Sequence record: OP172784 | Direction: 5' to 3' (one strand) | Source: Escherichia phage ECO07P1 | DNA: 64,000 nucleotides | Shown: positions 1 to 64,000 of the stretch, in pieces | How positions within the stretch are numbered: position 1 is the stretch's first letter | Layout of the letters: every line of letters begins with the position of its first letter | Translations under genes and position numbers: made by a program | The notes under the pieces: generated by a model | What the model was told of the DNA's origin: nothing | Database searches by the model: none | The model's input: only the letters and a program-made list of their open reading frames with translations

Positions 1-2498
1 GAGATTGGATGAAGCGAATGGAAGACATCGGTCTCGAAGCTCTCGGTATGAACGATTTTAAACTCGCTTATATCAGTGATACATATGGTTCAGAAATTGT
101 TTATGACCGAAAATTTGTTCGTGTAGCTAACTGTGATATTGAGGTTACTGGCGATAAATTTCCTGACCCAATGAAAGCAGAATATGAAATTGATGCTATC
201 ACTCATTATGATTCAATTGACGACCGTTTTTACGTCTTTGATTTGTTGAATTCAATGTACGGTTCAGTATCAAAATGGGATGCAAAGTTAGCTGCTAAGC
301 TTGACTGTGAAGGTGGTGATGAAGTTCCTCAAGAAATTCTTGACCGAGTAATTTATATGCCATTTGATAATGAGCGCGATATGCTCATGGAATATATTAA
401 TCTCTGGGAACAGAAACGACCTGCTATTTTTACTGGTTGGAATATTGAGGGATTTGACGTTCCGTATATCATGAATCGTGTTAAAATGGTTCTCGGTGAA
501 CGTAGTATGAAACGTTTCTCTCCAATCGGTCGAGTAAAATCTAAACTAATTCAAAATATGTACGGTAGCAAAGAAATTTATTCTATTGATGGCGTATCTA
601 TTCTTGATTATTTAGATTTGTACAAGAAGTTCGCATTTACTAATTTGCCATCATTCTCTTTGGAATCAGTTGCTCAGCACGAAACCAAAAAAGGTAAATT
701 GCCGTACGATGGTCCTATTAATAAACTTCGTGAGACTAATCATCAACGATACATTAGTTATAACATCATTGACGTAGAATCAGTTCAAGCAATTGATAAA
801 ATTCGTGGGTTTATCGATCTAGTTTTAAGTATGTCTTATTACGCTAAAATGCCTTTTTCTGGTGTAATGAGTCCTATTAAAACTTGGGATGCTATTATTT
901 TTAACTCATTGAAAGGTGAACATAAGGTTATTCCTCAACAAGGTTCGCACGTTAAACAGAGTTTTCCAGGTGCATTTGTATTTGAACCTAAAGCGATTGC
1001 TCGTCGATACATTATGAGTTTTGACTTGACGTCTCTGTATCCGAGTATTATTCGTCAGGTTAACATTAGTCCTGAAACTATTCGTGGTCAGTTTAAAGTT
1101 CATCCAATTCATGAATATATCGCAGGAACAGCTCCTAAACCGAGTGATGAATATTCTTGTTCTCCGAATGGATGGATGTATGATAAGCATCAAGAAGGTA
1201 TCATTCCAAAGGAAATCGCTAAAGTATTTTTCCAGCGTAAAGATTGGAAAAAGAAAATGTTCGCCGAAGAAATGAATGCCGAAGCTATTAAAAAGATTAT
1301 TATGAAAGGTGCAGGGTCTTGTTCAACTAAACCAGAAGTTGAACGATATGTTAAGTTCAATGATGATTTCTTAAATGAATTATCGAATTACACCGAATCT
1401 GTTCTTAATAGTCTGATCGAAGAATGTGAAAAAGCAGCTACACTTGCTAACACAAATCAGCTGAACCGTAAAATTCTTATTAACAGTCTTTATGGTGCTC
1501 TTGGTAATATTCATTTCCGCTACTATGATTTGCGAAATGCTACTGCTATCACAATTTTTGGTCAAGTTGGTATTCAGTGGATTGCTCGTAAAATTAATGA
1601 ATACCTAAATAAAGTATGTGGAACTGATGGTGAAGATTTCATCGCGGCGGGTGATACTGATTCGGTATATGTTTGTGTAGATAAAGTTATTGAAAAAGTA
1701 GGTCTTGACCGCTTTAAAGAACAAAATGATTTAGTTGAATTCATGAATCAGTTCGGTAAGAAAAAGATGGAACCTATGATTGATGTTGCATATCGTGAGT
1801 TATGTGATTATATGAATAACCGCGAGCATCTGATGCATATGGACCGTGAAGCTATTTCTTGTCCTCCGCTTGGTTCAAAGGGTGTTGGTGGATTTTGGAA
1901 AGCGAAAAAACGTTATGCTCTGAATGTTTATGATATGGAAGATAAGCGATTTGCTGAACCACATCTAAAAATCATGGGTATGGAAACTCAACAGAGTTCA
2001 ACACCAAAAGCAGTACAAGAAGCTCTCGAAGAAAGTATTCGTCGTATTCTTCAGGAAGGCGAAGAGTCTGTCCAAGAATACTATAAGAACTTTGAGAAAG
2101 AATATCGTCAACTTGACTATAAAGTTATTGCTGAAGTAAAAACCGCGAACGATATAGCGAAATATGACGATAAAGGTTGGCCAGGATTTAAATGCCCGTT
2201 CCATATTCGTGGTGTGCTAACTTATCGTCGAGCTGTTAGTGGTTTAGGTGTAGCTCCAATTTTGGATGGAAATAAGGTAATGGTTCTTCCATTGCGTGAA
2301 GGAAATCCATTTGGTGACAAGTGCATTGCTTGGCCATCGGGTACGGAACTTCCAAAAGAAATTCGTTCTGATGTACTGTCTTGGATTGACTACTCAACTT
2401 TGTTCCAAAAATCGTTTGTTAAACCGCTTGCGGGCATGTGTGAATCGGCTGGCATGGACTATGAAGAAAAAGCTTCGTTAGACTTCCTGTTTGGCTGA
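1..2498 (+). CDS. 43: DNA polymerase gp43, 5'-truncated at window edge (C-terminal ~830 aa)
   Basis: Open frame from window start to TGA 2496-2498; family-B polymerase motifs (SFDLTSLYPSII, KILINSLYGALG, AAGDTDSVYV); recognisably T4 gp43. Confidence 0.95.
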   Translation, partial: DWMKRMEDIGLEALGMNDFKLAYISDTYGSEIVYDRKFVRVANCDIEVTGDKFPDPMKAEYEIDAITHYDSIDDRFYVFDLLNSMYGSVSKWDAKLAAKLDCEGGDEVPQEILDRVIYMPFDNERDMLMEYINLWEQKRPAIFTGWNIEGFDVPYIMNRVKMVLGERSMKRFSPIGRVKSKLIQNMYGSKEIYSIDGVSILDYLDLYKKFAFTNLPSFSLESVAQHETKKGKLPYDGPINKLRETNHQRYISYNIIDVESVQAIDKIRGFIDLVLSMSYYAKMPFSGVMSPIKTWDAIIFNSLKGEHKVIPQQGSHVKQSFPGAFVFEPKAIARRYIMSFDLTSLYPSIIRQVNISPETIRGQFKVHPIHEYIAGTAPKPSDEYSCSPNGWMYDKHQEGIIPKEIAKVFFQRKDWKKKMFAEEMNAEAIKKIIMKGAGSCSTKPEVERYVKFNDDFLNELSNYTESVLNSLIEECEKAATLANTNQLNRKILINSLYGALGNIHFRYYDLRNATAITIFGQVGIQWIARKINEYLNKVCGTDGEDFIAAGDTDSVYVCVDKVIEKVGLDRFKEQNDLVEFMNQFGKKKMEPMIDVAYRELCDYMNNREHLMHMDREAISCPPLGSKGVGGFWKAKKRYALNVYDMEDKRFAEPHLKIMGMETQQSSTPKAVQEALEESIRRILQEGEESVQEYYKNFEKEYRQLDYKVIAEVKTANDIAKYDDKGWPGFKCPFHIRGVLTYRRAVSGLGVAPILDGNKVMVLPLREGNPFGDKCIAWPSGTELPKEIRSDVLSWIDYSTLFQKSFVKPLAGMCESAGMDYEEKASLDFLFG

Positions 2499-2511
2499 TA
2501 GAATAAATCTA

Positions 2512-2531
2512 GGGACCTCCAGGTCCCTTTT
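2512..2531 (+). terminator. GC hairpin (gggacct/aggtccc) plus T-run after gene 43
   Basis: Inverted repeat followed by TTTTT directly after stop codon. Confidence 0.5.
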
Positions 2532-2615
2532 TCATACAAGTAATATAAATCTATACTTATGAAAAAGAGATGATTCTGGACCCTTTGGATTCCCTAAAAA
2601 TTTTTTCACAAAACT

Positions 2616-2645
2616 GTTTACAAGACCGTTACTCTGTGGTACTAT
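2616..2645 (+). promoter_or_regulatory. T4-type early promoter (GTTTAC, 18-bp spacer, TACTAT)
   Basis: GTTTAC at 2616-2621, -10 TACTAT after TGTGG; A/T-rich upstream tract. Confidence 0.45.
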
Positions 2646-2679
2646 ACAACTATCAACTAATACGGATTTGGAGAATGAA

Positions 2680-3060
2680 ATGAAAATCGCTATTTTGGTT
2701 ATTGCATTAGGTCTTACTGGTTGTGTAGCTCAAGGACCAGTAGTAAATCAGTCTGATGCAGGAAAAATTGTAAACTGTTCAAGCAAATTTTATAATCCTA
2801 ACGTCAAGTGTTATAAAGAGGCTCCAAAACAGACAGTAGAACAAATGCAGGCGAATTTTGACGAAGCTATTCGTCCAGATGAATCTGCTCAAGCATATCG
2901 TAATTCAGATGTAATTACACGCGAAGAAAAAATTGAAAGCTACTGCGCTGAACTTTGGGCTAATTGGGCTAATAATTATCAATGGCGTACTGGTAAAAAT
3001 GCTCCAATGGAGTATGTAGTGAATTCTTATAATTCATGTGTAAAAAATTTGACTAAGTGA
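2680..3060 (+). CDS. Putative lipoprotein (signal peptide with LTGC lipobox), conserved T4-like small ORF
   Basis: ATG at 2680 with GGAG SD (track ORF starts at upstream TTG 2668); N-terminal MKIAILVIALGLTGC. Confidence 0.5.
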   Translation: MKIAILVIALGLTGCVAQGPVVNQSDAGKIVNCSSKFYNPNVKCYKEAPKQTVEQMQANFDEAIRPDESAQAYRNSDVITREEKIESYCAELWANWANNYQWRTGKNAPMEYVVNSYNSCVKNLTK

Positions 3061-3067
3061 GGAAAAC

Positions 3068-3319
3068 ATGGAAACTTTAGTAGCAGGTTCAATTTTTATG
3101 GTTTTAGTTTCAGGCGTGTTGGCTATTATTATATACATGCTTCCATGGTTCATCGCCTTGATGCGTGGGTCAAAATCGACAGTAGGAATCTTTTTCACAT
3201 CTTTACTGTTTAACTGGTCAATTATTGGTTGGTTTATTACATTTATTTGGTCAATTGCAGGTGAAACTAAAAAGTCTGCGCAGCCAAATCAGGTAATTAT
3301 CATCAGAGAGAAGGAATGA
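3068..3319 (+). CDS. imm: Imm, superinfection immunity membrane protein (83 aa)
   Basis: 83-aa two-TM protein matching T4 Imm in length and position between 43 and 42. Confidence 0.8.
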   Translation: METLVAGSIFMVLVSGVLAIIIYMLPWFIALMRGSKSTVGIFFTSLLFNWSIIGWFITFIWSIAGETKKSAQPNQVIIIREKE

Positions 3320-3465
3320 AAAGCAAAATTATAGCAGCATTGCTTTTAATCTTGATGATTATAATAAGTATATACTATAGTGTAACGGTTCCTTGTATGA
3401 TTCCAACTATTATTTTAGGTTGGGGTTTATTACTGTTACAAGTTAAATATGAATGTATCAATTGA
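3316..3465 (+). CDS. Small hydrophobic membrane peptide (49 aa)
   Basis: ATG overlaps imm stop (ATGA); below the ORF-track size cutoff; hydrophobic throughout. Confidence 0.3.
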   Translation: MKSKIIAALLLILMIIISIYYSVTVPCMIPTIILGWGLLLLQVKYECIN

Positions 3466-3472
3466 GGTTTAA

Positions 3473-4213
3473 ATGATTAGTGACTCTATGACAGTTGAAG
3501 AAATCCGTCTTCATTTGGGAACTGCATTAAAGGAAAAAGATTTCGTAGTTGATAAAACTGGTGTTAAAACTATTGAAATTATTGGCGCATCATTTGTAGC
3601 AGATGAACCGTTTATTTTTGGCGCTCTTAATGATGAATACATTCAGCGTGAACTTGAATGGTATAAATCTAAGAGCTTGTTCGTTAAAGATATTCCGGGT
3701 GAAACACCGAAGATTTGGCAACAAGTAGCATCTTCTAAAGGTGAAATTAACTCAAATTATGGTTGGGCTATCTGGTCAGAAGATAACTATGCCCAGTATG
3801 ATATGTGTTTAGCTGAACTTGGTCAAAATCCTGATTCTCGACGTGGTATCATGATTTATACTCGTCCATCTATGCAGTTTGACTACAATAAAGATGGCAT
3901 GTCAGATTTCATGTGTACTAATACAGTACAGTACCTGATTCGTGATAAGAAAGTCAATGCAGTAGTAAGCATGCGCTCAAATGACGTGGTCTTCGGATTC
4001 CGTAATGATTATGCATGGCAAAAATACGTATTAGATAAATTAGTATCTGATTTGAATGCCGGCGATTCAACTCGTCAGTATAAAGCAGGTTCTATTATAT
4101 GGAATGTTGGAAGTCTTCATGTATATTCTCGTCATTTTTACTTGGTTGATCATTGGTGGAATACTGGCGAAACTCATATTGTGAAAAAAGATTATAATGG
4201 TGAGTGGAAATGA
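3473..4213 (+). CDS. 42: dCMP hydroxymethylase gp42 (246 aa)
   Basis: 246 aa, near-identical to remembered T4 gp42 (MISDSMTVEEIRLHLG...). Confidence 0.95.
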   Translation: MISDSMTVEEIRLHLGTALKEKDFVVDKTGVKTIEIIGASFVADEPFIFGALNDEYIQRELEWYKSKSLFVKDIPGETPKIWQQVASSKGEINSNYGWAIWSEDNYAQYDMCLAELGQNPDSRRGIMIYTRPSMQFDYNKDGMSDFMCTNTVQYLIRDKKVNAVVSMRSNDVVFGFRNDYAWQKYVLDKLVSDLNAGDSTRQYKAGSIIWNVGSLHVYSRHFYLVDHWWNTGETHIVKKDYNGEWK

Positions 4214-5052
4214 TTCAATTCGTAATTCCAAGTTATCAGCGTGTCGGGGCAGTTTCTGCCCTTAATATGTTTCCGACTGATTATGAACCCCATATTGTAG
4301 TGCGTGAACATGAAGAAAAAGCTTATTATGATGCTTATGGGTCTAGAGCTAAAATTATAGCTATTCCTGATGATGTTAATGGAATTGCCGGTACTCGTAA
4401 AGCAATTACTGATATGTATGCAGGTCAACGAATCTGGATGATTGATGATGATACTACTATTCGTATGAGTTCAATACGAAAGAGAGACGATAAACGGCGC
4501 GTAGATAAAATTAATCAATTAACTCGTGAACAGTTCTATGAATTGATTCAATACGTTGAGGATGCCATGGATTGCGGGTATTATCATGGCCATGCTCGTC
4601 TACCAATTTTTAAAATTACTTCATCTTGGGGTAATTATCGTGAAAACTCATATGGATTCACGAATACATGGTATGACCTCGGAAAACTTACGACAGAACA
4701 AATTGGGTATGGAAAAATTGATTTATGCGAAGATATGTATGCATTTCTCAATTTAATTAATCAAGGTTATCCGCATTTGGCCTTGTTCAAATATCTAGTT
4801 GTATCTGGAAAATCACACGCTCCCGGTGGGTGTAGTTCAATTCGTAGTAATTCTAAACATAATAGAGCGCTTGAGCAAATCAATAGAGAGTTTCCAGAGC
4901 AAGCTCGTTGGAAAACATCGAATATTGAAAAACGAAAATCGTTGGGTGAAGAAGATGAGCCATTAAAAGTTCTTCGCATGTGTGTTTCGCGTAAAGAAAA
5001 ATCAGAAGCGTTTCATAAGTTTAATGCTATTCATCCAATAGCAGTTGATTAA
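4210..5052 (+). CDS. Putative hydroxymethylcytosine glucosyltransferase, T2/T6 beta-glucosyl-HMC-alpha-glucosyltransferase type (280 aa)
   Basis: ATG at 4210 overlaps gene 42 stop (track ORF uses GTG at 4204); occupies the T4 beta-gt locus between 42 and uvsX; IWMIDDDTT acidic motif; 280 aa is the size I recall for T2/T6 beta-alpha-gt. Confidence 0.55.
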   Translation: MIQFVIPSYQRVGAVSALNMFPTDYEPHIVVREHEEKAYYDAYGSRAKIIAIPDDVNGIAGTRKAITDMYAGQRIWMIDDDTTIRMSSIRKRDDKRRVDKINQLTREQFYELIQYVEDAMDCGYYHGHARLPIFKITSSWGNYRENSYGFTNTWYDLGKLTTEQIGYGKIDLCEDMYAFLNLINQGYPHLALFKYLVVSGKSHAPGGCSSIRSNSKHNRALEQINREFPEQARWKTSNIEKRKSLGEEDEPLKVLRMCVSRKEKSEAFHKFNAIHPIAVD

Positions 5053-5129
5053 TGCCTAAATTTATTGTGTTATAATTACCCTATCTTTAACCAGTGAGGA
5101 AAATATAATGATGCCTATGGAAAAAATGA

Positions 5130-6311
5130 ATGTCTATTGCAGATTTAAAATCCCGTTTGATTAAAGCTTCCACTTCTAAAATGACTGCTGAACTGACTAC
5201 ATCTAAATTCTTTAATGAAAAGGATGTAATCCGTACAAAAATCCCAATGCTTAATATCGCTATTTCCGGTGCGATTGATGGCGGTATGCAGTCTGGTTTA
5301 ACTATTTTTGCAGGTCCTTCTAAACACTTTAAATCAAATATGTCTTTGACTATGGTTGCGGCGTATTTGAACAAATATCCGGACGCGGTTTGTCTATTTT
5401 ATGATAGCGAATTTGGTATTACTCCAGCTTATTTGCGATCCATGGGAGTTGACCCGGAACGAGTAATTCATACACCAATTCAGTCAGTTGAACAACTGAA
5501 AATTGATATGGTGAATCAGCTTGAAGCGATTGAGCGTGGTGAAAAAGTTATTGTATTCATCGACTCAATTGGTAATATGGCTTCCAAGAAAGAAACGGAA
5601 GATGCCTTGAATGAAAAATCTGTGGCAGATATGACTCGTGCTAAATCACTGAAGTCATTATTCCGTATTGTTACTCCTTATTTTAGTATTAAAAACATTC
5701 CATGCGTTGCGGTTAACCATACAATTGAAACAATTGAAATGTTTAGTAAAACCGTGATGACAGGTGGTACAGGCGTAATGTATTCGGCTGATACTGTATT
5801 CATTATCGGTAAGCGCCAGATTAAAGATGGTTCTGATCTTCAGGGGTATCAATTTGTTCTAAATGTAGAAAAATCTCGTACCGTCAAAGAAAAAAGTAAA
5901 TTCTTTATTGATGTTAAATTTGACGGTGGTATCGATCCTTATTCTGGATTATTAGATATGGCTCTTGAATTAGGATTTGTAGTAAAACCTAAAAATGGCT
6001 GGTATGCTCGTGAATTTCTTGATGAAGAAACCGGCGAGATGATTCGCGAAGAAAAATCTTGGCGTGCAAAAGATACCAATTGCACTACATTCTGGGGTCC
6101 TTTATTTAAACATCAGCCATTCCGAGATGCTATTAAACGTGCTTATCAGTTAGGTGCTATTGATAGCAATGAAATTGTTGAAGCTGAAGTTGATGAATTA
6201 ATTAACTCAAAGGTTGAAAAATTTAAATCTCCAGAAAGTAAAAGTAAATCAGCAGCTGATTTAGAAACTGACCTAGAACAGTTAAGTGATATGGAAGAAT
6301 TTAATGAATAA
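5130..6311 (+). CDS. uvsX: UvsX recombinase (RecA-like)
   Basis: 393 aa, near-identical to remembered T4 UvsX. Confidence 0.95.
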   Translation: MSIADLKSRLIKASTSKMTAELTTSKFFNEKDVIRTKIPMLNIAISGAIDGGMQSGLTIFAGPSKHFKSNMSLTMVAAYLNKYPDAVCLFYDSEFGITPAYLRSMGVDPERVIHTPIQSVEQLKIDMVNQLEAIERGEKVIVFIDSIGNMASKKETEDALNEKSVADMTRAKSLKSLFRIVTPYFSIKNIPCVAVNHTIETIEMFSKTVMTGGTGVMYSADTVFIIGKRQIKDGSDLQGYQFVLNVEKSRTVKEKSKFFIDVKFDGGIDPYSGLLDMALELGFVVKPKNGWYAREFLDEETGEMIREEKSWRAKDTNCTTFWGPLFKHQPFRDAIKRAYQLGAIDSNEIVEAEVDELINSKVEKFKSPESKSKSAADLETDLEQLSDMEEFNE

Positions 6312-6648
6312 AGATGATTTAGATTTAGATCTAGAAATTATCGACGAATCCCCCTCTTCGGAGGGGGAAGAAGAAAGAAAAGAACGCCTTTTTAATGAAT
6401 CTCTTAAGATAATTAAATCTGCCATGGAAAATGTTATCCAGGAGATTGTCATTAAACTAGAAGACGGTTCTACACACATTGTGTATGTGACAAAATTAGA
6501 TTGGGTTGATGGAAAAGTCGTAATGGACTTTGCTGTTCTTGACCAAGAAAGAAAAGCTGAGTTAGCTCCTCATGTAGAAAAATGTATTACAATGCAACTA
6601 CAAGATGCATTTAATAAAAGGTCAAAGAAAAAATTTAAATTCTTTTAA
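6304..6648 (+). CDS. 40: gp40 head assembly protein
   Basis: ATG at 6304 overlapping uvsX stop; alternative upstream ATG at 6286; position between uvsX and 41. Confidence 0.6.
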   Translation: MNKDDLDLDLEIIDESPSSEGEEERKERLFNESLKIIKSAMENVIQEIVIKLEDGSTHIVYVTKLDWVDGKVVMDFAVLDQERKAELAPHVEKCITMQLQDAFNKRSKKKFKFF

Positions 6649-6657
6649 GGAGTAAGT

Positions 6658-8085
6658 GTGGTAGAAATTATTCTTTCTCATCTCATATTTGATCAAGCTT
6701 ATTTTTCAAAAGTTTGGCCATATATGGATTCAGAATATTTTGAAAGTGGTCCAGCTAAAAATACATTCAAATTAATTAAATCTCATGTTAATGAGTACCA
6801 TAGCGTTCCATCTATTAATGCGTTAAATGTTGCATTAGAAAATAGTTCATTTACTGAAACAGAATATTCTGGTGTAAAAACACTTATTTCAAAACTAGCT
6901 GATTCTCCAGAAGACCATAGCTGGTTAGTAAAAGAAACAGAAAAATACGTTCAGCAAAGGGCGATGTTTAATGCTACGTCTAAAATAATTGAAATTCAAA
7001 CTAATGCTGAGCTTCCTCCGGAAAAACGAAATAAGAAAATGCCAGATGTAGGTGCTATTCCTGACATCATGCGTCAAGCATTATCAATTTCATTTGATAG
7101 CTACGTTGGCCATGATTGGATGGATGACTACGAAGCACGTTGGCTATCTTATATGAATAAAGCTCGTAAGGTTCCATTTAAACTCAAAATTCTAAATAAA
7201 ATTACTAAAGGCGGAGCTGAGACTGGAACACTGAACGTTTTAATGGCTGGTGTTAACGTTGGTAAGTCATTAGGATTATGTTCATTAGCAGCAGATTATT
7301 TACAGCTCGGACATAATGTTCTTTACATTTCCATGGAAATGGCAGAAGAAGTCTGTGCTAAGCGTATTGATGCTAATATGCTTGATGTTTCTCTTGATGA
7401 CATTGATGATGGACATATTTCTTACGCTGAATATAAAGGAAAAATGGAAAAATGGCGTGAGAAATCTACTCTCGGTCGTTTAATCGTTAAACAGTATCCT
7501 ACTGGTGGAGCAGACGCTAATACATTTCGATCGCTTTTAAACGAATTAAAGCTCAAGAAGAATTTTGTTCCAACAATCATTATTGTCGACTATCTAGGTA
7601 TTTGTAAATCTTGTCGCATCAGAGTTTATTCAGAAAATAGTTACACAACTGTTAAAGCTATCGCAGAGGAATTGCGTGCTCTGGCTGTTGAAACCGAAAC
7701 TGTTCTTTGGACCGCAGCACAAGTTGGTAAGCAAGCTTGGGATTCTTCTGATGTTAACATGAGCGATATTGCAGAATCTGCCGGTCTTCCAGCAACAGCC
7801 GATTTTATGCTTGCGGTCATTGAAACCGAGGAGTTAGCAGCGGCTGAACAGCAACTCATTAAGCAAATCAAATCACGATATGGCGATAAGAATAAATGGA
7901 ATAAGTTTTTGATGGGTGTTCAAAAAGGAAATCAAAAATGGGTAGAAATTGAGCAAGATTCTACTCCAACCGAAGTGAACGAAGTAGCAGGTTCACAGCA
8001 GATTCAGGCTGAACAGAATCGCTATCAAAGAAATGAATCTACTCGAGCCCAGTTAGATGCTTTAGCAAATGAATTAAAATTTTAG
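6658..8085 (+). CDS. 41: gp41 replicative DNA helicase (DnaB-like), GTG start
   Basis: 475 aa; Walker A GVNVGKS; GTG start with GGAG SD; matches T4 gp41. Confidence 0.95.
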   Translation: MVEIILSHLIFDQAYFSKVWPYMDSEYFESGPAKNTFKLIKSHVNEYHSVPSINALNVALENSSFTETEYSGVKTLISKLADSPEDHSWLVKETEKYVQQRAMFNATSKIIEIQTNAELPPEKRNKKMPDVGAIPDIMRQALSISFDSYVGHDWMDDYEARWLSYMNKARKVPFKLKILNKITKGGAETGTLNVLMAGVNVGKSLGLCSLAADYLQLGHNVLYISMEMAEEVCAKRIDANMLDVSLDDIDDGHISYAEYKGKMEKWREKSTLGRLIVKQYPTGGADANTFRSLLNELKLKKNFVPTIIIVDYLGICKSCRIRVYSENSYTTVKAIAEELRALAVETETVLWTAAQVGKQAWDSSDVNMSDIAESAGLPATADFMLAVIETEELAAAEQQLIKQIKSRYGDKNKWNKFLMGVQKGNQKWVEIEQDSTPTEVNEVAGSQQIQAEQNRYQRNESTRAQLDALANELKF

Positions 8086-8114
8086 TTTACAAGCTGACAA
8101 GACTATGGTATAGT
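8085..8114 (+). promoter_or_regulatory. T4-type early promoter upstream of dmd
   Basis: GTTTAC 8085-8090, 18-bp spacer, TATAGT 8109-8114. Confidence 0.45.
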
Positions 8115-8142
8115 AGTCTTGTTGGTTAAATGAGGAGATGTT

Positions 8143-8325
8143 ATGGAATTGGTAAAGGTAGTTTTTATGGGGTGGTTTAAGAATAAAAGCATGTTTACTA
8201 AAGAAATCACAATGATGAAAGATGACGTTCAATGGGCTACTACTCAATATGCTGAAGTTAATAAAGCATTAGTTAAAGCTTTCATTGATGGCAAGAAAGT
8301 ATGTGAAGTTGATTGTCGAGGGTAA
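8143..8325 (+). CDS. dmd: Dmd, antitoxin against host RnlA/LsoA (60 aa)
   Basis: 60 aa matching remembered T4 Dmd (MELVKVVFMGWFKN...). Confidence 0.85.
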   Translation: MELVKVVFMGWFKNKSMFTKEITMMKDDVQWATTQYAEVNKALVKAFIDGKKVCEVDCRG

Positions 8326-8326
8326 T

Positions 8327-8563
8327 ATGCATATTGTTTTATTTAAACCTACTCCGTATAATGTCAGGAAAAATACTCAATTCAAAGCACTTGTTGCAGA
8401 TACGTGGGAATTGGTGTTAGATATTCCACCAGAAGAAAGTCCTCCATCTGGTCGAGTGGAATTTATTAAGTTTGCTGTGCGCCCTACGAAGCGACAGATT
8501 CGCCAATGCAAAAGATACTTTCGTAAAATCGTCAAGTTAGAGAAACAGTTATTGATGCAGTAA
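8327..8563 (+). CDS. Hypothetical protein (T4 61.4 region)
   Basis: ATG at 8327 with GAGGG SD right after dmd stop; track ORF starts at 8285. Confidence 0.45.
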   Translation: MHIVLFKPTPYNVRKNTQFKALVADTWELVLDIPPEESPPSGRVEFIKFAVRPTKRQIRQCKRYFRKIVKLEKQLLMQ

Positions 8564-8570
8564 AATAGTA

Positions 8571-8600
8571 GTTTACAAGCTGATAGAGTTGTGTTATAGT
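8571..8600 (+). promoter_or_regulatory. T4-type early promoter
   Basis: GTTTAC 8571-8576, 18-bp spacer, TATAGT 8595-8600. Confidence 0.45.
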
Positions 8601-8631
8601 AATTCTATCAGCTAATCGCGGAGAAAAGAAA

Positions 8632-8886
8632 ATGATGCTAGTTAATAGAGAATATCAGTTTAAATCAGAAGAAGATTTGGAAAAATTCGCAAGTGGTTGT
8701 GAACTGAATAGACGCACAGCTAAAGTCATAGGATTAAAACCCTTTACAGTTCTAGATTGTGAAGTTTCTAAATTCCGCAGAGGGTGTTCTATTAGCGGTC
8801 ATGCTCTGGTTGATGGGAACACATTTTTCTTTGTTTTTAGCGTCAGAGAACTTTTATTGATTAACGAACTTGAGGAAATAAAATAG
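8632..8886 (+). CDS. Hypothetical protein
   Basis: 84-aa ORF with GGAG SD. Confidence 0.45.
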   Translation: MMLVNREYQFKSEEDLEKFASGCELNRRTAKVIGLKPFTVLDCEVSKFRRGCSISGHALVDGNTFFFVFSVRELLLINELEEIK

Positions 8887-8943
8887 TTTACTTTTGCTGG
8901 AAATTGAGATACTATATAAACATAAACTACTGAGGAGATTATC

Positions 8944-9237
8944 ATGAAAAAATTTGTTTTTGCTGCAATTTTTGCTTTGGCTTCTTGTGCTGCTCAGCCT
9001 GCTATGGCGGGTTATGATAAAGATTTGTGTGAATGGTCTATGACCGCAGATCAGACTGAGGTTGAAACTCAGATTGAAGCAGATATTATGAATATCGTTG
9101 AGCGTGATCGCCCTGAAATGAAAGCTGAAGTACAAAAACAGCTTAAATCGGGTGGTGTAATGCAGTATAATTATGTTCTGTATTGCGATAAAAACTTCAA
9201 TAATAAAAATATCATCGCTGAAGTGGTAGGTGAATAA
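8944..9237 (+). CDS. sp: Spackle (Sp), periplasmic protein with signal peptide (97 aa)
   Basis: 97 aa; N-terminal signal peptide MKKFVFAAIFALASCAAQPAMA; position between 41 and 61 as in T4. Confidence 0.7.
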   Translation: MKKFVFAAIFALASCAAQPAMAGYDKDLCEWSMTADQTEVETQIEADIMNIVERDRPEMKAEVQKQLKSGGVMQYNYVLYCDKNFNNKNIIAEVVGE

Positions 9238-9863
9238 TGCTTTATCAAATGCACAAGTGCAAAGACACGTACAAATATAAAGGTGCCCAGTGTTATATCA
9301 TTAATCGTGAAAACGCAGGTCCAGGTCATTCGCATCAATCGCGGTTTGTATTCGTTAAAAACAACGAAATTATAGCAGTTGCTAATTACATGCTTGCGAC
9401 TAGTGATGTTAATCCGGTGCCTTTTACATATTATAATCTAATGGACTTGGCGTACGATTATAATTGGTTTAATCATGATAATTTGGCTCATATTGAAGGC
9501 GTAGGATTTGACATCTCTTATTCTAGTTACTCGTTGTGTCCTATGAGCCGAGCTCATAAAGAGCCTGAATATTTTTCATTTCATCGGCGTGTAGACTTTA
9601 AACGCAGCACAGAGTATATCGGTGGAATCTTTGTTAAAGATAATCGAATTACTCGCATTATTTATCCTTTGGGCTGTGGTCAAAAAGATATTGATGTTGA
9701 TTTAGACTTTACTGAAAACATCATTAATCATATTGCTTCTGTGTATTTTGATATTGATCATAAAATTGTAATATGTGGATATGAATTACCATCAGAAAAA
9801 CAGTCTAAAGTGAATGTTTCTATTGATGACCAAATTTTTAATGCTTTTATGAATAGAGGTTAA
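9237..9863 (+). CDS. Hypothetical protein (T4 61.2 position)
   Basis: 208-aa ORF; TAATG overlap with sp. Confidence 0.55.
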   Translation: MLYQMHKCKDTYKYKGAQCYIINRENAGPGHSHQSRFVFVKNNEIIAVANYMLATSDVNPVPFTYYNLMDLAYDYNWFNHDNLAHIEGVGFDISYSSYSLCPMSRAHKEPEYFSFHRRVDFKRSTEYIGGIFVKDNRITRIIYPLGCGQKDIDVDLDFTENIINHIASVYFDIDHKIVICGYELPSEKQSKVNVSIDDQIFNAFMNRG

Positions 9864-9864
9864 T

Positions 9865-10029
9865 ATGAAAACATATAAAGAATTTATCAAAGAAGATATG
9901 GTAGCTGGAGATTCGGGTGGTAATCCTGAAAATATCTCTACTGGAACAACGTCAGGCGCTGTAGTAAATAAAGGCCCTGAACAGATTCCTAAAAAGAAAA
10001 AAGAGGAATCTAAAGAAAAAGAAGAGTAA
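9865..10029 (+). CDS. Small hypothetical protein (54 aa, T4 61.1 position)
   Basis: ATG at 9865, acidic/lysine-rich; below track cutoff. Confidence 0.4.
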   Translation: MKTYKEFIKEDMVAGDSGGNPENISTGTTSGAVVNKGPEQIPKKKKEESKEKEE

Positions 10030-10031
10030 AA

Positions 10032-11060
10032 ATGTCATCAATACCTTGGATTGATAATGAGTTTGCATATCGTGCATTAGCTCATTTACCTAAATTTACA
10101 CAAGTAAATAATAGTTCAACTTTTAAATTGCGGTTTAGATGCCCTGTTTGTGGAGATTCAAAAACCGACCAAAATAAAGCTCGTGGATGGTATTATGGCG
10201 ATAATAATGAAGGAAATATTCATTGTTATAACTGTAACTATCATGCACCAATCGGAATATATTTAAAGGAGTTTGAACCCGATTTATATCGTGAGTATAT
10301 CTTTGAAATAAGAAAAGAAAAAGGTAAAAGTCGTCCAGTAGAAAAACCTAAAGAACTTCCTAAACAACCTGAGAAGAAAATAATTAAATCTCTTCCGTCA
10401 TGTGTTAGATTAGATAAACTGGCGGAAGACCATCCAATTATAAAATATGTAAAAGCTCGTTGTATTCCAAAGGATAAATGGAAATATCTTTGGTTTACAA
10501 CCGAATGGCCTAAATTAGTTAATAGTATAGCACCAGGAACATACAAAAAGGAAATACCTGAGCCTCGTCTTGTTATTCCAATTTATAATGCTAATGGAAA
10601 AGCTGAGTCTTTTCAAGGACGTGCATTAAAGAAAGATGCTCCCCAAAAATATATCACCATCAAAGCTTATCCTGAAGCAACAAAAATCTATGGCGTTGAA
10701 CGAGTTAAAGATGGTGATGTATATGTTCTAGAAGGACCTATAGATTCACTTTTTATTGAAAATGGTATAGCTATTACAGGTGGTCAATTAGACCTAGAAA
10801 TTGTTCCATTTAAAGATAGACGTGTATGGGTTTTAGATAATGAACCTCGTCATCCTGACACTATTAAACGAATGACTAAATTGGTTGATGCAGGAGAAAG
10901 GGTTATGTTTTGGGACAAATCTCCCTGGAAATCAAAAGATGTTAATGATATGATTAGAAAGGAAGGTGCAACCCCTGAACAAATTATGGAATATATGAAA
11001 AATAATATTGCGCAGGGGTTGATGGCTAAAATGCGGCTATCTAAATATGCTAAGATTTAA
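10032..11060 (+). CDS. 61: gp61 DNA primase
   Basis: 342 aa; N-terminal zinc ribbon CPVCGDS...CYNCNYH; matches T4 gp61. Confidence 0.95.
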   Translation: MSSIPWIDNEFAYRALAHLPKFTQVNNSSTFKLRFRCPVCGDSKTDQNKARGWYYGDNNEGNIHCYNCNYHAPIGIYLKEFEPDLYREYIFEIRKEKGKSRPVEKPKELPKQPEKKIIKSLPSCVRLDKLAEDHPIIKYVKARCIPKDKWKYLWFTTEWPKLVNSIAPGTYKKEIPEPRLVIPIYNANGKAESFQGRALKKDAPQKYITIKAYPEATKIYGVERVKDGDVYVLEGPIDSLFIENGIAITGGQLDLEIVPFKDRRVWVLDNEPRHPDTIKRMTKLVDAGERVMFWDKSPWKSKDVNDMIRKEGATPEQIMEYMKNNIAQGLMAKMRLSKYAKI

Positions 11061-11257
11061 ATTAACCCAACTAAAGCAAATGCTAAATCTACGAATGTAT
11101 CAAGAGTAATTACTGGAATATTAACGCCATGAGCAATAGCAATTGGCGATAAAACAAAATTCCAAAGTAAAATTCCTACCATAGCAGAAATAGTAAAAGC
11201 TATACGTTTTTTATTACCTTTTATGGCATTAACAAGTGCCATTAATTTTTGTACCAT
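11057..11257 (-). CDS. Small two-TM membrane protein (66 aa), antisense to the surrounding early genes
   Basis: GGAGGA SD 3 nt upstream of ATG on - strand; late-promoter-like AATAAATA about 22 nt upstream; stop overlaps gene 61 stop. Confidence 0.4.
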   Translation of the reverse strand: MVQKLMALVNAIKGNKKRIAFTISAMVGILLWNFVLSPIAIAHGVNIPVITLDTFVDLAFALVGLI

Positions 11258-11327
11258 ATGTCCTCCTTATTGCTTTATATATTTATTGTATAATTAATCT
11301 ACTAATCCATGAATTGAAAGGATATAT

Positions 11328-11978
11328 GTGAATTACCAAAAAATTTACTCGGCTTTAATTACAAAAGCTAAATGCCGGCATCTTGGTGGATATAAAGAAC
11401 GCCATCATATAATTCCTAGATGTATGGGAGGAGCAGATGACAAAAACAATCTTGTTGAGTTAACTGCGCGTGAGCATTTTATAGCTCATAGATTATTAAC
11501 CAAAATATATCCAGATGTGAGAGGATTGCATTATGCTGTAAATTTAATGCGATATAATAAAGGTGTTAAATTAACAAGTAGATTAATAGAAACCCTTAAA
11601 ATTCAAAACTCTGTTCTTTTCTCGGGTGAAAATAATCCTAGATATGGCAAGCCGTCATGGATTAAAGGCAAAAAGACCCCAGAAGAAACTAAAGCCAAAA
11701 TGCGTCTAGCTCATAAAGGTAAAATTATATCCGATGAAGCCAAGGCTAATATGAGTAAAGCCCGAAAAGGAAGATTTAGCGGTAAAAATTCACCTCGATA
11801 TGGTTTACCGAATCCAAGACGTGGTGAGATATGGAATTCGTATGATTCGCTTTACGAGTTGTGGGTTTATAATAATAGACCTAAGCGCACAAAATTTAAT
11901 AAAATAGCTGTCAAGGCAGGTTATCCTAATATCTGCTATAGACATATGATAGAAAACTTCATAAGAAAGGAAAAATAA
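11328..11978 (+). CDS. Free-standing HNH homing endonuclease (216 aa), GTG start
   Basis: HNH motif ERHHIIPRCMGGADDKNNLVELTAREHFIAH; repeated NPRYG-type DNA-binding repeats; AAGGA SD before GTG. Confidence 0.8.
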   Translation: MNYQKIYSALITKAKCRHLGGYKERHHIIPRCMGGADDKNNLVELTAREHFIAHRLLTKIYPDVRGLHYAVNLMRYNKGVKLTSRLIETLKIQNSVLFSGENNPRYGKPSWIKGKKTPEETKAKMRLAHKGKIISDEAKANMSKARKGRFSGKNSPRYGLPNPRRGEIWNSYDSLYELWVYNNRPKRTKFNKIAVKAGYPNICYRHMIENFIRKEK

Positions 11979-11979
11979 C

Positions 11980-12498
11980 ATGCCACATTTCAACGAATGT
12001 AGTCATCTGATCGAAGGCGCTGATAAAGCTCAAAATGAATACTGGGATATTCTCGGTGATGAAAAAGACCCGCTGCAAGTTATGCTTGATATGCAGAAAT
12101 CTCTGCAGGTTCGTTTAGCTAAAGATAAACCTGAATATAACCGTCATCCTGATGATTTGGCTACTGCAGGTGAAGTTGTCGATTGGCTGCGTAATCAGAA
12201 AGATTACATTGATGATGAATTCCGCGAACTTCTGACTTCTCTTGGTGGTATGAGCAATGGTGAAAAAGATGCATCTGCTGTATGGAAGCCTTGGAAGTCG
12301 CAGCATGGTGAACGCCGTGAAACTCTAATTACTGATTTGTCTCCTCAAGACCAGTTGGAAATTAAATTCGAAATGATTGATATTCTTCATTTCGTTCTGA
12401 ACATGTTCCAAGGTCTCGGTCTTACGGCTGAAGAAATCTTTAAACTTTATTATCTGAAAAATGCTGAAAACTTTGCTCGTCAAGACCGAGGTTATTAA
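11980..12498 (+). CDS. 56: gp56 dCTPase/dUTPase (MazG-like)
   Basis: 172 aa matching T4 gp56. Confidence 0.9.
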   Translation: MPHFNECSHLIEGADKAQNEYWDILGDEKDPLQVMLDMQKSLQVRLAKDKPEYNRHPDDLATAGEVVDWLRNQKDYIDDEFRELLTSLGGMSNGEKDASAVWKPWKSQHGERRETLITDLSPQDQLEIKFEMIDILHFVLNMFQGLGLTAEEIFKLYYLKNAENFARQDRGY

Positions 12499-12532
12499 TA
12501 TAAATGACGGCTTAAAAGCTGTGAGAATTTAT

Positions 12533-12540
12533 TATAAATA
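12533..12540 (+). promoter_or_regulatory. T4 late promoter TATAAATA upstream of soc
   Basis: Exact TATAAATA about 30 nt upstream of soc ATG. Confidence 0.5.
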
Positions 12541-12570
12541 GTCATGTAATTTAAATAAAAGGAGAATTAC

Positions 12571-12816
12571 ATGGCTAGTACTCGCGGTTATGTTAATATT
12601 AAAACATTTGAGCAAAAATTAGATGGAAATAAGAAAATTGAAGGAAAGGAAATTTCTGTAGCTTTCCCTCTTTATTCTGACGTTCACAAAATTTCTGGTG
12701 CTCATTACCAGATATTCCCTTCAGAAAAAGCAGCATATACTACTGTATACGAAGAAAATCAACGTGATGCATGGATTGCTGCAAACGAAGATCTGTGGAA
12801 AGTAACTGGTGGTTAA
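12571..12816 (+). CDS. soc: Soc, small outer capsid protein
   Basis: 81-aa ORF near-identical to T4 Soc (MASTRGYVNIKTFEQ...). Confidence 0.9.
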   Translation: MASTRGYVNIKTFEQKLDGNKKIEGKEISVAFPLYSDVHKISGAHYQIFPSEKAAYTTVYEENQRDAWIAANEDLWKVTGG

Positions 12817-12824
12817 TAATTCAA

Positions 12825-12847
12825 GGACTCCTTCGGGAGTCCTTTTT
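12825..12847 (+). terminator. Rho-independent terminator with UUCG loop after soc
   Basis: ggactcc-ttcg-ggagtcc followed by TTTTT. Confidence 0.55.
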
Positions 12848-12857
12848 CATTTTGCCA

Positions 12858-12888
12858 GTTTACTTTCCAAAATGAGTATGGTATAATA
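12858..12888 (+). promoter_or_regulatory. T4-type early promoter
   Basis: GTTTAC 12858-12863, TATAAT 12883-12888. Confidence 0.45.
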
Positions 12889-12913
12889 AAACTATCTTAT
12901 AGAGGAGAGCACT

Positions 12914-13126
12914 ATGTTAAATCGCTGGATTAAACCAAATGAAGACCTTCAGAAGGTTCTTGATAAAGCTATCTCTGATAAATGGGGTATGAAAAGCTGG
13001 GATTGTGATATCGTCACGCATTCATTCATGATGCATGCAGATGGTTCAGTCGAGTTCAATGCTGAAATGCGATACACTGACTGGGGTGGATTTCAAAGAG
13101 TCGAATTTCAAAGAGGCTTTTTGTAA
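12914..13126 (+). CDS. Hypothetical protein
   Basis: 70-aa ORF with AGGAG SD. Confidence 0.45.
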   Translation: MLNRWIKPNEDLQKVLDKAISDKWGMKSWDCDIVTHSFMMHADGSVEFNAEMRYTDWGGFQRVEFQRGFL

Positions 13127-13467
13127 TGTTTATCTTTAATTGGTTTAAAAGCTTCTTTACAGATTTTTTCTCTACAACTCCTGGAGAAGGTGTAGTTCCT
13201 ATTTCAAACGACTACCTTCCTTTAACTGTAGTTGAATATGTTTATATGGGAGATGGAACAGTAGAAGCAGTTACTATGACTTATGAAGAAGCCCAAGAAT
13301 ATTATAAAAATCCTTGGCGCTGGTCAACACCTACTGCATCATCTAATACACAGAATACACAGTCTAGTTCTGATTCATATGACACTAATGTTCCTGTTCA
13401 TGTATGGACGGGCGATTCGTGTGGAAGTTCTTGCGATTCTAGTTGTTCATCTACATCTTGTGATTGA
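13126..13467 (+). CDS. Hypothetical protein with Ser/Cys-rich C-terminal tail
   Basis: 113-aa ORF, ATGA-type coupling; tail [18 protein letters not shown]. Confidence 0.45.
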
Positions 13468-13475
13468 GGAAAATT

Positions 13476-13961
13476 ATGGAAGCGATTTTGTTTGAAATGT
13501 ATATTAGCAGTAATAGTATGTCGTTTGCTAAAGACGTTCCAATTACCGTAGCAGTAATGATTGATAAGGGTTATTGTGACCCAATGTATCTCGTAGAAAA
13601 TTTTGTTTCAATGCCAGTTCCAGAAGATGCTGAAATAAAACTTAAAAAGATTGGTATTATTGAAACTGTACCAAATATTCCATTTAGAGCAATTGAAGCA
13701 TTTACTAAATCCGAATACATTAATGTTAGTGCAGAACAATATAATGATAAACCTTTATCTTTTTATTCGTACGATTCAGTATATAACTGGAAAATAGATA
13801 AAGGAAACAAATTTATAATTGCGAGTGAAGATGCTTTATCATATTTTATTTCTTCTATATGGAATAGTTTACATCCAAATTTGCTAAAAATTCATAAATT
13901 TGATGATGCTCCTACTGTTGTTTTAGGTAAAACAAATGAAAGTTCTGAAGAAAATGCTTGA
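13476..13961 (+). CDS. Hypothetical protein (161 aa; possibly Mrh-like by size and position)
   Basis: ATG at 13476 with GAGGA SD (track ORF begins at TTG 13464). Confidence 0.45.
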
Positions 13962-14139
13962 ATGGTTCAATAGACCAAACTCAATGTACATTGACGATGG
14001 TTGGGTTGAACAGGCAAATAAAGAAATGCAGAACGAATCGGAAGAATGGATGAAATCAATGATTAGTGCTGAGAAAGAAAAGAAATTAGAACGCTCAGCG
14101 CTTAAATTGATGAGAGACATCTATGGGGATAAATCGTGA
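13936..14139 (+). CDS. Hypothetical protein
   Basis: 67-aa ORF overlapping previous gene end; alternative ATG at 13954. Confidence 0.35.
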
Positions 14140-14147
14140 ACAGAGAT

Positions 14148-14300
14148 ATGACGTTAGAAGAGGCCAAGGCTAAAGCAAATGAAGCATTGGATTTGCTTCT
14201 TAAAATTGGCAGTAAAATGATGGAAGAAAATGAGAAATACATTCAGGAAAACAAAATTCCTGACGGCCCATTAGTAGGCAAGAGGAAATCACATGATTGA
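14148..14300 (+). CDS. Small hypothetical protein (50 aa)
   Basis: ATG at 14148, ends overlapping next ORF start; below track cutoff. Confidence 0.3.
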
Positions 14301-14763
14301 AGTAGCAAAACTATATTCAATAGAATTTATGTCTAAAGAAGGTAAATCGGTAAATACACTTGACAAAAAGTGCTCATTAATTATTTCTTTAGCAGAAAAT
14401 CCGGATATTTTAATTAAAGATATAAAAGAAAGAAAATATCCAGAAGATGTTATTCTAATTATAAAGCATACTGAAGATATTTTGCAGCATACTGATTCAC
14501 CATTTTCTTCTTCTGAGGCTTTAACTATCAAAGGCTATAAAAGAGCTCATGAATATGGTCTTTTTGACCTGTTTGAAGATGATAAAGTTAAATTAGCGAG
14601 TCAACCTTCTAAAAGTAAAACATTCATTATTGAAGATATTAAAGATATAAATGCATTTGTTAAGATGGTCTGGGCTCATTTTGATGTTGGACTGCGCTGG
14701 AGAATGTCCGAAGAAGAAAGAAAAATTATTGAAGCTAATCGTTATTTTGGTTTTTATCGCTAG
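14293..14763 (+). CDS. Hypothetical protein
   Basis: 156-aa ORF. Confidence 0.45.
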
Positions 14764-14771
14764 GAATTAAT

Positions 14772-14954
14772 ATGGATTTATTTGAGATGTTAGAAGATAA
14801 TCATTCTACGAATATCCAGAATGATTCTAGTGATTATAAGAAAGAGTACCGTATAGTATTACAGAATTATGGAATTGAAGCCCCAGATGCTCTTCTAGAA
14901 GAACTAGCTTCATACCATCTTGACCCTCCGCCCTGGGCTCCCTGGGCAAAATAA
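14772..14954 (+). CDS. Hypothetical protein with proline-rich C-terminus
   Basis: 60-aa ORF ending PPPWAPWAK. Confidence 0.4.
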   Translation: MDLFEMLEDNHSTNIQNDSSDYKKEYRIVLQNYGIEAPDALLEELASYHLDPPPWAPWAK

Positions 14955-14965
14955 TTCAAAAAGTT

Positions 14966-14995
14966 GTTTACTTTCCTTCCTAACAATGATATGAT
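14966..14995 (+). promoter_or_regulatory. T4-type early promoter upstream of modB
   Basis: GTTTAC 14966-14971, 18-bp spacer, TATGAT. Confidence 0.45.
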
Positions 14996-15021
14996 AGCTT
15001 CTGAAGTATATGGAGGCTATC

Positions 15022-15645
15022 ATGATTATTAATCTTGCAGATGTTGAACAGTTATCTATAAAAGCTGAAAGCGTTGATTTTCAATATGATATGTATAAAA
15101 AGGTCTGTGAAAAATTTACTGACTTTGAACAGTCAGTTCTTTGGCAATGTATGGAAGCCAAAAAGAATGAAGCTCTTCATCGGCAGTTGAATAAAATCAT
15201 TAAAAAGCATTTAACTAAATCGCCTTATCAGCTATATCGTGGTATATCAAAATCGACAAAAGAACTCATTAAAGATTTACAAGTTGGAGAAGTGTTTTCA
15301 ACGAACAGAGTAGATTCATTTACTACTAGTTTGCATACAGCGTGTTCTTTTTCTTATGCTGAATATTTCACTGAAATAGTACTTCGCTTAAAAACTGATA
15401 AAGCTTTTAATTACTCTGACCATATCAGCGATATTATACTTTCTTCTCCTAATACTGAGTTTAAGTATACATATGAAGATACTGATGGATTAGATTCAGA
15501 ACGTACTGATAACTTAATGATGATTGTACATGAACAAGAATGGATGATTCCAATTGGAAAGTATAAAATAACTTCTATTTCAAAAGAAAAATTACACGAT
15601 TCGTTTGGAACATTTAAAGTGTATGATATTGAGGTAGTTGAATGA
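15022..15645 (+). CDS. modB: ModB ADP-ribosyltransferase (207 aa)
   Basis: R-S-E ART signature (YRGIS, FTTSL, EQEWMIP); ATG at 15022 with GGAGG SD; size and order as T4 ModB. Confidence 0.7.
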   Translation: MIINLADVEQLSIKAESVDFQYDMYKKVCEKFTDFEQSVLWQCMEAKKNEALHRQLNKIIKKHLTKSPYQLYRGISKSTKELIKDLQVGEVFSTNRVDSFTTSLHTACSFSYAEYFTEIVLRLKTDKAFNYSDHISDIILSSPNTEFKYTYEDTDGLDSERTDNLMMIVHEQEWMIPIGKYKITSISKEKLHDSFGTFKVYDIEVVE

Positions 15646-16244
15646 AATATTCAGCAATGCAATTAAAAGATTTTAAAATCAAATCAATGGATGCATCGGT
15701 GCGTGCTTCTATTCGTGAAGAATTACTTTCTGAAGGATTTAATTTATCCGAAATTGAACTTTTAATTCATTGTATTACTAATAAGCCAGACGATCATTCT
15801 TGGTTAAATGAAATAATCAAATCTCGTTTGGAACCAAACGATAAACCTCTTTGGAGAGGTGTTCCAGTTGAGACTAAGCAGGTGTTAAATCAAGGAATTG
15901 ATATTATTACATTTGATAAAGTAGTATCAGCTTCATATGATAAAAATATAGCTCTACATTTTGCTTCTGGATTAGAATACAATACACAAGTTATTTTTGA
16001 ATTCAAAGCTCCTATGGTATTTAATTTCCAGGAGTATGCTATAAAAGCTCTACGTTGTAAAGAATATAGTCCAAGTTTTAAGTTTCCAGATAGCCATCGC
16101 TATCGTAATATGGAATTAGTTTCAGATGAACAAGAAGTAATGATACCAGCTGGAAGTGTATTTAGAATTGCGGATAGATATGAGTATAAAAAGTATTCAA
16201 CATACACTATCTATACTCTTGACTTTGAAGGATTTAATCTATAA
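15642..16244 (+). CDS. modA: ModA ADP-ribosyltransferase (200 aa)
   Basis: R-S-E ART signature (LWRGV, SASYD, EQEVMIP); paralogue of the upstream gene. Confidence 0.7.
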   Translation: MKYSAMQLKDFKIKSMDASVRASIREELLSEGFNLSEIELLIHCITNKPDDHSWLNEIIKSRLEPNDKPLWRGVPVETKQVLNQGIDIITFDKVVSASYDKNIALHFASGLEYNTQVIFEFKAPMVFNFQEYAIKALRCKEYSPSFKFPDSHRYRNMELVSDEQEVMIPAGSVFRIADRYEYKKYSTYTIYTLDFEGFNL

Positions 16245-16300
16245 TGGAAGGACTTAGATTCATTATACCATGAAAGTTTTAAAGCATTTTTCATAAAGTT

Positions 16301-16330
16301 GTTTACAATCTGAAGTAAAAATGTTATAGT
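16301..16330 (+). promoter_or_regulatory. T4-type early promoter upstream of srd
   Basis: GTTTAC 16301-16306, 18-bp spacer, TATAGT. Confidence 0.45.
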
Positions 16331-16359
16331 ATAAGTAGTTAACCGTCCGTGAGAAAAAT

Positions 16360-17106
16360 ATGAAACTGTCTAATAATCAAATTCGTAAAATTACACGTCG
16401 TTTAGAGCACACTCAGGCATCTGCCAAAAGACGTTCTAAAGATTTTAACTTAGACTTCAATTACATTAAGAACATTTTAGATCAGAAAGTTTGCGCTTAC
16501 TCAGGAGAACCTTTTGATAATCGTATTGAAGGAGAGAAATTATCATTAGAACGTTTTGATAATAACGTTGGATACATTAAAGGGAATGTTATTGCAGTAA
16601 AGAAAAAGTATAATACATTTCGTTCTGATTATACTTTAGAAGAGTTGATTGAAAAGCGTGATTTATTTGCTTTGCGAATTGGTCGTTCATCTGCGAAAAA
16701 AGTTCATAAACTAAATTTAGATGAAAAGAAATGGGCTAAAATCAAAAAGACTTATAATCAAATTAAAGCTATACAGAAAAAACGTGAAAACCGAATTGAG
16801 CACATTTCTCAGCTTTCTAAATCAAAACAAACTTCTGACGTTAAGCTAACGATTATAGCACTCAAAGCTCGTATTGATGGTTCTCGTATAGCAGAAGGCG
16901 CTGAAGTTGTTAAATTGAACGTTCTTCTTAAAGGCTCTGATTGGAAAACCGTGAAAAAGTTGTCAGAAGCAGAAATGCAATATGATATGTGTGATAAAAT
17001 TATTCAAGGTGTAGAGCGGTATCAAAACTTGTCTTTTATTGATAAACTTAAACTGAAAAGAGGATACCCGCTAAATTGTTCAATTTTTAAACTTATCCGA
17101 GGATAA
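16360..17106 (+). CDS. srd: Srd-like protein (248 aa), basic/lysine-rich
   Basis: Position between modA and dda as in T4; size consistent with Srd. Confidence 0.55.
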   Translation: MKLSNNQIRKITRRLEHTQASAKRRSKDFNLDFNYIKNILDQKVCAYSGEPFDNRIEGEKLSLERFDNNVGYIKGNVIAVKKKYNTFRSDYTLEELIEKRDLFALRIGRSSAKKVHKLNLDEKKWAKIKKTYNQIKAIQKKRENRIEHISQLSKSKQTSDVKLTIIALKARIDGSRIAEGAEVVKLNVLLKGSDWKTVKKLSEAEMQYDMCDKIIQGVERYQNLSFIDKLKLKRGYPLNCSIFKLIRG

Positions 17107-17107
17107 T

Positions 17108-17419
17108 ATGTTTTATGTATATGCGATAGTGTATAGAGATAAAGATGGATTTGCGGTGCCTGTTCCGCTTGATGAACATCGTCCTGCTGTATTTTTTGAA
17201 AGGGAGATTGCTGATAAAGTTTTTACAACTCTTAAAGAGCAGTATCGACTAGCTTTAGGTATGGGAATTCCGAGATTAGTTGAGACTCCACGAAAGTTTT
17301 GGTTTAATAAAATAGAAGTTAAACACGTTAAGCCTGATGTAGACACGCAAAGATTATATCGGCGAATTTTAGATACTGGGCGTATTGTTAGTATACCAAT
17401 TGCAGGGAATTTACGATGA
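17108..17419 (+). CDS. Hypothetical protein (T4 dda.1 position)
   Basis: 103-aa ORF immediately upstream of dda. Confidence 0.5.
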   Translation: MFYVYAIVYRDKDGFAVPVPLDEHRPAVFFEREIADKVFTTLKEQYRLALGMGIPRLVETPRKFWFNKIEVKHVKPDVDTQRLYRRILDTGRIVSIPIAGNLR

Positions 17420-18735
17420 CATTTGATGATTTGACAGAAGGCCAGAAAAATGCCTTTAACATCGTTATGAGGGCTATTAAAGAAAAGAAACATCATGTAA
17501 CTATTAATGGACCTGCTGGTACTGGTAAGACTACTCTTACTAAGTTCATCATTGAAGCCTTAATATCTACGGGCGAAACTGGCATTATTTTAGCAGCTCC
17601 TACTCATGCAGCTAAAAAGATTCTTTCAAAACTGTCAGGGAAAGAAGCGAGTACTATTCACAGTATTCTCAAAATTAACCCAGTAACATATGAAGAAAAC
17701 GTTCTTTTTGAGCAAAAAGAAGTACCGGATTTGGCTAAATGCAGAGTATTAATCTGCGACGAAGTGTCAATGTATGATAGAAAGCTATTTAAAATTTTGC
17801 TTTCAACTATTCCCCCATGGTGTACTATAATTGGAATAGGCGATAATAAGCAAATTAGACCTGTTGACCCAGGAGAAAACACTGCTTATATCAGTCCATT
17901 CTTTACACATAAAGATTTTTATCAGTGTGAACTCACTGAAGTTAAACGCAGTAATGCTCCTATTATTGATGTAGCTACTGATGTTCGTAATGGTAAGTGG
18001 ATTTATGATAAAATTGTTGACGGGCATGGAGTACGTGGATTTACTGGTGATACCGCTTTACGCGATTTTATGGTAAATTATTTTTCAATCGTAAAATCAC
18101 TAGATGATTTGTTTGAAAATCGCGTAATGGCATTTACGAATAAATCTGTTGATAAGTTAAATAGCATTATTCGCAAAAAGATTTTTGAAACTGATAAAGA
18201 TTTTATCGTTGGTGAAATTATTGTAATGCAGGAACCATTAATTAAAACATATAAAATTGATGGAAAGCCTGTGTCAGAAATTATTTTTAATAACGGACAA
18301 TTAGTTCGTATTATAGAAGCAGAGTATACATCAACGTTTGTTAAAGCTCGTGGTGTTTCTGGAGAATATCTAATTCGTCATTGGGATTTAACAGTAGAAA
18401 CTTACGGCGATGATGAATATTATCGTGAAAAGATTAAAATAATTTCATCTGATGAAGAGCTGTATAAGTTTAACTTATTTTTAGGTAAAACGGCGGAAAC
18501 TTATAAAAATTGGAATAAAGGTGGAAAAGCTCCATGGAGTGATTTTTGGGATGCTAAATCGCAGTTTAGTAAAGTGAAAGCACTTCCTGCATCAACATTC
18601 CATAAAGCTCAGGGCATGTCTGTAGACCGTGCTTTTATCTATACGCCTTGTATTCATTATGCAGATGCTGAACTAGCTCAGCAGCTTCTTTATGTTGGTG
18701 TAACACGTGGTCGTTATGATGTGTTTTACGTATGA
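17416..18735 (+). CDS. dda: Dda DNA helicase (SF1B)
   Basis: 439 aa, Walker A GPAGTGKTT; near-identical to T4 Dda. Confidence 0.95.
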   Translation: MTFDDLTEGQKNAFNIVMRAIKEKKHHVTINGPAGTGKTTLTKFIIEALISTGETGIILAAPTHAAKKILSKLSGKEASTIHSILKINPVTYEENVLFEQKEVPDLAKCRVLICDEVSMYDRKLFKILLSTIPPWCTIIGIGDNKQIRPVDPGENTAYISPFFTHKDFYQCELTEVKRSNAPIIDVATDVRNGKWIYDKIVDGHGVRGFTGDTALRDFMVNYFSIVKSLDDLFENRVMAFTNKSVDKLNSIIRKKIFETDKDFIVGEIIVMQEPLIKTYKIDGKPVSEIIFNNGQLVRIIEAEYTSTFVKARGVSGEYLIRHWDLTVETYGDDEYYREKIKIISSDEELYKFNLFLGKTAETYKNWNKGGKAPWSDFWDAKSQFSKVKALPASTFHKAQGMSVDRAFIYTPCIHYADAELAQQLLYVGVTRGRYDVFYV

Positions 18736-18756
18736 TTAAATTCGAGGAAGCTATTC

Positions 18757-19002
18757 GTGGAAATAACTAAAGATCAGTTTTATCTGCTCCAAGATAAAGT
18801 AAGCGAAATTTATGAAATAGCTTATAGTAAAAATCGCAAAAACGTGAAAATTGAATCAGGCAAGTTAATGCTTCAATTGGAAGAAATTGAACGAGATTTG
18901 ATTGCGTTAGAATTCTTTTGCGGTGAAGTGAAAACTGTTACAATCAGTGATTATGTTTTAGGTGAAATTAGCCATCTTTATAAGGCGGTTATTAATGATT
19001 GA
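18757..19002 (+). CDS. Hypothetical protein (T4 dexA.2 position), GTG start
   Basis: First in-frame start is GTG at 18757 with GAGGAAG SD. Confidence 0.45.
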   Translation: MEITKDQFYLLQDKVSEIYEIAYSKNRKNVKIESGKLMLQLEEIERDLIALEFFCGEVKTVTISDYVLGEISHLYKAVIND

Positions 19003-19237
19003 ATTAAGTTTGCATCAGTTTAAATCTCTTATGGCAAATGTTAAAGCTGTCATTCAAGAAAATTCAGGACCTGATAATGTTACTATTCGCGAAAAAGCTT
19101 TAAAGATAGTATACAGTCTTGAAGAGATACAAAAAGATATTGAATCTATGGCAAAATTTATTGATGAGCCCATTAATAAAGTTTATATCCAAGATTATAC
19201 TGTAGGTCAAATTCGCGATTTAGCGAGGAAAATTTAA
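18995..19237 (+). CDS. Hypothetical protein (T4 dexA.1 position)
   Basis: ATG at 18995 in ATGA overlap with previous stop; track ORF begins 18962. Confidence 0.45.
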   Translation: MIELSLHQFKSLMANVKAVIQENSGPDNVTIREKALKIVYSLEEIQKDIESMAKFIDEPINKVYIQDYTVGQIRDLARKI

Positions 19238-19920
19238 TGTTTGATTTTATTATAGATTTTGAAACAATGGGAAGTGGTGAAAAAGCAGCTGTTATTGATT
19301 TGGCTGTTATTGCCTTTGACCCTAATCCAGAAGTAGTTGAATCATTTGATGAATTAGTTTCACGCGGCATTAAAATCAAATTTGATTTAAAAAGTCAAAA
19401 AGGACATCGTCTTTTTACTAAAAGCACTATCGAATGGTGGAAAAATCAATCTCCTGAAGCTCGAAAAAATATTGCACCATCAGATGAAGATGTAAGCACT
19501 ATCGATGGTATTGCAAAATTTAATGATTACATCAATGCACATAACATCGATCCTTGGAAATCTCAAGGCTGGTGCCGTGGAATGTCGTTTGATTTTCCAA
19601 TTTTAGTCGATCTCATTCGCGATATTCAACGTCTTAATGGCGTTTCTGAGAATGAACTTGACACATTTAAGTTAGAACCATGTAAATTCTGGAATCAGCG
19701 TGATATTCGTACCAGAATTGAAGCACTTCTTCTTGTTCGTGATATGACCACGTGTCCTCTTCCAAAGGGAACTTTAGATGGATTCGTTGCACATGATTCT
19801 ATTCATGACTGTGCGAAAGACATCCTGATGATGAAGTATGCTTTACGATATGCTATGGGTCTTGAAGATGCTCCGTCAAAGGAAGATTGCGATCCTCTAT
19901 CCCTTCCAACAAAACGATAA
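19237..19920 (+). CDS. dexA: DexA exonuclease A
   Basis: 227 aa; DEDD-type exonuclease features; matches T4 DexA size and position. Confidence 0.8.
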   Translation: MFDFIIDFETMGSGEKAAVIDLAVIAFDPNPEVVESFDELVSRGIKIKFDLKSQKGHRLFTKSTIEWWKNQSPEARKNIAPSDEDVSTIDGIAKFNDYINAHNIDPWKSQGWCRGMSFDFPILVDLIRDIQRLNGVSENELDTFKLEPCKFWNQRDIRTRIEALLLVRDMTTCPLPKGTLDGFVAHDSIHDCAKDILMMKYALRYAMGLEDAPSKEDCDPLSLPTKR

Positions 19921-19926
19921 AAAGTT

Positions 19927-19956
19927 GTTTACTTCCTCGGTTAGTTGTGGTATTAT
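19927..19956 (+). promoter_or_regulatory. T4-type early promoter
   Basis: GTTTAC 19927-19932, 18-bp spacer, TATTAT. Confidence 0.45.
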
Positions 19957-19983
19957 AACACCATAGCTACTGAGGATAATAAA

Positions 19984-20484
19984 ATGAAAATTTATCGTGT
20001 TGAATCATCTTTTAGTATTCTTAATTATGAAGATGCTATAACAATACGTCGAAATCTTTGTGTTCAAATAACGCCGTACAGGAGTATAATAGATTCATGG
20101 AGCGAAGAGTGGTTATTACACGTAGGTTATGATAGACCTAATTTTATGCATCATAGCGATAATAATAAAAGAATTCCTTTACCACACGAAGATAAACTAT
20201 TAGTTAAAAACGCTAATATAGTAATTAATACTAAGTTCAAGAAAGATTATGTTGGAGTAGAATATCATATTCCCGGATGGTTTATAGGTCTTTATCATTT
20301 TGCTTTCGCTAGTGAATATGATATGATGAGATGGTTCACACGAGAAGAGCGTGAAGAATTAGCTTCTAAAGGATTTTATCTTGCTGTATACGAAGTTCCT
20401 GAAGATGAAGTTATAATTGGCGGACACCAAGTAATGTTCCGTAAATCGCATGCTGAATTAAAAGGCTTTATTACTTTAGGCTAA
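19984..20484 (+). CDS. Hypothetical protein (166 aa; possibly MotB-like by position)
   Basis: ATG at 19984 with GAGGA SD; track ORF starts at TTG inside the promoter. Confidence 0.45.
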   Translation: MKIYRVESSFSILNYEDAITIRRNLCVQITPYRSIIDSWSEEWLLHVGYDRPNFMHHSDNNKRIPLPHEDKLLVKNANIVINTKFKKDYVGVEYHIPGWFIGLYHFAFASEYDMMRWFTREEREELASKGFYLAVYEVPEDEVIIGGHQVMFRKSHAELKGFITLG

Positions 20485-20494
20485 AGAGAAAATC

Positions 20495-20929
20495 ATGATT
20501 AAAATTAATACTGTTTACAAATTGAAAAAATCCCCTAAAATTGATTTATCAACAATGTCTAATACGACTTATGGTAAGTTTTGGGACCTTCTTGGTGTAA
20601 CTTATGGGTATCCTTTTACTGTTATTAGCGTTAATAGCGGAATTCTTATTGGTACAGTGTACATGGAAATTAGAAACTATCATGGAACAGTATCATCATT
20701 TATCATCTATGAAGAAGATTTTAATCTATTGACAGAAATTGAAAAACCTGAAGATCCGACTGATTTGTTGTGTAAGGCGGTTTACATTCGTCGTCCATTT
20801 GCGAATCCGATTGGTGGTTGGGTAACTGACCAATGGATTGAAGATGGCGTTGAACTTCTTAATGTAGTTCATGCTGGAGAATACTCTGTAGTTCCTCGCA
20901 GCGCAGTGATTAATGTTCGTGTAAGCTAG
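20495..20929 (+). CDS. Hypothetical protein, paralogue A (C-terminal TDQWIEDGV domain)
   Basis: 144-aa ORF; C-terminus shares a roughly 35-aa motif with the next gene. Confidence 0.5.
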   Translation: MIKINTVYKLKKSPKIDLSTMSNTTYGKFWDLLGVTYGYPFTVISVNSGILIGTVYMEIRNYHGTVSSFIIYEEDFNLLTEIEKPEDPTDLLCKAVYIRRPFANPIGGWVTDQWIEDGVELLNVVHAGEYSVVPRSAVINVRVS

Positions 20930-20958
20930 TTTACAAACTCTTGGGACCAGAGTATAAT
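20929..20958 (+). promoter_or_regulatory. T4-type early promoter
   Basis: GTTTAC 20929-20934, 18-bp spacer, TATAAT 20953-20958. Confidence 0.5.
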
Positions 20959-21002
20959 GGTCCTGTGGAGTATAAAATCTTTTTAACAAGTGAGAGATAA
21001 CT

Positions 21003-21500
21003 ATGATTATTAATATTGGTGAATTAGCTCGTGTATCTGATAAATCCCGTTCTAAAGCAGCAGGAAAATTGGTCGAAATTGTAAGCATTCAGCTTAAACA
21101 TGGCGTTAAAGATGAAGATTCTGAAGTAAAAGTGCGTATCATTCCTAAAGATGGAAAGTCTAAACCTCAGTTTGGCTATGTTCGTGCGAAATTTCTTGAA
21201 TCTGCATTTTTGAAAGCTGTTCCTGCTAAAGGAATTGAAACGATTGATACTTCGCATGTAGGTGTAGACTTTAAGTGGAAACTCGGTCAAGCTATTAAGT
21301 TCGTTGCTCCTTATGAATTCGAATTTACTGAAGATGAGGAAGGGGTTGTTCAAAAACACCGTACTCGTGCTATGTGCGCATACATTACCGATCAGTGGGT
21401 AGAAGATGGTGTTAAGCTGTACAACGCGGTATTTTTAGGAACATACAAAGTCATTCCTGAAAGTTGGATTAAACACTACAGCAAAGCTCGTTGTGCATAA
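21003..21500 (+). CDS. Hypothetical protein, paralogue B (C-terminal TDQWVEDGV domain)
   Basis: 165-aa ORF; shares C-terminal motif with 20495..20929. Confidence 0.5.
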   Translation: MIINIGELARVSDKSRSKAAGKLVEIVSIQLKHGVKDEDSEVKVRIIPKDGKSKPQFGYVRAKFLESAFLKAVPAKGIETIDTSHVGVDFKWKLGQAIKFVAPYEFEFTEDEEGVVQKHRTRAMCAYITDQWVEDGVKLYNAVFLGTYKVIPESWIKHYSKARCA

Positions 21501-21596
21501 AGTTTAAATTTTTTCATAAAACTATATACATCAGTAGTTGATTATGGTACTATATCAATATCAACTACTGATACAGAAAACAACTTGGAGAATAAA

Positions 21597-21866
21597 ATGG
21601 AAAACTTAATTATCATCGAACAATCTTTCAACGATTATGGTATGGCTTATGGTTATCGTGCGATAATGGAAGATTCTCGTGGATGTGTTATCGATATTGC
21701 TGAATGTAAAGATTTACTGCAGCTTTTGAAGATTGTTCGCAAAAATTGGGATTGTGAAAACATTAAAGTTCGTGTTGTAACGGAAGAAGAAACTGTTTTT
21801 CATGATGTAAAATTTGCCAAAGGTGCTGCTACTCTTCTGAAACGCATCGCTCCACTGTTCAATTAA
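21597..21866 (+). CDS. Hypothetical protein
   Basis: ATG at 21597 with GGAG SD; track ORF begins at TTG 21585. Confidence 0.45.
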   Translation: MENLIIIEQSFNDYGMAYGYRAIMEDSRGCVIDIAECKDLLQLLKIVRKNWDCENIKVRVVTEEETVFHDVKFAKGAATLLKRIAPLFN

Positions 21867-21879
21867 TGAGGAAATTGTA

Positions 21880-22095
21880 ATGAAACATAAAATTGTTCAG
21901 AATTGCACTAATGACGAATTTGAAGATGTATTATTCGATCCAGATTTGGTAGTAGTTCAAAAGGAACACACCGTTAAGTTTACTCACTTGACTTCGGTTT
22001 ATGTGTATGAAAAGGTTGGTGATAAACAACCGATTTATGGTGTATTCCGTGAAATCACTGAAGACGGTACAACTTACTGGAAGGAAATTTATTAA
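21880..22095 (+). CDS. Hypothetical protein (71 aa)
   Basis: ORF with GAGGA SD. Confidence 0.45.
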
Positions 22096-22499
22096 TGGCT
22101 ATTAGATTTGAAGTTAATAAATGGTATCAATTTAAAAATAAACAAGCTCAAGAAGCTTTTATTAAAGACCATACTGATAACGGAATCTACGCACGACGTT
22201 TAGGTATGGAACCTTTTAAAATTTTAGATGTTGACCATCTCAGTCGTCCTACTAAAATTGTGACATCCACAGGTGTACTCAAACGTTGTGCCGGAGCTGA
22301 TATCCTTGACGAAAACTTTATTTGGCTCTCTACTAACGAAGCTGAGTTCTTTGATGAAGTGGAAAATCCATACCAAGCTTCTGAAGAGCAAGAACAGATA
22401 GAAGATTTCACAGAATTCCCGGTAATGAAAGTTACTATTGAAAATAATGAACATGCATGGTCCTTGTATCAGATGTTGAAAGCACATTTTAAGGAATAA
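22095..22499 (+). CDS. Hypothetical acidic protein
   Basis: 134-aa ORF, TAATG coupling. Confidence 0.45.
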
Positions 22500-22501
22500 T
22501 T

Positions 22502-22678
22502 ATGCCAATGTATGATTATAAATGCCAATCCGAAGATTGCGGGCATGAATATGAAAAAATTAAAAAGATTTCTGAACGAGAAAATGATGTTTGCCCTAAA
22601 TGTCATCGTCTGTCTATTCGTCGGCCTTCTGCTCCTAAGCATGTGAATGGCGGTTTTTACGACTTACTTAAAGGGTAA
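22502..22678 (+). CDS. Small zinc-ribbon protein (58 aa, CxxC...CxxC)
   Basis: MPMYDYKCQSEDCGHEY...CPKCHRL; below track cutoff. Confidence 0.4.
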   Translation: MPMYDYKCQSEDCGHEYEKIKKISERENDVCPKCHRLSIRRPSAPKHVNGGFYDLLKG

Positions 22679-22680
22679 TT

Positions 22681-23052
22681 ATGTTTAAAATCAGTAAGAA
22701 GTATCGTATTCGCGAAGGCGAAGAAAAGAAATATCTATTTTCTGCTATTTATAGGAATGGTTCTATTAGTAATGTAATATCTACAAGCGAATTTATCGTT
22801 GAAGATATGAAGGGTAATAATGTTACAATGATTAGTACAGCATCTGGAAATGATGGAAAAATTCTTCACAGTTTTCAGAGTAATGTTCTAATTTATGATG
22901 AAGAGTTTGACCTATTCGAAGAAGTTACAGAAGATTTTGATTTTGGATGCACCATCACTATGAAATCTGGTGACCCTCTTTCTTTTACAGTTAAAGATGA
23001 AAGAAGTCGCTTGAGAATTATTAGTCTCCTTCAAGCCATTAAATTTGAGTGA
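22681..23052 (+). CDS. Hypothetical protein
   Basis: 123-aa ORF. Confidence 0.45.
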   Translation: MFKISKKYRIREGEEKKYLFSAIYRNGSISNVISTSEFIVEDMKGNNVTMISTASGNDGKILHSFQSNVLIYDEEFDLFEEVTEDFDFGCTITMKSGDPLSFTVKDERSRLRIISLLQAIKFE

Positions 23053-23056
23053 AATT

Positions 23057-23317
23057 ATGAAATATGTTAATCGTTCTATCGCGGCAATAGTATTAGCAGT
23101 ATCTTTAGTAGGATGTACTGATGCTGATAATGCAACCAAAGTTTTGTCTTCAAGTGGTTTTACTAATATTGAAATCACTGGATATAATTGGTTCGGTTGC
23201 TCTGAAAATGATTTCCAACATACTGGATTTCGTGCTATTGGACCTACCGGGCAGAAAGTAGAAGGAACCGTATGTTCTGGTCTATTCTTCAAGGATTCGA
23301 CTATCCGTTTTAAATAA
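23057..23317 (+). CDS. Putative lipoprotein (86 aa)
   Basis: ATG at 23057; signal peptide with LVGC lipobox. Confidence 0.5.
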   Translation: MKYVNRSIAAIVLAVSLVGCTDADNATKVLSSSGFTNIEITGYNWFGCSENDFQHTGFRAIGPTGQKVEGTVCSGLFFKDSTIRFK

Positions 23318-23334
23318 AAGGCCTTCGGGCCTTT
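23317..23334 (+). terminator. CUUCGG-type hairpin after lipoprotein gene
   Basis: aaaggcc-ttcg-ggccttt. Confidence 0.45.
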
Positions 23335-23386
23335 AGCTTTATGATTACCGGAGTATAATATTCCCGAAACCAAACGAGGATAAGTG

Positions 23387-25204
23387 ATGATTAAGAATGA
23401 AATTAAAATTCTGAGCGATATTGAACATATCAAAAAGCGTAGCGGCATGTATATTGGCTCTTCTGCTAATGAAATGCATGAGCGCTTTCTGTTTGGTAAA
23501 TGGGAAAGTGTTCAGTATGTACCTGGTCTTGTTAAGCTTATTGATGAAATTATCGATAACTCAGTAGATGAAGGTATTCGTACTAAGTTTAAATTCGCGA
23601 ATAAAATTAATGTTACTATTAAAAACAATCAAGTAACAGTTGAAGATAACGGTCGTGGTATTCCACAGGCGATGGTTAAAACACCTACCGGTGAAGAAAT
23701 TCCTGGTCCTGTTGCTGCATGGACTATTCCAAAAGCAGGTGGTAACTTCGGTGATGACAAAGAACGCGTCACTGGCGGTATGAACGGTGTTGGTTCTAGT
23801 TTAACTAACATTTTTTCTGTGATGTTTGTCGGTGAAACTGGCGACGGTCAAAATAATATTGTAGTTCGTTGTTCAAACGGCATGGAAAATAAATCATGGG
23901 AAACTATTCCTGGAAAATGGAAAGGAACTCGCGTTACTTTCATTCCTGATTTTATGTCATTTGAAACTAATGAGCTATCTCAAGTTTATCTTGACATTAC
24001 ACTAGATCGTCTCCAGACACTTGCAGTAGTTTATCCTGATATTCAATTTACCTTTAATGGTAAAAAGGTTCAGGGCAATTTTAAGAAGTATGCACGCCAG
24101 TATGATGAGCATGCTATCGTTCAAGAACAGGAAAATTGCTCTATTGCGGTTGGTCGTTCACCTGATGGTTTTCGTCAATTAACATACGTCAATAACATTC
24201 ATACTAAGAATGGTGGTCATCACATTGACTGTGTTATGGATGATATTTGTGAAGACCTTATTCCACAAATCAAACGTAAATTTAAAATTGATGTAACTAA
24301 AGCACGTGTTAAAGAATGTTTGACTATCGTTATGTTTGTTCGTGATATGAAAAACATGCGATTTGATTCTCAAACTAAAGAGCGTTTGACTTCTCCATTT
24401 GGTGAAATTCGTAGTCATATTCAGCTTGATGCTAAAAAGATTTCACGTGCTATTTTAAATAATGAAGCAATTTTAATGCCAATTATTGAAGCTGCTTTGG
24501 CTCGTAAATTGGCGGCAGAAAAAGCGGCAGAAACTAAAGCAGCTAAAAAGGCTTCTAAAGCTAAGGTTCATAAACATATTAAAGCGAATCTTTGTGGTAA
24601 AGATGCTGACACTACTCTTTTCTTGACTGAGGGTGATTCCGCTATCGGATATCTTATTGATGTTCGTGATAAAGAACTTCATGGTGGTTATCCATTACGT
24701 GGTAAAGTTCTCAACAGTTGGGGTATGTCATATGCTGATATGCTTAAAAACAAAGAACTGTTTGATATTTGCGCAATCACTGGATTAGTTCTTGGTGAAA
24801 AAGCCGAAAACTTGAATTATCATAATATTGCTATTATGACCGATGCTGACCATGATGGTCTAGGAAGCATTTATCCTTCTCTGCTCGGATTTTTTAGTAA
24901 TTGGCCAGAACTGTTTGAACAAGGAAGAATTCGCTTTGTCAAAACTCCTGTAATCATCGCTCAGGTCGGTAAAAAACAAGAATGGTTTTATACAGTCGCT
25001 GAATATGAGAGTGCTAAAGATGCTCTACCTAAACATAGCATCCGTTATATTAAGGGACTTGGCTCTTTGGAAAAATCTGAATATCGTGAGATGATTCAAA
25101 ATCCAGTATATGATGTTGTTAAACTTCCTGAGAACTGGAAAGAGCTTTTTGAAATGCTCATGGGAGATAATGCTGACCTTCGTAAAGAATGGATGAGTCA
25201 GTAG
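23387..25204 (+). CDS. 39: Topoisomerase II large subunit gp39, uninterrupted (contains the region encoded by T4 gene 60)
   Basis: 605 aa; GyrB-like ATPase N-terminus; C-terminal third is continuous with the sequence I recall for T4 gp60 (NIAIMTDADHDGLGSIYPSLLGFF...). Confidence 0.9.
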   Translation: MIKNEIKILSDIEHIKKRSGMYIGSSANEMHERFLFGKWESVQYVPGLVKLIDEIIDNSVDEGIRTKFKFANKINVTIKNNQVTVEDNGRGIPQAMVKTPTGEEIPGPVAAWTIPKAGGNFGDDKERVTGGMNGVGSSLTNIFSVMFVGETGDGQNNIVVRCSNGMENKSWETIPGKWKGTRVTFIPDFMSFETNELSQVYLDITLDRLQTLAVVYPDIQFTFNGKKVQGNFKKYARQYDEHAIVQEQENCSIAVGRSPDGFRQLTYVNNIHTKNGGHHIDCVMDDICEDLIPQIKRKFKIDVTKARVKECLTIVMFVRDMKNMRFDSQTKERLTSPFGEIRSHIQLDAKKISRAILNNEAILMPIIEAALARKLAAEKAAETKAAKKASKAKVHKHIKANLCGKDADTTLFLTEGDSAIGYLIDVRDKELHGGYPLRGKVLNSWGMSYADMLKNKELFDICAITGLVLGEKAENLNYHNIAIMTDADHDGLGSIYPSLLGFFSNWPELFEQGRIRFVKTPVIIAQVGKKQEWFYTVAEYESAKDALPKHSIRYIKGLGSLEKSEYREMIQNPVYDVVKLPENWKELFEMLMGDNADLRKEWMSQ

Positions 25205-25233
25205 TTTACTTTACCACAAGGATGTGGTATAAT
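25204..25233 (+). promoter_or_regulatory. T4-type early promoter upstream of rIIA.1/rIIA
   Basis: GTTTAC 25204-25209, 18-bp spacer, TATAAT 25228-25233. Confidence 0.5.
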
Positions 25234-25258
25234 TAATTGGGCAAATGAGGATATTGAA

Positions 25259-25462
25259 ATGAAATCATATAAAGTAAATTTAGAACTTTTTGATAAAGCA
25301 GTTCATCGAGAATATAGAATCATTCAACGCTTTTTCGATATGGGAGAAGCCGAAGAGTTTAAAAACCGCTTTAAGGATATTAGAGATAAAATTCAATCCG
25401 ACACCGCAACTAAAGATGAATTACTAGAAGTTGCTGAAGTTATTAAACGCAATATGAATTAA
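25259..25462 (+). CDS. Hypothetical protein (rIIA.1 position)
   Basis: 67-aa ORF with GAGGA SD. Confidence 0.5.
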
Positions 25463-25472
25463 TGAGGAAATT

Positions 25473-27650
25473 ATGATTATCACCACTGAAAAAGAAACAA
25501 TTCTTGGTAATGGTGCTAAATCAAAAGCATTTAGCATCACAGCATCTCCTAAAGTATTCAAAATTCTGTCATCTGATTTGTATACAAACAAGATTCGCGC
25601 TGTAGTCCGTGAATTGATTACCAACATGATTGATGCCCATGCTCTTAATGGAAATCCTGAAAAATTTATCATTCAAGTTCCAGGACGATTAGATCCGCGA
25701 TTTGTTTGTCGAGATTTTGGTCCAGGTATGAGCGATTTTGATATTCAAGGTGATGATAATTCTCCTGGTTTGTATAATTCATACTTCAGTTCATCTAAGG
25801 CTGAATCTAATGATTTCATTGGTGGATTTGGTTTAGGTTCTAAATCTCCGTTTAGTTATACTGATACATTTAGTATTACTTCATATCATAAAGGTGAAAT
25901 TCGTGGTTATGTAGCTTACATGGATGGTGATGGTCCACAGATTAAACCTACATTCGTAAAAGAAATGGGTCCAGATGATAAAACTGGTATTGAAATCGTA
26001 GTTCCAGTTGAAGAAAAAGACTTTAGAAACTTTGCTTATGAAGTTTCTTATATCATGCGACCATTCAAAGATTTGGCTATCATTAATGGTCTTGACCGTG
26101 AAATTGATTATTTTCCGGATTTTGATGACTATTACGGTGTAAATCCAGAAAGATACTGGCCAGATCGTGGTGGATTGTATGCTATCTATGGCGGCATTGT
26201 TTATCCTATCGAAGGTGTTATTAGAGAACGTAACTGGTTAAGCATTCGCAATGAAGTGAATTATATTAAGTTTCCAATGGGTTCACTTGATATTGCTCCA
26301 TCGCGTGAGGCTCTTTCGCTGGATGATCGTACTCGTAAAAATATTATTGAGCGTGTTAAAGAGCTTAGTGAGAAGGCATTCAATGAAGATGTAAAACGAT
26401 TTAAAGAATCTACATCTCCTCGTCATACATACCGTGAATTGATGAAGATGGGATATTCTGCTCGAGATTATATGATTAGTAATTCGGTCAAATTCACGAC
26501 TAAAAATCTGTCATATAAGAAGATGCAAAGCATGTTTGAACCTGACAGTAAGTTATGCAATGCAGGGGTTGTGTATGAAGTAAATCTTGACCCTCGACTG
26601 AAACGCATTAAGCAAAGCCATGAAACTTCAGCCGTTGCGTCAAGCTATCGTCTGTTTGGTATTAATACGACAAAAATTAATATTGTTATTGATAATACTA
26701 AAAATCGTGTTAATATTGTCCGTGGATTAGCACGCGCGTTAGATGATAGTGAATTTAATAACACCTTAAATATTCATCACAATGAGCGGCTTCTGTTTAT
26801 TAATCCGGAAGTAGAATCGCAGATTGATTTGCTTCCTGATATTATGGCAATGTTTGAAAGTGATGAAGTTAACATTCATTATTTGTCAGAAATTGAAGCT
26901 TTAGTTAAAAGTTATATTCCAAAGGCAGTAAAAAGTACAGCTCCTCGTCCTAAAGCTGCTGCTGCATTTAAGTTTGAAATTAAAGACGGGCGCTGGGAAA
27001 AAGAGGAACTATTTACGCTCACATCAGAAGCAGATGAAATTACTGGTTATGTAGCATACATGCATCGTTCTGATATTTTCTCTATGGATGGTACTACATC
27101 GCTTTGTCATCCATCTATGAATATTTTGATTCGTATGGCTAATCTTATTGGCATTAATGAATTTTATGTTATTCGTCCGCTTTTGCAGAAAAAGGTAAAA
27201 GAACTCGGTCAGTGCCAATGTATTTTTGAAGCTTTGCGTGATTTATATGTAGATGCTTTTGATGATGTAGATTATGATAAGTATGTAGGTTATTCAAGTT
27301 CAGCTAAACGATATATTGATAAAATTATCAAGTATCCTGAACTAGATTTTATGATGAAGTACTTCAGTGTAGATGAAGTTTCTGAAGAATATACACGACT
27401 CGCTAATATGGTTAGTTCATTACAGGGTGTATATTTTAATGGTGGAAAAGATACCATTGGTCATGACATCTGGACAGTAACTAATCTTTTTGATGAATTA
27501 TCACGTAATGCTTCAAAAAACAGTGATAAAATGGTTGCTGAGTTTACCAAGAAATTCCGTATTGTTTCCGACTTCATCGGTTATCGCAACTCTTTAAGTG
27601 ATGATGAAGTTTCCCAAATCGCTAAAACTATGAAGGCCCTTGCGGCCTAA
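25473..27650 (+). CDS. rIIA: rIIA protein
   Basis: 725 aa, matches T4 rIIA size; GHKL-like ATPase N-terminus. Confidence 0.95.
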
Positions 27651-27661
27651 TAAGGAAAATT

Positions 27662-28600
27662 ATGTACAATATTAAATGCCTGACCAAAAACGAACAAGCT
27701 GAAATTGTTAAACTGTATTCAAGTGGTAATTACACTCAGCAGGAATTGGCTGATTGGCAAGGTGTATCGGTTGATACAATCCGTCGTGTTTTGAAAAATG
27801 CTGAAGAAGCTGAACGCTCCAAAGTTACTATTAGCGGTGACATTACAGTTAAAGTTAAGAGCGATGCAGTTATTGCTCCAGTTGCTAAATCTGACATTAT
27901 TTGGAATGCATCTAAAAAATTCATTTCAATTACTGTTGATGGCGTAACTTATAACGCAACTCCTAATACTCATTCAAACTTCCAGGAAATTCTTAACCTG
28001 CTTGTTGCAGATAAATTGGAAGAAGCGGCACAAAAAATTAACGTTCGTCGCGCTGTTGAAAAATATATTTCGGGTGATGTTCGAATTGAAGGTGGAAGCC
28101 TGTTCTATCAAAATATTGAATTACGGTCTGGTTTAGTTGATCGTATTCTCGATTCGATGGAAAAAGGCGAAAACTTTGAATTTTATTTTCCGTTCCTGGA
28201 AAATCTGTTGGAAAACCCGAGCCAAAAAGCAGTATCTCGACTCTTTGATTTCTTGGTAGCAAACGATATTGAAATTACAGAAGATGGCTACTTCTATGCT
28301 TGGAAAGTAGTTCGCAGTAATTACTTTGACTGCCATTCAAATACTTTTGATAACAGTCCTGGTAAAGTAGTTAAAATGCCACGTACTCGTGTGAATGACG
28401 ATGATACACAAACTTGTTCTCGTGGTCTGCATGTGTGTTCTAAATCTTATATTCGTCACTTTGGTAGTTCAACTAGCCGAGTTGTAAAAGTTAAAGTACA
28501 TCCTCGCGATGTAGTATCAATTCCGATTGATTACAACGATGCTAAAATGCGTACCTGCCAATACGAAGTAGTTGAAGACGTTACTGAACAATTTAAATAA
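27662..28600 (+). CDS. rIIB: rIIB protein
   Basis: 312 aa, matches T4 rIIB size and position. Confidence 0.95.
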   Translation: MYNIKCLTKNEQAEIVKLYSSGNYTQQELADWQGVSVDTIRRVLKNAEEAERSKVTISGDITVKVKSDAVIAPVAKSDIIWNASKKFISITVDGVTYNATPNTHSNFQEILNLLVADKLEEAAQKINVRRAVEKYISGDVRIEGGSLFYQNIELRSGLVDRILDSMEKGENFEFYFPFLENLLENPSQKAVSRLFDFLVANDIEITEDGYFYAWKVVRSNYFDCHSNTFDNSPGKVVKMPRTRVNDDDTQTCSRGLHVCSKSYIRHFGSSTSRVVKVKVHPRDVVSIPIDYNDAKMRTCQYEVVEDVTEQFK

Positions 28601-28614
28601 GGGCTTCGGCCCTT
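28599..28614 (+). terminator. CUUCGG-type hairpin after rIIB
   Basis: aagggc-ttcg-gccctt; no strong T-run. Confidence 0.35.
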
Positions 28615-28628
28615 AACTAAGGAAAATT

Positions 28629-28823
28629 ATGTTAGGTTATCAAGCACGAGTAAAAGAAGAATACGATCAATTAATGCTCAAAATTAATGCGCTGAGCAAA
28701 TTTTTAGAAAGCACAAAGTTTATAACGATTAATGAAGTTGAGCAAGAATTACTGCTTTCACAATTCATCTCAATGAAATCTTACGCAGATTGTTTAGAGA
28801 AAAGAATTGCACAGTTCAAATAA
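28629..28823 (+). CDS. Hypothetical protein (64 aa)
   Basis: ORF with AAGGA SD. Confidence 0.45.
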   Translation: MLGYQARVKEEYDQLMLKINALSKFLESTKFITINEVEQELLLSQFISMKSYADCLEKRIAQFK

Positions 28824-28827
28824 AATA

Positions 28828-28850
28828 AAGGGCTTCGGCCCTTTTGTTTT
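28828..28850 (+). terminator. Rho-independent terminator (UUCG loop plus T-run)
   Basis: aagggc-ttcg-gccctt followed by TTTTGTTTT. Confidence 0.55.
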
Positions 28851-28909
28851 AAGGGAAACTATGATTTATTGTATGAATATCAGTGATTCCGACGTAAAAG
28901 GAAAGTTTA

Positions 28910-29467
28910 ATGCAGAAAACGAATCCGGGTTTACAGAGACTATTTCAGATTCCGACATTTACCCTATCGAACAATGACTTGACTAGTGAAATGAAGGTCA
29001 AAATTGCTGATACAGCAAGATACTCTTTAAAACAAAATCCTAATCAGGATAAAGCAGAAGTCATCGAAAGATGCCGTATCGCTGTGTATGCAGAGTTTTT
29101 TGTAGCAGATTGGCTGAGCGGGTATGTTAACAAAGGCCAAGAGGATGTTAATGACCCGTATACATATGCATGGGATGTATTGGCTCATCCAAGATATTGC
29201 GGGCTTCGTGTAGAAGTCAAAACACACCAAACTGACTCACGTTGGATTTCTGTAACAACAGGATGCAGCGGAGAGTATCCATACGGTTCTGGAATAAATC
29301 TAGGGCCCATTCTGAATCATCAGGTCGCTGACTGTATAATTATATTCAACACTAAAGAAATTCATCCAGGTGTCATCCAGTACACTCCGAAGTTCATTGG
29401 TGATAGAGAAGACCTTCGTAAAGTTGTAAGAAAAAGCAACTACAACGGATGGTATCTTTCCATTTAA
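28910..29467 (+). CDS. denB: DenB endonuclease IV
   Basis: 185 aa, matching T4 DenB size and position next to rIIB. Confidence 0.8.
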   Translation: MQKTNPGLQRLFQIPTFTLSNNDLTSEMKVKIADTARYSLKQNPNQDKAEVIERCRIAVYAEFFVADWLSGYVNKGQEDVNDPYTYAWDVLAHPRYCGLRVEVKTHQTDSRWISVTTGCSGEYPYGSGINLGPILNHQVADCIIIFNTKEIHPGVIQYTPKFIGDREDLRKVVRKSNYNGWYLSI

Positions 29468-29483
29468 AAATTTTCACAAAACG

Positions 29484-29513
29484 GTTTACATACCACAAGG
29501 ACTGTGGTACTAT
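29484..29513 (+). promoter_or_regulatory. T4-type early promoter (inside the denB 3' region)
   Basis: GTTTAC 29484-29489, 18-bp spacer, TACTAT. Confidence 0.45.
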
Positions 29514-29547
29514 ACAACTATCAACTGATACGGATTTGGAGAATAAA

Positions 29548-29754
29548 ATGTTTACTACAGCTGAATTAAAACGAGCAAAAGCTAAGAAAGGGCAAGGAAA
29601 ATATAAAGCTGAATTAGTTAAAGAACTTCAGTTTGCTGAGGCTGAATTGAATTCAATGATTATTCAAAATGCTCCAGAAACTGAAATTGCTCTTAAGCGT
29701 ATTGCGAATAAGTGTCTTCGTGATGCAATCGTCGATCTTTTAGCGGATTATTGA
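29548..29754 (+). CDS. Hypothetical protein (68 aa)
   Basis: ATG at 29548 with GGAG SD; track ORF begins 29449 inside the promoter. Confidence 0.4.
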   Translation: MFTTAELKRAKAKKGQGKYKAELVKELQFAEAELNSMIIQNAPETEIALKRIANKCLRDAIVDLLADY

Positions 29755-30023
29755 GTAAAATGAAATTTAAATTTTATTACGCTAAACATAAAATAACTGA
29801 TGAGTTTGTGTCAGTTGAATATTCTAGCGATGATGAAGGTATGATTTATACTCGCTTGGGACTATCGCACTGGGAGTCTGATACGCCTTATTTTTCAACT
29901 CCTGAAGAAATTACACGCTTAGTTAATGGTCATATGAATGACCACTGGGATGTAATTCTTTCAGATAGTCTTAAAGCGGCTATTAATAGTAATGAAATGA
30001 AAATCGCTGAGATTGAACTATGA
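29751..30023 (+). CDS. Hypothetical protein (90 aa)
   Basis: ATGA coupling to previous ORF. Confidence 0.45.
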   Translation: MSKMKFKFYYAKHKITDEFVSVEYSSDDEGMIYTRLGLSHWESDTPYFSTPEEITRLVNGHMNDHWDVILSDSLKAAINSNEMKIAEIEL

Positions 30024-30106
30024 GTTCATTGTGGTGGTGTTTTGTTTGGTTAATTAGTATTCCATTGATTTGTTTAGTATTTACTTTTGTGATGAGGTTA
30101 TTATGA
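30020..30106 (+). CDS. Tiny hydrophobic peptide (28 aa)
   Basis: ATG overlapping previous stop; MSSLWWCFVWLISIPLICLVFTFVMRLL. Confidence 0.3.
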   Translation: MSSLWWCFVWLISIPLICLVFTFVMRLL

Positions 30107-30201
30107 AAATTTTGAATTCTGTACTTATTGCTTGTGCGTGGTGGGTTGCACAAGTTTCAGCGGTAGTAGTTGGTATTCACATTTATTACGAATATTTTTA
30201 A
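30103..30201 (+). CDS. Tiny hydrophobic peptide (32 aa)
   Basis: ATGA coupling; MKILNSVLIACAWWVAQVSAVVVGIHIYYEYF. Confidence 0.3.
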   Translation: MKILNSVLIACAWWVAQVSAVVVGIHIYYEYF

Positions 30202-30208
30202 AAAAGTT

Positions 30209-30238
30209 GTTTACAAGACTGTTCCTCTGTGGTATTAT
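30209..30238 (+). promoter_or_regulatory. T4-type early promoter
   Basis: GTTTAC 30209-30214, 18-bp spacer, TATTAT. Confidence 0.45.
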
Positions 30239-30266
30239 TACCCTATCAACTACGGAGGAACAGAAA

Positions 30267-30380
30267 ATGAAAAAGATTGTTAAAGCTATATGGAATGTAG
30301 TTATAATATTAGTAGTTTTGAGTATATTCTCAATCGTTTTAATGATTGATGTATTAAACGCTTACTTTGGATTTATGTGA
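30267..30380 (+). CDS. Tiny single-TM peptide (37 aa)
   Basis: ATG at 30267 with GGAGG SD; MKKIVKAIWNVVIILVVLSIFSIVLMIDVLNAYFGFM. Confidence 0.35.
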   Translation: MKKIVKAIWNVVIILVVLSIFSIVLMIDVLNAYFGFM

Positions 30381-30387
30381 GGAAAAT

Positions 30388-30585
30388 ATGAAGCGTAAAC
30401 GCAGTGCTTTTACATTTATTGAATGGTTTTTCGATAATATTTTTCCAGCTTTATTCATTTTCATGCTGATTTTTGCCTTAGGTTCAGTTGTAGTTGGAAT
30501 CTATTTGATGGCAGTTGTCGGAATGGATATTCACCAAAATGGCTTAAAATCTGTGGTTGAAACAATTTGGAATGGTGTAAAATAA
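30388..30585 (+). CDS. Small membrane protein (65 aa)
   Basis: ATG at 30388 with GAGGA SD; hydrophobic core FPALFIFMLIFALGSVVVGIYLMAVVG. Confidence 0.4.
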   Translation: MKRKRSAFTFIEWFFDNIFPALFIFMLIFALGSVVVGIYLMAVVGMDIHQNGLKSVVETIWNGVK

Positions 30586-30693
30586 TGAATTTACTAAGCA
30601 TTTGGTTTTATATTCTTATGTTTTACATTGGTGCAAATTTCCCATATTGGATGGGATGGTCAACAACTGCATTTGGATTTTATACTCCTTGAG
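30586..30693 (+). CDS. Tiny hydrophobic peptide (35 aa)
   Basis: ATG at 30586; MNLLSIWFYILMFYIGANFPYWMGW. Confidence 0.3.
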
Positions 30694-30700
30694 GTGAATT

Positions 30701-30916
30701 ATGAAAATCTTTAAAGATGTAAAAGTTGGTGAAATTTTTTGCTTAGATAATGGTGATCAGTTAATTCGTATTTCGCCTCTTAAAAGCACTAGCGAGAAAA
30801 TGACAGTTAACGCTACTTTAGCAAATAACAGCAATGAACGTTTCTGTATTGAAAATGATACTGAAACTTATACTGTAGAAGAGTTCTGGGAATTAAGCGT
30901 CGACTGCGATGATTAA
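30701..30916 (+). CDS. Hypothetical acidic protein (71 aa)
   Basis: ORF with GAGG SD. Confidence 0.4.
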   Translation: MKIFKDVKVGEIFCLDNGDQLIRISPLKSTSEKMTVNATLANNSNERFCIENDTETYTVEEFWELSVDCDD

Positions 30917-30976
30917 TTTAATGGCCGTGTGTATTCATGCGGCCTTGGAGTAGAAAATAATTTAGAGGAAATTAAT

Positions 30977-31432
30977 ATGAAATACATGACTGTTACTGAT
31001 CTGAATAATGCAGGCGCTACTGTTATTGGTACAATCAAGGGCGGTGAATGGGTTTTTGGAACTCCGCATAAAGACATTTTGTCTAACCCTGGATTTTACT
31101 TTTTAGTGAGCAAATTTGGTGGTCCATTTGATAGTCCGTGTGTATCTGCACGATTTTGTGTAGGTAATCAGCGTTCTAAGCAAGGATTCAGTGCAGTTCT
31201 AAGTCATATTCGTCAGCGTCGGTCTCAGCTTGCACGTACTATTGCAAATAACAATGTTCCATACGCGGTATTTTATCTACCTGCTTCTAAGATGAAACCT
31301 CTGACGACGGGATTTGGAAAAGGTCAGTTAGCTTTAGCGTTTACCCGTAATCATCGTTCTGAGTATCAAACACTTGAAGAAATGAATCGTATGTTGGCTG
31401 ATAACTTTAAATTTGTTTTGCAGGCGTATTAA
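30977..31432 (+). CDS. ndd: Ndd, nucleoid disruption protein (151 aa)
   Basis: ATG at 30977 gives 151 aa matching remembered T4 Ndd ([18 protein letters not shown]...). Confidence 0.85.
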
Positions 31433-31512
31433 TGAGTAATTTCCATAACGAACACGTGATGCAGTTCTATCGTAACAATCTTAAAACTAAAGGCGTCTTC
31501 GGACGCCAGTGA
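31432..31512 (+). CDS. stp: Stp, 26-aa suppressor-of-pnk peptide
   Basis: 26-aa ORF overlapping ndd stop (TAATG); size and position match T4 Stp; CUUCGG hairpin at its 3' end. Confidence 0.6.
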
Positions 31513-31519
31513 GGAAAAT

Positions 31520-31678
31520 ATGAATATTGCAAAATTATTAGGAGTTATTTCATTTATTTGTTGGATAGTAGCATGTGTTTTAACTATCTATATTGATGCC
31601 AGCAGCGTGTTTTCACAAGCTTTAGCTCAGGGTATGTGTGCATATTTAACATTTGTGTTGTTATCTACTAATGATTAA
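31520..31678 (+). CDS. ac: Ac-like small membrane protein (52 aa)
   Basis: GAGGA SD; hydrophobic; position between stp and 52 as T4 ac. Confidence 0.5.
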   Translation: MNIAKLLGVISFICWIVACVLTIYIDASSVFSQALAQGMCAYLTFVLLSTND

Positions 31679-31815
31679 GAAAATCTTGGGCTACTCAGTA
31701 GCCCTTGCTACTTTATTGGTAGCACTATATTATGGAGTAATGTTCGGATTAATTCAAGTCGTGCTTTTCATTTCTGATGTTATTATGGCACTACATTCAC
31801 TAGTATGGTAAATTT

Positions 31816-33144
31816 ATGCAACTGAATAATCGCGATTTAAAAAGTATCATTGATAATGAAGCATTGGCTTATGCTATGTACACGGTTGAAAATCGTGCTA
31901 TCCCAAATATGATTGATGGATTTAAGCCAGTTCAACGATTTGTTATTGCTCGAGCTCTTGATTTGGCACGGGGAAATAAAGATAAGTTTCACAAACTCGC
32001 TTCTATTGCAGGTGGTGTAGCTGACCTTGGATATCATCATGGTGAAAACTCTGCGCAAGACGCGGGGGCTTTGATGGCTAATACTTGGAATAATAACTTT
32101 CCTTTGTTAGATGGTCAAGGAAACTTTGGTTCTCGTACTGTTCAAAAAGCAGCGGCAAGTCGTTATATTTTTGCTCGTGTAAGTAAAAATTTCTATAACG
32201 TATATAAAGATACTGAATATGCTCCGGTACATCAAGATAAAGAACACATTCCGCCTGCTTTTTATTTGCCTATTATTCCTACCGTTCTTCTTAATGGTGT
32301 TTCCGGTATTGCAACTGGTTATGCAACTTACATTCTTCCTCATAGCGTTTCTTCTGTCAAGAAAGCTGTATTACAAGCTCTTCAAGGAAAGAAAGTAACT
32401 AAACCGAAGGTAGAATTCCCAGAATTTCGTGGTGAAGTCGTTGAAATTGACGGTCAATATGAAATTCGTGGAACGTACAAGTTTACTTCACGAACTCAAA
32501 TGAATATCACTGAGATTCCGTATAAGTATGATCGTGAAACTTATGTGAGTAAAATCTTAGACCCGCTTGAAGATAAAGGCTTCATTACGTGGGATGATGC
32601 TTGTGGTGAGCATGGTTTTGGATTTAAAATTAAATTCCGCAAAGAATACTCTTTGAGCGATAACGAAGAAGAACGCCATGCAAAAATCATGAAAGACTTC
32701 GGGTTGATTGAGCGTCGTTCCCAGAATATTACCGTTATTAATGAGAAAGGAAAACTACAAGTTTACGATAACGTAGTTGATTTAATTAAAGACTTCGTTG
32801 AAGTTCGTAAAACTTATGTCCAAAAACGAATTGATAACAAAATCAAAGAAACTGAATCAGCATTTCGTTTAGCCTTTGCCAAGGCGCATTTCATTAAGAA
32901 AGTAATTTCAGGTGAAATTGTTGTACAAGATAAAACTCGCAAAGAACTGACCGAAGAACTTTCTAAAATTGATATGTATTCTTCTTATGTTGATAAACTA
33001 GTTGGAATGAACATTTTTCATATGACTTCCGACGAAGCAAAGAAACTTGCTGAAGAAGCTAAAGCCAAAAAAGAAGAAAACGAATATTGGAAAACTACTG
33101 ATGTAGTTACAGAATACACCAAAGATTTAGAGGAAATCAAATGA
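31816..33144 (+). CDS. 52: Topoisomerase II medium subunit gp52 (GyrA-like)
   Basis: 442 aa, matches T4 gp52. Confidence 0.95.
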   Translation: MQLNNRDLKSIIDNEALAYAMYTVENRAIPNMIDGFKPVQRFVIARALDLARGNKDKFHKLASIAGGVADLGYHHGENSAQDAGALMANTWNNNFPLLDGQGNFGSRTVQKAAASRYIFARVSKNFYNVYKDTEYAPVHQDKEHIPPAFYLPIIPTVLLNGVSGIATGYATYILPHSVSSVKKAVLQALQGKKVTKPKVEFPEFRGEVVEIDGQYEIRGTYKFTSRTQMNITEIPYKYDRETYVSKILDPLEDKGFITWDDACGEHGFGFKIKFRKEYSLSDNEEERHAKIMKDFGLIERRSQNITVINEKGKLQVYDNVVDLIKDFVEVRKTYVQKRIDNKIKETESAFRLAFAKAHFIKKVISGEIVVQDKTRKELTEELSKIDMYSSYVDKLVGMNIFHMTSDEAKKLAEEAKAKKEENEYWKTTDVVTEYTKDLEEIK

Positions 33145-33290
33145 GTCCATTCATAGGTATTACAAGCGCTGCATTAGTATCCGGTGGCATTTTACTGGCG
33201 GGTTTAGGTGTTGTTCCTGCCGTAGCAGGAGGTCTTCTTGCGTTCGGAATTCAACGTGTTATCATGACAGTTATCACAGTCATGCAGTAA
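33141..33290 (+). CDS. Small Gly/Ala-rich membrane peptide (49 aa)
   Basis: ATGA coupling with gene 52 stop; hydrophobic. Confidence 0.35.
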   Translation: MSPFIGITSAALVSGGILLAGLGVVPAVAGGLLAFGIQRVIMTVITVMQ

Positions 33291-33295
33291 TTTTA

Positions 33296-33322
33296 GGGAG
33301 AGCCGAGGCTCTCCCTTTTTTA
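33296..33322 (+). terminator. Rho-independent terminator
   Basis: gggagagcc-gaggctctccc followed by TTTTTT. Confidence 0.6.
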
Positions 33323-33346
33323 TTTCAAAAATTTTTTCACAAAATG

Positions 33347-33376
33347 GTTTACAACCAAAGCATACTGTGGTACTAT
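33347..33376 (+). promoter_or_regulatory. T4-type early promoter upstream of motA
   Basis: GTTTAC 33347-33352, 18-bp spacer, TACTAT. Confidence 0.5.
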
Positions 33377-33417
33377 ACAACTATCAACTGCTGATACAGA
33401 ATTACGGAGATTAGAAA

Positions 33418-34053
33418 ATGTCTAAAGTAACTTACATCATCAAAGCTTCTAACGATGTTCTGAATGAAAAAACTGCTGCGATTTTAATTACCATTGCTAA
33501 GAAAGATTTCATTACAGCTGCAGAAGTTCGTGAGGTGCATCCAGATTTAGGTAACGCAGTAGTTAACAGTAATATTGGGGTATTGATTAAAAAAGGCCTG
33601 GTGGAGAAATCTGGCGATGGATTAATCATTACAGGTGAAGCTCAGGATATTATTTCAAATGCAGCAACTTTATATGCACAGGAAAACGCTCCTGAACTGC
33701 TGAAAAAACGAGCAACTCGTAAAGCTCGTGAGATTACTTCCGATATGGAAGAAGATAAAGACTTCATGTTAAAACTTTTAGATGAAAATGGATTTGTTCT
33801 TAAAAAGGTTGAAACTTACCGCAGTAACTATCTTGCTATTTTAGAAAAACGCACTCACGGAATTCGTAATTTTGAAATTAACAACAATGGAAATATGCGA
33901 ATTTTTGGATACAAAATGATGGAACATCATATTCAGAAATTTACTGATATCGGAATGTCATGCAAAATCGCTAAAAATGGTAATGTGTATCTTGACATTA
34001 AACGCTCGGCAGAAAACATTGAAGCAGTAATCACCGTAGCATCTGAACTGTGA
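33418..34053 (+). CDS. motA: MotA, middle-transcription activator
   Basis: 211 aa, near-identical to remembered T4 MotA. Confidence 0.95.
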   Translation: MSKVTYIIKASNDVLNEKTAAILITIAKKDFITAAEVREVHPDLGNAVVNSNIGVLIKKGLVEKSGDGLIITGEAQDIISNAATLYAQENAPELLKKRATRKAREITSDMEEDKDFMLKLLDENGFVLKKVETYRSNYLAILEKRTHGIRNFEINNNGNMRIFGYKMMEHHIQKFTDIGMSCKIAKNGNVYLDIKRSAENIEAVITVASEL

Positions 34054-34063
34054 GGAATAAATA

Positions 34064-34393
34064 ATGAACAAGTTAGAAATTGTTAATGAACTTCGTCGTT
34101 GTGCAGAACCCACTCAAGAGGGGTGGGATATCTGGTACCATGGAGCTTATCTTGGAACTATTGTAAAGATTAAGACTGGTAAATACATGATTATTCGTGA
34201 AAGTAAAGATGCTCCAGTAGGTATTCGCAATAATTTCATGGCAGCTATAAGTTCCTTTACGGATGCAGCTTACGAAATTTACCTTGATGATTATAAAGAA
34301 TTCCAGGAATCTCAACCAGTTATTCGCTCAATTGGTGTTAACAAAGCTCAACAGAAAACTTTGTGGCAACGTATTAAAGGATGGTTTAAATGA
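34064..34393 (+). CDS. Hypothetical protein
   Basis: 109-aa ORF. Confidence 0.45.
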
Positions 34394-34851
34394 AAACTTT
34401 TAAAGAACGTTTAGCTCTGTTAGATAAAGCTTTGTCACGTGAGACTCCAGAAAGTCTGGCTGCTAAATTAGCTTCTTACAGCGGTGAATATACAGAAGAA
34501 GATATTTTAAAAGAAGTTCCTGAAATCTGTTGGCAGACCGCGTATTGGGACGAAAATCAAAAATATCAACGAAGAATTGTTTGCGCAGCCAACCGTTTTA
34601 AATTAAAAGATGGACGAACTCTTATTATTCCGGGTGCTCGTCATTATTCTAAAGATATGGCAGAAGTTTTAGATGTAGTTAAATCTCAATTAGTTACTCA
34701 GCAAGTTTGTGATGATGACCAAGGGTTTATTGACCAATATAGTAATTATTGGACACGTGAAGAAGCAATGATTATTGCAACTTACGCTGGACAAGTACGT
34801 ATTGAACGTGGTGGTAGTGAAAAAGAACTTTACTCTGAGGACCTTTACTAA
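34390..34851 (+). CDS. Hypothetical protein
   Basis: 153-aa ORF, ATGA coupling. Confidence 0.45.
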
Positions 34852-35147
34852 TGAATATTAAAAAGTTTCAAATTGATGGAATTATGAATCAAATCCAGGC
34901 ATTGGAATATGCCAATAAAATGATGTCAACCAAATGGGGAATTTATGCCAATGAACCGGCATTTCAGTTCTGTAATATGGAATTCGCTAAAAAGCTCGTA
35001 GGAAAAGATTATGTATGTCCATTTAGTTCTCCAGTAAATGGAATGTTAAAACCTGCTTTACGCGATCTTTATATTGTGATGAACGAAGAGATGATAAAAG
35101 AGCTAAAACGTCAACTGAAGGTGATTCAATTTGGCCAGGGAAATTAA
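34851..35147 (+). CDS. Hypothetical protein
   Basis: 98-aa ORF. Confidence 0.45.
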   Translation: MNIKKFQIDGIMNQIQALEYANKMMSTKWGIYANEPAFQFCNMEFAKKLVGKDYVCPFSSPVNGMLKPALRDLYIVMNEEMIKELKRQLKVIQFGQGN

Positions 35148-35349
35148 TTCAAAATCCGATTATTTTAATTCTCTCAATGATAAAGATAAAAATCTAATAC
35201 GGCATTTTATCGTTGAGATGGGATATACTGACACACGTGATTTAAGAGAACATATATTTGAATGTGGTGTAGCTAAAAAGTTTTCATTCACATGCAAATG
35301 TTTAAGAGAGGTAATTCAACACTATGAACAATTTAGTCGCAAAACATAA
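35131..35349 (+). CDS. Hypothetical protein
   Basis: 72-aa ORF overlapping previous by 17 nt. Confidence 0.4.
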   Translation: MAREINSKSDYFNSLNDKDKNLIRHFIVEMGYTDTRDLREHIFECGVAKKFSFTCKCLREVIQHYEQFSRKT

Positions 35350-35432
35350 TTTTAATAAAGCTTCTGTCCATAAGGATAAGAAGAAAGCGTTTAAAGAATC
35401 TAATCGCAAACAGAAACATAAGGGGAAGGTCT

Positions 35433-35711
35433 ATGATTATTGATTCTCAATCTGTGGTTCAATATACAATCAAAATTGATATTCTAGAAAAGCTATATAA
35501 GTTTCTACCAAATTTATACCACTCAATTGTTAATGAATTAGTTGAAGAACTACATCTTGAGAATAATGATTTCTTGGTTGGAACTTATAAAGATAACTTA
35601 AAGGCGGGATATTTTTACGTAATTCCAGCTCCAGGAAAAAGTATTGATGATGTATTAAAAACTATAATGTTTTATGTCCATGATTACGAAATTGAAGATT
35701 ATTTCGAATGA
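35433..35711 (+). CDS. arn: Arn, anti-restriction (anti-McrBC) protein
   Basis: 92 aa, acidic; size and position (between motA and asiA) match T4 Arn. Confidence 0.65.
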   Translation: MIIDSQSVVQYTIKIDILEKLYKFLPNLYHSIVNELVEELHLENNDFLVGTYKDNLKAGYFYVIPAPGKSIDDVLKTIMFYVHDYEIEDYFE

Positions 35712-35860
35712 GTCATAATCTTGAAAAGGTAATCGAGCATAATGTAGCTCAGGAACGTGAGTCGTTCAAGGAATTCGTAGAAAAAATTTTTGAAGAAAAT
35801 AACACAGACCAGTTTACAAATAAAGCGTCTGATGATATTATAATAAAGTCAACTAATTGA
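35708..35860 (+). CDS. Small hypothetical acidic protein (50 aa)
   Basis: ATGA coupling with arn stop; below track cutoff. Confidence 0.3.
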   Translation: MSHNLEKVIEHNVAQERESFKEFVEKIFEENNTDQFTNKASDDIIIKSTN

Positions 35861-35872
35861 GTGGTATAGTTA

Positions 35873-36145
35873 ATGAATAAAAACATTGATACAGTTCGTG
35901 AAATTATTACTGTTGCGTCTATTTTGATTAAATTTTCCAGAGAAGATATTGTTGAGAATCGTGCTAATTTTATTGCATTTCTGAATGAGATTGGAGTAAC
36001 GCATGAAGGTAGAAAGTTAAATCAGAATTCATTCCGTAAAATTGTTTCTGAATTAACCCAAGAAGATAAGAAAACCCTCATCGACGAATTCAACGAGGGT
36101 TTTGAGAGTGTATATCGATATCTAGAGATGTATACGAACAAATAA
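35873..36145 (+). CDS. asiA: AsiA anti-sigma-70 factor
   Basis: 90 aa, near-identical to remembered T4 AsiA. Confidence 0.9.
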   Translation: MNKNIDTVREIITVASILIKFSREDIVENRANFIAFLNEIGVTHEGRKLNQNSFRKIVSELTQEDKKTLIDEFNEGFESVYRYLEMYTNK

Positions 36146-36802
36146 TTATTTAGCCCTTCCTAATATTCTGGCCGCCTGAGAACATATTGATTCAAGGCGG
36201 TCATTACTTATATGATCATTTCTATACCAGTACATGGTTATTGTTCCAGCATAGATGTTATCCAAATTAAAATATGGACAACTGTACATGTAATTTATTT
36301 CGGGAGTAGGCTTTTTAGTTGGTAAAAAAGCAAATTTTGAGTTGGAATAATAATGACGTCCATTTAAATGAACTGTATATTCATCCATAGTTTTATCAAC
36401 AGGATATCCTCCAAGTGATTTTTCACTTATTGTTGAAGGTAATTTTCCTTCATATGCTATAATATCAACAAAATAGTTTAAGTTTTTAGGGCGGAAAGAA
36501 TACACCGCACTAAAGTCTGCCTCAGATGATATGTGAACTATCTGGAGTTGTTCCAGGGCGACAGATTCAAAGCGTGCGTTTCTTTCCTTTTCAATAATTT
36601 CACGGTATGTTTCATACTTTGATTGCTTATAGTACTCAAAGAAACTATCTCCCCTATACCAAACAATCGCCATCATAAATAAAAGAATTACGACAGCTAC
36701 TCGGGAAGCAAGAACCTTCCCGGTAGCATTATCTTTGAACAAGCGATCTAGAACACCCAACAGAATATCAGAGGGCGAAAATGATATTCTAGGTGCTGCC
36801 AT
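36146..36802 (-). CDS. t: Holin T
   Basis: 218 aa, single N-terminal TM helix; matches T4 T holin. Confidence 0.95.
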   Translation of the reverse strand: MAAPRISFSPSDILLGVLDRLFKDNATGKVLASRVAVVILLFMMAIVWYRGDSFFEYYKQSKYETYREIIEKERNARFESVALEQLQIVHISSEADFSAVYSFRPKNLNYFVDIIAYEGKLPSTISEKSLGGYPVDKTMDEYTVHLNGRHYYSNSKFAFLPTKKPTPEINYMYSCPYFNLDNIYAGTITMYWYRNDHISNDRLESICSQAARILGRAK

Positions 36803-36820
36803 AGACCCTCCTTTTAAGGA

Positions 36821-36828
36821 TATTTATA
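36821..36828 (-). promoter_or_regulatory. T4 late promoter TATAAATA (- strand) upstream of t
   Basis: Reverse complement of tatttata, overlapping gene 38 stop, about 19 nt upstream of the t ATG. Confidence 0.45.
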
Positions 36829-37375
36829 CGTAATTCCTGAATAAACGCTTATACCAAGGCTTCCATTCTTTTTCAGGCCATTTAGGAAATTCACCACCTA
36901 AATGCTCATGCTTTTCTAAAAGAGCAAAGAACCGTTTAAGGTTTTGATAATAGAATTTTTCCTTTTTATTTGCAACTGAAGCTTCGATCATATTATTCAA
37001 TACTTGGAATTCTTTATATAATTCTTCAATTTTTCTATTACGAATTAAAACGCGTTTATATGTTTCGTCTTCTTTCCAACCATCATCAGTCCATATATCA
37101 AATTCGCCGGGTTCATCAAAAGTTATACCAACCGGGCTTCCTATGTCAGTTATTAAGATTTCTTCTTTATTAAAAGTCCAAGCCCGTTTACCGCGATGGT
37201 CTTCTTCATAAATCCAATCCTGAATACGTTCATCAAATACAACTGCGTATCCTTCTTTAGGTTCTAAAGGTTTTTTAATTGTTGAATGAGCAGGAAGACC
37301 GAGGCCTTTAACCGGTTTGTAATTTTCTTCTTTGTAAAATTCTTTAGTGTCAAAATAATAATGATATATTTTCAT
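36824..37375 (-). CDS. 38: gp38 tail-fibre assembly chaperone (T4-type, 183 aa)
   Basis: Near-identical to remembered T4 gp38 (MKIYHYYFDTKEFYKEENY...). Confidence 0.9.
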   Translation of the reverse strand: MKIYHYYFDTKEFYKEENYKPVKGLGLPAHSTIKKPLEPKEGYAVVFDERIQDWIYEEDHRGKRAWTFNKEEILITDIGSPVGITFDEPGEFDIWTDDGWKEDETYKRVLIRNRKIEELYKEFQVLNNMIEASVANKKEKFYYQNLKRFFALLEKHEHLGGEFPKWPEKEWKPWYKRLFRNYV

Positions 37376-37382
37376 ATTTAGA

Positions 37383-37398
37383 AGGGGCCGAAGCCCCT
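37383..37398 (-). other. CUUCGG-type hairpin between genes 37 and 38
   Basis: aggggc-ttcg-gcccct on the - strand; no T-run. Confidence 0.35.
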
Positions 37399-37402
37399 CT
37401 CC

Positions 37403-40400
37403 TTATGCTAAACGAACGATATAGTTAAAAGCAATGTTTTTAACCGTGTTTTCTGTATTACCTGTACTATTTACAGTGATAGTATGACCATGCGAGCCAA
37501 TTGCTACCGTGTGGGTATGAGCACCGATACCTACAGTATGGGTATGAGCACCAATACCTACTGTGTGAGCATGGTTACCCGTAGCGCTAGTAGTTCCTGA
37601 CCAACTATGGGTGTGGGCACCGTCTGAAGAAGTTTTGGCCATATTCGACGCTGCAGTAGCACCGCTCACGGTTCCAGTGATTTTAGCGTTGCCGTTTGGA
37701 CCTGCACTATTGTATCCATCATAGAATATGCTAGTGGGTATGCCGCCTTGCATCTGAGGGCCTGAACGAGCGTGTTGGTGCGCACCAGCGGAACTAGTAT
37801 TACCACTCACTGTATGGCTATGGTTGCCGGTGGTATTACTGGTCTTAGTACCATAATCAAAGCTTGAAGTCGTTTTGCTACCGTAATCAAAACTTGATGT
37901 GGTTTTAGTACCTAAGTCAGTACTTGAAGCCGATGCACTATGGCTATGAGCCTTAACACCATCTTCTTCTGCGCTCAAAACATCACGACCACTTGGTTTA
38001 CCCTTGATAGTTTGCCCGCGCATATCAGGCAGAGAGCCGGAAGGATACACCGCAGCTAACTTAGGATACAAGCCAACATCAAATGTTTGACCTTCCATTA
38101 TGGCATAACCTTCAGGAGGTGTATCAGTAGGCCAAGGAATCGGAGCTCCAATAGGATAACTTGAAACAATATCAGTTTTAAGTGATTCAATCGTACTGTT
38201 TAAGTTAGCAAAATTACCAGAACCACCAGTAATATTACCATCAGTACCAAGAGTAGCAGCACCGGCAATAATTTTACCAGGTGTGCGGAAGTCACCGGTA
38301 CGACGGAATTCCCAACTTATATCGGTTCCGGTAGTACTAGTACCTTGGTGATAATGGACACGGAAGTCTCCTTGGGCAATTAAGGTACCAATAGAATAAG
38401 TACTATCACCCTTTACATACCGTTGTTTAACAATAGGAATGTATTCAGAAGTAGCAGTACGCTCTATATTCATATAAATTGGAGCTCTTACGTTTACATC
38501 GTTCTGAGATGCAAAGGAACCACAACCCGTTGGGCGAACTCCATCAGAAGCCTCAATATCTATATAAGCATTTTGTCCTAATTGCATTCTAAAGTTGGCA
38601 TTAATGCGAGAGTTACTATTTATAGTAGTTAAAGCATTATTTTGATCTACTATAAAAGAATCTCTTCCTAACCCAACCATGCCATCGTTTAATCCTATTC
38701 TCACAGGTCTCAAAGAGCTGTGAATGTCTCCGCTTTCGCCTTCATTTTGATTGGTTGGAATAATATAGAAGTTGGCTTCTGAACGACGGAAAATAGCGCC
38801 ATATTCGGAATTCCAAATTCTTAATGCATTAGCAGTTCCACCAATTTTTACTTGGCCGGTAATAGAAGAACCACCTTGGACAAACAAACCGTTAGACATA
38901 GTAACATTGCCACCGAAAGAACCTGTACCGGAGGCACTTATATTTCCAAGGCCTATGATATGACCTGTTTCGACAGTTCCGTTAAATTTAAAGTTAACCG
39001 GACCTACCGTTTGACCTGATGCAGGATTAGTACGTTGAGCGTAAAAATAATAACCTTGCCCATCAGCTACTTCAAAAACGGTTTCACGACTACGATCACC
39101 AGATGCGTTAAATGAATTACCCCACACTTTAACTGTAACAGGGCTTTTGTTTTGACCTGAGCGTGTGCCACTATTCCAGTATATGCTTCTAGTACCATCT
39201 ACAGCCGTCGGAGCATTAAATTGGAATCCCTGATTATCAGGTCCATCAATAATTATACCTTTATTAAGACGAAAAGCTAATGTAGAATCAATATTACCTG
39301 TTGCAGCGTTAAAGCTAATACTGTTAGCACCGGTTACTAGTTTAAGAATACCCGGGTTAACTTCCATGCCTTCTTGAGTATTAATATTAGTTTTGCCTTT
39401 ACCACGGAAATAGTGGTTCATTTTACCGCCTGAGTTATAGCCAATATGTGTCTGGCCGTCTCCACCAGTGTTTCCATCAGCTTGTGTTTGAACCGATAAA
39501 AAGGCAACGTTGGTTCCAGGCATAATCCATGTTGTGCCTTGATCTTCTGAGCGTCCAAATAATGCTTTACGTGTACTACGGAAACTGTCAGGAGTAATAG
39601 AAGCAACAGAATATCCACCGCCAACTAGATCAAATACACCGGTTTTTTTGTATGACAAGCCAGTTACAGTGTCACCGAGAACAAGATACTTATCGCCCAT
39701 TACACCGACGTTACCATAATCACTAGACGGGAAATCTGCAGTGAATGTACCTAATGCAAGGCTATTACGCCCAGCCATTCGGCCGTCGTTACGAATACCA
39801 TATTGTTTAGATGATGGAGTATTACCCGTCCACCAAGACATTTCATCTGCTTGGCCAGTCTGAGCTGTACAGATTTCATGCCACATGGTTCCGGCAGCTT
39901 TAGCGCGAACTTTACGAAGATAGTTTATACCGTTTGTTTCACCGGTTCCAGGATAAACATAGTTAACCAAAGATTGAGAATCATATTGCCCAAAGGCTTT
40001 GGCATCGTGAATAACAGTATCAACCGCAATGCGTTTAGTTACTAACGAATCTGATGCTAAAATACGGTTAGCTTGAAATTCACCGCCGTTTATAGAACGG
40101 AAATAGAATTCGCTATTAATAATGCTTCCGGTTCCTTGTCTAACTCTAAGACGTATTTCACCGTCAGTTGTAGTTTGAGGACGAGCATATATAACGCCTC
40201 GTTCAATGCCATCGGCATTTTCAAACCAAAGATGGGCATTGGAAGTATCATTTGAGGCTCTTGTATAAAATGAACCTTGTGTAGATCTGAAAACTTTTGC
40301 AGTTATGCCTTCAGTAGAACCAATAGGTCCATTTACGGTCATTCCACCAGTTTGTACATAATCGCCGTTTAATTTCAAAAGACCATTGATAGTCACATTT

Positions 40401-40579
40401 CCATCAACTTGCCCGCCTTTAGCAAAACCCAGATCAATGATATTTCCTAAATCGTCTTTAGTAAAAATTGTTCTATCTTTTAAGTTTATAGCCAATTCAC
40501 CTTCGGCTAATACTGAAGCAGCAGGACGAGCACCTGCGGTTTTGCTTCTTTTAAATTGTATTTGTTTTAAAGTAGCCAT
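37403..40579 (-). CDS. 37: gp37 long tail fibre distal subunit (receptor-binding), T4-type with His-box tip
   Basis: 1058 aa; C-terminal GAHTHTV His-box repeats and conserved extreme C-terminus [11 protein letters not shown]. Confidence 0.95.
37483..37575 (-). repeat. About three tandem 27-bp coding repeats (His boxes GxHxHTV) in gene 37
   Basis: Near-identical units gtgggtatgagcaccgatacctacagt / atgggtatgagcaccaatacctactgt. Confidence 0.7.
37842..37935 (-). repeat. Tandem ~30-bp coding repeats (TTSSFDYG units) in gene 37
   Basis: Protein shows [22 protein letters not shown]; DNA units accataatcaaagcttgaagt / accgtaatcaaaacttgatgt. Confidence 0.6.
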
Positions 40580-40587
40580 AAGTCCTC

Positions 40588-41253
40588 TTAATAATAGCCG
40601 AAATCTTGAACAGAATCCTTAATTACGATTTGGTCAAATCGTGGAACATGTGAAGGTTGAGATGCGGGATTCTGTGAGAAAAAGTTTGGCGCAGTTAAGT
40701 TACCTGTCATAGTGTCGCCAGATCGTAACACTCTAGAGTTCGCATTTGCCGTAACAGTATTTATTGCTCCATCGACGTAGTCCTTTCTAGTAAGATCACG
40801 AGCTTCTATAGGAGCAGCTGCGTTACTTTTTACTTGACCTACTGCTATCACAATGCCTTTTGTACTAATATCACCATTACGTGCATTAATTACAACAGTT
40901 CGGTCTGCTGAACCTTGTGATGATTTAAAACCAATACCATTCCACGAAACAATATCGATATTTGTTACAGCAAAAGTAGCATTATCACCATTACCTGGAT
41001 AAATACCGCATGGGTTTGTGTTGTTTACAGCATATGGGACTTGAACACCGCCGTTAAATGTTACCTTTGATGCATAAGTACCACCATTAGCTTTAGAAAC
41101 GAAATCGTTATCTGCAGCTTGTGGTTTATTATATTCTGAATATATTTTAAATGATTTATAGAGTACATCGTCACCGGCTGGATTCAATGGAAAATTTCCT
41201 TGATGCCAAATAACAGAGCCTCCAGTTGTTGAACCTACTTTTAAATCAGCCAT
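40588..41253 (-). CDS. 36: gp36 long tail fibre distal connector
   Basis: 221 aa, matches T4 gp36. Confidence 0.9.
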
Positions 41254-41276
41254 TGTATGCCCCTTTATTTTAATAG

Positions 41277-41284
41277 TATTTATA
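41277..41284 (-). promoter_or_regulatory. T4 late promoter TATAAATA (- strand) upstream of gene 36
   Basis: Reverse complement of tatttata about 24 nt upstream of the gene 36 ATG. Confidence 0.5.
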
Positions 41285-41315
41285 AAGAAAAGGGGAACCC
41301 GAAGGCTCCCTCAGT

Positions 41316-42431
41316 TTAAACTTCTCTAAATTCTTGCCCAAACACTTTACCAGTTTTAGACGATGCTTGTGTAGGAAGTACCATTATATCCGGAGGTGAA
41401 GCAGATTCACAGATATAATTAACACGAATGCCATTGACGCCAAATTCAGCAGGTTTCGAAATACCTCCATTTCTTGACACTTCAGAAAAGCTTAAATTTC
41501 TCATGCCACCTTGACCAGCTTGTGCAGTTCTTTGTGCGTATATCGTAAATCCCACAGCGTTTTCTGGAACAACTACATAATCTTCCTTTAATTCCCAAGA
41601 CCCAGCTTGTCCGGTGAACTCAGCTTGTGTTGAAGAAATATATCCATTAGATGCATTATAAAAACGGATGGATATATTTGTGGTTCCAAGCGCAAGTAAA
41701 TCCGCATCAGCATATAACTGAGCTTTAAGATAAAGAACATCACCAGGAACTAAATTATAATCAGAGAGTTTACTTATCGCGGATGAAGTTGGAAAACGTG
41801 CAATTTCGTTATTGGTTCCACCGACCGCTGACATGAATTGCTCGACACTTTCATATGTTCTTTTAGGAAATCCCGTAGCTCCAACGTCTTCTAAACTATC
41901 AAATACAACATCTAAAATAGTTTGATAGTCATCTGTGCTTTTTCTATTACTTAATTTAACATGCTCTAATGCAATAGCTCTTTTAGAAGAAGTATAAAAA
42001 GCAGCATATGATACGTCGAATCTTGACAATATAGAGTCAGATGGAAAAGCAGACGTTCCGGCGGTTCTTAACCAAGATACTACTTCAGGAGGAAAATTAA
42101 CCTTTCCGTTAGTTAATATAGCAACAAGTCTATTATTCGTCAAAGAATTCATGAAGCTAACAAAGGCAGCTGATGTAGTGTCATTTGAAGTCGAAAAAGC
42201 ATATGACTTACTATCAACTAATGCTCCGGTGGAAGGGTCAAAAACTCTTAAATGAAGTCCTGCGCTAAATGTTTGGCTTCCAACAGGATTATCTTGAAAT
42301 TTAACATACGGTCCTGCTGTAGAAAGCGGGCAAGAACCCGCTATGCTTATTTTGTATCTTACTGAATTACTTTCCGATAAAAATGGCGTTTGGACATATC
42401 CTTGTCCAAACTCTGCCATAAATTTTTCCAT
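41316..42431 (-). CDS. 35: gp35 tail fibre hinge protein
   Basis: 371 aa, position and size as T4 gp35. Confidence 0.9.
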   Translation of the reverse strand: MEKFMAEFGQGYVQTPFLSESNSVRYKISIAGSCPLSTAGPYVKFQDNPVGSQTFSAGLHLRVFDPSTGALVDSKSYAFSTSNDTTSAAFVSFMNSLTNNRLVAILTNGKVNFPPEVVSWLRTAGTSAFPSDSILSRFDVSYAAFYTSSKRAIALEHVKLSNRKSTDDYQTILDVVFDSLEDVGATGFPKRTYESVEQFMSAVGGTNNEIARFPTSSAISKLSDYNLVPGDVLYLKAQLYADADLLALGTTNISIRFYNASNGYISSTQAEFTGQAGSWELKEDYVVVPENAVGFTIYAQRTAQAGQGGMRNLSFSEVSRNGGISKPAEFGVNGIRVNYICESASPPDIMVLPTQASSKTGKVFGQEFREV

Positions 42432-42439
42432 AATACCTC

Positions 42440-45400
42440 CTATTCAATCCATTCAAATTTAACAGATTTATTCACTGGGTCAGGAATAATGCGAACATTA
42501 CCAATTCGTAAGAAATCACGAATAGTAAGATTCCCCATTGTAGCATTATCAGATGGTAAAGCACCGATATCAGACGGCTGAGGAGGGTTACCTCCATCAA
42601 ATACCTGAACAAAACTCGACCAAGAGTTTTTGGTTTTCTGCCATGTACGCGTCCAGCGAGTGGTACGTGCTTCTGGAGTCGTTGGATAAGTAATCCAATC
42701 TTGGTAAAGCGAATCAAGTGTGTTACCAAACTGAGTCAATGTACCAGGAGATTTAACTTCTTCACCACGTTCTAAGTATGGAAGTCCAGTCACTTCATTA
42801 GTTTTTTCAACCATTTTAAAATAACCTGGGAACTGGTTATAAGTGGCTGAATCGTTGATGTCTATAGACCAAAAACCAACATTATCCATTGTAGGTTTTC
42901 TGCTATAGATGTCAGAAGTCTTATCTCCTGTAACCCTTGCATATTTCTGAACATCTAAGCCGTTGTTAATGGTAGCTTTGTTGCTTACCGTAAGGAAGTT
43001 GTTAATAGTAACGGCACCTTCGAATCTAGATTCGCTATTAGCAACTAGACTGGTGGTTGTAATACCTGAAGCTTTAGTAACATTAAGCCCGCCATTAATT
43101 ACAGCAGTCCCATTACCAAGAACGAAATTACCTGCCGATATTTCTAAATCACCGTTCCGTCTAAAGGACCATTTGCGCTGGGTTTTTACTGCATCTATAT
43201 AATGAAGAATAAAAGCACCTTCATCATTTGAGGTAGGTTCATTTGTCAATGTACCAAAGGTAAATGTTCCATCTTTATAACGTTGCTTAATTAAAGGAAC
43301 GTATCTAGATGCGCCAGCTAGAGTAGTTATATTTAAAAATACAGGAGCTTTAACATTGCTATCATGTTGAGAGGTCCAAGTACCCGAGCCTTGCGAAAGT
43401 GAAGTGAACTCAATGTAATTCTGAGCACCTACAGTAGAATTGCTATTGATTGCAGTAGCACCGGTTAATGTGGTATTATTTGAAGTAACAGAACCACTCA
43501 AATTAACCACACCTGTAGCGGTTAAAGTACTTTCAATTCTTGCAGGCTGTTTAAATGTCATAGTAGCATTAATATCCTGGGCTACATCACGACGAATAAA
43601 CTGTGTACTATCCAGGTTATCCAGTTTATCCGAGTCTGCTGCTTTAGCCAAACGCGGCAGGAAGTTACCAAGAGTTTTGTTTAACTCGTACGGAGAGATA
43701 GCATAGCTATTTTTCTCGTACAGGTCAAGAGCCTGGGTCGAACCTGCAGTTGCATTACCGACAAAAGTAATTGCGCCTTCAGACATTTTAACAAAACCTC
43801 TTATCGCAGTAGTAGCTGCCCAAGTAGGTTCACTCTGCACAATCCATTTTAAATTTTTTGGAGATACAGCAGTATTTGCTGACGTTCCAGCCACAGTTTC
43901 AGACTGAGTTGCAACTTTAATAACACCTTCCTGCGATTCGGTAGATTTAGTACCTAAAAGCTTTTTAGGAGTTATTAAAACATTATCCAATGTTCCTGCA
44001 GCAGCTTCAACTTGTGTAGCTACACGAAGTGTACCACGCTGTGTCTCATTTGCTTCAAGAATATTAAGTGTATAATGGTCCCAGAGAGTTCCTGATTCAA
44101 CTAATCCAGATAGAGCAACAACAGAAGTACGATCAGTACTATTAAATCTGGTTTTAATTTTTAATGGTGTAGAGATACGAGTATCGTCGACGCCTGCGTC
44201 GAATTCAACTTGTGTAGCAATTTCAGCTATACCACTTAAACTTTCAGTTGCTCTACGGTCATTTAAAGTTTTAGGAGTGACTGCACGAGTATAATCAGTT
44301 CCTGTATTAACTTCACTTTGTGTAGCAATTTCAATTAAACCAATTCTTGCATCAGTTGATGTCTTTTTATGTAACGTTTCTGGCGTTACAACAGCATTTG
44401 CCCATCCTTCTTGACTCTGTCCAGCAATTACTTCACTTTCAACTGCTAAAATTACTGCACCTTGTTGCGTTGGAGTAGCTTTATACTGATCCAAAGCTTT
44501 AGGCGAAACGACTAAATTATTAGTGTTTTTATTATAAACGTTTGTACCATTTAATTCACGACTAGAAGCTGGAGTAGCTCCTGCGGTAGATACAAAGGTT
44601 ACAATACCAGATAATGATTCAGAACCTTGACGAGCTTGAAGCTTTTTAGGAGTGATGATTGTAGTATCATCAGTACCTGCATTAGTTTCCTGTTGCGTAG
44701 CAATTTCAGCAACACCTCTACGAGTTTCTGTAGCAGTTCTTTCATTCAGCTTTTTAGGAGTGATGATAATATCATCAGCAAAAGAGAATGTAGTGTTCTG
44801 ATTCACTTGAGCAGTAGTTGCTATTCTTGCGATACCTCTGCGAGTTTCTGTAGCAGTACGATTAGCTAATGTTTCCGGAGTAATTGCTAATTCTTTTTGT
44901 GGAGAATTTTCTAAATCGACGTTAGCTTGAGCTTGTGTAGCTAAAGCAATTACGCCTAATCTTGCTCTAGTAGAATCATTTAAAGAATCAACTCTTTCTA
45001 CGGTTGGAACGTTTTGCTGTACAACCCAATATTTTCCATCAGAATCTTCTATATAAGCAAGCTCTAAAACTGGAACATAATTAGTTTCACCGTTAAAAAC
45101 TAATTCTTGAACAGTTACCCATTCAGCTTCAGGTGGATATTCTGAACGTTTTGGGAATTGCAGCAATTGAACTGAAGAAGCAATTTTATCTTCACCGGCA
45201 GCTTTGATTTTAACTGTTTGTCCTTTTCTCATGTAATTCATGGAAATTTTAACAGTATCACCAACAGAAATATTAGTTGGAAGCTTAAGCTCAATTGTCT
45301 GAGCTGTTCCGTTATTCGCACCAAATACCATAACTTCTTCATTTGGACGAATATTTGAATTAGTTGTTATAATACGTAAACGTGCTTTATTATCCCCGTC

Positions 45401-46285
45401 AAACAATCTCCACAATTTTTCATTATCATCAAACATCAAGAAACCGTCAATCGTTGTACGGCCTTCAATGGAATGAGTTCCAACTTCTTGTACTGAAGTC
45501 GTTTCATCGTATGTAGTAACAATTGTATGATAAAGCGGATTTAGTTTATCTAAATCGACGAAATTAATAATATCGCCATGATTAGCAAATCTCGGAAGTT
45601 TAATATTAATCGGTGCAGCAGAAGTAAATCTACGTACGATAAAATCGTTAGATTGTGCTTGATAAGTATTCGCTGGTGTTACAATTACAGCTTCTCTACT
45701 ATAATCAGCAACATACATTTGCCACAGACGATTACTAAAAATTAAAACTAACTGTGACTTTGGATGAGTCATTAGTACTGAACGTACTTGCTCGCCTCTA
45801 AAGTTTACAATACTTTGCACTGGAGCTACAATTAAAACTTGGTTAACTCCAGGTTTTCCTCCAATATCTTGGAGAACGATAGTATCACCATCAATTGGAG
45901 AAGATGGTAAAGTAAACGTGATGTCATTTCCAGCTGCGGTGTTAACCGAAATAGCTTCACCAGATTTTAATTGATATGAACCAGATGAGACTGTAATCCA
46001 GTTAGCATCAGTACGCAATGCTCTCCAGCGTCCACTATTAAAAGTTCCTGCCGGTTTTGGAATATCATTTATAGCAGCCCAAAAGCGGTTATCATAAATG
46101 ATTACAAAATCTTTTAAATATCCACGAGTTGGATCATATTGTTGAACTGTGTTTTCTTGAATTAGGTAATCAACGTTAACACCGTCAGTTCCTACGGTAC
46201 GATCAGCTAAAGCTACGTTGATTATTTTATCGCCACCTGCGTCCAGACCGTCTTCTGCTCTGAACTTTCTTTTAATCTCGGCCAT
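42440..46285 (-). CDS. 34: gp34 long tail fibre proximal subunit
   Basis: 1281 aa, repeated beta-rich modules; matches T4 gp34. Confidence 0.95.
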   Translation of the reverse strand: MAEIKRKFRAEDGLDAGGDKIINVALADRTVGTDGVNVDYLIQENTVQQYDPTRGYLKDFVIIYDNRFWAAINDIPKPAGTFNSGRWRALRTDANWITVSSGSYQLKSGEAISVNTAAGNDITFTLPSSPIDGDTIVLQDIGGKPGVNQVLIVAPVQSIVNFRGEQVRSVLMTHPKSQLVLIFSNRLWQMYVADYSREAVIVTPANTYQAQSNDFIVRRFTSAAPINIKLPRFANHGDIINFVDLDKLNPLYHTIVTTYDETTSVQEVGTHSIEGRTTIDGFLMFDDNEKLWRLFDGDNKARLRIITTNSNIRPNEEVMVFGANNGTAQTIELKLPTNISVGDTVKISMNYMRKGQTVKIKAAGEDKIASSVQLLQFPKRSEYPPEAEWVTVQELVFNGETNYVPVLELAYIEDSDGKYWVVQQNVPTVERVDSLNDSTRARLGVIALATQAQANVDLENSPQKELAITPETLANRTATETRRGIARIATTAQVNQNTTFSFADDIIITPKKLNERTATETRRGVAEIATQQETNAGTDDTTIITPKKLQARQGSESLSGIVTFVSTAGATPASSRELNGTNVYNKNTNNLVVSPKALDQYKATPTQQGAVILAVESEVIAGQSQEGWANAVVTPETLHKKTSTDARIGLIEIATQSEVNTGTDYTRAVTPKTLNDRRATESLSGIAEIATQVEFDAGVDDTRISTPLKIKTRFNSTDRTSVVALSGLVESGTLWDHYTLNILEANETQRGTLRVATQVEAAAGTLDNVLITPKKLLGTKSTESQEGVIKVATQSETVAGTSANTAVSPKNLKWIVQSEPTWAATTAIRGFVKMSEGAITFVGNATAGSTQALDLYEKNSYAISPYELNKTLGNFLPRLAKAADSDKLDNLDSTQFIRRDVAQDINATMTFKQPARIESTLTATGVVNLSGSVTSNNTTLTGATAINSNSTVGAQNYIEFTSLSQGSGTWTSQHDSNVKAPVFLNITTLAGASRYVPLIKQRYKDGTFTFGTLTNEPTSNDEGAFILHYIDAVKTQRKWSFRRNGDLEISAGNFVLGNGTAVINGGLNVTKASGITTTSLVANSESRFEGAVTINNFLTVSNKATINNGLDVQKYARVTGDKTSDIYSRKPTMDNVGFWSIDINDSATYNQFPGYFKMVEKTNEVTGLPYLERGEEVKSPGTLTQFGNTLDSLYQDWITYPTTPEARTTRWTRTWQKTKNSWSSFVQVFDGGNPPQPSDIGALPSDNATMGNLTIRDFLRIGNVRIIPDPVNKSVKFEWIE

Positions 46286-46319
46286 TCTCCCGGGCTCCTA
46301 TTGTGTTTTCAATAATAAG

Positions 46320-46327
46320 TATTTATA
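46320..46327 (-). promoter_or_regulatory. T4 late promoter TATAAATA (- strand) upstream of gene 34
   Basis: Reverse complement of tatttata about 35 nt upstream of the gene 34 ATG. Confidence 0.55.
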
Positions 46328-46330
46328 CTT

Positions 46331-46360
46331 GTTTACTTTAAGATTCGGATGGTATATAAT
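46331..46360 (+). promoter_or_regulatory. T4-type early promoter upstream of rnh
   Basis: GTTTAC 46331-46336, 18-bp spacer, TATAAT 46355-46360. Confidence 0.5.
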
Positions 46361-46389
46361 AGAAATCTCACTAATTGAACGAGGTTCAT

Positions 46390-47307
46390 ATGGATTTAGA
46401 AATGATGCTGGATGAAGATTACAAAGAAGGAATCTGCTTAATTGACTTTAGTCAAATTGCGCTTTCAACTGCTCTAGTAAACTTCCCAGATAAAGAAAAA
46501 ATTAATTTATCAATGGTTCGTCATTTGATATTGAACTCAATTAAGTTTAATGTCAAAAAAGCAAAAACTCTTGGATACACTAAAATTGTACTGTGTATCG
46601 ATAACGCGAAATCTGGATACTGGCGTCGTGATTTCGCTTATTATTATAAGAAAAACCGTGGAAAAGCACGAGAAGAATCTACTTGGGATTGGGAAGGTTA
46701 TTTTGAATCCAGTCATAAAGTTATAGATGAATTGAAAGCTTATATGCCATACATTGTTATGGATATTGATAAGTATGAAGCAGATGACCACATTGCTGTT
46801 CTTGTTAAAAAGTTCTCTTTAGAAGGACACAAGATTTTAATCATTTCATCGGATGGTGACTTTACTCAACTTCACAAATACCCAAATGTTAAGCAATGGT
46901 CACCGATGCACAAGAAATGGGTTAAAATTAAAAGCGGTTCTGCTGAAATTGACTGTATGACTAAAATCCTTAAAGGTGACAAAAAGGATAACGTTGCTTC
47001 AGTTAAAGTACGATCTGACTTTTGGTTTACCAGAGTTGAAGGTGAACGAACTCCTTCAATGAAAACATCTATTGTTGAAGCTATTGCTAATGACCGTGAG
47101 CAAGCTAAGGTGCTTCTCACCGAATCTGAATATAATCGATACAAAGAAAATTTAGTTCTAATTGATTTTGATTATATTCCTGATAATATTGCTTCAAACA
47201 TCGTGAATTACTATAATTCATATAAATTACCACCGCGTGGCAAAATTTATTCATATTTTGTAAAAGCGGGTCTTTCTAAATTAACTAATAACATTAATGA
47301 ATTTTGA
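46390..47307 (+). CDS. rnh: RNase H (FEN-type 5'-3' exonuclease)
   Basis: ATG at 46390 gives 305 aa (MDLEMMLDEDYKEG...) matching T4 RNase H; track ORF begins 46375. Confidence 0.9.
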   Translation: MDLEMMLDEDYKEGICLIDFSQIALSTALVNFPDKEKINLSMVRHLILNSIKFNVKKAKTLGYTKIVLCIDNAKSGYWRRDFAYYYKKNRGKAREESTWDWEGYFESSHKVIDELKAYMPYIVMDIDKYEADDHIAVLVKKFSLEGHKILIISSDGDFTQLHKYPNVKQWSPMHKKWVKIKSGSAEIDCMTKILKGDKKDNVASVKVRSDFWFTRVEGERTPSMKTSIVEAIANDREQAKVLLTESEYNRYKENLVLIDFDYIPDNIASNIVNYYNSYKLPPRGKIYSYFVKAGLSKLTNNINEF

Positions 47308-47315
47308 GGTGAATA

Positions 47316-47585
47316 ATGGCTAAAAAAGAAATGGTTGAATTTGATGAAGCTATCCATGGCGAAGACTTGGCCAAATTTATCAAAGAAGCATCTGATCATA
47401 AACTGAAAATTTCCGGTTATAATGAATTGATTAAAGATATTCGAATTCGTGCCAAAGATGAACTTGGCGTTGATGGTAAGATGTTTAATCGTCTATTAGC
47501 TTTGTATCATAAAGATAACCGTGATGTGTTTGAAGCTGAAACCGAAGAGGTAGTTGAACTTTATGACACAGTTTTCTCTAAATGA
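47316..47585 (+). CDS. dsbA: DsbA, dsDNA-binding late-transcription protein
   Basis: 89 aa, matches T4 DsbA size and position. Confidence 0.8.
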   Translation: MAKKEMVEFDEAIHGEDLAKFIKEASDHKLKISGYNELIKDIRIRAKDELGVDGKMFNRLLALYHKDNRDVFEAETEEVVELYDTVFSK

Positions 47586-47901
47586 TATTCGTCCGGTCGA
47601 TGAGACCGGTCTTTCAGAAAAAGAACTTTCAATTAAGAAAGAAAAGGATGAAATAGCAAAGCTTCTTGACCGCCAAGAAAATGGATTTATTATTGAAAAA
47701 ATGGTAGAAGAGTTTGGAATGAGTTATCTTGAAGCTACAACAGCATTCTTGGAAGAAAATTCTATTCCTGAAACTCAGTTTGCTAAATTTATTCCTTCGG
47801 GTATAATTGAAAAAATTCAGTCAGAAGCTATTGACGAAAATCTTTTACGTCCTTCTGTTGTTCGTTGTGAAAAAACTAATACATTAGATTTTCTACTATG
47901 A
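47563..47901 (+). CDS. 33: gp33 late transcription co-activator
   Basis: ATG at 47563 gives 112 aa (MTQFSLNDIRPV...) matching T4 gp33. Confidence 0.85.
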   Translation: MTQFSLNDIRPVDETGLSEKELSIKKEKDEIAKLLDRQENGFIIEKMVEEFGMSYLEATTAFLEENSIPETQFAKFIPSGIIEKIQSEAIDENLLRPSVVRCEKTNTLDFLL

Positions 47902-48551
47902 TTAAACTCCGCATGCCTGCTGGTGGTGAAAGATACATTGATGGTAAATCAGTTTATAAATTATACTTAATGATAAAACAACATATGAATGGAAAGTATG
48001 ATGTAATTAAGTATAATTGGTGCATGCGGGTGTCTGATGCCGCTTATCAAAAGCGAAGGGATAAGTATTTTTTCCAGAAGTTATCAGAAAAATATAAATT
48101 AAAGGAACTTGCTTTAATATTTATAAGCAATCTTGTTGCTAACCAAGATGCTTGGATTGGTGACATCTCTGACGCTGATGCACTTGTGTTTTATCGTGAA
48201 TATATCGGACGCTTAAAGCAAATTAAATTTAAGTTTGAAGAAGATATTCGCAACATTTATTATTTTAGTAAAAAAGTTGAAGTTTCTGCTTTTAAAGAAA
48301 TTTTTGAATATAATCCAAAAGTTCAATCAAGTTATATTTTTAAACTACTTCAATCGAATATAATTTCGTTTGAGACGTTTATCTTGCTTGATTCGTTTTT
48401 AAATATAATTGATAAACATGATGAACAGACTGATAATTTAGTCTGGAATAATTATTCTATAAAGTTAAAAGCTTATAGAAAAATTTTAAATATTGATTCA
48501 CAGAAAGCCAAAAGTGTTTTCATTGAAACTGTGAAATCTTGTAAGTATTAA
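47898..48551 (+). CDS. 59: gp59 helicase loader
   Basis: 217 aa, near-identical to remembered T4 gp59. Confidence 0.9.
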   Translation: MIKLRMPAGGERYIDGKSVYKLYLMIKQHMNGKYDVIKYNWCMRVSDAAYQKRRDKYFFQKLSEKYKLKELALIFISNLVANQDAWIGDISDADALVFYREYIGRLKQIKFKFEEDIRNIYYFSKKVEVSAFKEIFEYNPKVQSSYIFKLLQSNIISFETFILLDSFLNIIDKHDEQTDNLVWNNYSIKLKAYRKILNIDSQKAKSVFIETVKSCKY

Positions 48552-48559
48552 TTGCTTAT

Positions 48560-48567
48560 TATAAATA
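48560..48567 (+). promoter_or_regulatory. Late-promoter motif TATAAATA upstream of gene 32
   Basis: Exact TATAAATA about 85 nt upstream of the gene 32 ATG. Confidence 0.4.
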
Positions 48568-48590
48568 GATTATAATTATCTCACTGACCA

Positions 48591-48650
48591 GCTATGAGGT
48601 CATACATCGTCATAGCACCAACTGTTAATTAAATTAAAAAGGAAATAAAA
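48591..48650 (+). promoter_or_regulatory. Gene 32 autoregulatory translational operator (hairpin/pseudoknot plus unstructured A/U-rich tract)
   Basis: gctatga...tcatagc stem followed by an A/U-rich leader up to the ATG. Confidence 0.6.
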
Positions 48651-49559
48651 ATGTTTAAACGTAAATCTACTGCTGAACTCGCTGCACAAATGGCTAAACT
48701 GGCTGGAAATAAAGGTGGTTTTTCTTCTGAAGATAAAGGCGAGTGGAAACTGAAACTCGACAATGCGGGTAACGGTCAAGCAGTAATTCGTTTTCTTCCG
48801 TCTAAAAATGATGAACAAGCACCATTCGCAATTCTTGTAAATCACGGTTTCAAGAAAAATGGTAAATGGTATATTGAAAACTGTTCATCTACCCACGGTG
48901 ATTACGATTCTTGTCCAGTATGTCAGTACATCAGTAAAAATGATTTGTATAACACTGACAATAAAGAGTACGGTCTTGTTAAACGTAAAACTTCTTACTG
49001 GGCTAACATTCTTGTAGTAAAAGACCCAGCTGCTCCAGAAAATGAAGGTAAAGTATTTAAATACCGTTTCGGTAAGAAAATCTGGGATAAAATCAATGCA
49101 ATGATTGCAGTTGATGTTGAAATGGGTGAAACTCCGGTTGATGTAACTTGTCCGTGGGAAGGTGCTAACTTTGTACTGAAAGTTAAACAAGTTTCTGGTT
49201 TTAGTAACTACGACGAATCTAAATTCCTGAATCAATCTGCGATTCCAAACATTGATGATGAATCTTTCCAGAAAGAACTGTTCGAACAAATGGTTGACCT
49301 TTCTGAAATGACTTCTAAAGATAAATTCAAATCGTTTGAAGAACTGAGCACTAAGTTCAGCCAAGTTATGGGAACTGCTGCTATGGGTGGTGCCGCTGCA
49401 ACTGCCGCTAAGAAAGCTGATAAAGTTGCTGATGATTTGGATGCATTCAATGTTGATGACTTCAAAACAAAAACTGAAGATGATTTTATGAGCTCAAGCT
49501 CTGGCAGTTCATCTAGTGCTGATGACACGGACCTGGATGACCTTTTGAATGATCTTTAA
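48651..49559 (+). CDS. 32: gp32 single-stranded DNA-binding protein
   Basis: 302-aa ORF, acidic Ser/Asp-rich C-terminus; matches T4 gp32. Confidence 0.95.
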
Positions 49560-49581
49560 TAGATTATATTACTAATTAATT

Positions 49582-49606
49582 GGGGACCCTAGAGGTCCCC
49601 TTTTTA
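49582..49606 (+). terminator. Rho-independent terminator after gene 32
   Basis: ggggacc-ctaga-ggtcccc followed by TTTTT. Confidence 0.6.
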
Positions 49607-49630
49607 TTTCAAAAATTTTTTCACAAAACT

Positions 49631-49660
49631 GTTTACAAGCATAAAGCTTTGTGGTACTAT
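49631..49660 (+). promoter_or_regulatory. T4-type early promoter
   Basis: GTTTAC 49631-49636, 18-bp spacer, TACTAT. Confidence 0.5.
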
Positions 49661-49703
49661 ACAACTATCGGCAATACTGCTGATAATTAAAGAGGAAAAT
49701 AAC

Positions 49704-49931
49704 ATGGCTAAAATTGATATTGATGTTGTTGATTTTGAATATATTGAAGAAATTATTCGTAATCGTTATCCTGAACTCCGTATTACAAGCGCACTAAATG
49801 ACCCCAATTGCAATGTTTCAGTTGTTATTGAAGGTCCTTTAAATCGTCTTAAACAATTTATGATTAATGAATATTGTGACGGTATGGATGCTGAAGATGT
49901 AGAATTTTACACAGGATTTATTGAGCAGTAA
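49704..49931 (+). CDS. Hypothetical protein (75 aa)
   Basis: ORF with GAGGA SD. Confidence 0.45.
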
Positions 49932-49975
49932 TTATCAAGGGGCTATCAAGCCCCTATTAAAATGAGGAAAAGAAA

Positions 49976-50338
49976 ATGTATATCGGTAAAAAGTATGAAC
50001 TTGTTCCAAGACTTATTGATACATTTATTAATTATCGTCCACGTTCTAATTCAGCAATAGTTAAAATTATTCAAGAAAATGGCGGATGGTTTGAAGTTAA
50101 AGAAGCTTTCTTTGCTGATGGATTTAGAGTAATAAAACACATTGAATGCGCAAATGGAAAGCATTTTTACTTCAACGTCTGTGAAGACGAATTTCATTGT
50201 TTTCGCGAGTATAAAGAACCGACTTTTGAAGATGAAGTCGAAGACAAGGTTTCTGGCGTAACAAAAATTCACTGCATTGTAGACGAAAACAATGTAGATG
50301 AAATCATTGAACTTTTGCGAAAAACTTTCAAAAAGTAG
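49976..50338 (+). CDS. Hypothetical protein (120 aa)
   Basis: ORF with GAGGA SD. Confidence 0.45.
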   Translation: MYIGKKYELVPRLIDTFINYRPRSNSAIVKIIQENGGWFEVKEAFFADGFRVIKHIECANGKHFYFNVCEDEFHCFREYKEPTFEDEVEDKVSGVTKIHCIVDENNVDEIIELLRKTFKK

Positions 50339-50367
50339 TTTACATCAGGGTAGTAGTGTGATACTAT
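50338..50367 (+). promoter_or_regulatory. T4-type early promoter
   Basis: GTTTAC 50338-50343, 18-bp spacer, TACTAT. Confidence 0.45.
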
Positions 50368-50392
50368 TACCCTAACAACTGAGGAGAATAAA

Positions 50393-50635
50393 ATGAGATT
50401 ACAACGCCAGAGCATCAAAGATTCAGAAGTTAGAGGTAAATGGTATTTTAATATCATCGGTAAAGATTCTGAACTTGTTGAAAAAGCTGAACATCTTTTA
50501 CGTGATATGGGATGGGAAGATGAATGCGATGGATGCCCTCTTTATGAGGATGGAGAAAGCGCAGGGTTTTGGATTTACCATTCTGATGTTGAACAGTTTA
50601 AAGCTGATTGGAAAATTGTGAAAAAGTCTGTTTGA
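50393..50635 (+). CDS. Hypothetical protein (80 aa)
   Basis: ORF with GAGGAG SD. Confidence 0.45.
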   Translation: MRLQRQSIKDSEVRGKWYFNIIGKDSELVEKAEHLLRDMGWEDECDGCPLYEDGESAGFWIYHSDVEQFKADWKIVKKSV

Positions 50636-50644
50636 GGAAATATA

Positions 50645-50883
50645 GTGAAAACACTAAATTTGCTTAAGGTTGGGGAAGACATAGATATTGTTGATATCTA
50701 CAAAAATCTAACTTATTATGATAATTTATTTGTCGTTCAAACTTTAAATGGTGATTACTATACGGTTTCTTTAGTGCGAAATAAATTTAAAAACAAATTT
50801 TACTTTTGCATTTATAATTATCATGGCCAACGCTCTAGCAATTATATTGAACCGTCTGACATATTTTATATTGAGGAATTAAA

Positions 50884-50887
<4 letters not shown>
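50645..50887 (+). CDS. Hypothetical protein (80 aa), GTG start
   Basis: GAGGA SD 7 nt before GTG. Confidence 0.4.
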
Positions 50888-52255
<1,368 letters not shown>

Positions 52256-53271
52256 TAATTGAGGCCTGAGTATAAGGTGACTTATACTTGTAATCTATCT
52301 AAACGGGGAACCTCTCTAGTAGACAATCCCGTGCTAAATTGTAGGACTACCCTTTAATAAATACTTCTATATTTAAAGAGGTATTTATGAAAAGTGGAAT
52401 TTATCAGATTAAAAATACTTTAAACAATAAAGTATATGTAGGAAGTGCTAAAGATTTTGAAAAGAGATGGAAGAGGCATTTTAAAGACTTAGAAAAAGGA
52501 TGTCATTCTTCTATAAAACTTCAGAGGTCTTTTAACAAACATGGTAATGTGTTTGAATGTTCTATTTTGGAAGAAATTCCATATGAGAAAGATTTGATTA
52601 TTGAACGAGAAAATTTTTGGATTAAAGAGCTTAATTCTAAAATTAATGGATACAATATTGCTGATGCAACGTTTGGTGATACATGTTCTACGCATCCATT
52701 AAAAGAAGAAATTATTAAGAAACGTTCTGAAACTGTTAAAGCTAAGATGCTTAAACTTGGACCTGATGGTCGGAAAGCTCTTTACAGTAAACCCGGAAGT
52801 AAAAACGGGCGTTGGAATCCAGAAACCCATAAGTTTTGTAAGTGCGGTGTTCGCATACAAACTTCTGCTTATACTTGTAGTAAATGCAGAAATCGTTCAG
52901 GTGAAAATAATTCATTCTTTAATCATAAGCATTCGGACAAAACTAAATCTAAAATATCAGAAAAGATGAAAGGCAAAAAGCCTAGTAATATTAAAAAGAT
53001 TTCATGTGATGGGGCTATTTTTGAATGTGCAGTAGATGCAGCTAGACATTTTAAAATTTCGTCTGGATTAGTTACTTATCGTGTAAAATCTGATAAATGG
53101 AATTGGTTCTACATAAATGCCTAACGACTATCCCTTTGGGGAGTAGGGTCAAGTGACTCGAAACGATAGACAACTTGCTTTAACAAGTTGGAGATATAGT
53201 CTGCTCTGCATGGTGACATGCAGCTGGATATAATTCCGGGGTAAGATTAACGACCTTATCTGAACATAATG
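52256..53271 (+). mobile_element. td group I self-splicing intron (1016 nt) containing I-TevI
   Basis: Interrupts td between ...FLG and LPFNIASYA...; exon 1 ends in U, intron ends in G; 1016 nt as I recall for the T4 td intron. Confidence 0.85.
52387..53124 (+). CDS. I-TevI: I-TevI GIY-YIG homing endonuclease (intron-encoded)
   Basis: 245 aa; GIY-YIG N-terminus (SGIYQIKNTLNNKVYVGS), zinc finger and C-terminal DNA-binding domain. Confidence 0.9.
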   Translation: MKSGIYQIKNTLNNKVYVGSAKDFEKRWKRHFKDLEKGCHSSIKLQRSFNKHGNVFECSILEEIPYEKDLIIERENFWIKELNSKINGYNIADATFGDTCSTHPLKEEIIKKRSETVKAKMLKLGPDGRKALYSKPGSKNGRWNPETHKFCKCGVRIQTSAYTCSKCRNRSGENNSFFNHKHSDKTKSKISEKMKGKKPSNIKKISCDGAIFECAVDAARHFKISSGLVTYRVKSDKWNWFYINA

Positions 53272-53583
53272 CTTCCATTTAATATTGCATCATATGCTGC
53301 GTTAGTTCATATTGTAGCTAAGATGTGTAATCTTATTCCTGGAGATTTGATATTTTCTGGCGGTAATACTCATATCTATATGAATCACGTAGAACAATGT
53401 AAAGAAATTTTGCGTCGTGAACCTAAAGAGCTTTGTGAACTGGTAATAGGCGGATTGCCTTATAAATTCCGTTATCTTTCTACTAAAGAACAATTGGAAT
53501 ACATTCTTAAACTCAGGCCTAAAGATTTCGTTCTCAAAGATTATCAGTCCCACGGTGTCTTGAAAGGAAAAATGGCGGTGTAA
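53272..53583 (+). CDS. td: Thymidylate synthase, exon 2
   Basis: LPFNIASYAALVHIV... continues the TS frame; joined CDS gives 286 aa. Confidence 0.9.
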   Translation, partial: LPFNIASYAALVHIVAKMCNLIPGDLIFSGGNTHIYMNHVEQCKEILRREPKELCELVIGGLPYKFRYLSTKEQLEYILKLRPKDFVLKDYQSHGVLKGKMAV

Positions 53584-53606
53584 TTTTAATTTAATTGAGA
53601 GGATAT

Positions 53607-53870
53607 ATGATTTTACGATTTAAGGATACTTCTGGTGTCGTTCTTTTTACACTTCCTAATCCAAGCGAGTTAGAAGTTCCAGGACCAGAACAACCTATTA
53701 TCATTTATGGTAAAAAGTATTATACTCATAAAATGACTCGTGAGTATTTTGATAATAAAATTTCCACAGTTAAAACTTCTTCTGATTGCTACTATGATAT
53801 TACTGTTTTAACGGAACAACAATATGACGAATTATTACCGCGCGGGCCGTCTATGCCAGGTAGTGAATAA
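53607..53870 (+). CDS. Hypothetical protein (T4 nrdA.1 position)
   Basis: ATG at 53607 with GAGAGGA SD; track ORF starts at TTG 53595. Confidence 0.45.
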
Positions 53871-54150
53871 ATATAAATCCGACTTTGATGTTAATATTCA
53901 CCGTGGTACATTTTGGGGAAATTACGTCGGTAAAGATGCTGGCAGCCGGGAGGCTGCCATTGAATTATTCAAAAAAGATTTTATACGTCGAATTAAATCC
54001 GGAGAAATAACTAAAGCACATTTAGAGCCTTTACGTGGAATGAGGCTAGGATGCACATGTAAACCAAAGCCGTGTCATGGTGATATAATAGCTCATATAG
54101 TTAACCGATTGTTTAAAGACGATTTTCAAGTTGAGGACTTATGCAATTAA
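53824..54150 (+). CDS. Hypothetical protein (T4 nrdA.2 position)
   Basis: 108-aa ORF overlapping neighbours at both ends. Confidence 0.45.
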
Positions 54151-56405
54151 TTAATGTTATCAAAAGTAGTGGTGTTTCTCAGAGCTTTGACCCGCAAAAA
54201 ATTATTAAAGTTTTATCTTGGGCAGCTGAAGGAACATCTGTAGATCCTTATGAATTATATGAAAATATTAAATCATATCTCCGTGATGGAATGACCACTG
54301 ATGACATTCAAACCATTGTAATTAAGGCTGCTGCGAATTCTATTTCAGTTGAAGAGCCTGATTATCAATACGTAGCCGCTCGTTGTTTAATGTTTGCTCT
54401 TCGTAAGCATGTTTACGGGCAGTATGAGCCCCGTTCATTTATTGACCATATTTCTTACTGTGTAAATGAAGGTAAATACGACCCTGAATTGTTGTCAAAA
54501 TATTCTGCAGAAGAAATTACATTTTTAGAATCAAAAATTAAGCACGAGCGGGATATGGAATTTACTTATTCCGGGGCGATGCAATTAAAAGAAAAATATC
54601 TAGTTAAAGATAAAACCACTGGTCAAATTTATGAAACTCCACAGTTTGCATTTATGACTATTGGAATGGCATTGCATCAAGATGAACCTGTTGATAGATT
54701 AAAACACGTTATCCGTTTTTATGAAGCAGTATCTACTCGACAGATTTCATTGCCAACTCCTATTATGGCTGGATGTCGTACTCCAACTCGGCAGTTTAGT
54801 TCATGTGTTGTTATTGAGGCAGGTGATTCGCTGAAGTCTATCAATAAAGCTTCTGCTTCAATTGTTGAGTATATTTCTAAACGAGCCGGAATCGGTATTA
54901 ACGTTGGTATGATTCGTGCCGAAGGTTCTAAGATTGGCACAGGTGAAGTACGCCATACTGGTGTTATTCCTTTTTGGAAACATTTTCAGACTGCTGTTAA
55001 ATCATGTTCACAGGGCGGAATTCGTGGCGGCGCTGCTACTGCTTATTATCCTATTTGGCATTTGGAAGTTGAAAATCTTCTCGTTTTGAAAAATAACAAA
55101 GGTGTAGAAGAAAACCGTATCCGTCATATGGATTATGGCGTCCAGCTGAATGATTTGATGATGGAACGTTTTGGAAAGAACGACTACATTACTTTGTTCA
55201 GTCCGCATGAAATGGGTGGCGAGCTTTATTATTCTTATTTTAAAGACCAAGACCGTTTCCGCGAATTATACGAAGCAGCAGAAAAAGACCCTAATATTCG
55301 CAAAAAGCGTATTAAAGCACGTGAACTGTTTGAATTGCTCATGACTGAACGATCAGGAACAGCAAGGATTTATGTGCAGTTCATTGATAATACGAATAAC
55401 TATACTCCATTTATTCGTGAAAAGGCACCTATTCGTCAGAGTAACTTGTGTTGTGAAATTGCTATTCCAACAAATGATGTGAATAGTCCTGATGCTGAAA
55501 TTGGATTGTGCACGTTATCTGCATTTGTGTTGGATAACTTCGATTGGCAAGACCAAGATAAAATTAATGAATTAGCAGAAGTTCAAGTTCGTGCTCTTGA
55601 TAATCTTTTGGATTACCAAGGATATCCAGTTCCTGAAGCAGAAAAAGCTAAAAAGCGTCGAAATCTTGGTGTAGGTGTTACTAACTATGCAGCTTGGCTG
55701 GCAAGTAACTTTGCTTCTTATGAAGATGCTAACGATTTAACACATGAACTATTTGAGAGATTACAGTATGGGCTCATTAAAGCATCCATTAAGCTCGCCA
55801 AAGAAAAAGGACCTTGCGAATATTATTCAGACACTCGTTGGTCTCGAGGCGAATTACCTATCGACTGGTACAATAAAAAGATTGACCAAATCGCAGCTCC
55901 AAAATACGTTTGTGACTGGTCGTCGCTGCGGGAAGACCTTAAGCTCTTTGGCATCCGTAATAGCACATTATCAGCACTTATGCCATGTGAGTCATCTTCC
56001 CAAGTTTCTAACAGTACAAACGGTATCGAGCCTCCACGTGGACCAGTCTCTGTTAAAGAATCAAAAGAGGGTTCCTTTAATCAAGTCGTGCCCAATATTG
56101 AACATAACATAGACCTGTATGATTATACGTGGAAATTAGCTAAGAAAGGTAATAAACCTTATCTTACACAGGTAGCTATTATGCTGAAATGGGTATGTCA
56201 ATCAGCTTCAGCGAATACATATTATGACCCGCAGATTTTTCCAAAAGGAAAGGTTCCAATGTCAATAATGATTGATGACCTTTTGTATTTTTGGTATTTT
56301 GGCGGAAAAAATTTCTATTATCATAATACCCGCGATGGTTCTGGTACTGATGATTATGAAATAGAAACTCCAAAAGCTGAAGATTGTTCATCCTGTAAAT
56401 TATGA
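54141..56405 (+). CDS. nrdA: Ribonucleotide reductase large subunit (aerobic class I)
   Basis: 754 aa; C-terminal CxxC...CSSCKL; matches T4 NrdA. Confidence 0.95.
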   Translation: MQLINVIKSSGVSQSFDPQKIIKVLSWAAEGTSVDPYELYENIKSYLRDGMTTDDIQTIVIKAAANSISVEEPDYQYVAARCLMFALRKHVYGQYEPRSFIDHISYCVNEGKYDPELLSKYSAEEITFLESKIKHERDMEFTYSGAMQLKEKYLVKDKTTGQIYETPQFAFMTIGMALHQDEPVDRLKHVIRFYEAVSTRQISLPTPIMAGCRTPTRQFSSCVVIEAGDSLKSINKASASIVEYISKRAGIGINVGMIRAEGSKIGTGEVRHTGVIPFWKHFQTAVKSCSQGGIRGGAATAYYPIWHLEVENLLVLKNNKGVEENRIRHMDYGVQLNDLMMERFGKNDYITLFSPHEMGGELYYSYFKDQDRFRELYEAAEKDPNIRKKRIKARELFELLMTERSGTARIYVQFIDNTNNYTPFIREKAPIRQSNLCCEIAIPTNDVNSPDAEIGLCTLSAFVLDNFDWQDQDKINELAEVQVRALDNLLDYQGYPVPEAEKAKKRRNLGVGVTNYAAWLASNFASYEDANDLTHELFERLQYGLIKASIKLAKEKGPCEYYSDTRWSRGELPIDWYNKKIDQIAAPKYVCDWSSLREDLKLFGIRNSTLSALMPCESSSQVSNSTNGIEPPRGPVSVKESKEGSFNQVVPNIEHNIDLYDYTWKLAKKGNKPYLTQVAIMLKWVCQSASANTYYDPQIFPKGKVPMSIMIDDLLYFWYFGGKNFYYHNTRDGSGTDDYEIETPKAEDCSSCKL

Positions 56406-56456
56406 TATAATTTGACTCACGGACGAGTCACTATCTATTAACTAAGCGGAAAATTT

Positions 56457-57132
56457 ATGAGCACAGTTTTTAATACAAATCCAGTTGATGTTTTAAAAGA
56501 ACCTATGTTCTTCGGTTCAGGTCTTGGTATTGCGCGTTATGATATTCAACGCCATAAAGTTTTTGAAGATTTAACCGAAAAGCAATTATCATTTTTCTGG
56601 CGTCCTGAAGAAGTAAACTTAATGATGGATGCTGCACAATTTAACAAGCTTCCTCAATATCAGCAAGATATTTTTACTAATAACCTGAAGTATCAATCAC
56701 TTCTAGATAGCATTCAGGGTCGTGCACCGTCTGCTGTACTTATGTCGTTAATTTCAGACCCAAGTCTTGATACATGGGTTGCTACATGGACTTTTAGTGA
56801 AACTATTCACAGTCGTTCATATACTCATATCATGCGAAATCTTTATACTGATCCATCGAAGGTATTTGATGAGATTGTACTAGATGAAGCTATCATGAAA
56901 CGTGCTGAATCTATCGGTCGCTATTATGATGATGTTCTGACTAAAACCCGTGAATGGGAAAATGCTAAAGAATTTACAGAACTAGCTAAAGAATCTCCTG
57001 ATGCTGTTTTTCGTTTAAATCGAGCTATTAAACAAGAAGCCGAAGCTAAACGAGCACTAATGAAATCTCTTTACCTCTGTTTGCACGTTATTAATGCCTT
57101 AGAAGCTATTCGTTTTTATGTATCTTTTGCGT
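56457..57132 (+). CDS. nrdB: Ribonucleotide reductase small subunit, exon 1
   Basis: R2 frame runs to ...RFYVSFA(C) then is interrupted; 3' boundary inferred from reading-frame continuity. Confidence 0.8.
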
Positions 57133-58223
57133 AAAATGCGCCTTTAAACGGTAACGTTTATCGAAAACTCCTTTAATTGCTGGAAAGTCCTTTATAGGAA
57201 AACTAGCAGCCAAGGTTTTGCTTGCACCTTTAATTAGTATAATATAAATATGATTATACTTTTAAGAGGATGCACAATTGAACTATAGAAAAATTTGGAT
57301 AGATGCGAACGGACCTATACCTAAAGATTCTGATGGAAGAACATACGAAATCCATCATAAAGACGGTAACCGTGAAAATAATGATTTAGATAATTTGATG
57401 TGCCTTTCTATACAGGAACATTATGATATACATTTAGCTCAAAAAGATTACCAGGCTTGTCATGCTATAAAGCTTAGAATGAAATATTCTCCTGAAGAAA
57501 TTTCTGAATTAGCTTCTAAAGCCGCAAAATCTAGAGAAATCCAGATTTTTAATATTCCTGAAGTACGAGCTAAAAATATTGCCTCTATTAAATCTAAGAT
57601 AGAAAATGGTACATTTCATCTTTTAGACGGTGAAATACAGCGTAAATCTAATTTAAATAGAGTTGCATTAGGTATACATAATTTTCAACAAGCTGAGCAT
57701 ATTGCAAAAGTTAAAGAACGCAATATTGCAGCTATAAAAGAAGGTACTCATGTATTTTGCGGTGGTAAAATGCAGTCAGAAACTCAATCAAAACGGGTAA
57801 ATGACGGTTCACATCATTTCTTGTCAGAAGACCATAAGAAAAGAACATCAGCAAAAACATTAGAAATGGTTAAGAACGGGACCCATCCTGCACAAAAAGA
57901 AATCACATGTGATTTCTGCGGTCACATTGGTAAAGGTCCTGGATTTTATCTAAAACATAATGACAGATGTAAATTAAATCCAAATAGAATTCAATTGAAT
58001 TGTCCATATTGTGATAAGAAAGATTTATCACCATCAACATATAAACGATGGCACGGCGACAATTGCAAAGCAAGGTTCAACGACTAGTCTTCGGACGTAG
58101 GGTCAAGCGACTCGAAATGGGGAGAATCCCTCTGGGATTGTGATATAGTCTGGTCTGCATAGTAATATGTAGCAGTTCATAAGAGAACGGGTTGAGAATT
58201 AGCGAGCTCAATCGAACATAACG
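57133..58223 (+). mobile_element. nrdB group I intron (~1.09 kb) containing a full-length HNH endonuclease ORF
   Basis: Interrupts the R2 frame between VSFAC and TFNFHKNMEIMEGNAK; boundaries inferred (exon 1 ends in U, intron ends in G). Confidence 0.7.
57278..58087 (+). CDS. I-TevIII: I-TevIII-like HNH homing endonuclease (269 aa), apparent TTG start
   Basis: HNH motif (YEIHHKDGNRENNDLDNLMCLSIQEHYDIH), C-terminal Cys-rich zinc finger; AAGAGGA SD 7 nt before TTG; no in-frame ATG upstream. Confidence 0.75.
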   Translation: MNYRKIWIDANGPIPKDSDGRTYEIHHKDGNRENNDLDNLMCLSIQEHYDIHLAQKDYQACHAIKLRMKYSPEEISELASKAAKSREIQIFNIPEVRAKNIASIKSKIENGTFHLLDGEIQRKSNLNRVALGIHNFQQAEHIAKVKERNIAAIKEGTHVFCGGKMQSETQSKRVNDGSHHFLSEDHKKRTSAKTLEMVKNGTHPAQKEITCDFCGHIGKGPGFYLKHNDRCKLNPNRIQLNCPYCDKKDLSPSTYKRWHGDNCKARFND

Positions 58224-58726
58224 GTACCTTTAACTTCCATAAGAACATGGAAATCATGGAAGGTAATGCCAAGATTATGAAGTTCATTGCACGTGATGAG
58301 CAGCTTCACCTTAAAGGCACTCAATATATTATTCGTCAACTTCAATCCGGTACTGATGGTGATGAATGGGTTAAAATTGCTCAAGAGTGTGAACAAGAAG
58401 CAGTTGATATTTTCATGGAAGTTAACCGCCAAGAAAAAGATTGGGCAGTTCATTTATTTAAAGATGGCGATGTTCCTGGATTAAATACAAATAGCATGTG
58501 GAGCTTTATTGATTACTTAACTGTATCTCGTATGAAACAGTGCGGTCTTCCATGCCCAATTACCGATGCTCCGGTTAAACATCCATATCCTTGGATTCGT
58601 GAATATCTTAATTCTGATAATGTTCAATCCGCGCCACAAGAAGTAGAACTGTCATCTTACCTTGTTGCACAGATTGATAATGATGTTGATGATAAAGTTA
58701 TGATGAGTTTTAAAAAATACTTTTAA
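58224..58726 (+). CDS. nrdB: Ribonucleotide reductase small subunit, exon 2
   Basis: Frame continues TFNFHKNMEIMEGNAKIMKF... to stop at 58724-58726. Confidence 0.8.
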
Positions 58727-58730
58727 GGAG

Positions 58731-58750
58731 TGGGCCGCAAGGCCCATTTT
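58731..58750 (+). terminator. Rho-independent terminator after nrdB
   Basis: tgggcc-gcaa-ggccca followed by TTTT. Confidence 0.55.
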
Positions 58751-58753
58751 ATT

Positions 58754-60341
<1,588 letters not shown>

Positions 60342-60344
60342 GCT

Positions 60345-60374
60345 GTTTACAAGTCCCTCGTGTTGTGTTATAGT
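60345..60374 (+). promoter_or_regulatory. T4-type early promoter upstream of alc
   Basis: GTTTAC 60345-60350, 18-bp spacer, TATAGT. Confidence 0.45.
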
Positions 60375-60402
60375 AGACTTACTGACATAACATGAGGACT
60401 TT

Positions 60403-60909
60403 ATGATGGATTTACAGCTTATTACTACTGAGATGGTCGTTGAAGCATACGGTGATACTACAGATGGGATTTCTGTATTTAAAGGAAATCGTCGAGTTGG
60501 ATATATCACCGATCTTAAGAAAGATTTAGCTAAGCAAGTCAAGCGGAAAACGACCATTAAAGAATATCGAAATCGTCGTCTTGAGCAAGCCCGTGATATG
60601 CTTCCCGATGCGGTTGAGGAGATGAAAGTCTTTTTAGAAAATCAGCTTGCGAAATATGATTGTGATGTGTTCATTAATCAGACTCAACCTAATGTTCATA
60701 TTAATAACTGTAAATGCTATATCATCGTTAATCCTTTGACGGGAAAACATCGTCTTGGAATTAGTAATCCAAATCGTAGCGCATCGGATATGGCAGAAGA
60801 TGTTGAGGCATGCTTTAAAATTTCTAAATCTCCTGCTGAACATCATATTTTAATTAACGGTCTTTCTCAAGACGATATTATAGAGGTTATTAAAACTTTA
60901 TGCAATTAA
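60403..60909 (+). CDS. alc: Alc, inhibitor of host transcription on cytosine-containing DNA
   Basis: 168-aa ORF (alternative ATG at 60406); size and position (after rnlA) as T4 Alc. Confidence 0.7.
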   Translation: MMDLQLITTEMVVEAYGDTTDGISVFKGNRRVGYITDLKKDLAKQVKRKTTIKEYRNRRLEQARDMLPDAVEEMKVFLENQLAKYDCDVFINQTQPNVHINNCKCYIIVNPLTGKHRLGISNPNRSASDMAEDVEACFKISKSPAEHHILINGLSQDDIIEVIKTLCN

Positions 60910-61253
60910 GTAATACGACAGCAGGCTTGTTATTAATTGTAATTGCATTGGGCGGAACTTCTTTAATTTTAAAAAGTAAAATTGAAAGATTAGAAACGTC
61001 TGTTGTAGAAATTACAAAAACGGCCAATGAAAACGCTTTAGCATTAGATAATTTGCGAATTCAGTATAATTATATTGATGCGATGAATAATAAAAATCGT
61101 GAGGCAATTGCTGCTATTGAGCGTGAAAATGAAAAACTGCGCAAAGACGCAAAGAAGGCGGATGTGGTGGCTCATAAGCCAGGATTGGTTGAAAAACAAA
61201 TCAACAACTCCTTCAACAAGTTCGCAGAAGACATCCAGGACCTTTCTAAATGA
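60900..61253 (+). CDS. Hypothetical membrane-anchored coiled-coil protein (T4 pseT.3 position)
   Basis: N-terminal TM helix LLLIVIALGGTSLIL followed by a charged helical region. Confidence 0.5.
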   Translation: MQLSNTTAGLLLIVIALGGTSLILKSKIERLETSVVEITKTANENALALDNLRIQYNYIDAMNNKNREAIAAIERENEKLRKDAKKADVVAHKPGLVEKQINNSFNKFAEDIQDLSK

Positions 61254-61549
61254 TTAAACTATCAGCAGTAATATTATCTATTGGTCTTCTAGTTGGTTGT
61301 TCGACAAAGCCTCTAGAAGTAAAGAAAGAAACAGTTCATCCTAATTGGCCTGTGCAAATAAAGTCATATGACGAAGCTAAACTATCTTGGCAAGTTAAAG
61401 TTATTGATGGTAAAGCTTGGGTCGGTATGCCATTTGAAGATTCCCAGGAATTTCGTATTTGGCTTAATGATGTAAAACGATATGTACATGACCAAAAAAC
61501 TATGATATGTTATTATCGTCAAGAGCTAAAAGAGGATAAATGTAAATGA
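61250..61549 (+). CDS. Putative lipoprotein (T4 pseT.2 position)
   Basis: Signal peptide with LVGC lipobox. Confidence 0.5.
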   Translation: MIKLSAVILSIGLLVGCSTKPLEVKKETVHPNWPVQIKSYDEAKLSWQVKVIDGKAWVGMPFEDSQEFRIWLNDVKRYVHDQKTMICYYRQELKEDKCK

Positions 61550-61772
61550 TTTCATGGCATCAATTTGAACATCTCAAAGGATTGATTTATGAATCCGAGA
61601 TGGCTGCAATGATTTATGGACGCCAGATTCAACGATTAGAATCTTTGCCTCCAACTAATGATGTTTTATTAGCTCAATCACGTGCTAATCTTAAAAATGA
61701 ATACCAAAATAAGTGGGGTAAAGCATCTAAAGACCTGCATGATTATATTCAATCATTGGTTGAGAAAAATAA

Positions 61773-61776
<4 letters not shown>
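61546..61776 (+). CDS. Hypothetical protein
   Basis: 76-aa ORF, ATGA coupling. Confidence 0.45.
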
Positions 61777-62980
<1,204 letters not shown>

Positions 62981-63044
62981 TTGCTTGTCACCATGAAACT
63001 TGGACTATTATTAATTGGCTCGAAGAAAATTATGTGAGGTAAAT

Positions 63045-63320
63045 ATGTTTCCGACTTATTCTAAAATCGTAGAAGTAGTGTTTAGTCAAATTATAGCTAA
63101 TAATATGTTTGAAAAGCTTGATAACGCAGCTGAGCTTCGAATTCATGCTCAAGTGACTCATGTATTGAACACTTTGCTTCCAGACCAGGTTGATTCTATC
63201 GCCATTACGCTGTATCCAGGTTCCGCGCATATCATTGTCGTATTCGGTCTTGATGCTGAGCTAGTCATCAAAGGCGATATTCGTTTTGAATCGCAGACAT
63301 CAGAATTCAAAGCAATTTAA
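63045..63320 (+). CDS. Hypothetical protein
   Basis: ATG at 63045 with GAGG SD; track ORF starts at TTG 63015. Confidence 0.4.
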   Translation: MFPTYSKIVEVVFSQIIANNMFEKLDNAAELRIHAQVTHVLNTLLPDQVDSIAITLYPGSAHIIVVFGLDAELVIKGDIRFESQTSEFKAI

Positions 63321-63322
63321 TA

Positions 63323-63352
63323 GTTTACTTTACGGTAGAGTTGTGATATTAT
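63323..63352 (+). promoter_or_regulatory. T4-type early promoter
   Basis: GTTTAC 63323-63328, 18-bp spacer, TATTAT. Confidence 0.45.
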
Positions 63353-63382
63353 AGCTCTACCAAAATAAATGAGGAAATTGAA

Positions 63383-63619
63383 ATGCTAAGTGAAAAACCA
63401 ATTACTGTTAAAGAATTTCAAGAAAAAGTTAAACTATTTGCTCAGGAATTGGTAAATAAGGTTTCTGAACGATTTCCTGAAACATCGGTTCGTGTTATTA
63501 CCGAAACTCCTCGTTCAGTATTAGTAATTGTGAATCCAGGTGATGGTGACCAAATAACACATCTCAAATTGGATTTTGATGGATTAGTTGAAGCACAAAG
63601 GGTGTATGGCGTACTATGA
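63383..63619 (+). CDS. Hypothetical protein
   Basis: 78-aa ORF with GAGGA SD. Confidence 0.45.
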   Translation: MLSEKPITVKEFQEKVKLFAQELVNKVSERFPETSVRVITETPRSVLVIVNPGDGDQITHLKLDFDGLVEAQRVYGVL

Positions 63620-63954
63620 TGAATTTAACTGATATAATTGATAATTGTCTTGAAAATGATACTGGCGATCATAGAGCGCTTGATTCTGAAACAGCACAGT
63701 TCATTAGAATAACTTTAATGAACGATACTCTAGTGAATAGTATTCATCCTTCTGTGTATGATGCTATTATTGTGACGAAGTATCCAGTTGAGCTTCACAA
63801 AAAGATGGCTGGTGCAATTTTCATTGATAAGAAAAACCGCTTTAAAGATGGGCAGAATATAATTAGTTCTGTTATTAAAAGTATAACTAAACTTCGTCAT
63901 GAAATTTATCGTGTTGAAACTGCTAAATCTGCTTATCTGGTGATTATGAAATGA
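63616..63954 (+). CDS. Hypothetical protein
   Basis: 112-aa ORF, ATGA coupling. Confidence 0.45.
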   Translation: MMNLTDIIDNCLENDTGDHRALDSETAQFIRITLMNDTLVNSIHPSVYDAIIVTKYPVELHKKMAGAIFIDKKNRFKDGQNIISSVIKSITKLRHEIYRVETAKSAYLVIMK

Positions 63955-64000
63955 AAGCGAGTACAGTACTTCAAATTGCATATTTAGTATCACAAGAATC
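63951..64000 (+). CDS. Hypothetical protein, 3'-truncated at window edge
   Basis: ATG at 63951 in ATGA overlap; frame open to end of window. Confidence 0.3.
   Translation, partial: MKASTVLQIAYLVSQE

Follow-up and report, generated by a model that had tools for sequence, protein, structure and literature searches.

Gene 39 of Escherichia phage ECO07P1 is an unsplit topoisomerase large-subunit gene free of the MobA/bypass cassette

The locus analyzed here lies within a 64,000-nt stretch of the genome of Escherichia phage ECO07P1 (sequence record OP172784; hereinafter, the window). The six-frame ORF listing contains a single open frame on the plus strand, 23384..25204, which encodes 606 aa from a GTG codon; reading from the ATG at 23387, which is also where the identical record OP172786.1 places the start, yields a gene 39 of 605 aa that is free of stops and frameshifts to its end (Table 1). 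Base composition is flat along the gene (GC 0.32-0.40) and no foreign island was found. The genome neighborhood follows the order of the T4 gene 39 region, with goF, 39.2 and 39.1 located upstream and rIIA.1, rIIA (725 aa) and rIIB (312 aa) located downstream. Between 39.2 and 39.1, there is a 123-aa ORF (22681..23052; phrog_622, weakly goF-like) that is extra relative to T4, and T6 has an ORF at this position that is likewise 372 nt long. Gene 39.1 itself encodes 86 aa with a lipoprotein-like N-terminus (...LAVSLVGC...), compared with the 65 aa annotated in T4.

Table 1. Features of the gene 39 locus and its partner gene; positions are those of the window.
Feature	Position	Strand	Basis
Hairpin AAAGGCC-TTCG-GGCCTTT, C(UUCG)G tetraloop, directly 3' of the 39.1 stop codon	23317..23334	+	read by eye
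AGCTTTA, 11 nt, TATAAT; resembles a T4 MotA-type middle promoter	23336..23359	+	read by eye
Shine-Dalgarno-like GAGGA, 6 nt 5' of ATG 23387	23376..23380	+	read from sequence; function inferred
Gene 39, unsplit large subunit (GyrB/ParE-like ATPase + TOPRIM) of T-even type II DNA topoisomerase	23387..25204	+	ORF, Pfam, 8ylu_C match, T2/T6 identity, OP172786.1 annotation
TOPRIM acidic motif EGDSA, aa 415-419	24629..24643	+	computed motif position; within gp39 in T4
64-nt 'parental' segment, replaced by a 1106-1117-nt MobA/bypass cassette in T4-type phages; includes the region in which MobA nicks gene 39 of T2	24805..24868	+	blastn and codon alignment
TOPRIM DxD motif DADHDG, aa 486-491, followed by Leu492 (CTA)	24842..24862 (motif 24842..24859)	+	codon comparison with T4 gene 60
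rIIA.1, 67 aa, directly 3' of gene 39 as it is 3' of gene 60 in T4	25259..25462	+	Pfam T4_RIIA1, E = 1.4e-33; T4 synteny
Gene 52, GyrA/ParC-like DNA-cleavage subunit, 442 aa, gp39 partner	31816..33144	+	ORF; Pfam DNA_topoisoIV, E = 6.7e-77

Two of the upstream signals in Table 1, the hairpin and the AGCTTTA-11 nt-TATAAT arrangement, were recognized by eye, and the latter, by its resemblance to T4 middle promoters, is a candidate middle promoter of gene 39. A promoter and terminator consensus scan of positions 22900..25600 returned no terminators and fewer promoter-like sites than shuffled sequence, and flagged neither of these two signals.

The domain organization of the predicted protein, gp39, was assessed by Pfam and PDB searches. 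The Pfam search identified an N-terminal GHKL ATPase domain (HATPase_c, aa 47-149; score 38.4 bits, cut-off 26.4), the transducer (DNA_gyraseB, PF00204, aa 250-384; score 51.1 bits, cut-off 27) and TOPRIM_C (aa 519-604), which also exceeds its curated cut-off, while the Pfam Toprim model itself had no match in gp39 at E <= 0.001. Among solved structures, the ATPase-domain chain 9imj_A matches aa 1-380. Motif positions place both TOPRIM acidic motifs, EGDSA (from aa 415) and DADHDG (from aa 486), in one chain. Gene 39 thus encodes a B-type subunit of a type IIA topoisomerase, with the GHKL ATPase, the transducer and both TOPRIM motifs present and an A-type partner gene available. These observations, namely the intact frame, the three Pfam domains and the colinearity with T4 gp39 and gp60 described below, bear out the sequence-only reading that one 605-aa ORF spans both the gp39 region and the region that T4 encodes separately as gene 60.

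The closest relatives of this gene are unsplit as well. Over positions 23000-25600, the window shows 100% identity with ECO07P3 (OP172786.1), an Escherichia phage of the genus Tequatrovirus (Straboviridae, Tevenvirinae) in which the identical ORF is labelled 'DNA topoisomerase large subunit', and it matches hundreds of further T4-like phages at 98-99% identity. Gene 39 of T2 (AP018813) and that of T6 (AP018814) are each a CDS of 1818 nt at 2447..4264, and their products align with gp39 without gaps, with 603 of the 605 aa identical in T2 (differences F70L and T173D) and 604 of the 605 in T6 (Q526H). At the nucleotide level, the T2 and T6 genes show about 3.5-4% silent divergence from the window, and their neighbors are the same, with 39.1 upstream and rIIA.1 and rIIA downstream.

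In the PDB search, the full-length match to gp39 (residues 1-605, 1388 bits) is 8ylu_C, the T6 gp39 chain from the T6 topoisomerase II cryo-EM set (PMC11461880). An engineered T4 gp39-gp60 fusion (8yo3_C) matches as well, and chains of human Top2 alpha and beta, yeast Top2, ParE and GyrB are significant although much more distant hits (E about 1e-36 to 1e-60, compared with 0 for T6). Bacterial GyrB and ParE and the N-terminal half of eukaryotic topoisomerase II share the order of GHKL ATPase, transducer and TOPRIM with gp39 but are distant in sequence. A further difference is that the T4 topoisomerase relaxes DNA instead of supercoiling it. The topoisomerase II of T2 and T6 consists of two subunits, and T6 gp39 and gp52 form an active ATP-dependent relaxing enzyme (PMC11461880). 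Given the near-identity to T2 and T6 gp39 and the presence of gene 52, gp39 and gp52 should form a two-subunit enzyme of the T2/T6 type, and the identity of 604 of 605 residues to the active T6 protein points to a likely ATP-dependent topoisomerase activity.

For comparison with T4, we used positions 1-8000 of the reference genome (NC_000866), in which gene 39 is annotated at 3778..5328, the mobA remnant at 3654..3767, 60.1 at 2971..3351 and gene 60 at 2458..2990 (as a join), with the bypass region at 2803..2852. In a blastn alignment, positions 23055-24804 of the window correspond to T4 5661-3911 with 95.6% identity, and positions 24869-25562 correspond to T4 2793-2100 with 98.0% identity. 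Together with the codon-level alignment, these matches set the breakpoints at 24804/24805 and 24868/24869, so that only 64 nt lie between them, as opposed to 1117 nt in T4; the same interval is 1106 nt in HY01, 1107 nt in GRNsp7 and 64 nt in both T2 and T6. Local protein alignment agrees with this layout: aa 1-473 of gp39 correspond to T4 gp39 1-473, and aa 472-605 align with T4 gp60 27-160, colinearity with gp60 proper extending over about residues 30-160 (about aa 476-605 of the single ORF).

Across the junction, the codons of the window run uninterrupted as GGT GAA AAA GCC / GAA AAC TTG AAT TAT CAT AAT ATT GCT ATT ATG ACC and then GAT GCT GAC CAT GAT GGT CTA GGA AGC / ATT TAT CCT (slashes at the junction boundaries). 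In T4, by contrast, GAA AAA GCG is followed by a 43-aa C-terminal extension of gp39 (FEEKEDGEW...RKNL and a stop codon) that the window lacks, and the mobA pseudogene and 60.1, both missing from this locus, are located between genes 39 and 60. T4 gene 60 opens with a unique 30-aa N-terminus and continues with a diverged counterpart of the segment that was replaced, in which 33 of 45 nt are identical to the window, then with GGA-TAG, a hairpin and the 50-nt gap, and resumes with TTA GGT TCT ATT TAT CCT. T4 splits the TOPRIM acidic motifs between gp39 and gp60 whereas the window keeps them in one chain. The flanking coding sequences of the two phages are 96-98% identical.

The 50-nt coding gap of T4 would fall between 24859 and 24860 of the window. 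At this point, Gly491 is encoded by GGT rather than by the take-off codon GGA, CTA (Leu492) follows directly, and there is neither a stop codon nor a hairpin. The T4 take-off hairpin motif (GGATAGCCTTCGGGCTATCTATAG), allowing up to 3 mismatches, has no match anywhere in the window, and a tblastn search with the intact MobA of HY01 found nothing at gene 39, its only match in the window being a paralogue at 11328..11603. The gene is not divided into two ORFs with insert-derived extensions and has 0 extra residues relative to T2 and T6 gp39. Thus, the locus contains none of the parts of the T4 insertion, that is, the gp39 extension, mobA/60.1, the gp60 extension or the 50-nt gap. The alignments with the T4 39-mobA-60 region and with T2 gene 39, which the sequence-only reading had named as the check on its claims, accordingly show the T2 form and not the T4 insertion: the segment carrying a mob endonuclease is absent (64 nt in place of 1117 nt, with the HY01 MobA search blank at the locus), and so is the 50-nt bypass, the codons GAT GGT CTA GGA AGC being continuous and the hairpin motif unmatched.

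A continuous ORF of this kind could, in principle, be an artefact of assembly or annotation, or belong to a gene that still requires recoding through a cryptic frameshift or hop. We found nothing that supports such an explanation; all 605 codons are open, the protein is colinear without gaps with T2 and T6 gp39 and with a solved structure, and hundreds of independently sequenced phages have the same continuous junction. The probability of an artefact or of recoding is accordingly negligible, and this explanation can be considered effectively refuted already.

One local discrepancy with the T4 reference concerns codons 326-328 of gp39, which read LIR in T4 and FDS in the window (about 24362..24370). 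T2 and T6 gp39 agree with the window at these codons, and the nucleotide alignment of the window with T4 contains two gap openings. The LIR of NC_000866 probably reflects two frameshift errors in the old sequence that compensate each other, rather than a property of the window.

The distribution of the unsplit form among phages was surveyed with a 126-nt junction query (positions 24775-24900 of the window) because a count of near-full-length matches (508 in number, and left out for this reason) joins pieces up to 1800 nt apart and so would let T4-type records pass as unsplit. The junction query matched 784 phage records, and in 708 of them most of the query aligns as a single piece. Sorted by best identity, the 784 records comprise 63 at 99% or above, 400 at 95-99% and 21 at 90-95%, the rest being more distant T4-like phages. 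In T4-type records, the 32-nt right flank alone matches. A query with the 1117-nt T4 cassette, in turn, retrieved 43 phage records, several of which are T4 laboratory strains or RefSeq/GenBank duplicates. With about 700 records containing the continuous junction compared with 43 containing the cassette, unsplit gene 39 is the norm, and the split, bypassed version of T4 is the rare exception.

The origin of the T4 arrangement has been investigated previously. Relative to related phages, the T4 topoisomerase large-subunit gene is split by the mobA insertion (review by Edgell et al., PMC2988022). The T4 39-mobA-60 locus, with MobA and the 50-nt bypass, is the subject of Huang et al. 1988 and Bonocora et al. 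2011, as cited in bioRxiv 10.1101/2022.08.31.505936. By the account of Bonocora et al. 2011 given in that preprint, intact MobA nicks T2 gene 39 and, in mixed infections, copies the split gene together with the 50-nt insert into T2, and the insert, which is located about 20 nt 3' of the nick, shields the invaded allele. The same preprint maps the element in six clades by comparison with 'parental' genomes, gives its length as 1097-1106 nt, and reports that 55-75 nt of gene sequence are lost on insertion (64 nt in HY01), with the nick site lying inside the replaced homologous region.

The window retains a segment within this 55-75-nt range, with T2-type sequence around the nick site (Table 1); its size of 64 nt matches the deletion reported for HY01, and the breakpoints reproduce the published cassette boundaries. 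The segment is identical to that of T2 in 62 of 64 nt, and both differences are silent. Because of this near-identity to the T2 target, we infer that MobA may be able to nick this locus, and the cassette to home into it, in co-infection with a MobA-positive phage. What weighs against such susceptibility is the two silent differences themselves, given that one of them, ACC (about 24839..24841) where T2 has ACT, is close to the reported position of the MobA nick.

The sequence-only reading went one step further and described the locus as looking like the uninvaded state. This description holds insofar as the locus is cassette-free, keeps the parental 64 nt and has the T2/T6 architecture; as regards its history, 'cassette-free (naive) allele' is the safer wording because a clean reversion looks the same as a locus that was never invaded. 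Such a restoration would have occurred if an ancestor of the phage carried the MobA/bypass cassette and the unsplit form was regained ('cured') through recombination with a naive co-infecting T-even phage. T-even genomes are mosaic, and within 180 nt on either side of the junction the SNPs form a patchwork among the naive phages T2 and T6 and the cassette-bearing phages T4, HY01 and GRNsp7, with no flank SNP in this interval segregating with cassette status among these five. The flanks are, moreover, no farther from those of the cassette-bearing HY01 and GRNsp7 (96.8-98.7% identity) than from those of T2 and T6 (95.3-98.1%), and GRNsp7, which has the cassette, nevertheless matches a rare allele elsewhere in the window (an HNH endonuclease gene in place of dam, see below) at 99.0%. 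A cured allele nonetheless appears unlikely, considering that no residues of the C-terminal or N-terminal extensions are left, that the 64-nt segment is the parental one (as opposed to the 33 of 45 nt shared with the diverged copy in the T4 cassette), that homing is biased towards gain, and that the naive allele is far more common, so that simple inheritance is the more economical explanation. Imprecise cassette loss, as described for the Aeromonas and Campylobacter clades (bioRxiv 10.1101/2022.08.31.505936), is excluded because extension remnants are absent. That the locus is a clean revertant of a once-invaded one, or that the silent ACC alters its susceptibility to MobA, seems quite improbable, and there is no positive sign of either; if one of the two were true, the phage would be a natural variant for studying cassette loss or resistance.

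We found no sequence that contradicts the unsplit, cassette-free reading, and it is almost certain that this gene is the unsplit gene 39 of a Tequatrovirus, a MobA-naive allele encoding the large subunit of a two-subunit topoisomerase with gp52. The gene encodes a whole GyrB/ParE-like subunit as one 605-aa chain with the GHKL ATPase, the transducer and a complete TOPRIM. Together with gp52, this chain should assemble into a two-subunit, A2B2-type enzyme, an ATP-dependent type IIA topoisomerase resembling the T2 and T6 enzymes. The retained 64 nt are the very segment that the cassette replaces in T4 and the minority of its relatives whose gene it has divided into 39 and 60, which makes this allele MobA-naive. 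The unsplit two-subunit form, the homing of MobA into T2 and the 'parental' 64-nt segment have all been published already, and the arrangement is ordinary for T-even phages, so the significance of the locus lies mainly in its correct annotation. The three-subunit enzyme of T4 and the hop in gene 60 are the product of a mobile MobA cassette present in a minority of relatives, and cassette-free alleles are both its natural targets and the comparison set that, in the published work, defined the cassette boundaries.

Other loci of the window also bear on mobile endonuclease genes. A 216-aa ORF with a GTG start (11328..11978, plus strand; phrog_655) encodes a homing endonuclease with HNH and NUMOD3 domains, the first 92 aa of which share 50% identity with HY01 MobA. 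It is located between gene 61 (10032..11060) and gene 56 (11980..12498), which is the position of dam in T4, and a tblastn search of all 64 kb of the window for homologues of Dam found none. Of about 529 matching phage records, only 29 (e.g., fPS-90, JE01 and GRNsp7) have this allele, in which HNH takes the place of dam, and there it is labelled 'homing endonuclease'. The phage thus lacks MobA at gene 39 yet carries a MobA-like paralogue elsewhere. At the adjacent gene 56 (dCTPase; 11965..12571), nucleotide identity with T4 falls to only 75.5%, against 93-96% in the flanks; segF, which T4 has between 56 and soc, is absent, and the gene 56 locus is consistent with a SegF-naive state.

Further differences from T4 include a goF-like ORF of 84 aa (8632..8886; phrog_2980), which is inserted as an extra ORF at 8551..8878 between 61.4 and sp, and a 282-aa ORF (4204..5052, plus strand; phrog_842, E = 8e-88) for a beta-glucosyl-HMC-alpha-glucosyltransferase, which stands in for the T4 beta-glucosyltransferase and segA (T4 25496..23556). 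Because of this replacement, the phage is predicted to have HMC glucosylation of the T2/T6 type. On the minus strand, a late-gene block (36146..40579) encodes the holin t (218 aa), a T4-type gp38 (183 aa) and the distal tail fibre protein gp37 (1058 aa). Given that the block holds T4-type gp38 together with gp37, the tail-fibre adhesin genes are arranged as in T4, and the combination of this arrangement with glucosylation and gene 39 loci of the T2/T6 type represents typical T-even mosaicism.

Follow-up and report, generated by a model that had tools for sequence, protein, structure and literature searches.

In bacteriophage T4, the interval between denB and ndd carries the long-annotated, function-less genes ndd.6, ndd.5, ndd.4, ndd.2a, and ndd.2, whose products stand in databases as ‘Uncharacterized 3.4/3.7/4.4/5.0 kDa protein in ndd-denB intergenic region’. 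Their transcripts are classed as ‘early’ (PMC9697503 Table S2). The proteins of the ndd.6–ndd.2 orthologs are all listed as not detected in a T4 proteome study, a result that is to be expected because the peptides are tiny and hydrophobic and that still counts as absence; ndd.1 is early at both the RNA and the protein level (PMC9697503). By CRISPRi-ART, the T4 orthologs were scored ‘Not Fit’, knock-down being without fitness cost on the laboratory host. The sole phenotype mapped to the region comes from the T4 deletion saDelta9, which is viable with about 50% yield and loses phage-induced phospholipid/phosphatidylglycerol synthesis (PMC6071114). This deletion of 3.4 kb also removes seven other genes, including denB, ndd, ndd.1, stp, ac, and 52.1, and denB could account for the phenotype, because mutants lacking dCTPase, endonuclease IV, and Alc are also without stimulation (PMC6071114). 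Our literature search found no mention of ndd.2a or DUF7248 and no paper giving ndd.1–ndd.6 a function, and a preprint describing an anti-defense screen makes no mention of these genes.

The window analyzed here is a 64,000-nucleotide stretch of Escherichia phage ECO07P1 (OP172784), which is a Tequatrovirus of the T4 type. The array of five tiny ORFs (O1–O5), its signals, and its neighbors are laid out as follows:

29485-29513, + strand: T4-early-type sigma-70 promoter (promoter scan), TTTACA, 17 nt, TG-extended TACTAT; upstream of a 68-aa ORF
29760-30023, + strand: 87-aa soluble ORF, phrog_2390; upstream neighbor and context for the translation of O1, outside the five
30020-30106, + strand: O1, 28 aa, MSSLWWCFVWLISIPLICLVFTFVMRLL; T4 ndd.6 ortholog, one predicted hydrophobic helix
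30103-30201, + strand: O2, 32 aa; T4 ndd.5 ortholog, one predicted hydrophobic helix
30210-30238, + strand: T4-early-type promoter (promoter scan), TTTACA, 17 nt, TG-extended TATTAT; 10/12 matches
30267-30380, + strand: O3, 37 aa; T4 ndd.4 ortholog, MKK..K basic N-terminus, one predicted transmembrane helix
30388-30585, + strand: O4, 65 aa; full-length Ndd.2a, Pfam DUF7248
30585-30692, + strand: O5, 35 aa; T4 ndd.2 ortholog
30701-30916, + strand: ndd.1 ortholog, 71 aa, acidic, soluble (GRAVY -0.42); phrog_2183, E 2.7e-38

All five ORFs that the sequence-only reading had described (28, 32, 37, 65, and 35 aa) were found at 30020-30692 on the + strand, and four of the five are shorter than 60 aa, in line with its remark that four fall below the size cutoff of the ORF track. 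Its placement of the array between denB and ndd holds for the wider denB–ndd interval but not for the immediate flanks, which are the 87-aa ORF and, as the next gene downstream of O5 and outside the five, the ndd.1 ortholog. Between denB and O1, this phage has two ORFs (68 and 87 aa) that are missing from T4. The source record annotates O2, O3, and O4; O1 and O5 are absent from its annotation.

On sequence comparison, the five ORFs are the orthologs of T4 ndd.6, ndd.5, ndd.4, ndd.2a, and ndd.2, so that the array was already known and annotated, which the sequence-only reading had not recognized. DNA identity to the T4 block (NC_000866 T4p275-T4p270) is about 96% in the alignment, and the order, the orientation relative to denB and ndd, the promoter preceding ndd.4, and the overlaps are all alike. 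The O2 peptide is identical to T4 Ndd.5, and O1 shares 24 of its 28 residues with T4 Ndd.6. Each ORF matches its own PHROG family: O1 phrog_8851 (positions 1–28 of 28, E 4.8e-16), O2 phrog_5011 (positions 1–32 of 32, E 3.6e-26), O3 phrog_3098 (positions 1–37 of 37, E 4.2e-20), O4 phrog_2401 (E 3.4e-30), and O5 phrog_4135 (residues 1–35 on profile positions 7–41 of 41, E 2.8e-23). O4 also matches Pfam DUF7248 (PF23906) with 71.9 bits, the gathering threshold being 27 bits, and its residues 6–63 align to model positions 4–57 of 58; predicted N-terminal transmembrane helix and conserved GLKSVVExIWNG tail are common to O4 and the family. As DUF7248 is itself function-less, membership gives no mechanism for O4. 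In newer Pfam releases, the ndd.4 family to which O3 belongs is PF26889 (Phage_T4_Y16N), and precomputed matches to it exist for the Gaprivervirus O3 homolog and for an O3::O4 fusion of phage Sf25. Our own Pfam scan, run at E up to 0.1 on a release that apparently lacks PF26889, returned nothing for O1, O2, O3, and O5 and only DUF families for O4, and the NCBIfam scan gave nothing significant (the best E-values, 0.28 and 0.41, fell well short of the curated cut-offs). Across the Pfam, NCBIfam, and PHROG scans, no toxin, holin, exclusion, or other characterized family was found among O1–O5. An Rfam scan of 28800-31900 yielded nothing credible, its one sub-threshold match (TarB, E 0.31) lying outside the array.

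The alignment also bears on the T4 annotation. T4 “ndd.3” is a phantom ORF that owes its existence to a 1-bp error in the reference; the true Ndd.2a is 65 aa long. Through a 1-bp deletion, the T4 reference breaks the O4 counterpart in two, an out-of-frame ndd.3 of 26 aa and an ndd.2a of 40 aa. Among the T4 genome records listed, X75802, AF158101, and NC_000866 alone have this deletion, and five others lack it. T4 ndd.4 is annotated at 42 aa, compared with 37 aa for O3; the difference comes from an additional upstream ATG that in T4 lies within the GGAGGA Shine-Dalgarno sequence. The annotation would gain from retiring T4 “ndd.3”, extending Ndd.2a to 65 aa, shifting the T4 ndd.4 start to give 37 aa, and adding O1 and O5 to the records that omit them, as well as from no longer using “outer membrane protein”, “periplasmic protein”, and “naphthalene 1,2-dioxygenase” as labels.

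The third ORF had been credited with its own early promoter, and we located it at 30210-30238, within the 65 nt that separate O2 from O3 and immediately before O3; it is the best-scoring promoter-like site of the region. It is also conserved in T4, and the sole DNA-level match to Gaprivervirus came from here. The transcript carrying O1 and O2 likely starts at the promoter at 29485-29513, which the alignment shows to be kept in T4, there directly upstream of ndd.6. Both the promoters found in the window and the ‘early’ class of the T4 transcripts agree with the early expression that had been proposed. The reported ATGA linkage is present between the 87-aa ORF and O1 (30020-30023) and between O1 and O2 (30103-30106), the O4/O5 junction is TAATG with a one-base overlap at 30585, and Shine-Dalgarno sequences stand 4–7 nt before the ATG of O2 (GAGG), O3 (GGAGGA), and O4 (GAGGA). 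Other T4-like loci, Gaprivervirus among them, keep the 4-nt overlap of the 87-aa ORF with O1, and in T4, where the 87-aa ORF has been deleted down to the remnant MKIAEIEL and its stop codon, the ATGA overlap with ndd.6 is retained.

The peptides are indeed hydrophobic, with GRAVY values of 0.72–1.94 and one 19-residue hydrophobic window in each of O1–O5. The best 19-residue Kyte-Doolittle window reaches 2.2–3.1 in O1–O4 and is weaker in O5 (1.43), which has zero charged residues and is 34% aromatic. The genome is AT-rich, and 7–10% of random 25–70-aa ORFs in the window are equally hydrophobic; hydrophobicity alone is therefore not beyond chance, and we rejected it as coding evidence. This figure would suit a non-functional origin, in which T-rich DNA yielded the ORFs by chance or it is the act of translating them, rather than the peptide, that counts, through spacing or coupling for downstream genes. 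The same reading could draw on the proteome study, in which no T4 protein was detected, and on the junctions, given that the O1 start overlaps the stop codon of the preceding ORF in every case and that the 8-codon remnant in T4 keeps the coupling. Conservation and purifying selection at the codon level do go beyond chance, and it is on these that the case against a non-functional origin is built.

Within the genus, we compared 22 Tequatrovirus sequences, and the frames are intact in 17–22 of them. O2 and O5 are intact in 22 of 22 (pN/pS 0.11 and 0.12, respectively), with 10 of the 13 variable sites of O2 falling at codon position 3. The O1 frame is intact in 21 of 22 and has a pN/pS of 0.18, as against 0.94 and 4.0 in its off-frames. 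O4, with a pN/pS of 0.12, is disrupted in five of the 22 sequences, so its loss is tolerated. O3 is intact in 21 of 22, the exception being its in-frame fusion to O4 in phage Sf25, and its within-genus pN/pS of 0.93 is uninformative because it comes from only six variable sites. The O1, O2, O4, and O5 peptides are under clear purifying selection within the genus, with pN/pS of 0.11–0.18 in frame and about 1–4 off frame, which speaks against chance ORFs and against a role for translation alone.

Beyond the genus, a search with an Ndd alignment recovered 40 loci and a search with the 65-aa protein (O4) alone recovered five; the cross-genus sample comprised 35 non-Tequatrovirus loci, in which HMM matches upstream of ndd were counted. 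Homologs of O1, O3, O4, and O5 recur at the same denB–ndd position in other T4-like genera (15/35, 26/35, 13/35, and 9/35 loci, respectively), O3 being the most widespread of the five. O2 had no homolog in the 35 loci and is found in Tequatrovirus only. Loci with homologs include phages of Klebsiella, Enterobacter, and Serratia; the O5 homologs include those of Klebsiella phage Marfa and Enterobacter phage CIP9, and in Winklervirus, Karamvirus, and Gaprivervirus the denB–ndd interval holds an O4 homolog. The O4 family comprises about 100 clusters; where a source is named, it is mostly a T4-like phage. Of the 13 non-Tequatrovirus loci with O4, 12 also have O3, and the O3–O4 spacing is 7–10 nt in four genera. 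As a side observation, ndd.4 followed by a DUF7248 gene is a recurring gene pair.

Because synonymous sites are saturated across genera (pS 0.25–1.0), pN/pS is not decisive at this distance, and we relied on syntenic profile matches instead. Peptide motifs are preserved where DNA divergence exceeds blastn detection: S..WC..W...IP is invariant in O1, an Asp after the helix in O3, G52, K54, W61, and G63 in O4, and G.N..YW.G in O5. In each of these four peptides, a few invariant polar or aromatic residues are set within an otherwise variable hydrophobic helix. Such survival of motifs and invariant residues is a second argument against a non-functional origin, which is already largely refuted and which we consider highly improbable. 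Purifying selection within the genus and same-position conservation across genera uphold the view that these are real genes for small peptides of membrane type. Rather than frameshifts without conservation at the peptide level, we found strongly conserved peptides and disruptions limited to O4 and, once, O1, in few isolates or records.

Membrane insertion and topology of O1–O5 are predicted from composition only. O2, O3, and O4 have basic N-termini; the orientation of O5 and O1 is unpredictable because O5 is without a charged residue and O1 has only one. O4 starts with a basic MKRKRS N-terminus, followed by a short amphipathic helix, a predicted transmembrane helix, and a conserved C-terminal helix, NGLKSVVExIWNG. 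Its AlphaFold2 model (pLDDT 90) has helices at residues 5–17, 19–51, and 53–62, the long one being flanked by short ones.

The array consists of five separate, real genes (the T4 ndd.6–ndd.2 orthologs). With moderate confidence, we propose that they encode single-pass microproteins of the inner membrane and that these modulate the host envelope in an accessory role. Right after infection, the host sigma-70 RNA polymerase would transcribe the genes, starting at the two early promoters, and translation would begin at Shine-Dalgarno sequences of their own or through stop-start coupling. Each peptide would then insert into the host inner membrane as a single helix, with the basic N-terminus of O2, O3, and O4 on the cytoplasmic side and the NGLKSVVExIWNG helix of O4 at the periplasmic face. 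By binding host inner-membrane proteins helix-to-helix, like AcrZ, MgrB, and MgtS, the peptides would most likely tune envelope physiology in some hosts or conditions, and O3 and O4 would probably act as a pair. One concrete candidate phenotype is the phage-induced phosphatidylglycerol/phospholipid boost that is lost in T4 saDelta9. Of the roles that the sequence-only reading had put forward as candidates (superinfection exclusion, membrane stress modulation, and anti-defense), we found evidence for none.

It is also conceivable, although we regard it as improbable, that ndd.4 and full-length Ndd.2a (DUF7248) together make up a module of two inner-membrane peptides, conserved in T4-like phages and acting on a conserved host inner-membrane enzyme or transporter, and that the other peptides are lineage-specific add-ons. 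If true, such a module could, for example, be the long-sought determinant of the T4-induced phosphatidylglycerol rise that saDelta9 lacks, or could block a widespread membrane-acting defense.

The size and composition of the 28–37-aa peptides, each with one predicted helix, resemble those of type I toxins, and by eye O1 loosely resembles the Hok N-terminus (SSLxWC). The peptides might act as type I toxins (Hok, TisB) or holins do, damaging or depolarizing the host membrane and thereby aiding early host shutdown. However, Pfam gives no Hok/Gef or holin match at E up to 0.1, and knock-down leaves phage fitness unchanged. Moreover, the conserved residues occupy specific polar and aromatic positions, and the O4 motif is predicted to lie outside the membrane, features that fit specific binding better than generic damage, and we judge a toxin-like action to be quite improbable.

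A role in counter-defense, in which at least one peptide neutralizes a membrane-acting abortive-infection or prophage exclusion system and matters only in hosts with that system, is unlikely. RIIA and RIIB act against RexAB exclusion, and the early rIIB-denB-ndd-stp-ac block holds host-takeover and defense-related genes. The patchy presence and absence of the peptides among related phages is typical of accessory or counter-defense genes, O4 has been lost in long-passaged laboratory stocks, e.g., T2, and the lack of a fitness cost by CRISPRi-ART was seen on a laboratory host. On the other hand, O1–O5 are without similarity to known anti-defense proteins in PHROG and Pfam, and our search found no literature report of such a role. 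The presence of O3 in 26 of the 35 loci, over Escherichia, Klebsiella, Enterobacter, and Serratia hosts, is easier to reconcile with a general host target than with a single sporadic defense system.

Early expression and a probable inner-membrane location would suit superinfection exclusion, whereby the peptides alter the envelope and block DNA injection by later T-even phages, like T4 Imm and Sp. In established T4 genetics, however, imm and sp themselves explain this exclusion. O1–O5 have no PHROG or Pfam match to Imm or Sp, the scans having given only ndd.x families, and a review reports no exclusion defect for deletions of the region (PMC6071114), which makes exclusion very unlikely.

From a biological perspective, the accessory envelope-modulator reading concerns a region that carries an unexplained phenotype, the control of host phospholipid synthesis, and a class of small membrane proteins that is routinely missed by proteomics and gene callers. 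Selection, breadth, and the pairing of ndd.4 with DUF7248 narrow the experiments needed on T4 early ORFs that have been function-less for decades.

Finally, we compared the array with known proteins. Over about 15 residues at its C-terminal end (LKSVVETIWNGVK), O4 scores against 5–10 tandem xxVWNGIKSxx units of proteins of 820–976 aa that resemble phage tape measures. We rejected homology to these Trp repeats, as O4 has one short amphipathic unit and no shared architecture; the similarity is probably convergence on a common helical motif. The bacterial regulatory microproteins AcrZ, MgrB, MgtS, SgrT, KdpF, and CydX of the inner membrane are shorter than 70 aa, have one transmembrane helix, and act by binding a larger membrane protein. 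O1–O5 have no sequence relationship to them, are phage-encoded and early, and appear alike in kind only, their membrane role being predicted here from sequence alone. Within the same early block, the small T4 membrane proteins Ac (51–52 aa), gp52.1 (46 aa), and motA.1 (49 aa) belong to families that differ from those of O1–O5, and Ac has an acridine sensitivity/resistance phenotype whereas ndd.2–ndd.6 have none; all three share with O1–O5 their direction, their size class, and their hydrophobic character.

The five small open reading frames (ORFs), O1 to O5, lie in the gene order denB, 68-aa ORF, 87-aa ORF, O1-O5, ndd.1, ndd, stp, ac, 52.1, and gene 52. Their positions, lengths, and sequences were all as the sequence-only reading had given them:

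Positions of the five small ORFs in the window
30020-30106, + strand, O1, 28 aa
30103-30201, + strand, O2, 32 aa
30267-30380, + strand, O3, 37 aa
30388-30585, + strand, O4, 65 aa
30585-30692, + strand, O5, 35 aa

ATGA overlaps of the kind previously described are present at the 87-aa ORF/O1 and O1/O2 junctions, O4 and O5 share one base (TAATG), and good Shine-Dalgarno sequences precede O2, O3, and O4. The early promoter attributed to the third ORF was found as a T4-early-type sequence (TTTACA, 17 nt, TG-extended TATTAT) in the 65-nt gap before O3, and a second promoter of this type lies upstream of the 68-aa ORF. Each peptide has a single hydrophobic segment, and O5 has no charged residues and is 34% aromatic. 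All five are indeed hydrophobic, as had been claimed, but so, to an equal degree, are 7-10% of random ORFs of 25-70 aa in this AT-rich window, and composition alone therefore proves nothing.

Over the surrounding 2.1 kb, identity is 100% to Escherichia phage ECO07P3 (OP172786, Tequatrovirus) and 94-98% to several hundred T4-like phages. The plus strand of the window corresponds to the minus strand of T4, whose reference annotation lists ndd.6 (28 aa), ndd.5 (32), ndd.4 (42), ndd.3 (26), ndd.2a (40), and ndd.2 (36) between denB and ndd.1. Because the two blocks are colinear and ~96% identical in pairwise alignment, O1-O5 are the orthologues of ndd.6, ndd.5, ndd.4, ndd.3 plus ndd.2a, and ndd.2, respectively. 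Each gave a full-length match to a PHROG family of its own (E 5e-16 to 3e-30), and O4 scored 71.9 bits against Pfam DUF7248 (threshold 27). Their public database names take the form 'Uncharacterized 3.4/3.7/4.4/5.0 kDa protein in ndd-denB intergenic region'. These are T4-family genes of unknown function that were annotated before, and hence not a discovery. The value of the finding lies in a better-defined experimental target, namely the ndd.4 and DUF7248 pair and a lipid phenotype, and in a set of annotation corrections.

In codon 2-3 of the 65-aa gene, one G is missing from the T4 reference (ATGAAGCGT reads ATGAACGT), a 1-bp deletion that splits the gene into an out-of-frame "ndd.3" of 26 aa and an "ndd.2a" of 40 aa (T4 NC_000866 166432-166628, locus L004, against window 30388-30585). 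Among the matches listed, a 100-mer bearing the deletion was 100% identical only to X75802, AF158101, and NC_000866; a 101-base alignment, with the extra base present, was obtained for T4T, KJ477684, KJ477685, OZ209023, OZ209057, and other listed Tequatrovirus records. The ORF is intact in five T4 genome records besides the deletion-bearing ones, and ndd.3 is a singleton in PHROGs. As the deletion is confined to those three records among the ones listed and the ORF is intact in the others, T4 ndd.3 is, from this record comparison, a phantom ORF, and ndd.3 and ndd.2a form one 65-aa gene. The ATG from which the 42-aa T4 ndd.4 is annotated lies inside the GGAGGA Shine-Dalgarno sequence and is ACG in other phages; the conserved product has 37 aa. 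T4 also lacks the 68-aa and 87-aa ORFs (window 29548-30023 in the alignment), through a deletion after which the final 7 codons of the 87-aa ORF directly follow the early promoter, Shine-Dalgarno sequence, and ATG of the 68-aa ORF. The resulting 8-codon remnant, MKIAEIEL*, retains the ATGA overlap with ndd.6, and the 87-aa ORF/O1 overlap is kept across genera, which suggests that O1 depends on translational coupling.

Other annotations also need attention. That of OP172786 omits O1 (ndd.6), O5 (ndd.2), stp (26 aa, 31432-31512), and 52.1 (46 aa), all intact here. In RefSeq/GenBank records of relatives, 'naphthalene 1,2-dioxygenase' is a widespread label for the 32-37-aa ndd.5, ndd.4, and ndd.2 (e.g. 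RB27_265, locus L015 1247-1360); ndd.6 and ndd.5 bear the label 'outer membrane protein', and ndd.2a bears 'periplasmic protein'. These three labels have no support and look like propagated annotation errors.

When the block was aligned from 22 Tequatrovirus sequences, the O2 and O5 frames were intact in all 22, and those of O1 (one 2-nt insertion near the 3' end) and O3 (an in-frame O3::O4 fusion in Sf25) in 21 each; O4, intact in 17/22, is the most often damaged of the five. Substitutions accumulate at third codon positions, with in-frame pN/pS values of 0.18 (O1), 0.11 (O2), 0.12 (O4), and 0.12 (O5), against ~1-4 for the same DNA read off-frame. The O3 value of 0.93 comes from just six variable sites and is for that reason uninformative. 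The alternative that O1-O5 are non-functional ORFs is essentially excluded.

Across genera, profiles of each peptide were searched against every plus-strand ORF of 40 T4-like loci around ndd from IMG/VR, 35 of them not Tequatrovirus. The denB/ndd order was identical in 40/40 loci. Homologues were found in 26 (O3), 15 (O1), 13 (O4), and 9 (O5) of the 35 non-Tequatrovirus loci, and the O2 profile matched in none of them. Every match lay between denB and ndd, nearly always with O1 first, then O3, O4, and O5. Three loci were identified, as Klebsiella phage Marfa, Enterobacter phage CIP9, and Klebsiella JY1/KP1-like phages; contexts from Serratia (Winklervirus-type), Enterobacter (Karamvirus-type), and Gaprivervirus were observed separately. 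The fixed residues are S..WC..W...IP in O1, G.N..YW.G in O5, and G52, K54, W61, and G63 within the GLKSVVExIWNG tail of O4; O3 keeps a basic N-terminus and, following the helix, a single invariant Asp. No Rfam family matched in the region. Since specific residues are fixed at distances where blastn finds nearly no matches, selection acts on the peptides and not on DNA or RNA.

The damage to O4 takes several forms. In T2 (AP018813; locus L018 about 1380-1598), its Shine-Dalgarno sequence is weakened from GAGGA to GATGA, a TCA codon has become the nonsense codon TAA, and an Ala in the helix is replaced by Glu; this copy, from a long-passaged laboratory stock, looks like a pseudogene. The homopolymer indels in vB_EcoM_FT and ESh34 (an UNVERIFIED record) may be sequencing errors. 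In two natural in-frame fusions, the C-terminal tail of Ndd.2a (O4) is joined to the N-terminal helix of ndd.4 (O3) in Shigella phage Sf25 (P0007, locus L013 1248-1436) and to that of ndd.5 (O2) in a 151,790-bp T4 record (P0008), and a 'helix plus tail' product therefore tends to survive deletions inside the array. Residues 50-65 of O4 (window about 30535-30582), the DUF7248 C-terminal motif LKSVVETIWNGVK, score against 5-10 tandem xxVWNGIKSxx units in phage tape-measure-like proteins of 820-976 aa (P0012, P0016, P0020, P0025), probably a convergent amphipathic helix motif.

In T4, transcripts of ndd.2, ndd.2a, ndd.3, ndd.4, ndd.5, and ndd.6 are classed as early and the ndd.2-ndd.6 proteins were not detected; for ndd and ndd.1, RNA and protein are both early (Wolfram-Schauerte et al. 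2022, Table S2, PMC9697503). Knock-down of ndd.1-ndd.6 and denB was scored "Not Fit", i.e. no fitness defect (CRISPRi-ART supplement, PMC11879866). O1-O5 are shown to be real genes, each conserved in its own right, transcribed early, and non-essential, that encode peptides of 28-65 aa with one hydrophobic helix each. Kutter et al. (2018, PMC6071114) state the ndd.1-ndd.6 products as unknown, and no function was assigned elsewhere in the literature searched. With saDelta9, a deletion from 52.1 through denB, the phage is viable at about half the normal yield, and the T4-induced stimulation of phospholipid synthesis, notably of phosphatidylglycerol, is abolished; a mutant without endonuclease IV (plus dCTPase and Alc) likewise lacks this stimulation (PMC6071114). 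Besides the five ORFs, denB, ndd, ndd.1, stp, ac, and 52.1 are lost in saDelta9. The lipid-synthesis effect is the sole phenotype mapped nearby and a reasonable first test for the peptides. That they counter host defences is unlikely, and a part in superinfection exclusion is very improbable.

Small membrane peptides seem to recur in this early region, where we also noted four further hydrophobic ORFs:

Other small hydrophobic ORFs in the window
3316-3465, + strand, 49 aa (MKSKIIAALLLILMIIISIYY...)
31520-31678, + strand, ac, 52 aa
31671-31811, + strand, 52.1, 46 aa
33141-33290, + strand, 49 aa, probably motA.1, overlapping the end of gene 52

A G+C-rich hairpin at 30923-30944, between ndd.1 and ndd (9-bp stem GGCCGUGUG/CAUGCGGCC; 76-nt context -16.8 kcal/mol, z = -2.1), has no T-run after it and could serve in RNA processing or RNA stability, or act as a weak terminator. 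Just upstream of denB, a perfect palindromic hairpin (28827-28844, AAAGGGCTTCGGCCCTTT) has T-runs on both strands and resembles a bidirectional intrinsic terminator.

Each peptide would insert into the inner membrane, and the basic N-termini of O2, O3, and O4 would face the cytoplasm. In the high-confidence O4 model (pLDDT 90), residues 5-17 form a short amphipathic helix; a kink at Pro20 and a long helix (19-51) follow, and the conserved motif sits in a short C-terminal helix (53-62). O3 and O4 are a probable pair, given their spacing of 7-10 nt in four genera and the presence of O3 in 12 of the 13 non-Tequatrovirus loci with O4. Generic membrane damage fits the conservation pattern less well than docking, and a toxin-like action of the peptides is quite unlikely. 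A variable helix core with a few fixed polar or aromatic positions fits docking onto a larger membrane protein, and we propose that the phage peptides resemble in this the bacterial regulatory microproteins, which dock onto larger membrane proteins.

Follow-up and report, generated by a model that had tools for sequence, protein, structure and literature searches.

The two tandem repeats in the C-terminal needle of the distal tail-fibre protein very probably make up, as matching halves, a single structural module that recurs along the stem of a T4-type gp37 receptor-binding needle. In homologous needles, the number of ten-residue units on the outgoing strand fixes the number of nine-residue HxH units on the returning strand; the repeats are accordingly a single paired module. 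The feature itself has been described before, and the pairing rule adds modestly to it. Positions refer to the whole 64-kb stretch of DNA that was analysed, hereafter called the window.

Two tandem repeats in a predicted T4-type needle

Both repeats are located in an open reading frame that is 100% identical over 3177 nt to the "long-tail fiber protein p37" of ECO07P3; GenBank record OP172786.1 carries the identical gp37 sequence. The C-terminal 278 amino acids of the product matched PDB 2xgf (HMMER/phmmer, E = 1.2e-91; query residues 23–300 on 2xgf_A residues 2–242), which is the crystallised T4 gp37 fragment 785–1026, and the homology spans the whole fragment. A phage tail collar domain (Pfam PF07484, E = 2.6e-11) lies directly upstream of the needle, and the protein also has a match to the Pfam Phage_fiber repeat PF03335. 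The neighbouring gp38 is identical to T4 gp38 at 175 of 183 positions (96%) and matches PHROG 105, "tail fiber assembly" (E = 4e-43), although a Pfam search with gp38 gave no match. The gene order, 35-36-37-38-t-asiA, is the same as in T4. The 2xgf alignment and the needles fetched for comparison thus confirm the initial annotation of the gene as a T4-type gp37 with repeats in its C-terminal needle, and by homology the repeats can be assigned to the receptor-binding needle of knob, stem and head that is shared by T4-type gp37 and lambda Stf. The features of the region are listed below, with the limits of the knob transferred from T4 via the 2xgf alignment and the 14-residue His units defined by module parsing.

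36824..37375, minus strand: gp38, T4-type tail-fibre assembly chaperone, 183 aa, directly downstream of gp37
37403..40579, minus strand: gp37, distal subunit of the long tail fibre, T4-type with an integral adhesin, 1058 aa and a stop codon (basis: open reading frame)
37952..38164, minus strand: knob/collar domain, N-terminal part, aa 806–876 (T4 811–881)
37772..37951, minus strand: outgoing (descending) needle-stem strand, aa 877–936, 60 aa versus 50 in T4; three HxH motifs (H878, H920, H934)
37904..37930, minus strand: degenerate first unit ASSTDLGTK, aa 884–892, predicted to be at the same height as the terminal unit GSHGHTITV
37874..37903, minus strand: ten-residue unit, copy 1, aa 893–902; T4 has a single copy
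37844..37873, minus strand: ten-residue unit, copy 2, aa 903–912
37787..37828, minus strand: descending 14-residue His unit, aa 918–931, paired with the ascending 14-residue unit
37634..37771, minus strand: head ("tip") subdomain, predicted to contact the receptor, aa 937–982, 46 aa versus 28 in T4, strongly diverged from T4
37457..37633, minus strand: returning (ascending) needle-stem strand, aa 983–1041, 59 aa versus 50 in T4; five HxH motifs (H989, H1003, H1012, H1021, H1030)
37580..37621, minus strand: ascending 14-residue His unit, aa 987–1000
37472..37579, minus strand: four consecutive nine-residue HxH units (27 residues followed by GSHGHTITV), aa 1001–1036; T4 has three
37406..37456, minus strand: C-terminal return into the knob, aa 1042–1058, ending in a 15-residue segment; identical to T4 residues 1010–1026

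Tandem Repeats Finder reported a 27-bp repeat at 37497–37567 (2.6 copies, 81% matches, score 100) and a 30-bp repeat at 37849–37929 (2.7 copies, 78% matches, score 90), and these were the only arrays scoring at least 60 in the window. The periodic match was 41/54 (period 27) and 39/51 (period 30), whereas 2000 codon shuffles of the gene gave at most 32 and never reached the observed match. The 27-bp repeat encodes GNHAHTVGI (1001–1009), GAHTHTVGI (1010–1018) and GAHTHTVAI (1019–1027), followed by a fourth, more diverged nine-residue unit, GSHGHTITV (1028–1036). The initial annotation had described approximately three tandem GAHTHTVGI copies; the array is real and lies where it was placed, but the count is four consecutive nine-residue HxH units. 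The GenBank record of phage teqhad annotates the 27-bp repeat as a "repeat_region".

The 30-bp repeat encodes two successive ten-residue units preceded by the degenerate ASSTDLGTK, which bears out the proposed duplication of a TTSSFDYG(S/T)K unit, here as a minus-strand array within gp37. The same annotation had placed the repeats in the receptor-binding tip; on the T4 domain limits, both map instead to the stem, with the head between them at approximately 37634–37771. A single head segment is present between H934 and H989, with no second copy.

The difference from T4 is an exchange of the central cassette

In the T4 needle structure (PDB 2XGF; Bartual et al. 2010, as described in PMC9603124 and PMC6957217), the stem comprises residues 882–931 and 960–1009 and the tip residues 932–959, where the chain turns back. 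The T4 needle holds seven iron atoms (PMC9603124, PMC6957217, PMC12609058). By homology, T4 and the window share the knob/collar, the HxH-iron stem, the head at which the chain turns back, gp38 and the gene order. The arrangement of the repeats is unlike that of T4, as had been suggested at first reading: alignment of the window protein to T4 gp37 (2xgf) left a ten-residue T4 gap at the TTSSFDYG unit and a nine-residue gap at the GAHTHTVGI unit, so that the window exceeds T4 by one ten-residue unit on the outgoing strand and by one HxH unit, GAHTHTVGI, on the returning strand, for a total of eight HxH motifs compared with seven. The head region of the window is also longer by 15 and 3 residues in this alignment. 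The last 49 residues of the protein, beginning with GAHTHTVAI, are the same as in T4, and the C-terminal strand that returns to the knob is nearly invariant across the family.

At the DNA level, the two phages are 95–100% identical in two stretches, one from approximately 37992 to 37888 and the other from 37542 through the stop codon, but only approximately 55–60% identical across the central cassette at approximately 37543–37857; the knob upstream of approximately 37992 has 65–85% identity to T4. The difference is therefore an exchange of the whole central cassette, consisting of the distal stem and head, and its junctions lie at conserved repeat units. A simple deletion or duplication of one unit was ruled out as the origin of the T4 difference because the sequence that separates the units belongs to another allele.

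The two repeats change in number together

The relationship between the repeats was examined in 194 unique homologous needles, each parsed from both ends; a simpler rule that equated the head with the widest HxH gap misread GiZh and F2. In 192 of the 194, which are related and mosaic and do not amount to 194 independent tests, n ten-residue units (n = 0–6) go with n+1 nine-residue HxH steps, and in the same 192 the distance from the first HxH motif was 22+10n whenever n+1 nine-residue steps were present. The two outliers, P0235 and P0259, lack the head-proximal HxH and are parsing artefacts; both obey the rule when read by eye. The 14-residue His units behave similarly, with equal numbers on the descending and ascending strands (0, 1 or 2) in all 194 needles, and this number, m, varies independently of n. 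An unpaired change of either repeat was seen in none of the 194 unique needles. The rule was not found stated in the literature searched.

Each of five head families is found on stems of differing length, always with matched arms; P0094 with P0108 and P0203 with P0258 are examples of natural pairs in which one head sits on n = 1 and n = 2 stems. These families, together with the separate variation in m, leave only a handful of paired changes that are arguably independent. Combined with the absence of unpaired changes, the five families indicate that copy number sets stem length independently of the specificity-bearing head. The suggestion that repeat number is likely to affect host range is accordingly not supported by these needles.

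The repeat copies are diverged and conserved in relatives

A different reading is that the repeats are recent expansions at the receptor-binding surface, produced by slippage or unequal crossover, with a labile copy number that tunes host range in the manner of a contingency locus. The units are indeed tandem and in frame, n ranges from 0 to 6 over the wider family, and duplications of a small gp37 domain are reported to expand the host range of T4 (Tetart et al. 1996, J Mol Biol 258:726). The stem location of both repeats, the single head segment of the window and the absence of any needle with one repeat changed alone argue against this reading, as does the T4 difference, which does not amount to the gain or loss of one unit against an unchanged DNA background.

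The sequences of the copies point the same way. The near-identical DNA units expected of a slippage-prone repeat were not seen: the ten-residue copies share 23/30 nt (77%) and the 27-bp copies 22/27 nt (81%), with longest exact runs of 8 nt in the ten-residue pair and 14 nt between 27-bp units 2 and 3, the latter a point in favour of slippage. The differing codons are mostly synonymous (five synonymous versus one non-synonymous in the ten-residue pair). In the closest relatives, JS09, p000v, ATK48 and BEU50, the copies are positional orthologues, and the DNA of ten-residue copy 2 is identical at 30/30 positions in all four. The two ten-residue copies of VR7 and VR25 are 29/30 identical, which speaks for slippage, so copies do at times interact via recombination or gene conversion.

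Copy-number polymorphism was likewise not found among close relatives. The 40 best megablast phage matches had no length differences, each aligning as one piece of exactly the query length. Needles from T-even phages and lambda were also fetched, a non-random set of 16 picked from matches to the window's own sequence; 15 have the window arrangement, and T4 is the short one. Matches in IMG/VR and a large protein database were mainly E. coli prophage Stf proteins and not T-even, and the T-even needles were therefore taken from a phage collection. Fifteen of the 16, lambda Stf included, have three nine-residue steps, and 13 have a 42-residue first gap and identical stem spacing; in SP18 and BCH953P4 the first gap is 41, one residue off. 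The window-type cassette was matched over at least 80% of its length in 105 phage records versus 24 for the T4-type cassette, the records with 99–100% coverage had equal spans, and the cassette is present in three T-even genera and a Serratia phage.

Neither the term expansion nor the proposed proneness to slippage is supported by these comparisons, and recent slippage is an improbable explanation overall. Judged from the relatives sampled, the allele in the window is old, common and stable; lambda Stf has this state too, as do most of the sequenced T-even phages whose gp37 is T4-type.

Matched arms could also arise if length were a neutral polymorphism hitch-hiking on the exchange of head cassettes among phages and prophages, in which case pairing would reflect a shared cassette and not a structural need. 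The T4/window mosaic junctions lie outside both extra units, so one double crossover moves both arms together, and the spread of the cassette across genera fits such traffic. However, five head families sit on stems of differing length, which means that recombination also occurs between the head and the repeats, yet there is no mismatched needle among the 194; the 14-residue His units are always equal on both arms while varying independently of n; and changing the head-proximal iron-binding residues H929 and H931 of T4 to alanine abolishes plaque formation (PMC9603124, PMC6957217, PMC12609058). We consider neutral hitch-hiking even less probable than slippage. An assembly artefact, with a short tandem repeat mis-collapsed or mis-expanded, has a negligible probability as the origin of the repeat count, since apart from the general tendency of tandem repeats to mis-assemble nothing specific favours it, the arrays are 71–81 bp long with diverged units and well inside single reads, the identical sequence is present in OP172786.1 (from which the window may itself derive), and the architecture recurs in lambda, in another 14 phages that were sequenced independently and in approximately 105 phage records.

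A proposed ladder of paired units in the stem

The preferred reading, that the two repeats are halves of one stem module, can be expressed as a model of the needle. Each chain would run from the knob to the head and back, giving a six-stranded antiparallel stem in which the HxH motifs of the three chains would coordinate iron ions along the stem axis, each ion held octahedrally by six histidines. On the outgoing strand, the order is a 17-residue segment, n ten-residue units, TSNTT, m 14-residue units of the form GxHxHxxSGxxxxA, GxHxH and the head loop; on the returning strand it is m 14-residue His units, n+1 nine-residue units of the form GAHxHTVGI, and then a ten-residue and an 11-residue segment. 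The window has n = 2, m = 1 and eight HxH motifs, and T4 has n = 1, m = 1 and seven iron sites. One further histidine/iron "rung" in the stem would thus consist of a ten-residue unit on the outgoing strand level with a nine-residue HxH unit on the returning strand, and because the two would be level, both would be gained or lost together.

The axial register was estimated from two published T4 contacts, G921–F970 and H929–G964 (PMC9603124, PMC6957217), by linear extrapolation. These contacts give x+y of approximately 1892, which places the ten-residue unit of T4 level with a second ten-residue segment; with the same sum in the window, each ten-residue unit would be level with one GAHTHTV unit, continuing the nine-residue iron ladder. 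With eight HxH motifs, the window needle is predicted to have an eighth iron site and a stem approximately 20% longer than that of T4. An AlphaFold2 monomer prediction for aa 806–1058 from a 32-sequence alignment (mean pLDDT 50.6, pTM 0.19) was too poor to define the register, as expected for an intertwined trimer.

More tentatively, the gp37/Stf needle in general may be a quantised ladder, in which ten-residue units without His are paired with nine-residue HxH units (n = 0–6) and 14-residue units are paired likewise (m = 0–2). If so, the number of iron rungs and, with it, fibre reach would evolve separately from head specificity, and the conserved units would double as recombination junctions for head-cassette swaps. 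It is a matter of speculation that reach might be tuned to the depth of the receptor under LPS, O-antigen or capsule.

The window itself carries little weight, as its sequence is in GenBank (ECO07P3), the structure of the His-box/iron needle has been solved and the eight-motif form is common. T4, the usual alignment reference, is an unusually short variant, and "insertions relative to T4" at this location are therefore not novelties. For host-range engineering of gp37 or Stf, the arms should be kept matched, ten-residue units with nine-residue HxH units and 14-residue units with their 14-residue partners, and the conserved units on either side of the head cassette are suitable places for engineered crossovers. 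The pairing rule also offers a simple check for broken or mis-assembled needle genes.

Comparison with known systems

The mutants described by Tetart and colleagues are said to be laboratory-selected tandem duplications that include the specificity region and are bounded by "His boxes". They and the window have in common the gene region and the use of GxHxH ("His box") motifs as repeated, recombinogenic sequence. Unlike such mutants, the window has one head segment, and the units it has in excess of T4 come in pairs, are of old origin and have become fixed in many phages; a tandem head duplication between His boxes, as reported for the mutants, was not found in the window gp37.

[quoted passage not shown] The Bas63 sequences are distant from the window, and that study does not describe the one-to-one pairing of ten- and nine-residue units.

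A close counterpart outside the T-even phages is the side tail fibre protein Stf of lambda (Ur-lambda). It belongs to a siphovirus, carries a different head family and has an unrelated N-terminal fibre shaft, and many E. coli lambdoid prophages encode a shorter Stf with n = 1, like T4. Lambda Stf is 61% identical to the window protein over 262 aa, with recognisable counterparts of both repeats (segments of 20 and 36 residues), and its C-terminal domain has exactly the module count of the window: n = 2, m = 1 and eight HxH motifs.

Both repeats belong to the stem of the gp37 needle

The repeat-bearing interval is on the minus strand, within the final 180 codons of a 1058-aa ORF (37403-40579) that matches the ECO07P3 "long-tail fiber protein p37" at 100% over all 3177 nt; ECO07P3 is a Tequatrovirus isolated on E. 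fergusonii. Gene order here is 35-36-37-38-t-asiA-arn-motA, the same as in T4, and the next ORF downstream (36824-37375) has 96% identity with the T4 gp38 chaperone. The fibre is therefore T4-type, with the adhesin carried by gp37 itself.

A hairpin with a UUCG loop (GGGGC-UUCG-GCCCC; 37376-37402, minus strand) occupies the space between the two genes: it follows the gp37 stop directly, lies a short way 5' of the gp38 ATG and adjoins a GGAG. Folding gives a minimum free energy of -15.6 kcal/mol (z = -2.6). The hairpin is kept in T4 and VR7, JS09 carries a compensatory change (GGGAC...GUCCC), and a terminator is annotated at the matching position in one GenBank record (NBG1).

Two tandem repeats had been noted in the C-terminal region of gp37, and both were recovered with Tandem Repeats Finder. 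No other array within the 64-kb window was as strong, and the observed periodic match was reached by 0/2000 codon shuffles of the gp37 gene. The 27-bp array carries a "repeat_region" annotation in the teqhad GenBank record.

Repeats and needle domains in gp37 (domain limits transferred from T4)
37849-37929, minus strand: 30-bp repeat, 2.7 copies; encodes two 10-aa units (aa 893-912), with a degenerate ASSTDLGTK ahead of them
37497-37567, minus strand: 27-bp repeat, 2.6 copies; encodes 27 residues of nine-residue units followed by GSHGHTITV (aa 1001-1036)
aa 877-936: outgoing stem strand, with the 10-aa units
37634-37771, minus strand (aa 937-982): receptor-contacting head, between the repeats
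aa 983-1041: returning stem strand, with the 9-aa HxH (di-histidine) units

In T4, each gp37 chain reaches the tip and then turns back; published limits are 811-881 and 1010-1026 for the knob, 882-931 and 960-1009 for the stem, and 932-959 for the tip. The HxH motifs along the needle bind seven iron atoms. The needle itself is a six-stranded barrel (PMC12609058). When these limits were carried onto the window gp37 through alignment to the crystallised T4 fragment (PDB: 2xgf; E = 1.2e-91), both repeats mapped to stem strands with the head between them, contrary to the initial annotation, which placed them in the receptor-binding tip.

The needle differs from that of T4 by an exchanged cassette

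The arrangement does differ from T4, as had been proposed: in the 2xgf alignment, T4 is short by precisely one unit of each repeat (10 aa and 9 aa), and the window has eight HxH motifs versus seven. The segment between the repeats is 18 residues longer in the window. DNA identity to T4 is 95-100% up to approximately 37888, through the first 10-aa unit, approximately 55-60% across 37543-37857, and again 93-100% between 37542 and the stop codon. This profile is mosaic; the difference is therefore an exchange of the central cassette (distal stem and head), with junctions at conserved repeat units, and not a one-unit slip. The divergent block roughly corresponds to the T4 specificity region, given as 907-996 in a later paper that cites Montag et al. 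(1990). Any host-range difference from T4 would be explained more simply by the very different head than by repeat count.

Contacts reported in T4 (G921 with F970, H929 with G964; residue identities checked against the sequence) would set an axial register of x+y ~ 1892, bringing the T4 10-aa unit level with a 10-residue segment of the returning strand. In the window, one GAHTHTV unit would lie level with each 10-aa unit, and the predicted iron sites would carry on at 9-residue steps. From these two contacts, we infer an eighth iron site and a stem approximately 20% longer (60+59 versus 50+50 residues).

Outgoing and returning repeats form one paired module

HxH spacing was parsed in 120 database homologues, 80 viral-contig loci, and a third set comprising 16 phage records fetched singly and 147 further representatives of a 50%-identity library (150 proteins listed, three already in the database set). 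The needle pattern consists of a 17-residue opening segment, n 10-aa units, TSNTT and m 14-aa His units on the outgoing arm; GxHxH with the head loop; m 14-aa His units and n+1 nine-residue HxH units on the returning arm; and a C-terminal end with stretches of 10 and 11 residues. The window has n = 2 and m = 1, and T4 has n = 1 and m = 1. The first-HxH distance equals 22+10n exactly when the nine-residue steps number n+1, for n = 0-6, in 192/194 unique needles; in the two outliers, P0235 and P0259, the head-proximal HxH has been lost, and reading by eye shows that both conform. The number of 14-aa units (0, 1 or 2) is the same on both arms in 194/194. Five head families were each found on stems of differing length, with the arms matched every time; therefore, stem length and head type assort independently, and the arms never do. 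The 10-aa and 9-aa repeats are one paired module.

Four homologues from the representative library and the database mark the extremes of ladder length, all with matched arms: P0129 (n = 4, m = 1, 10 HxH), P0079 (n = 2, m = 2, 10 HxH), P0233 (n = 0, m = 2) and P0224, which combines roughly six irregular 10-11-aa units with six 9-aa steps.

The repeats are old and the cassette is widespread

The initial annotation regarded the repeats as expansions prone to slippage, and neither description is supported by the comparisons. Three nine-residue steps, as in the window, occur in 15/16 of the fetched T-even and lambda needles (first gap 42 residues in thirteen, 41 in SP18 and BCH953P4), and T4 is the sole short n = 1 form. 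Coverage of 80% or more of the cassette length was found in 105 phage records for the window-type cassette and in 24, mostly T4 stocks, for the T4-type. Within the window, the 10-aa copies share 23/30 nt (differing codons: five synonymous, one non-synonymous) and for HxH units 2 and 3 the match is 22/27 nt, with longest exact runs of 8 and 14 nt, respectively. In JS09, p000v, ATK48 and BEU50, copy 2 of the 10-aa unit matches that of the window at 30/30 positions and copy 1 at 27-28/30, versus only 22-24/30 when copy 1 is compared with copy 2. In this group, the duplication is older than the spread of the cassette. The best 40 megablast matches all align in one piece at the same length as the query.

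Interaction between copies is indicated only in VR7 and VR25 (both Gaprivervirus), whose 10-aa copies are 29/30 identical compared with 22-24/30 in most other phages; their 9-aa HxH units are still diverged and the unit count is unchanged. This near-identity suggests local gene conversion.

The cassette, with the same head family, is present in three T-even genera and a Serratia-isolated phage; carriers include Mosigvirus (L083, L085, L087, L089, L094), Gaprivervirus (L090, L092, L096) and Serratia phage PhiZZ30 (L095). The remainder of gp37 is far less similar, with at least 80% whole-gene coverage in only four records besides ECO07P3. This pattern suggests that phages have exchanged the C-terminal cassette horizontally.

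In E. coli database proteins P0053, P0058, P0060, P0063, P0064 and P0217, a needle C terminus follows N-terminal phage modules to which it is unrelated (terminase GpA PF05876, tape-measure PF09718, ClpP-like protease PF00574). In P0217, a fragment of terminase joins the needle in mid-stem. These may be cryptic-prophage deletion fusions or gene-calling artefacts.

Comparison with known systems

The T4 gp37 needle structure has already been described, and the "T4- and lambda-based RBP family" covers more than 200 phages. Variation of di-histidine number with needle length was noted for Bas63 fibres (PMC12609058). No statement of the strict arm-pairing rule was found in the accessible literature; the rule is expected from the hairpin topology and is a modest addition only. 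Tetart and colleagues (in 1996) reportedly expanded T4 host range through duplications in this gp37 region, said to span the specificity segment that His boxes enclose; the window shows a different arrangement. The repeat feature of the window is already known and ordinary, and the Stf fibre of Ur-lambda has exactly the same module count.

Follow-up and report, generated by a model that had tools for sequence, protein, structure and literature searches.

Organization of the nrdB locus

The window analysed is a stretch of 64,000 nt of DNA from Escherichia phage ECO07P1 (record OP172784), to which all coordinates refer. Its plus strand carries a gene run formed by nrdA (54141–56405), nrdB, denA (58730–59164, GIY-YIG) and rnlA (59181–60341), in which nrdB appears as two raw ORFs (56457–57134 and 58247–58726). 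These correspond to two exons separated by an intron:

56457–57132, plus strand: nrdB exon 1, residues 1–225 and the first base of codon 226 (Pfam Ribonuc_red_sm, E=8e-20; spliced translation)
57133–58223, plus strand: group I intron of the RB3 type, 1091 nt (identity to ECO07P3 and RB3; Rfam Intron_gpI)
58224–58726, plus strand: nrdB exon 2 (Pfam Ribonuc_red_sm, E=3.9e-11; spliced translation)

From the reading of the sequence, the last base of exon 1 is U57132 and the terminal base of the intron is G58223. Joining 56457–57132 to 58224–58726 generates a frame of 1179 nt coding for a 392-aa NrdB, which reads FYVSFAC followed by TFNFHKNMEIMEGNAK across the junction. A synthetic 300-nt exon junction was compared with the intronless nrdB of N2, EP01, KIT06 and other phages, with 99.0–99.7% identity; because these intronless alleles match the junction in a single piece, both intron boundaries are fixed to the base. 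An earlier note, made from the sequence alone, had placed a group I intron of nrdB at 57133–58223; these coordinates are exact, and removal of the 1091 nt restores NrdB. Precise removal, as required of a group I intron (RF00028), is seen in the spliced frame as well as in the colinear intronless alleles. The intron RNA is expected to self-splice, restoring the NrdB frame, because the near-identical introns of T4 and RB3 are treated as splicing (PMC1865063, PMC2988022).

The intron is 100% identical to that of Escherichia phage ECO07P3 and 99.7% identical to that of phage RB3. It matches 128 phage records, and 84 (about 85) hold it at full length. The td gene of the window is also split by an intron (about 52254–53268), with an intact I-TevI that starts at ATG.

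The catalytic core of the intron

A search of the whole 64 kb at the Rfam gathering threshold returned no match, and both introns (nrdB and td) were missed. The match of the nrdB intron to Intron_gpI (RF00028) was obtained in E-value mode, below the gathering score of 50 (33.9 bits, E=2.4e-6), with the 3′ half alone being convincing. The score falls short because the model is interrupted by an insert of 844 nt within the loop of P6a. Natural derivatives of the intron scored above the gathering value, with 68.7 bits for the 304-nt ORF-less intron of BYEP01 and 57.9 bits for the 420-nt intron of SG1. The BYEP01 intron has lost nearly the entire ORF between ACAATTG repeats (57273–57279 and 58059–58065 in the window), and its aligned core segments are the same as those of the window, with zero differences. 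The Rfam match and these two derivatives together identify the conserved group I catalytic core (P3–P8, with the P7 R/S pairing). Individual helices were placed by the Rfam alignment and by the minimum-energy fold of the BYEP01 derivative, as follows:

57129–57141, plus strand: predicted P1, exon GCGU and intron A1 paired with intron UGCGC, with a U57132-G57138 wobble (fold, sequence)
57146–57208, plus strand: 5′ half of the core (Rfam alignment of the BYEP01 intron, fold)
57146–57159, plus strand: P2, with a GUAA loop (Rfam alignment, fold)
57168–57171 with 58121–58124, plus strand: P3 (Rfam alignment, fold)
57178–57183 with 57203–57208, plus strand: P4; 57188–57199: P5 (Rfam alignment, fold)
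57209–57221, plus strand: 5′ strands of P6 and P6a (fold)
57209–57211 (GCC) with 58075–58077 (GGU), plus strand: P6 (fold)
57215–57221 (GUUUUGC) with 58066–58072 (GCAAAGC), plus strand: P6a (fold)
57222–58065, plus strand: P6a loop, holding the ORF and its control region (fold)
58082–58086 (GACUA) with 58146–58150 (UAGUC), plus strand: P7 (sequence, Rfam alignment)
58088–58223, plus strand: 3′ half of the core, with the P3 3′ strand, P8, the P7 3′ strand, P9 and G58223 (Rfam, high posterior probability)
58155–58172, plus strand: P9 hairpin, with a GUAA loop (Rfam alignment)

The intron has both the U-G wobble in P1 (predicted between U57132 and G57138) and the final G (G58223) of group I introns. 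In pairwise alignment with T4, P9 shows a compensatory change, with an A-U pair in the window and a G-C pair in T4, and the pairing of P6a is kept, with the T4 variant G58071A turning a U-G into a U-A pair. An alternative P6a pairing involving 57216–57225 was discarded; it clashed with the hairpin at the ribosome binding site described below, and the fold gives the pairing listed.

The intron codes for a full-length I-TevIII

The P6a loop contains most of a single long ORF, whose features are:

57278–58087, plus strand: I-TevIII ORF, 269 aa, with a TTG start and a TAG stop (ORF call; match to the RB3 CDS)
57353–57433, plus strand: HNH catalytic motif, residues 26–52, with H26, H27, N39, H48 and H52 (Pfam HNH_3, residue check)
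57551–57898, plus strand: central region with 4–5 tandem repeats of 21–24 aa ending in G-x-H-x-F, residues about 92–207 (self-comparison)
57908–58066, plus strand: two zinc fingers, CX2CX12-13HX3C, part of the DNA-binding domain (residue check)
58066–58087, plus strand: end of the ORF overlapping the core, last eight sense codons and stop (sequence, Rfam alignment, fold)

The ORF has zero frameshifts and zero internal stops. The product shows a clear HNH_3 domain (E=6e-13; 48.7 bits against a cutoff of 24.8) and all the residues of both fingers (C211/C214/H227/C231 and C242/C245/H259/C263). The intact HNH/zinc-finger ORF of 269 aa that the earlier note described within the intron is thus indeed full-length I-TevIII: HNH motif, zinc fingers and a full-length RB3 orthologue are all present. 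In the RB3 enzyme, the substitutions H26A, H27A, N39A and H48A abolish cleavage, and both DNA binding and cleavage are reduced in the double mutants C211A/C214A and C242A/C245A (PMC1865063); all eight residues tested (H26, H27, N39, H48, C211, C214, C242 and C245) are present in ECO07P1.

The score of the central repeats in self-comparison was reached by 2 of 2000 shuffled sequences. A Pfam match to FlgM (residues 74–114), at 26.2 bits and just above the cutoff, was judged not to represent a real anti-sigma domain; it falls just before, and partly within, the internal repeats, which probably explain it. A search of PDB sequences with the I-TevIII of the window detected zero relatives, and NCBIfam lacks a family for I-TevIII.

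I-TevIII has its HNH nuclease domain at the N-terminus and, at the C-terminus, a region for DNA binding and dimerisation that includes the two zinc fingers. I-HmuI likewise combines an HNH module with an extended DNA-binding region; it is a monomer that nicks a single strand, in contrast to the I-TevIII dimer, which produces a double-strand break (PMC1865063). Homing of the RB3 intron requires I-TevIII, which acts as a dimer (Robbins et al. 2007, PMC1865063). During a mixed infection with an intronless phage, the I-TevIII dimer would bind the nrdB exon junction, and repair would then copy the intron into the cut intronless allele. These steps are ascribed to ECO07P1 on the strength of work with the RB3 enzyme, from which its own differs in one residue. 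Intronless alleles with an identical junction sequence, as potential targets, exist in related phages.

Comparison with the introns of RB3 and T4

The RB3 intron occupies the same insertion site, with the same architecture and length (1091 nt in the genome record, 1090 nt in X59078). The longer RB3 intron was found in a screen of wild phages (Eddy and Gold 1991, as cited in PMC1865063). The earlier note stated that an intact form of the ORF was reported from a wild relative, which agrees with the alignment of the RB3 intron at 99.7% and its use of the same TTG. The I-TevIII CDS annotated in X59078 (191..1000) corresponds to the 810 nt at 57278–58087 of the window, with that same TTG, and I-TevIII of KM606994 has the same start and length as the ORF of the window. 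In the RB3 genome record, nrdB is a two-piece join with I-TevIII nested inside. RB3 also shares with the window the Shine-Dalgarno sequence, the late-promoter motif, the hairpin and the stop codon within P7. Three substitutions separate both introns, two of them synonymous and the third a D23Y change, so that the I-TevIII products are 99.6% identical. RB3 carries a free-standing mobE between nrdA and nrdB, whereas the window has a 51-nt spacer there. This gap thus lacks mobE in ECO07P1; a homing endonuclease gene is found in it in T4 and RB3 (mobE in both), HY03 and S16, and a Hef-like endonuclease lies between nrdA and nrdB in N2 and SG1.

The T4 nrdB intron shares with the window the insertion site, the ribozyme core and the control region, including the TTG and the Shine-Dalgarno sequence. 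It is only 598 nt long, owing to a 491-nt deletion, with which the HNH domain is gone and the frame is shifted, and to two single-base deletions. The segment concerned is:

57342–57832, plus strand: segment deleted in T4 and present here, 491 nt, out of frame, with CATA microhomology at both ends (alignment)

Because this deletion is out of frame, the ORF annotated in T4 (97 aa) uses an ATG that belongs to another frame. Pairwise alignment with T4 (NC_000866) supports the statement, also in the earlier note, that the T4 ORF is a deleted and defective derivative. The same alignment shows that the ORF of ECO07P1 is not identical to the truncated T4 version; since 57342–57832 is present, it is the undeleted form, free of the HNH-removing deletion that marks the defective I-TevIII of T4.

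Distribution and natural variation of I-TevIII

Phages of four genera have the gene at full length: Tequatrovirus, Mosigvirus (G2469, G2285), Dhakavirus (Bp7) and Gelderlandvirus (S16). In all of them the full-length copies use the same TTG. The I-TevIII of S16 is the most diverged protein among the copies sampled (89% aa identity), with the block formed by the Shine-Dalgarno sequence, spacer and TTG unchanged. Intron lengths in wild phages form a deletion series of 1091, 598, about 592, 420 and 304 nt.

The sole amino-acid difference with RB3 is at residue 23, three residues before H26, which is Y in ECO07P1 and D in RB3. Y23 was found in 7 of 8 wild copies sampled, and also in the distant I-TevIII-like proteins of X20, STP4-a and TJE1. 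Y23 is the majority and apparently the ancestral state, the D23 of the laboratory RB3 enzyme being atypical. In vitro, the RB3 enzyme is labile as well as weak, and its low activity has been called unexplained (PMC1865063). D23 might be a cause of these properties, judging from its position and distribution; if so, the Y23 allele of ECO07P1 would be the better enzyme.

An intact ORF could still belong to an element that is immobile in this phage, with a dead endonuclease or intron that is decaying as in T4. Decay is frequent in nature, as seen from the many independent deletion derivatives (598, about 592, 420 and 304 nt), and even the RB3 enzyme shows the weakness just mentioned. We nonetheless consider immobility very unlikely for ECO07P1: the ORF is uninterrupted and keeps every residue that mutagenesis has proven important, two of its three differences with RB3 are silent and the third restores the consensus Y23, and several genera of phages share an identical I-TevIII protein, which fits an element that is still spreading.

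Control of I-TevIII expression

The region upstream of the ORF, also in the P6a loop for the most part, contains several putative regulatory elements:

57216–57235, plus strand: operator-like copy of the homing site, putative site for autorepression by I-TevIII (junction match)
57223–57274, plus strand: RNA hairpin, CCUUU (57227–57231) with the Shine-Dalgarno AGAGG (57265–57269) (fold)
57243–57250, plus strand: TATAAATA, the T4 late-promoter consensus, in the hairpin loop (sequence, position)
57264–57270, plus strand: Shine-Dalgarno sequence AAGAGGA, with a 7-nt spacer to the TTG, unchanged in 8 of 8 phages sampled

According to Gott et al. 1988, as cited in PMC2988022, the three intron endonuclease genes of T4 have their own middle or late promoters, and in transcripts starting upstream the ribosome binding site is concealed by a hairpin. 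In the predicted fold of the ECO07P1 hairpin, UGCACCUUU (57223–57231) pairs with AGAGG-A-UGCA (57265–57274), and an inner stem joins 57236–57243 to 57253–57260. The 76-nt stretch containing the hairpin (57225–57300) folds with -9.8 kcal/mol, and the identical helix appears in a context of 121 nt; with z-scores of about -1.7 and -1.9, it is modestly more stable than shuffled sequence.

The late transcript is predicted to start near 57256, 3′ of the masking arm, and would therefore lack this arm. The count of TATAAATA in the window is no higher than expected by chance, so that the promoter assignment draws on its position and on primer-extension mapping in the literature (cited in PMC2988022). 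The operator-like sequence at 57216–57235 has 17 of 20 identities with the intronless junction (-8 to +12), a value reached by 0 of 200 shuffles, and a putative I-TevIII operator in such an arrangement was described in PMC2988022. The earlier note suggested that translation of the intron ORF is regulated, and this is in line with the published model of a late promoter and a hairpin at the ribosome binding site (PMC2988022), both elements being present.

The T4 td intron with I-TevI is organized in the same way: it is likewise a group I intron with a looped-out ORF, a late promoter and a hairpin at the ribosome binding site, and it likewise shows autorepression through a homing-site-like operator and an ORF whose 3′ end reaches the core (PMC2988022). 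The enzymes are different, with I-TevI being a GIY-YIG monomer with an ATG start and I-TevIII an HNH dimer with a TTG start (PMC1865063).

The 3′ end of the I-TevIII ORF overlaps the 3′ strands of P6a and P6, J6/7 and the 5′ strand of P7, with the TAG stop at 58085–58087. Since its last eight codons lie in P6a, P6 and P7, ribosomes reaching the stop would unfold the core, and a restrained expression of I-TevIII makes sense because these ribosomes would disrupt the RNA that has to splice. Mistimed translation of I-TevI is reported to impair splicing (cited in PMC2988022). Translation of I-TevIII would begin at UUG 57278 under the restraint of the intronic late promoter, of the hairpin masking the ribosome binding site on longer, early transcripts and, probably, of the homing-site-like operator. 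The UUG, intrinsically weaker than AUG, may act as a further mild brake.

The TTG start codon

The frame of I-TevIII opens after a TAA at 57263–57265, and TTG 57278 is its first start-type codon. No other start-type codon precedes the catalytic histidines, and the TTG lies at an ideal spacing from AAGAGGA; the next in-frame ATG is codon 41 (57398), beyond the catalytic H26, H27 and N39. The enzyme is required for homing in vivo, so that initiation has to occur upstream of codon 26. The published residue numbering, from H26 through residue 269 (PMC1865063), agrees with a start at this TTG. TTG is the sole usable start and is preceded by a strong AAGAGGA, as the earlier note proposed, and an identical start is annotated for RB3 in X59078.

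Translation could conceivably start elsewhere, either at the ATG of codon 41 or at a near-cognate ATT (codon 6) or ATA (codon 8). No report of the native I-TevIII N-terminus turned up in PMC1865063 or PMC2988022, and in the library searched no paper combines I-TevIII with UUG. Nevertheless, a start at codon 41 would lose H26, H27 and N39, yet the RB3 intron relies on I-TevIII for its homing in vivo (PMC1865063); AAGAGGA is 7 nt from the TTG and at an unsuitable distance from every other candidate; and AUU and AUA initiate at just 1–2% of AUG (bioRxiv 10.1101/063800). A start other than TTG is thus very improbable, and TTG 57278 is retained as the start codon.

Natural variation of the start was evaluated by querying the annotated phage collection with the native, ATG and GTG versions of the initiation region. 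The complete 45-nt region is present in 119 phage records, 107 of which are identical to the window, and among the 119 there was no perfect match with ATG or GTG replacing the TTG. With the variant queries, 118 records fell at one or two mismatches and one record at three, which is the pattern expected if every record has a T at that position, or at least neither A nor G. Pattern scans for natural start-codon variants returned 1 contig in IMG/VR and 0 in the metagenome collection.

The earlier note considered that the TTG suggests a deliberately weak translation, and selection for weak initiation is plausible. It is nearly as probable as not, however, that the identification of the element is right and that the TTG is neutral and simply inherited, with the late promoter, the hairpin and perhaps autorepression as the sole controls of expression. 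The invariance of the TTG says little on selection because 107 of the 119 records are identical over the entire 45 nt, a conservation that is indistinguishable from recent common descent, and in S16, with the most diverged protein sampled, the whole block from the Shine-Dalgarno sequence to the TTG is kept as well. Additionally, UUG belongs to the group of codons that initiate at 10–100% of AUG in E. coli (10.1101/063800), and here it follows a strong Shine-Dalgarno sequence. The 2010 review does not single out the start codon, and even gives AUG as the start of all three intron endonuclease genes (PMC2988022). Against neutrality, a single T-to-A change would give ATG, yet 0 of 119 records have ATG or GTG; the I-TevI of the window starts at ATG, so that a non-ATG start is not the rule; and the overlap of the ORF with the ribozyme core offers grounds for selection against heavy ribosome traffic.

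Implications

We conclude with high confidence that ECO07P1 is a T4-like phage (Tequatrovirus), closely related to ECO07P3, with a full-length nrdB intron of the RB3 type and its I-TevIII, and we found nothing in the sequence that contradicts this identification. Two further readings, that UUG is a selected fourth brake protecting nrdB splicing and that D23 explains the weakness of the RB3 enzyme, are less likely than not.

The element is already known, with its enzyme, mobility and regulatory layout published in 1991, 2007 and 2010, and it is common in sequenced phages. Since the full-length copy is held by about 85 of them, the finding carries little weight as a discovery, and its practical value is in annotation: in the GenBank record of ECO07P3, which is 100% identical, both nrdB halves and I-TevIII are labelled as three hypothetical proteins. 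Two small points of biology can be tested, namely the functional role of the UUG start and the Y23/D23 polymorphism beside the active site of an enzyme studied in the laboratory.

Variation and internal repeats in I-TevIII

Codon 23 of I-TevIII (57344-57346) is TAC in the window, encoding tyrosine, whereas the RB3 allele, the one studied biochemically, has GAC and thus an aspartate. Tyrosine occupies this position in seven of the eight full-length copies sampled, as well as the aligned position in the distant I-TevIII-like HNH proteins of phages X20, STP4-a and TJE1. In the RB3 enzyme the catalytic H26 lies three residues after D23, and the activity of this enzyme is low, for reasons left unexplained (Robbins et al., 2007; PMC1865063). 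D23 might be a cause of this low activity.

Between residues ca. 92 and 207 (57551-57898), I-TevIII contains four or five tandem copies of a 21-24 aa unit with a G-x-H-x-F ending (ENGTFH, LGIHNF, EGTHVF, DGSHHF and NGTHPA), an array that Robbins et al. (2007) leave unmentioned; the similarity observed among the copies was attained in just two of 2000 shuffles. A Pfam match to FlgM (residues 74-114) is situated directly ahead of the repeat region and partly inside it; it scores 26.2 bits, barely over the cutoff, and is probably spurious.

Sequences related to homing

The intron stretch at 57216-57235 agrees in 17 of its 20 bases with the homing site of intronless nrdB, and none of 200 shuffles was as good. 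It is located immediately 5′ of the late-promoter motif of I-TevIII and overlaps the 5′ strand of P6a. It corresponds to the putative operator proposed for I-TevIII autorepression (PMC2988022).

Compared with T4, exon 1 of nrdB shows high divergence and indels at 56957-57056, followed by identity over its final 76 nt upstream of the intron and by near-identity in exon 2. Such a pattern would be expected if the flanking exon sequence were co-converted during homing.

Intergenic regions flanking nrdB

The spacer preceding nrdB lacks an endonuclease gene in the window:

56406-56456, nrdA-nrdB spacer, 51 nt

In contrast, a free-standing HNH endonuclease gene lies between nrdA and nrdB in T4, RB3, HY03 and S16 (mobE in T4 and RB3), and a Hef-like endonuclease in N2 and SG1. 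Free-standing endonuclease genes have a hot spot at this intergenic site, which is empty in the window phage. Rfam returned a weak match to L20_leader (58635-58761; 22.3 bits, E=0.23, far under the gathering score), which is due to GGGCCGCAAGGCCCATTTT (58732-58750), a GC-rich hairpin with a T-run between nrdB and denA. This element looks like an intrinsic terminator, and a terminator is annotated at the equivalent place in phage G2469.

The td intron and annotation of the split genes

The thymidylate synthase gene td (51707-53583) is likewise interrupted by its own group I intron:

51707-52258 and 53269-53583, td exon pieces, as raw ORFs
52387-53124, intact I-TevI ORF, 245 aa, ATG start (TIGR01453, 189 bits)

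Neither the td intron nor the nrdB intron was detected by Rfam at the gathering threshold. The GenBank record of phage ECO07P3 (OP172786), identical to the window, presents the two nrdB exons and I-TevIII (1825-4094 of the ECO07P3 locus) as three separate hypothetical proteins, with no intron annotated; nrdB is split likewise in several further records.

Length variants of the nrdB intron

The nrdB intron measures 1091, 598 (T4), ca. 592 (F26, FL18), 420 (SG1) or 304 nt (BYEP01) among sequenced phages. The shortest form is:

951-1254 of the BYEP01 locus, nrdB intron, 304 nt

The segment lost from BYEP01 is almost exactly the ORF, and the deletion is a junction of two ACAATTG repeats (57273-57279 and 58059-58065 in the window); the edges of the T4 deletion show CATA microhomology. 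The length variants form a natural deletion series.
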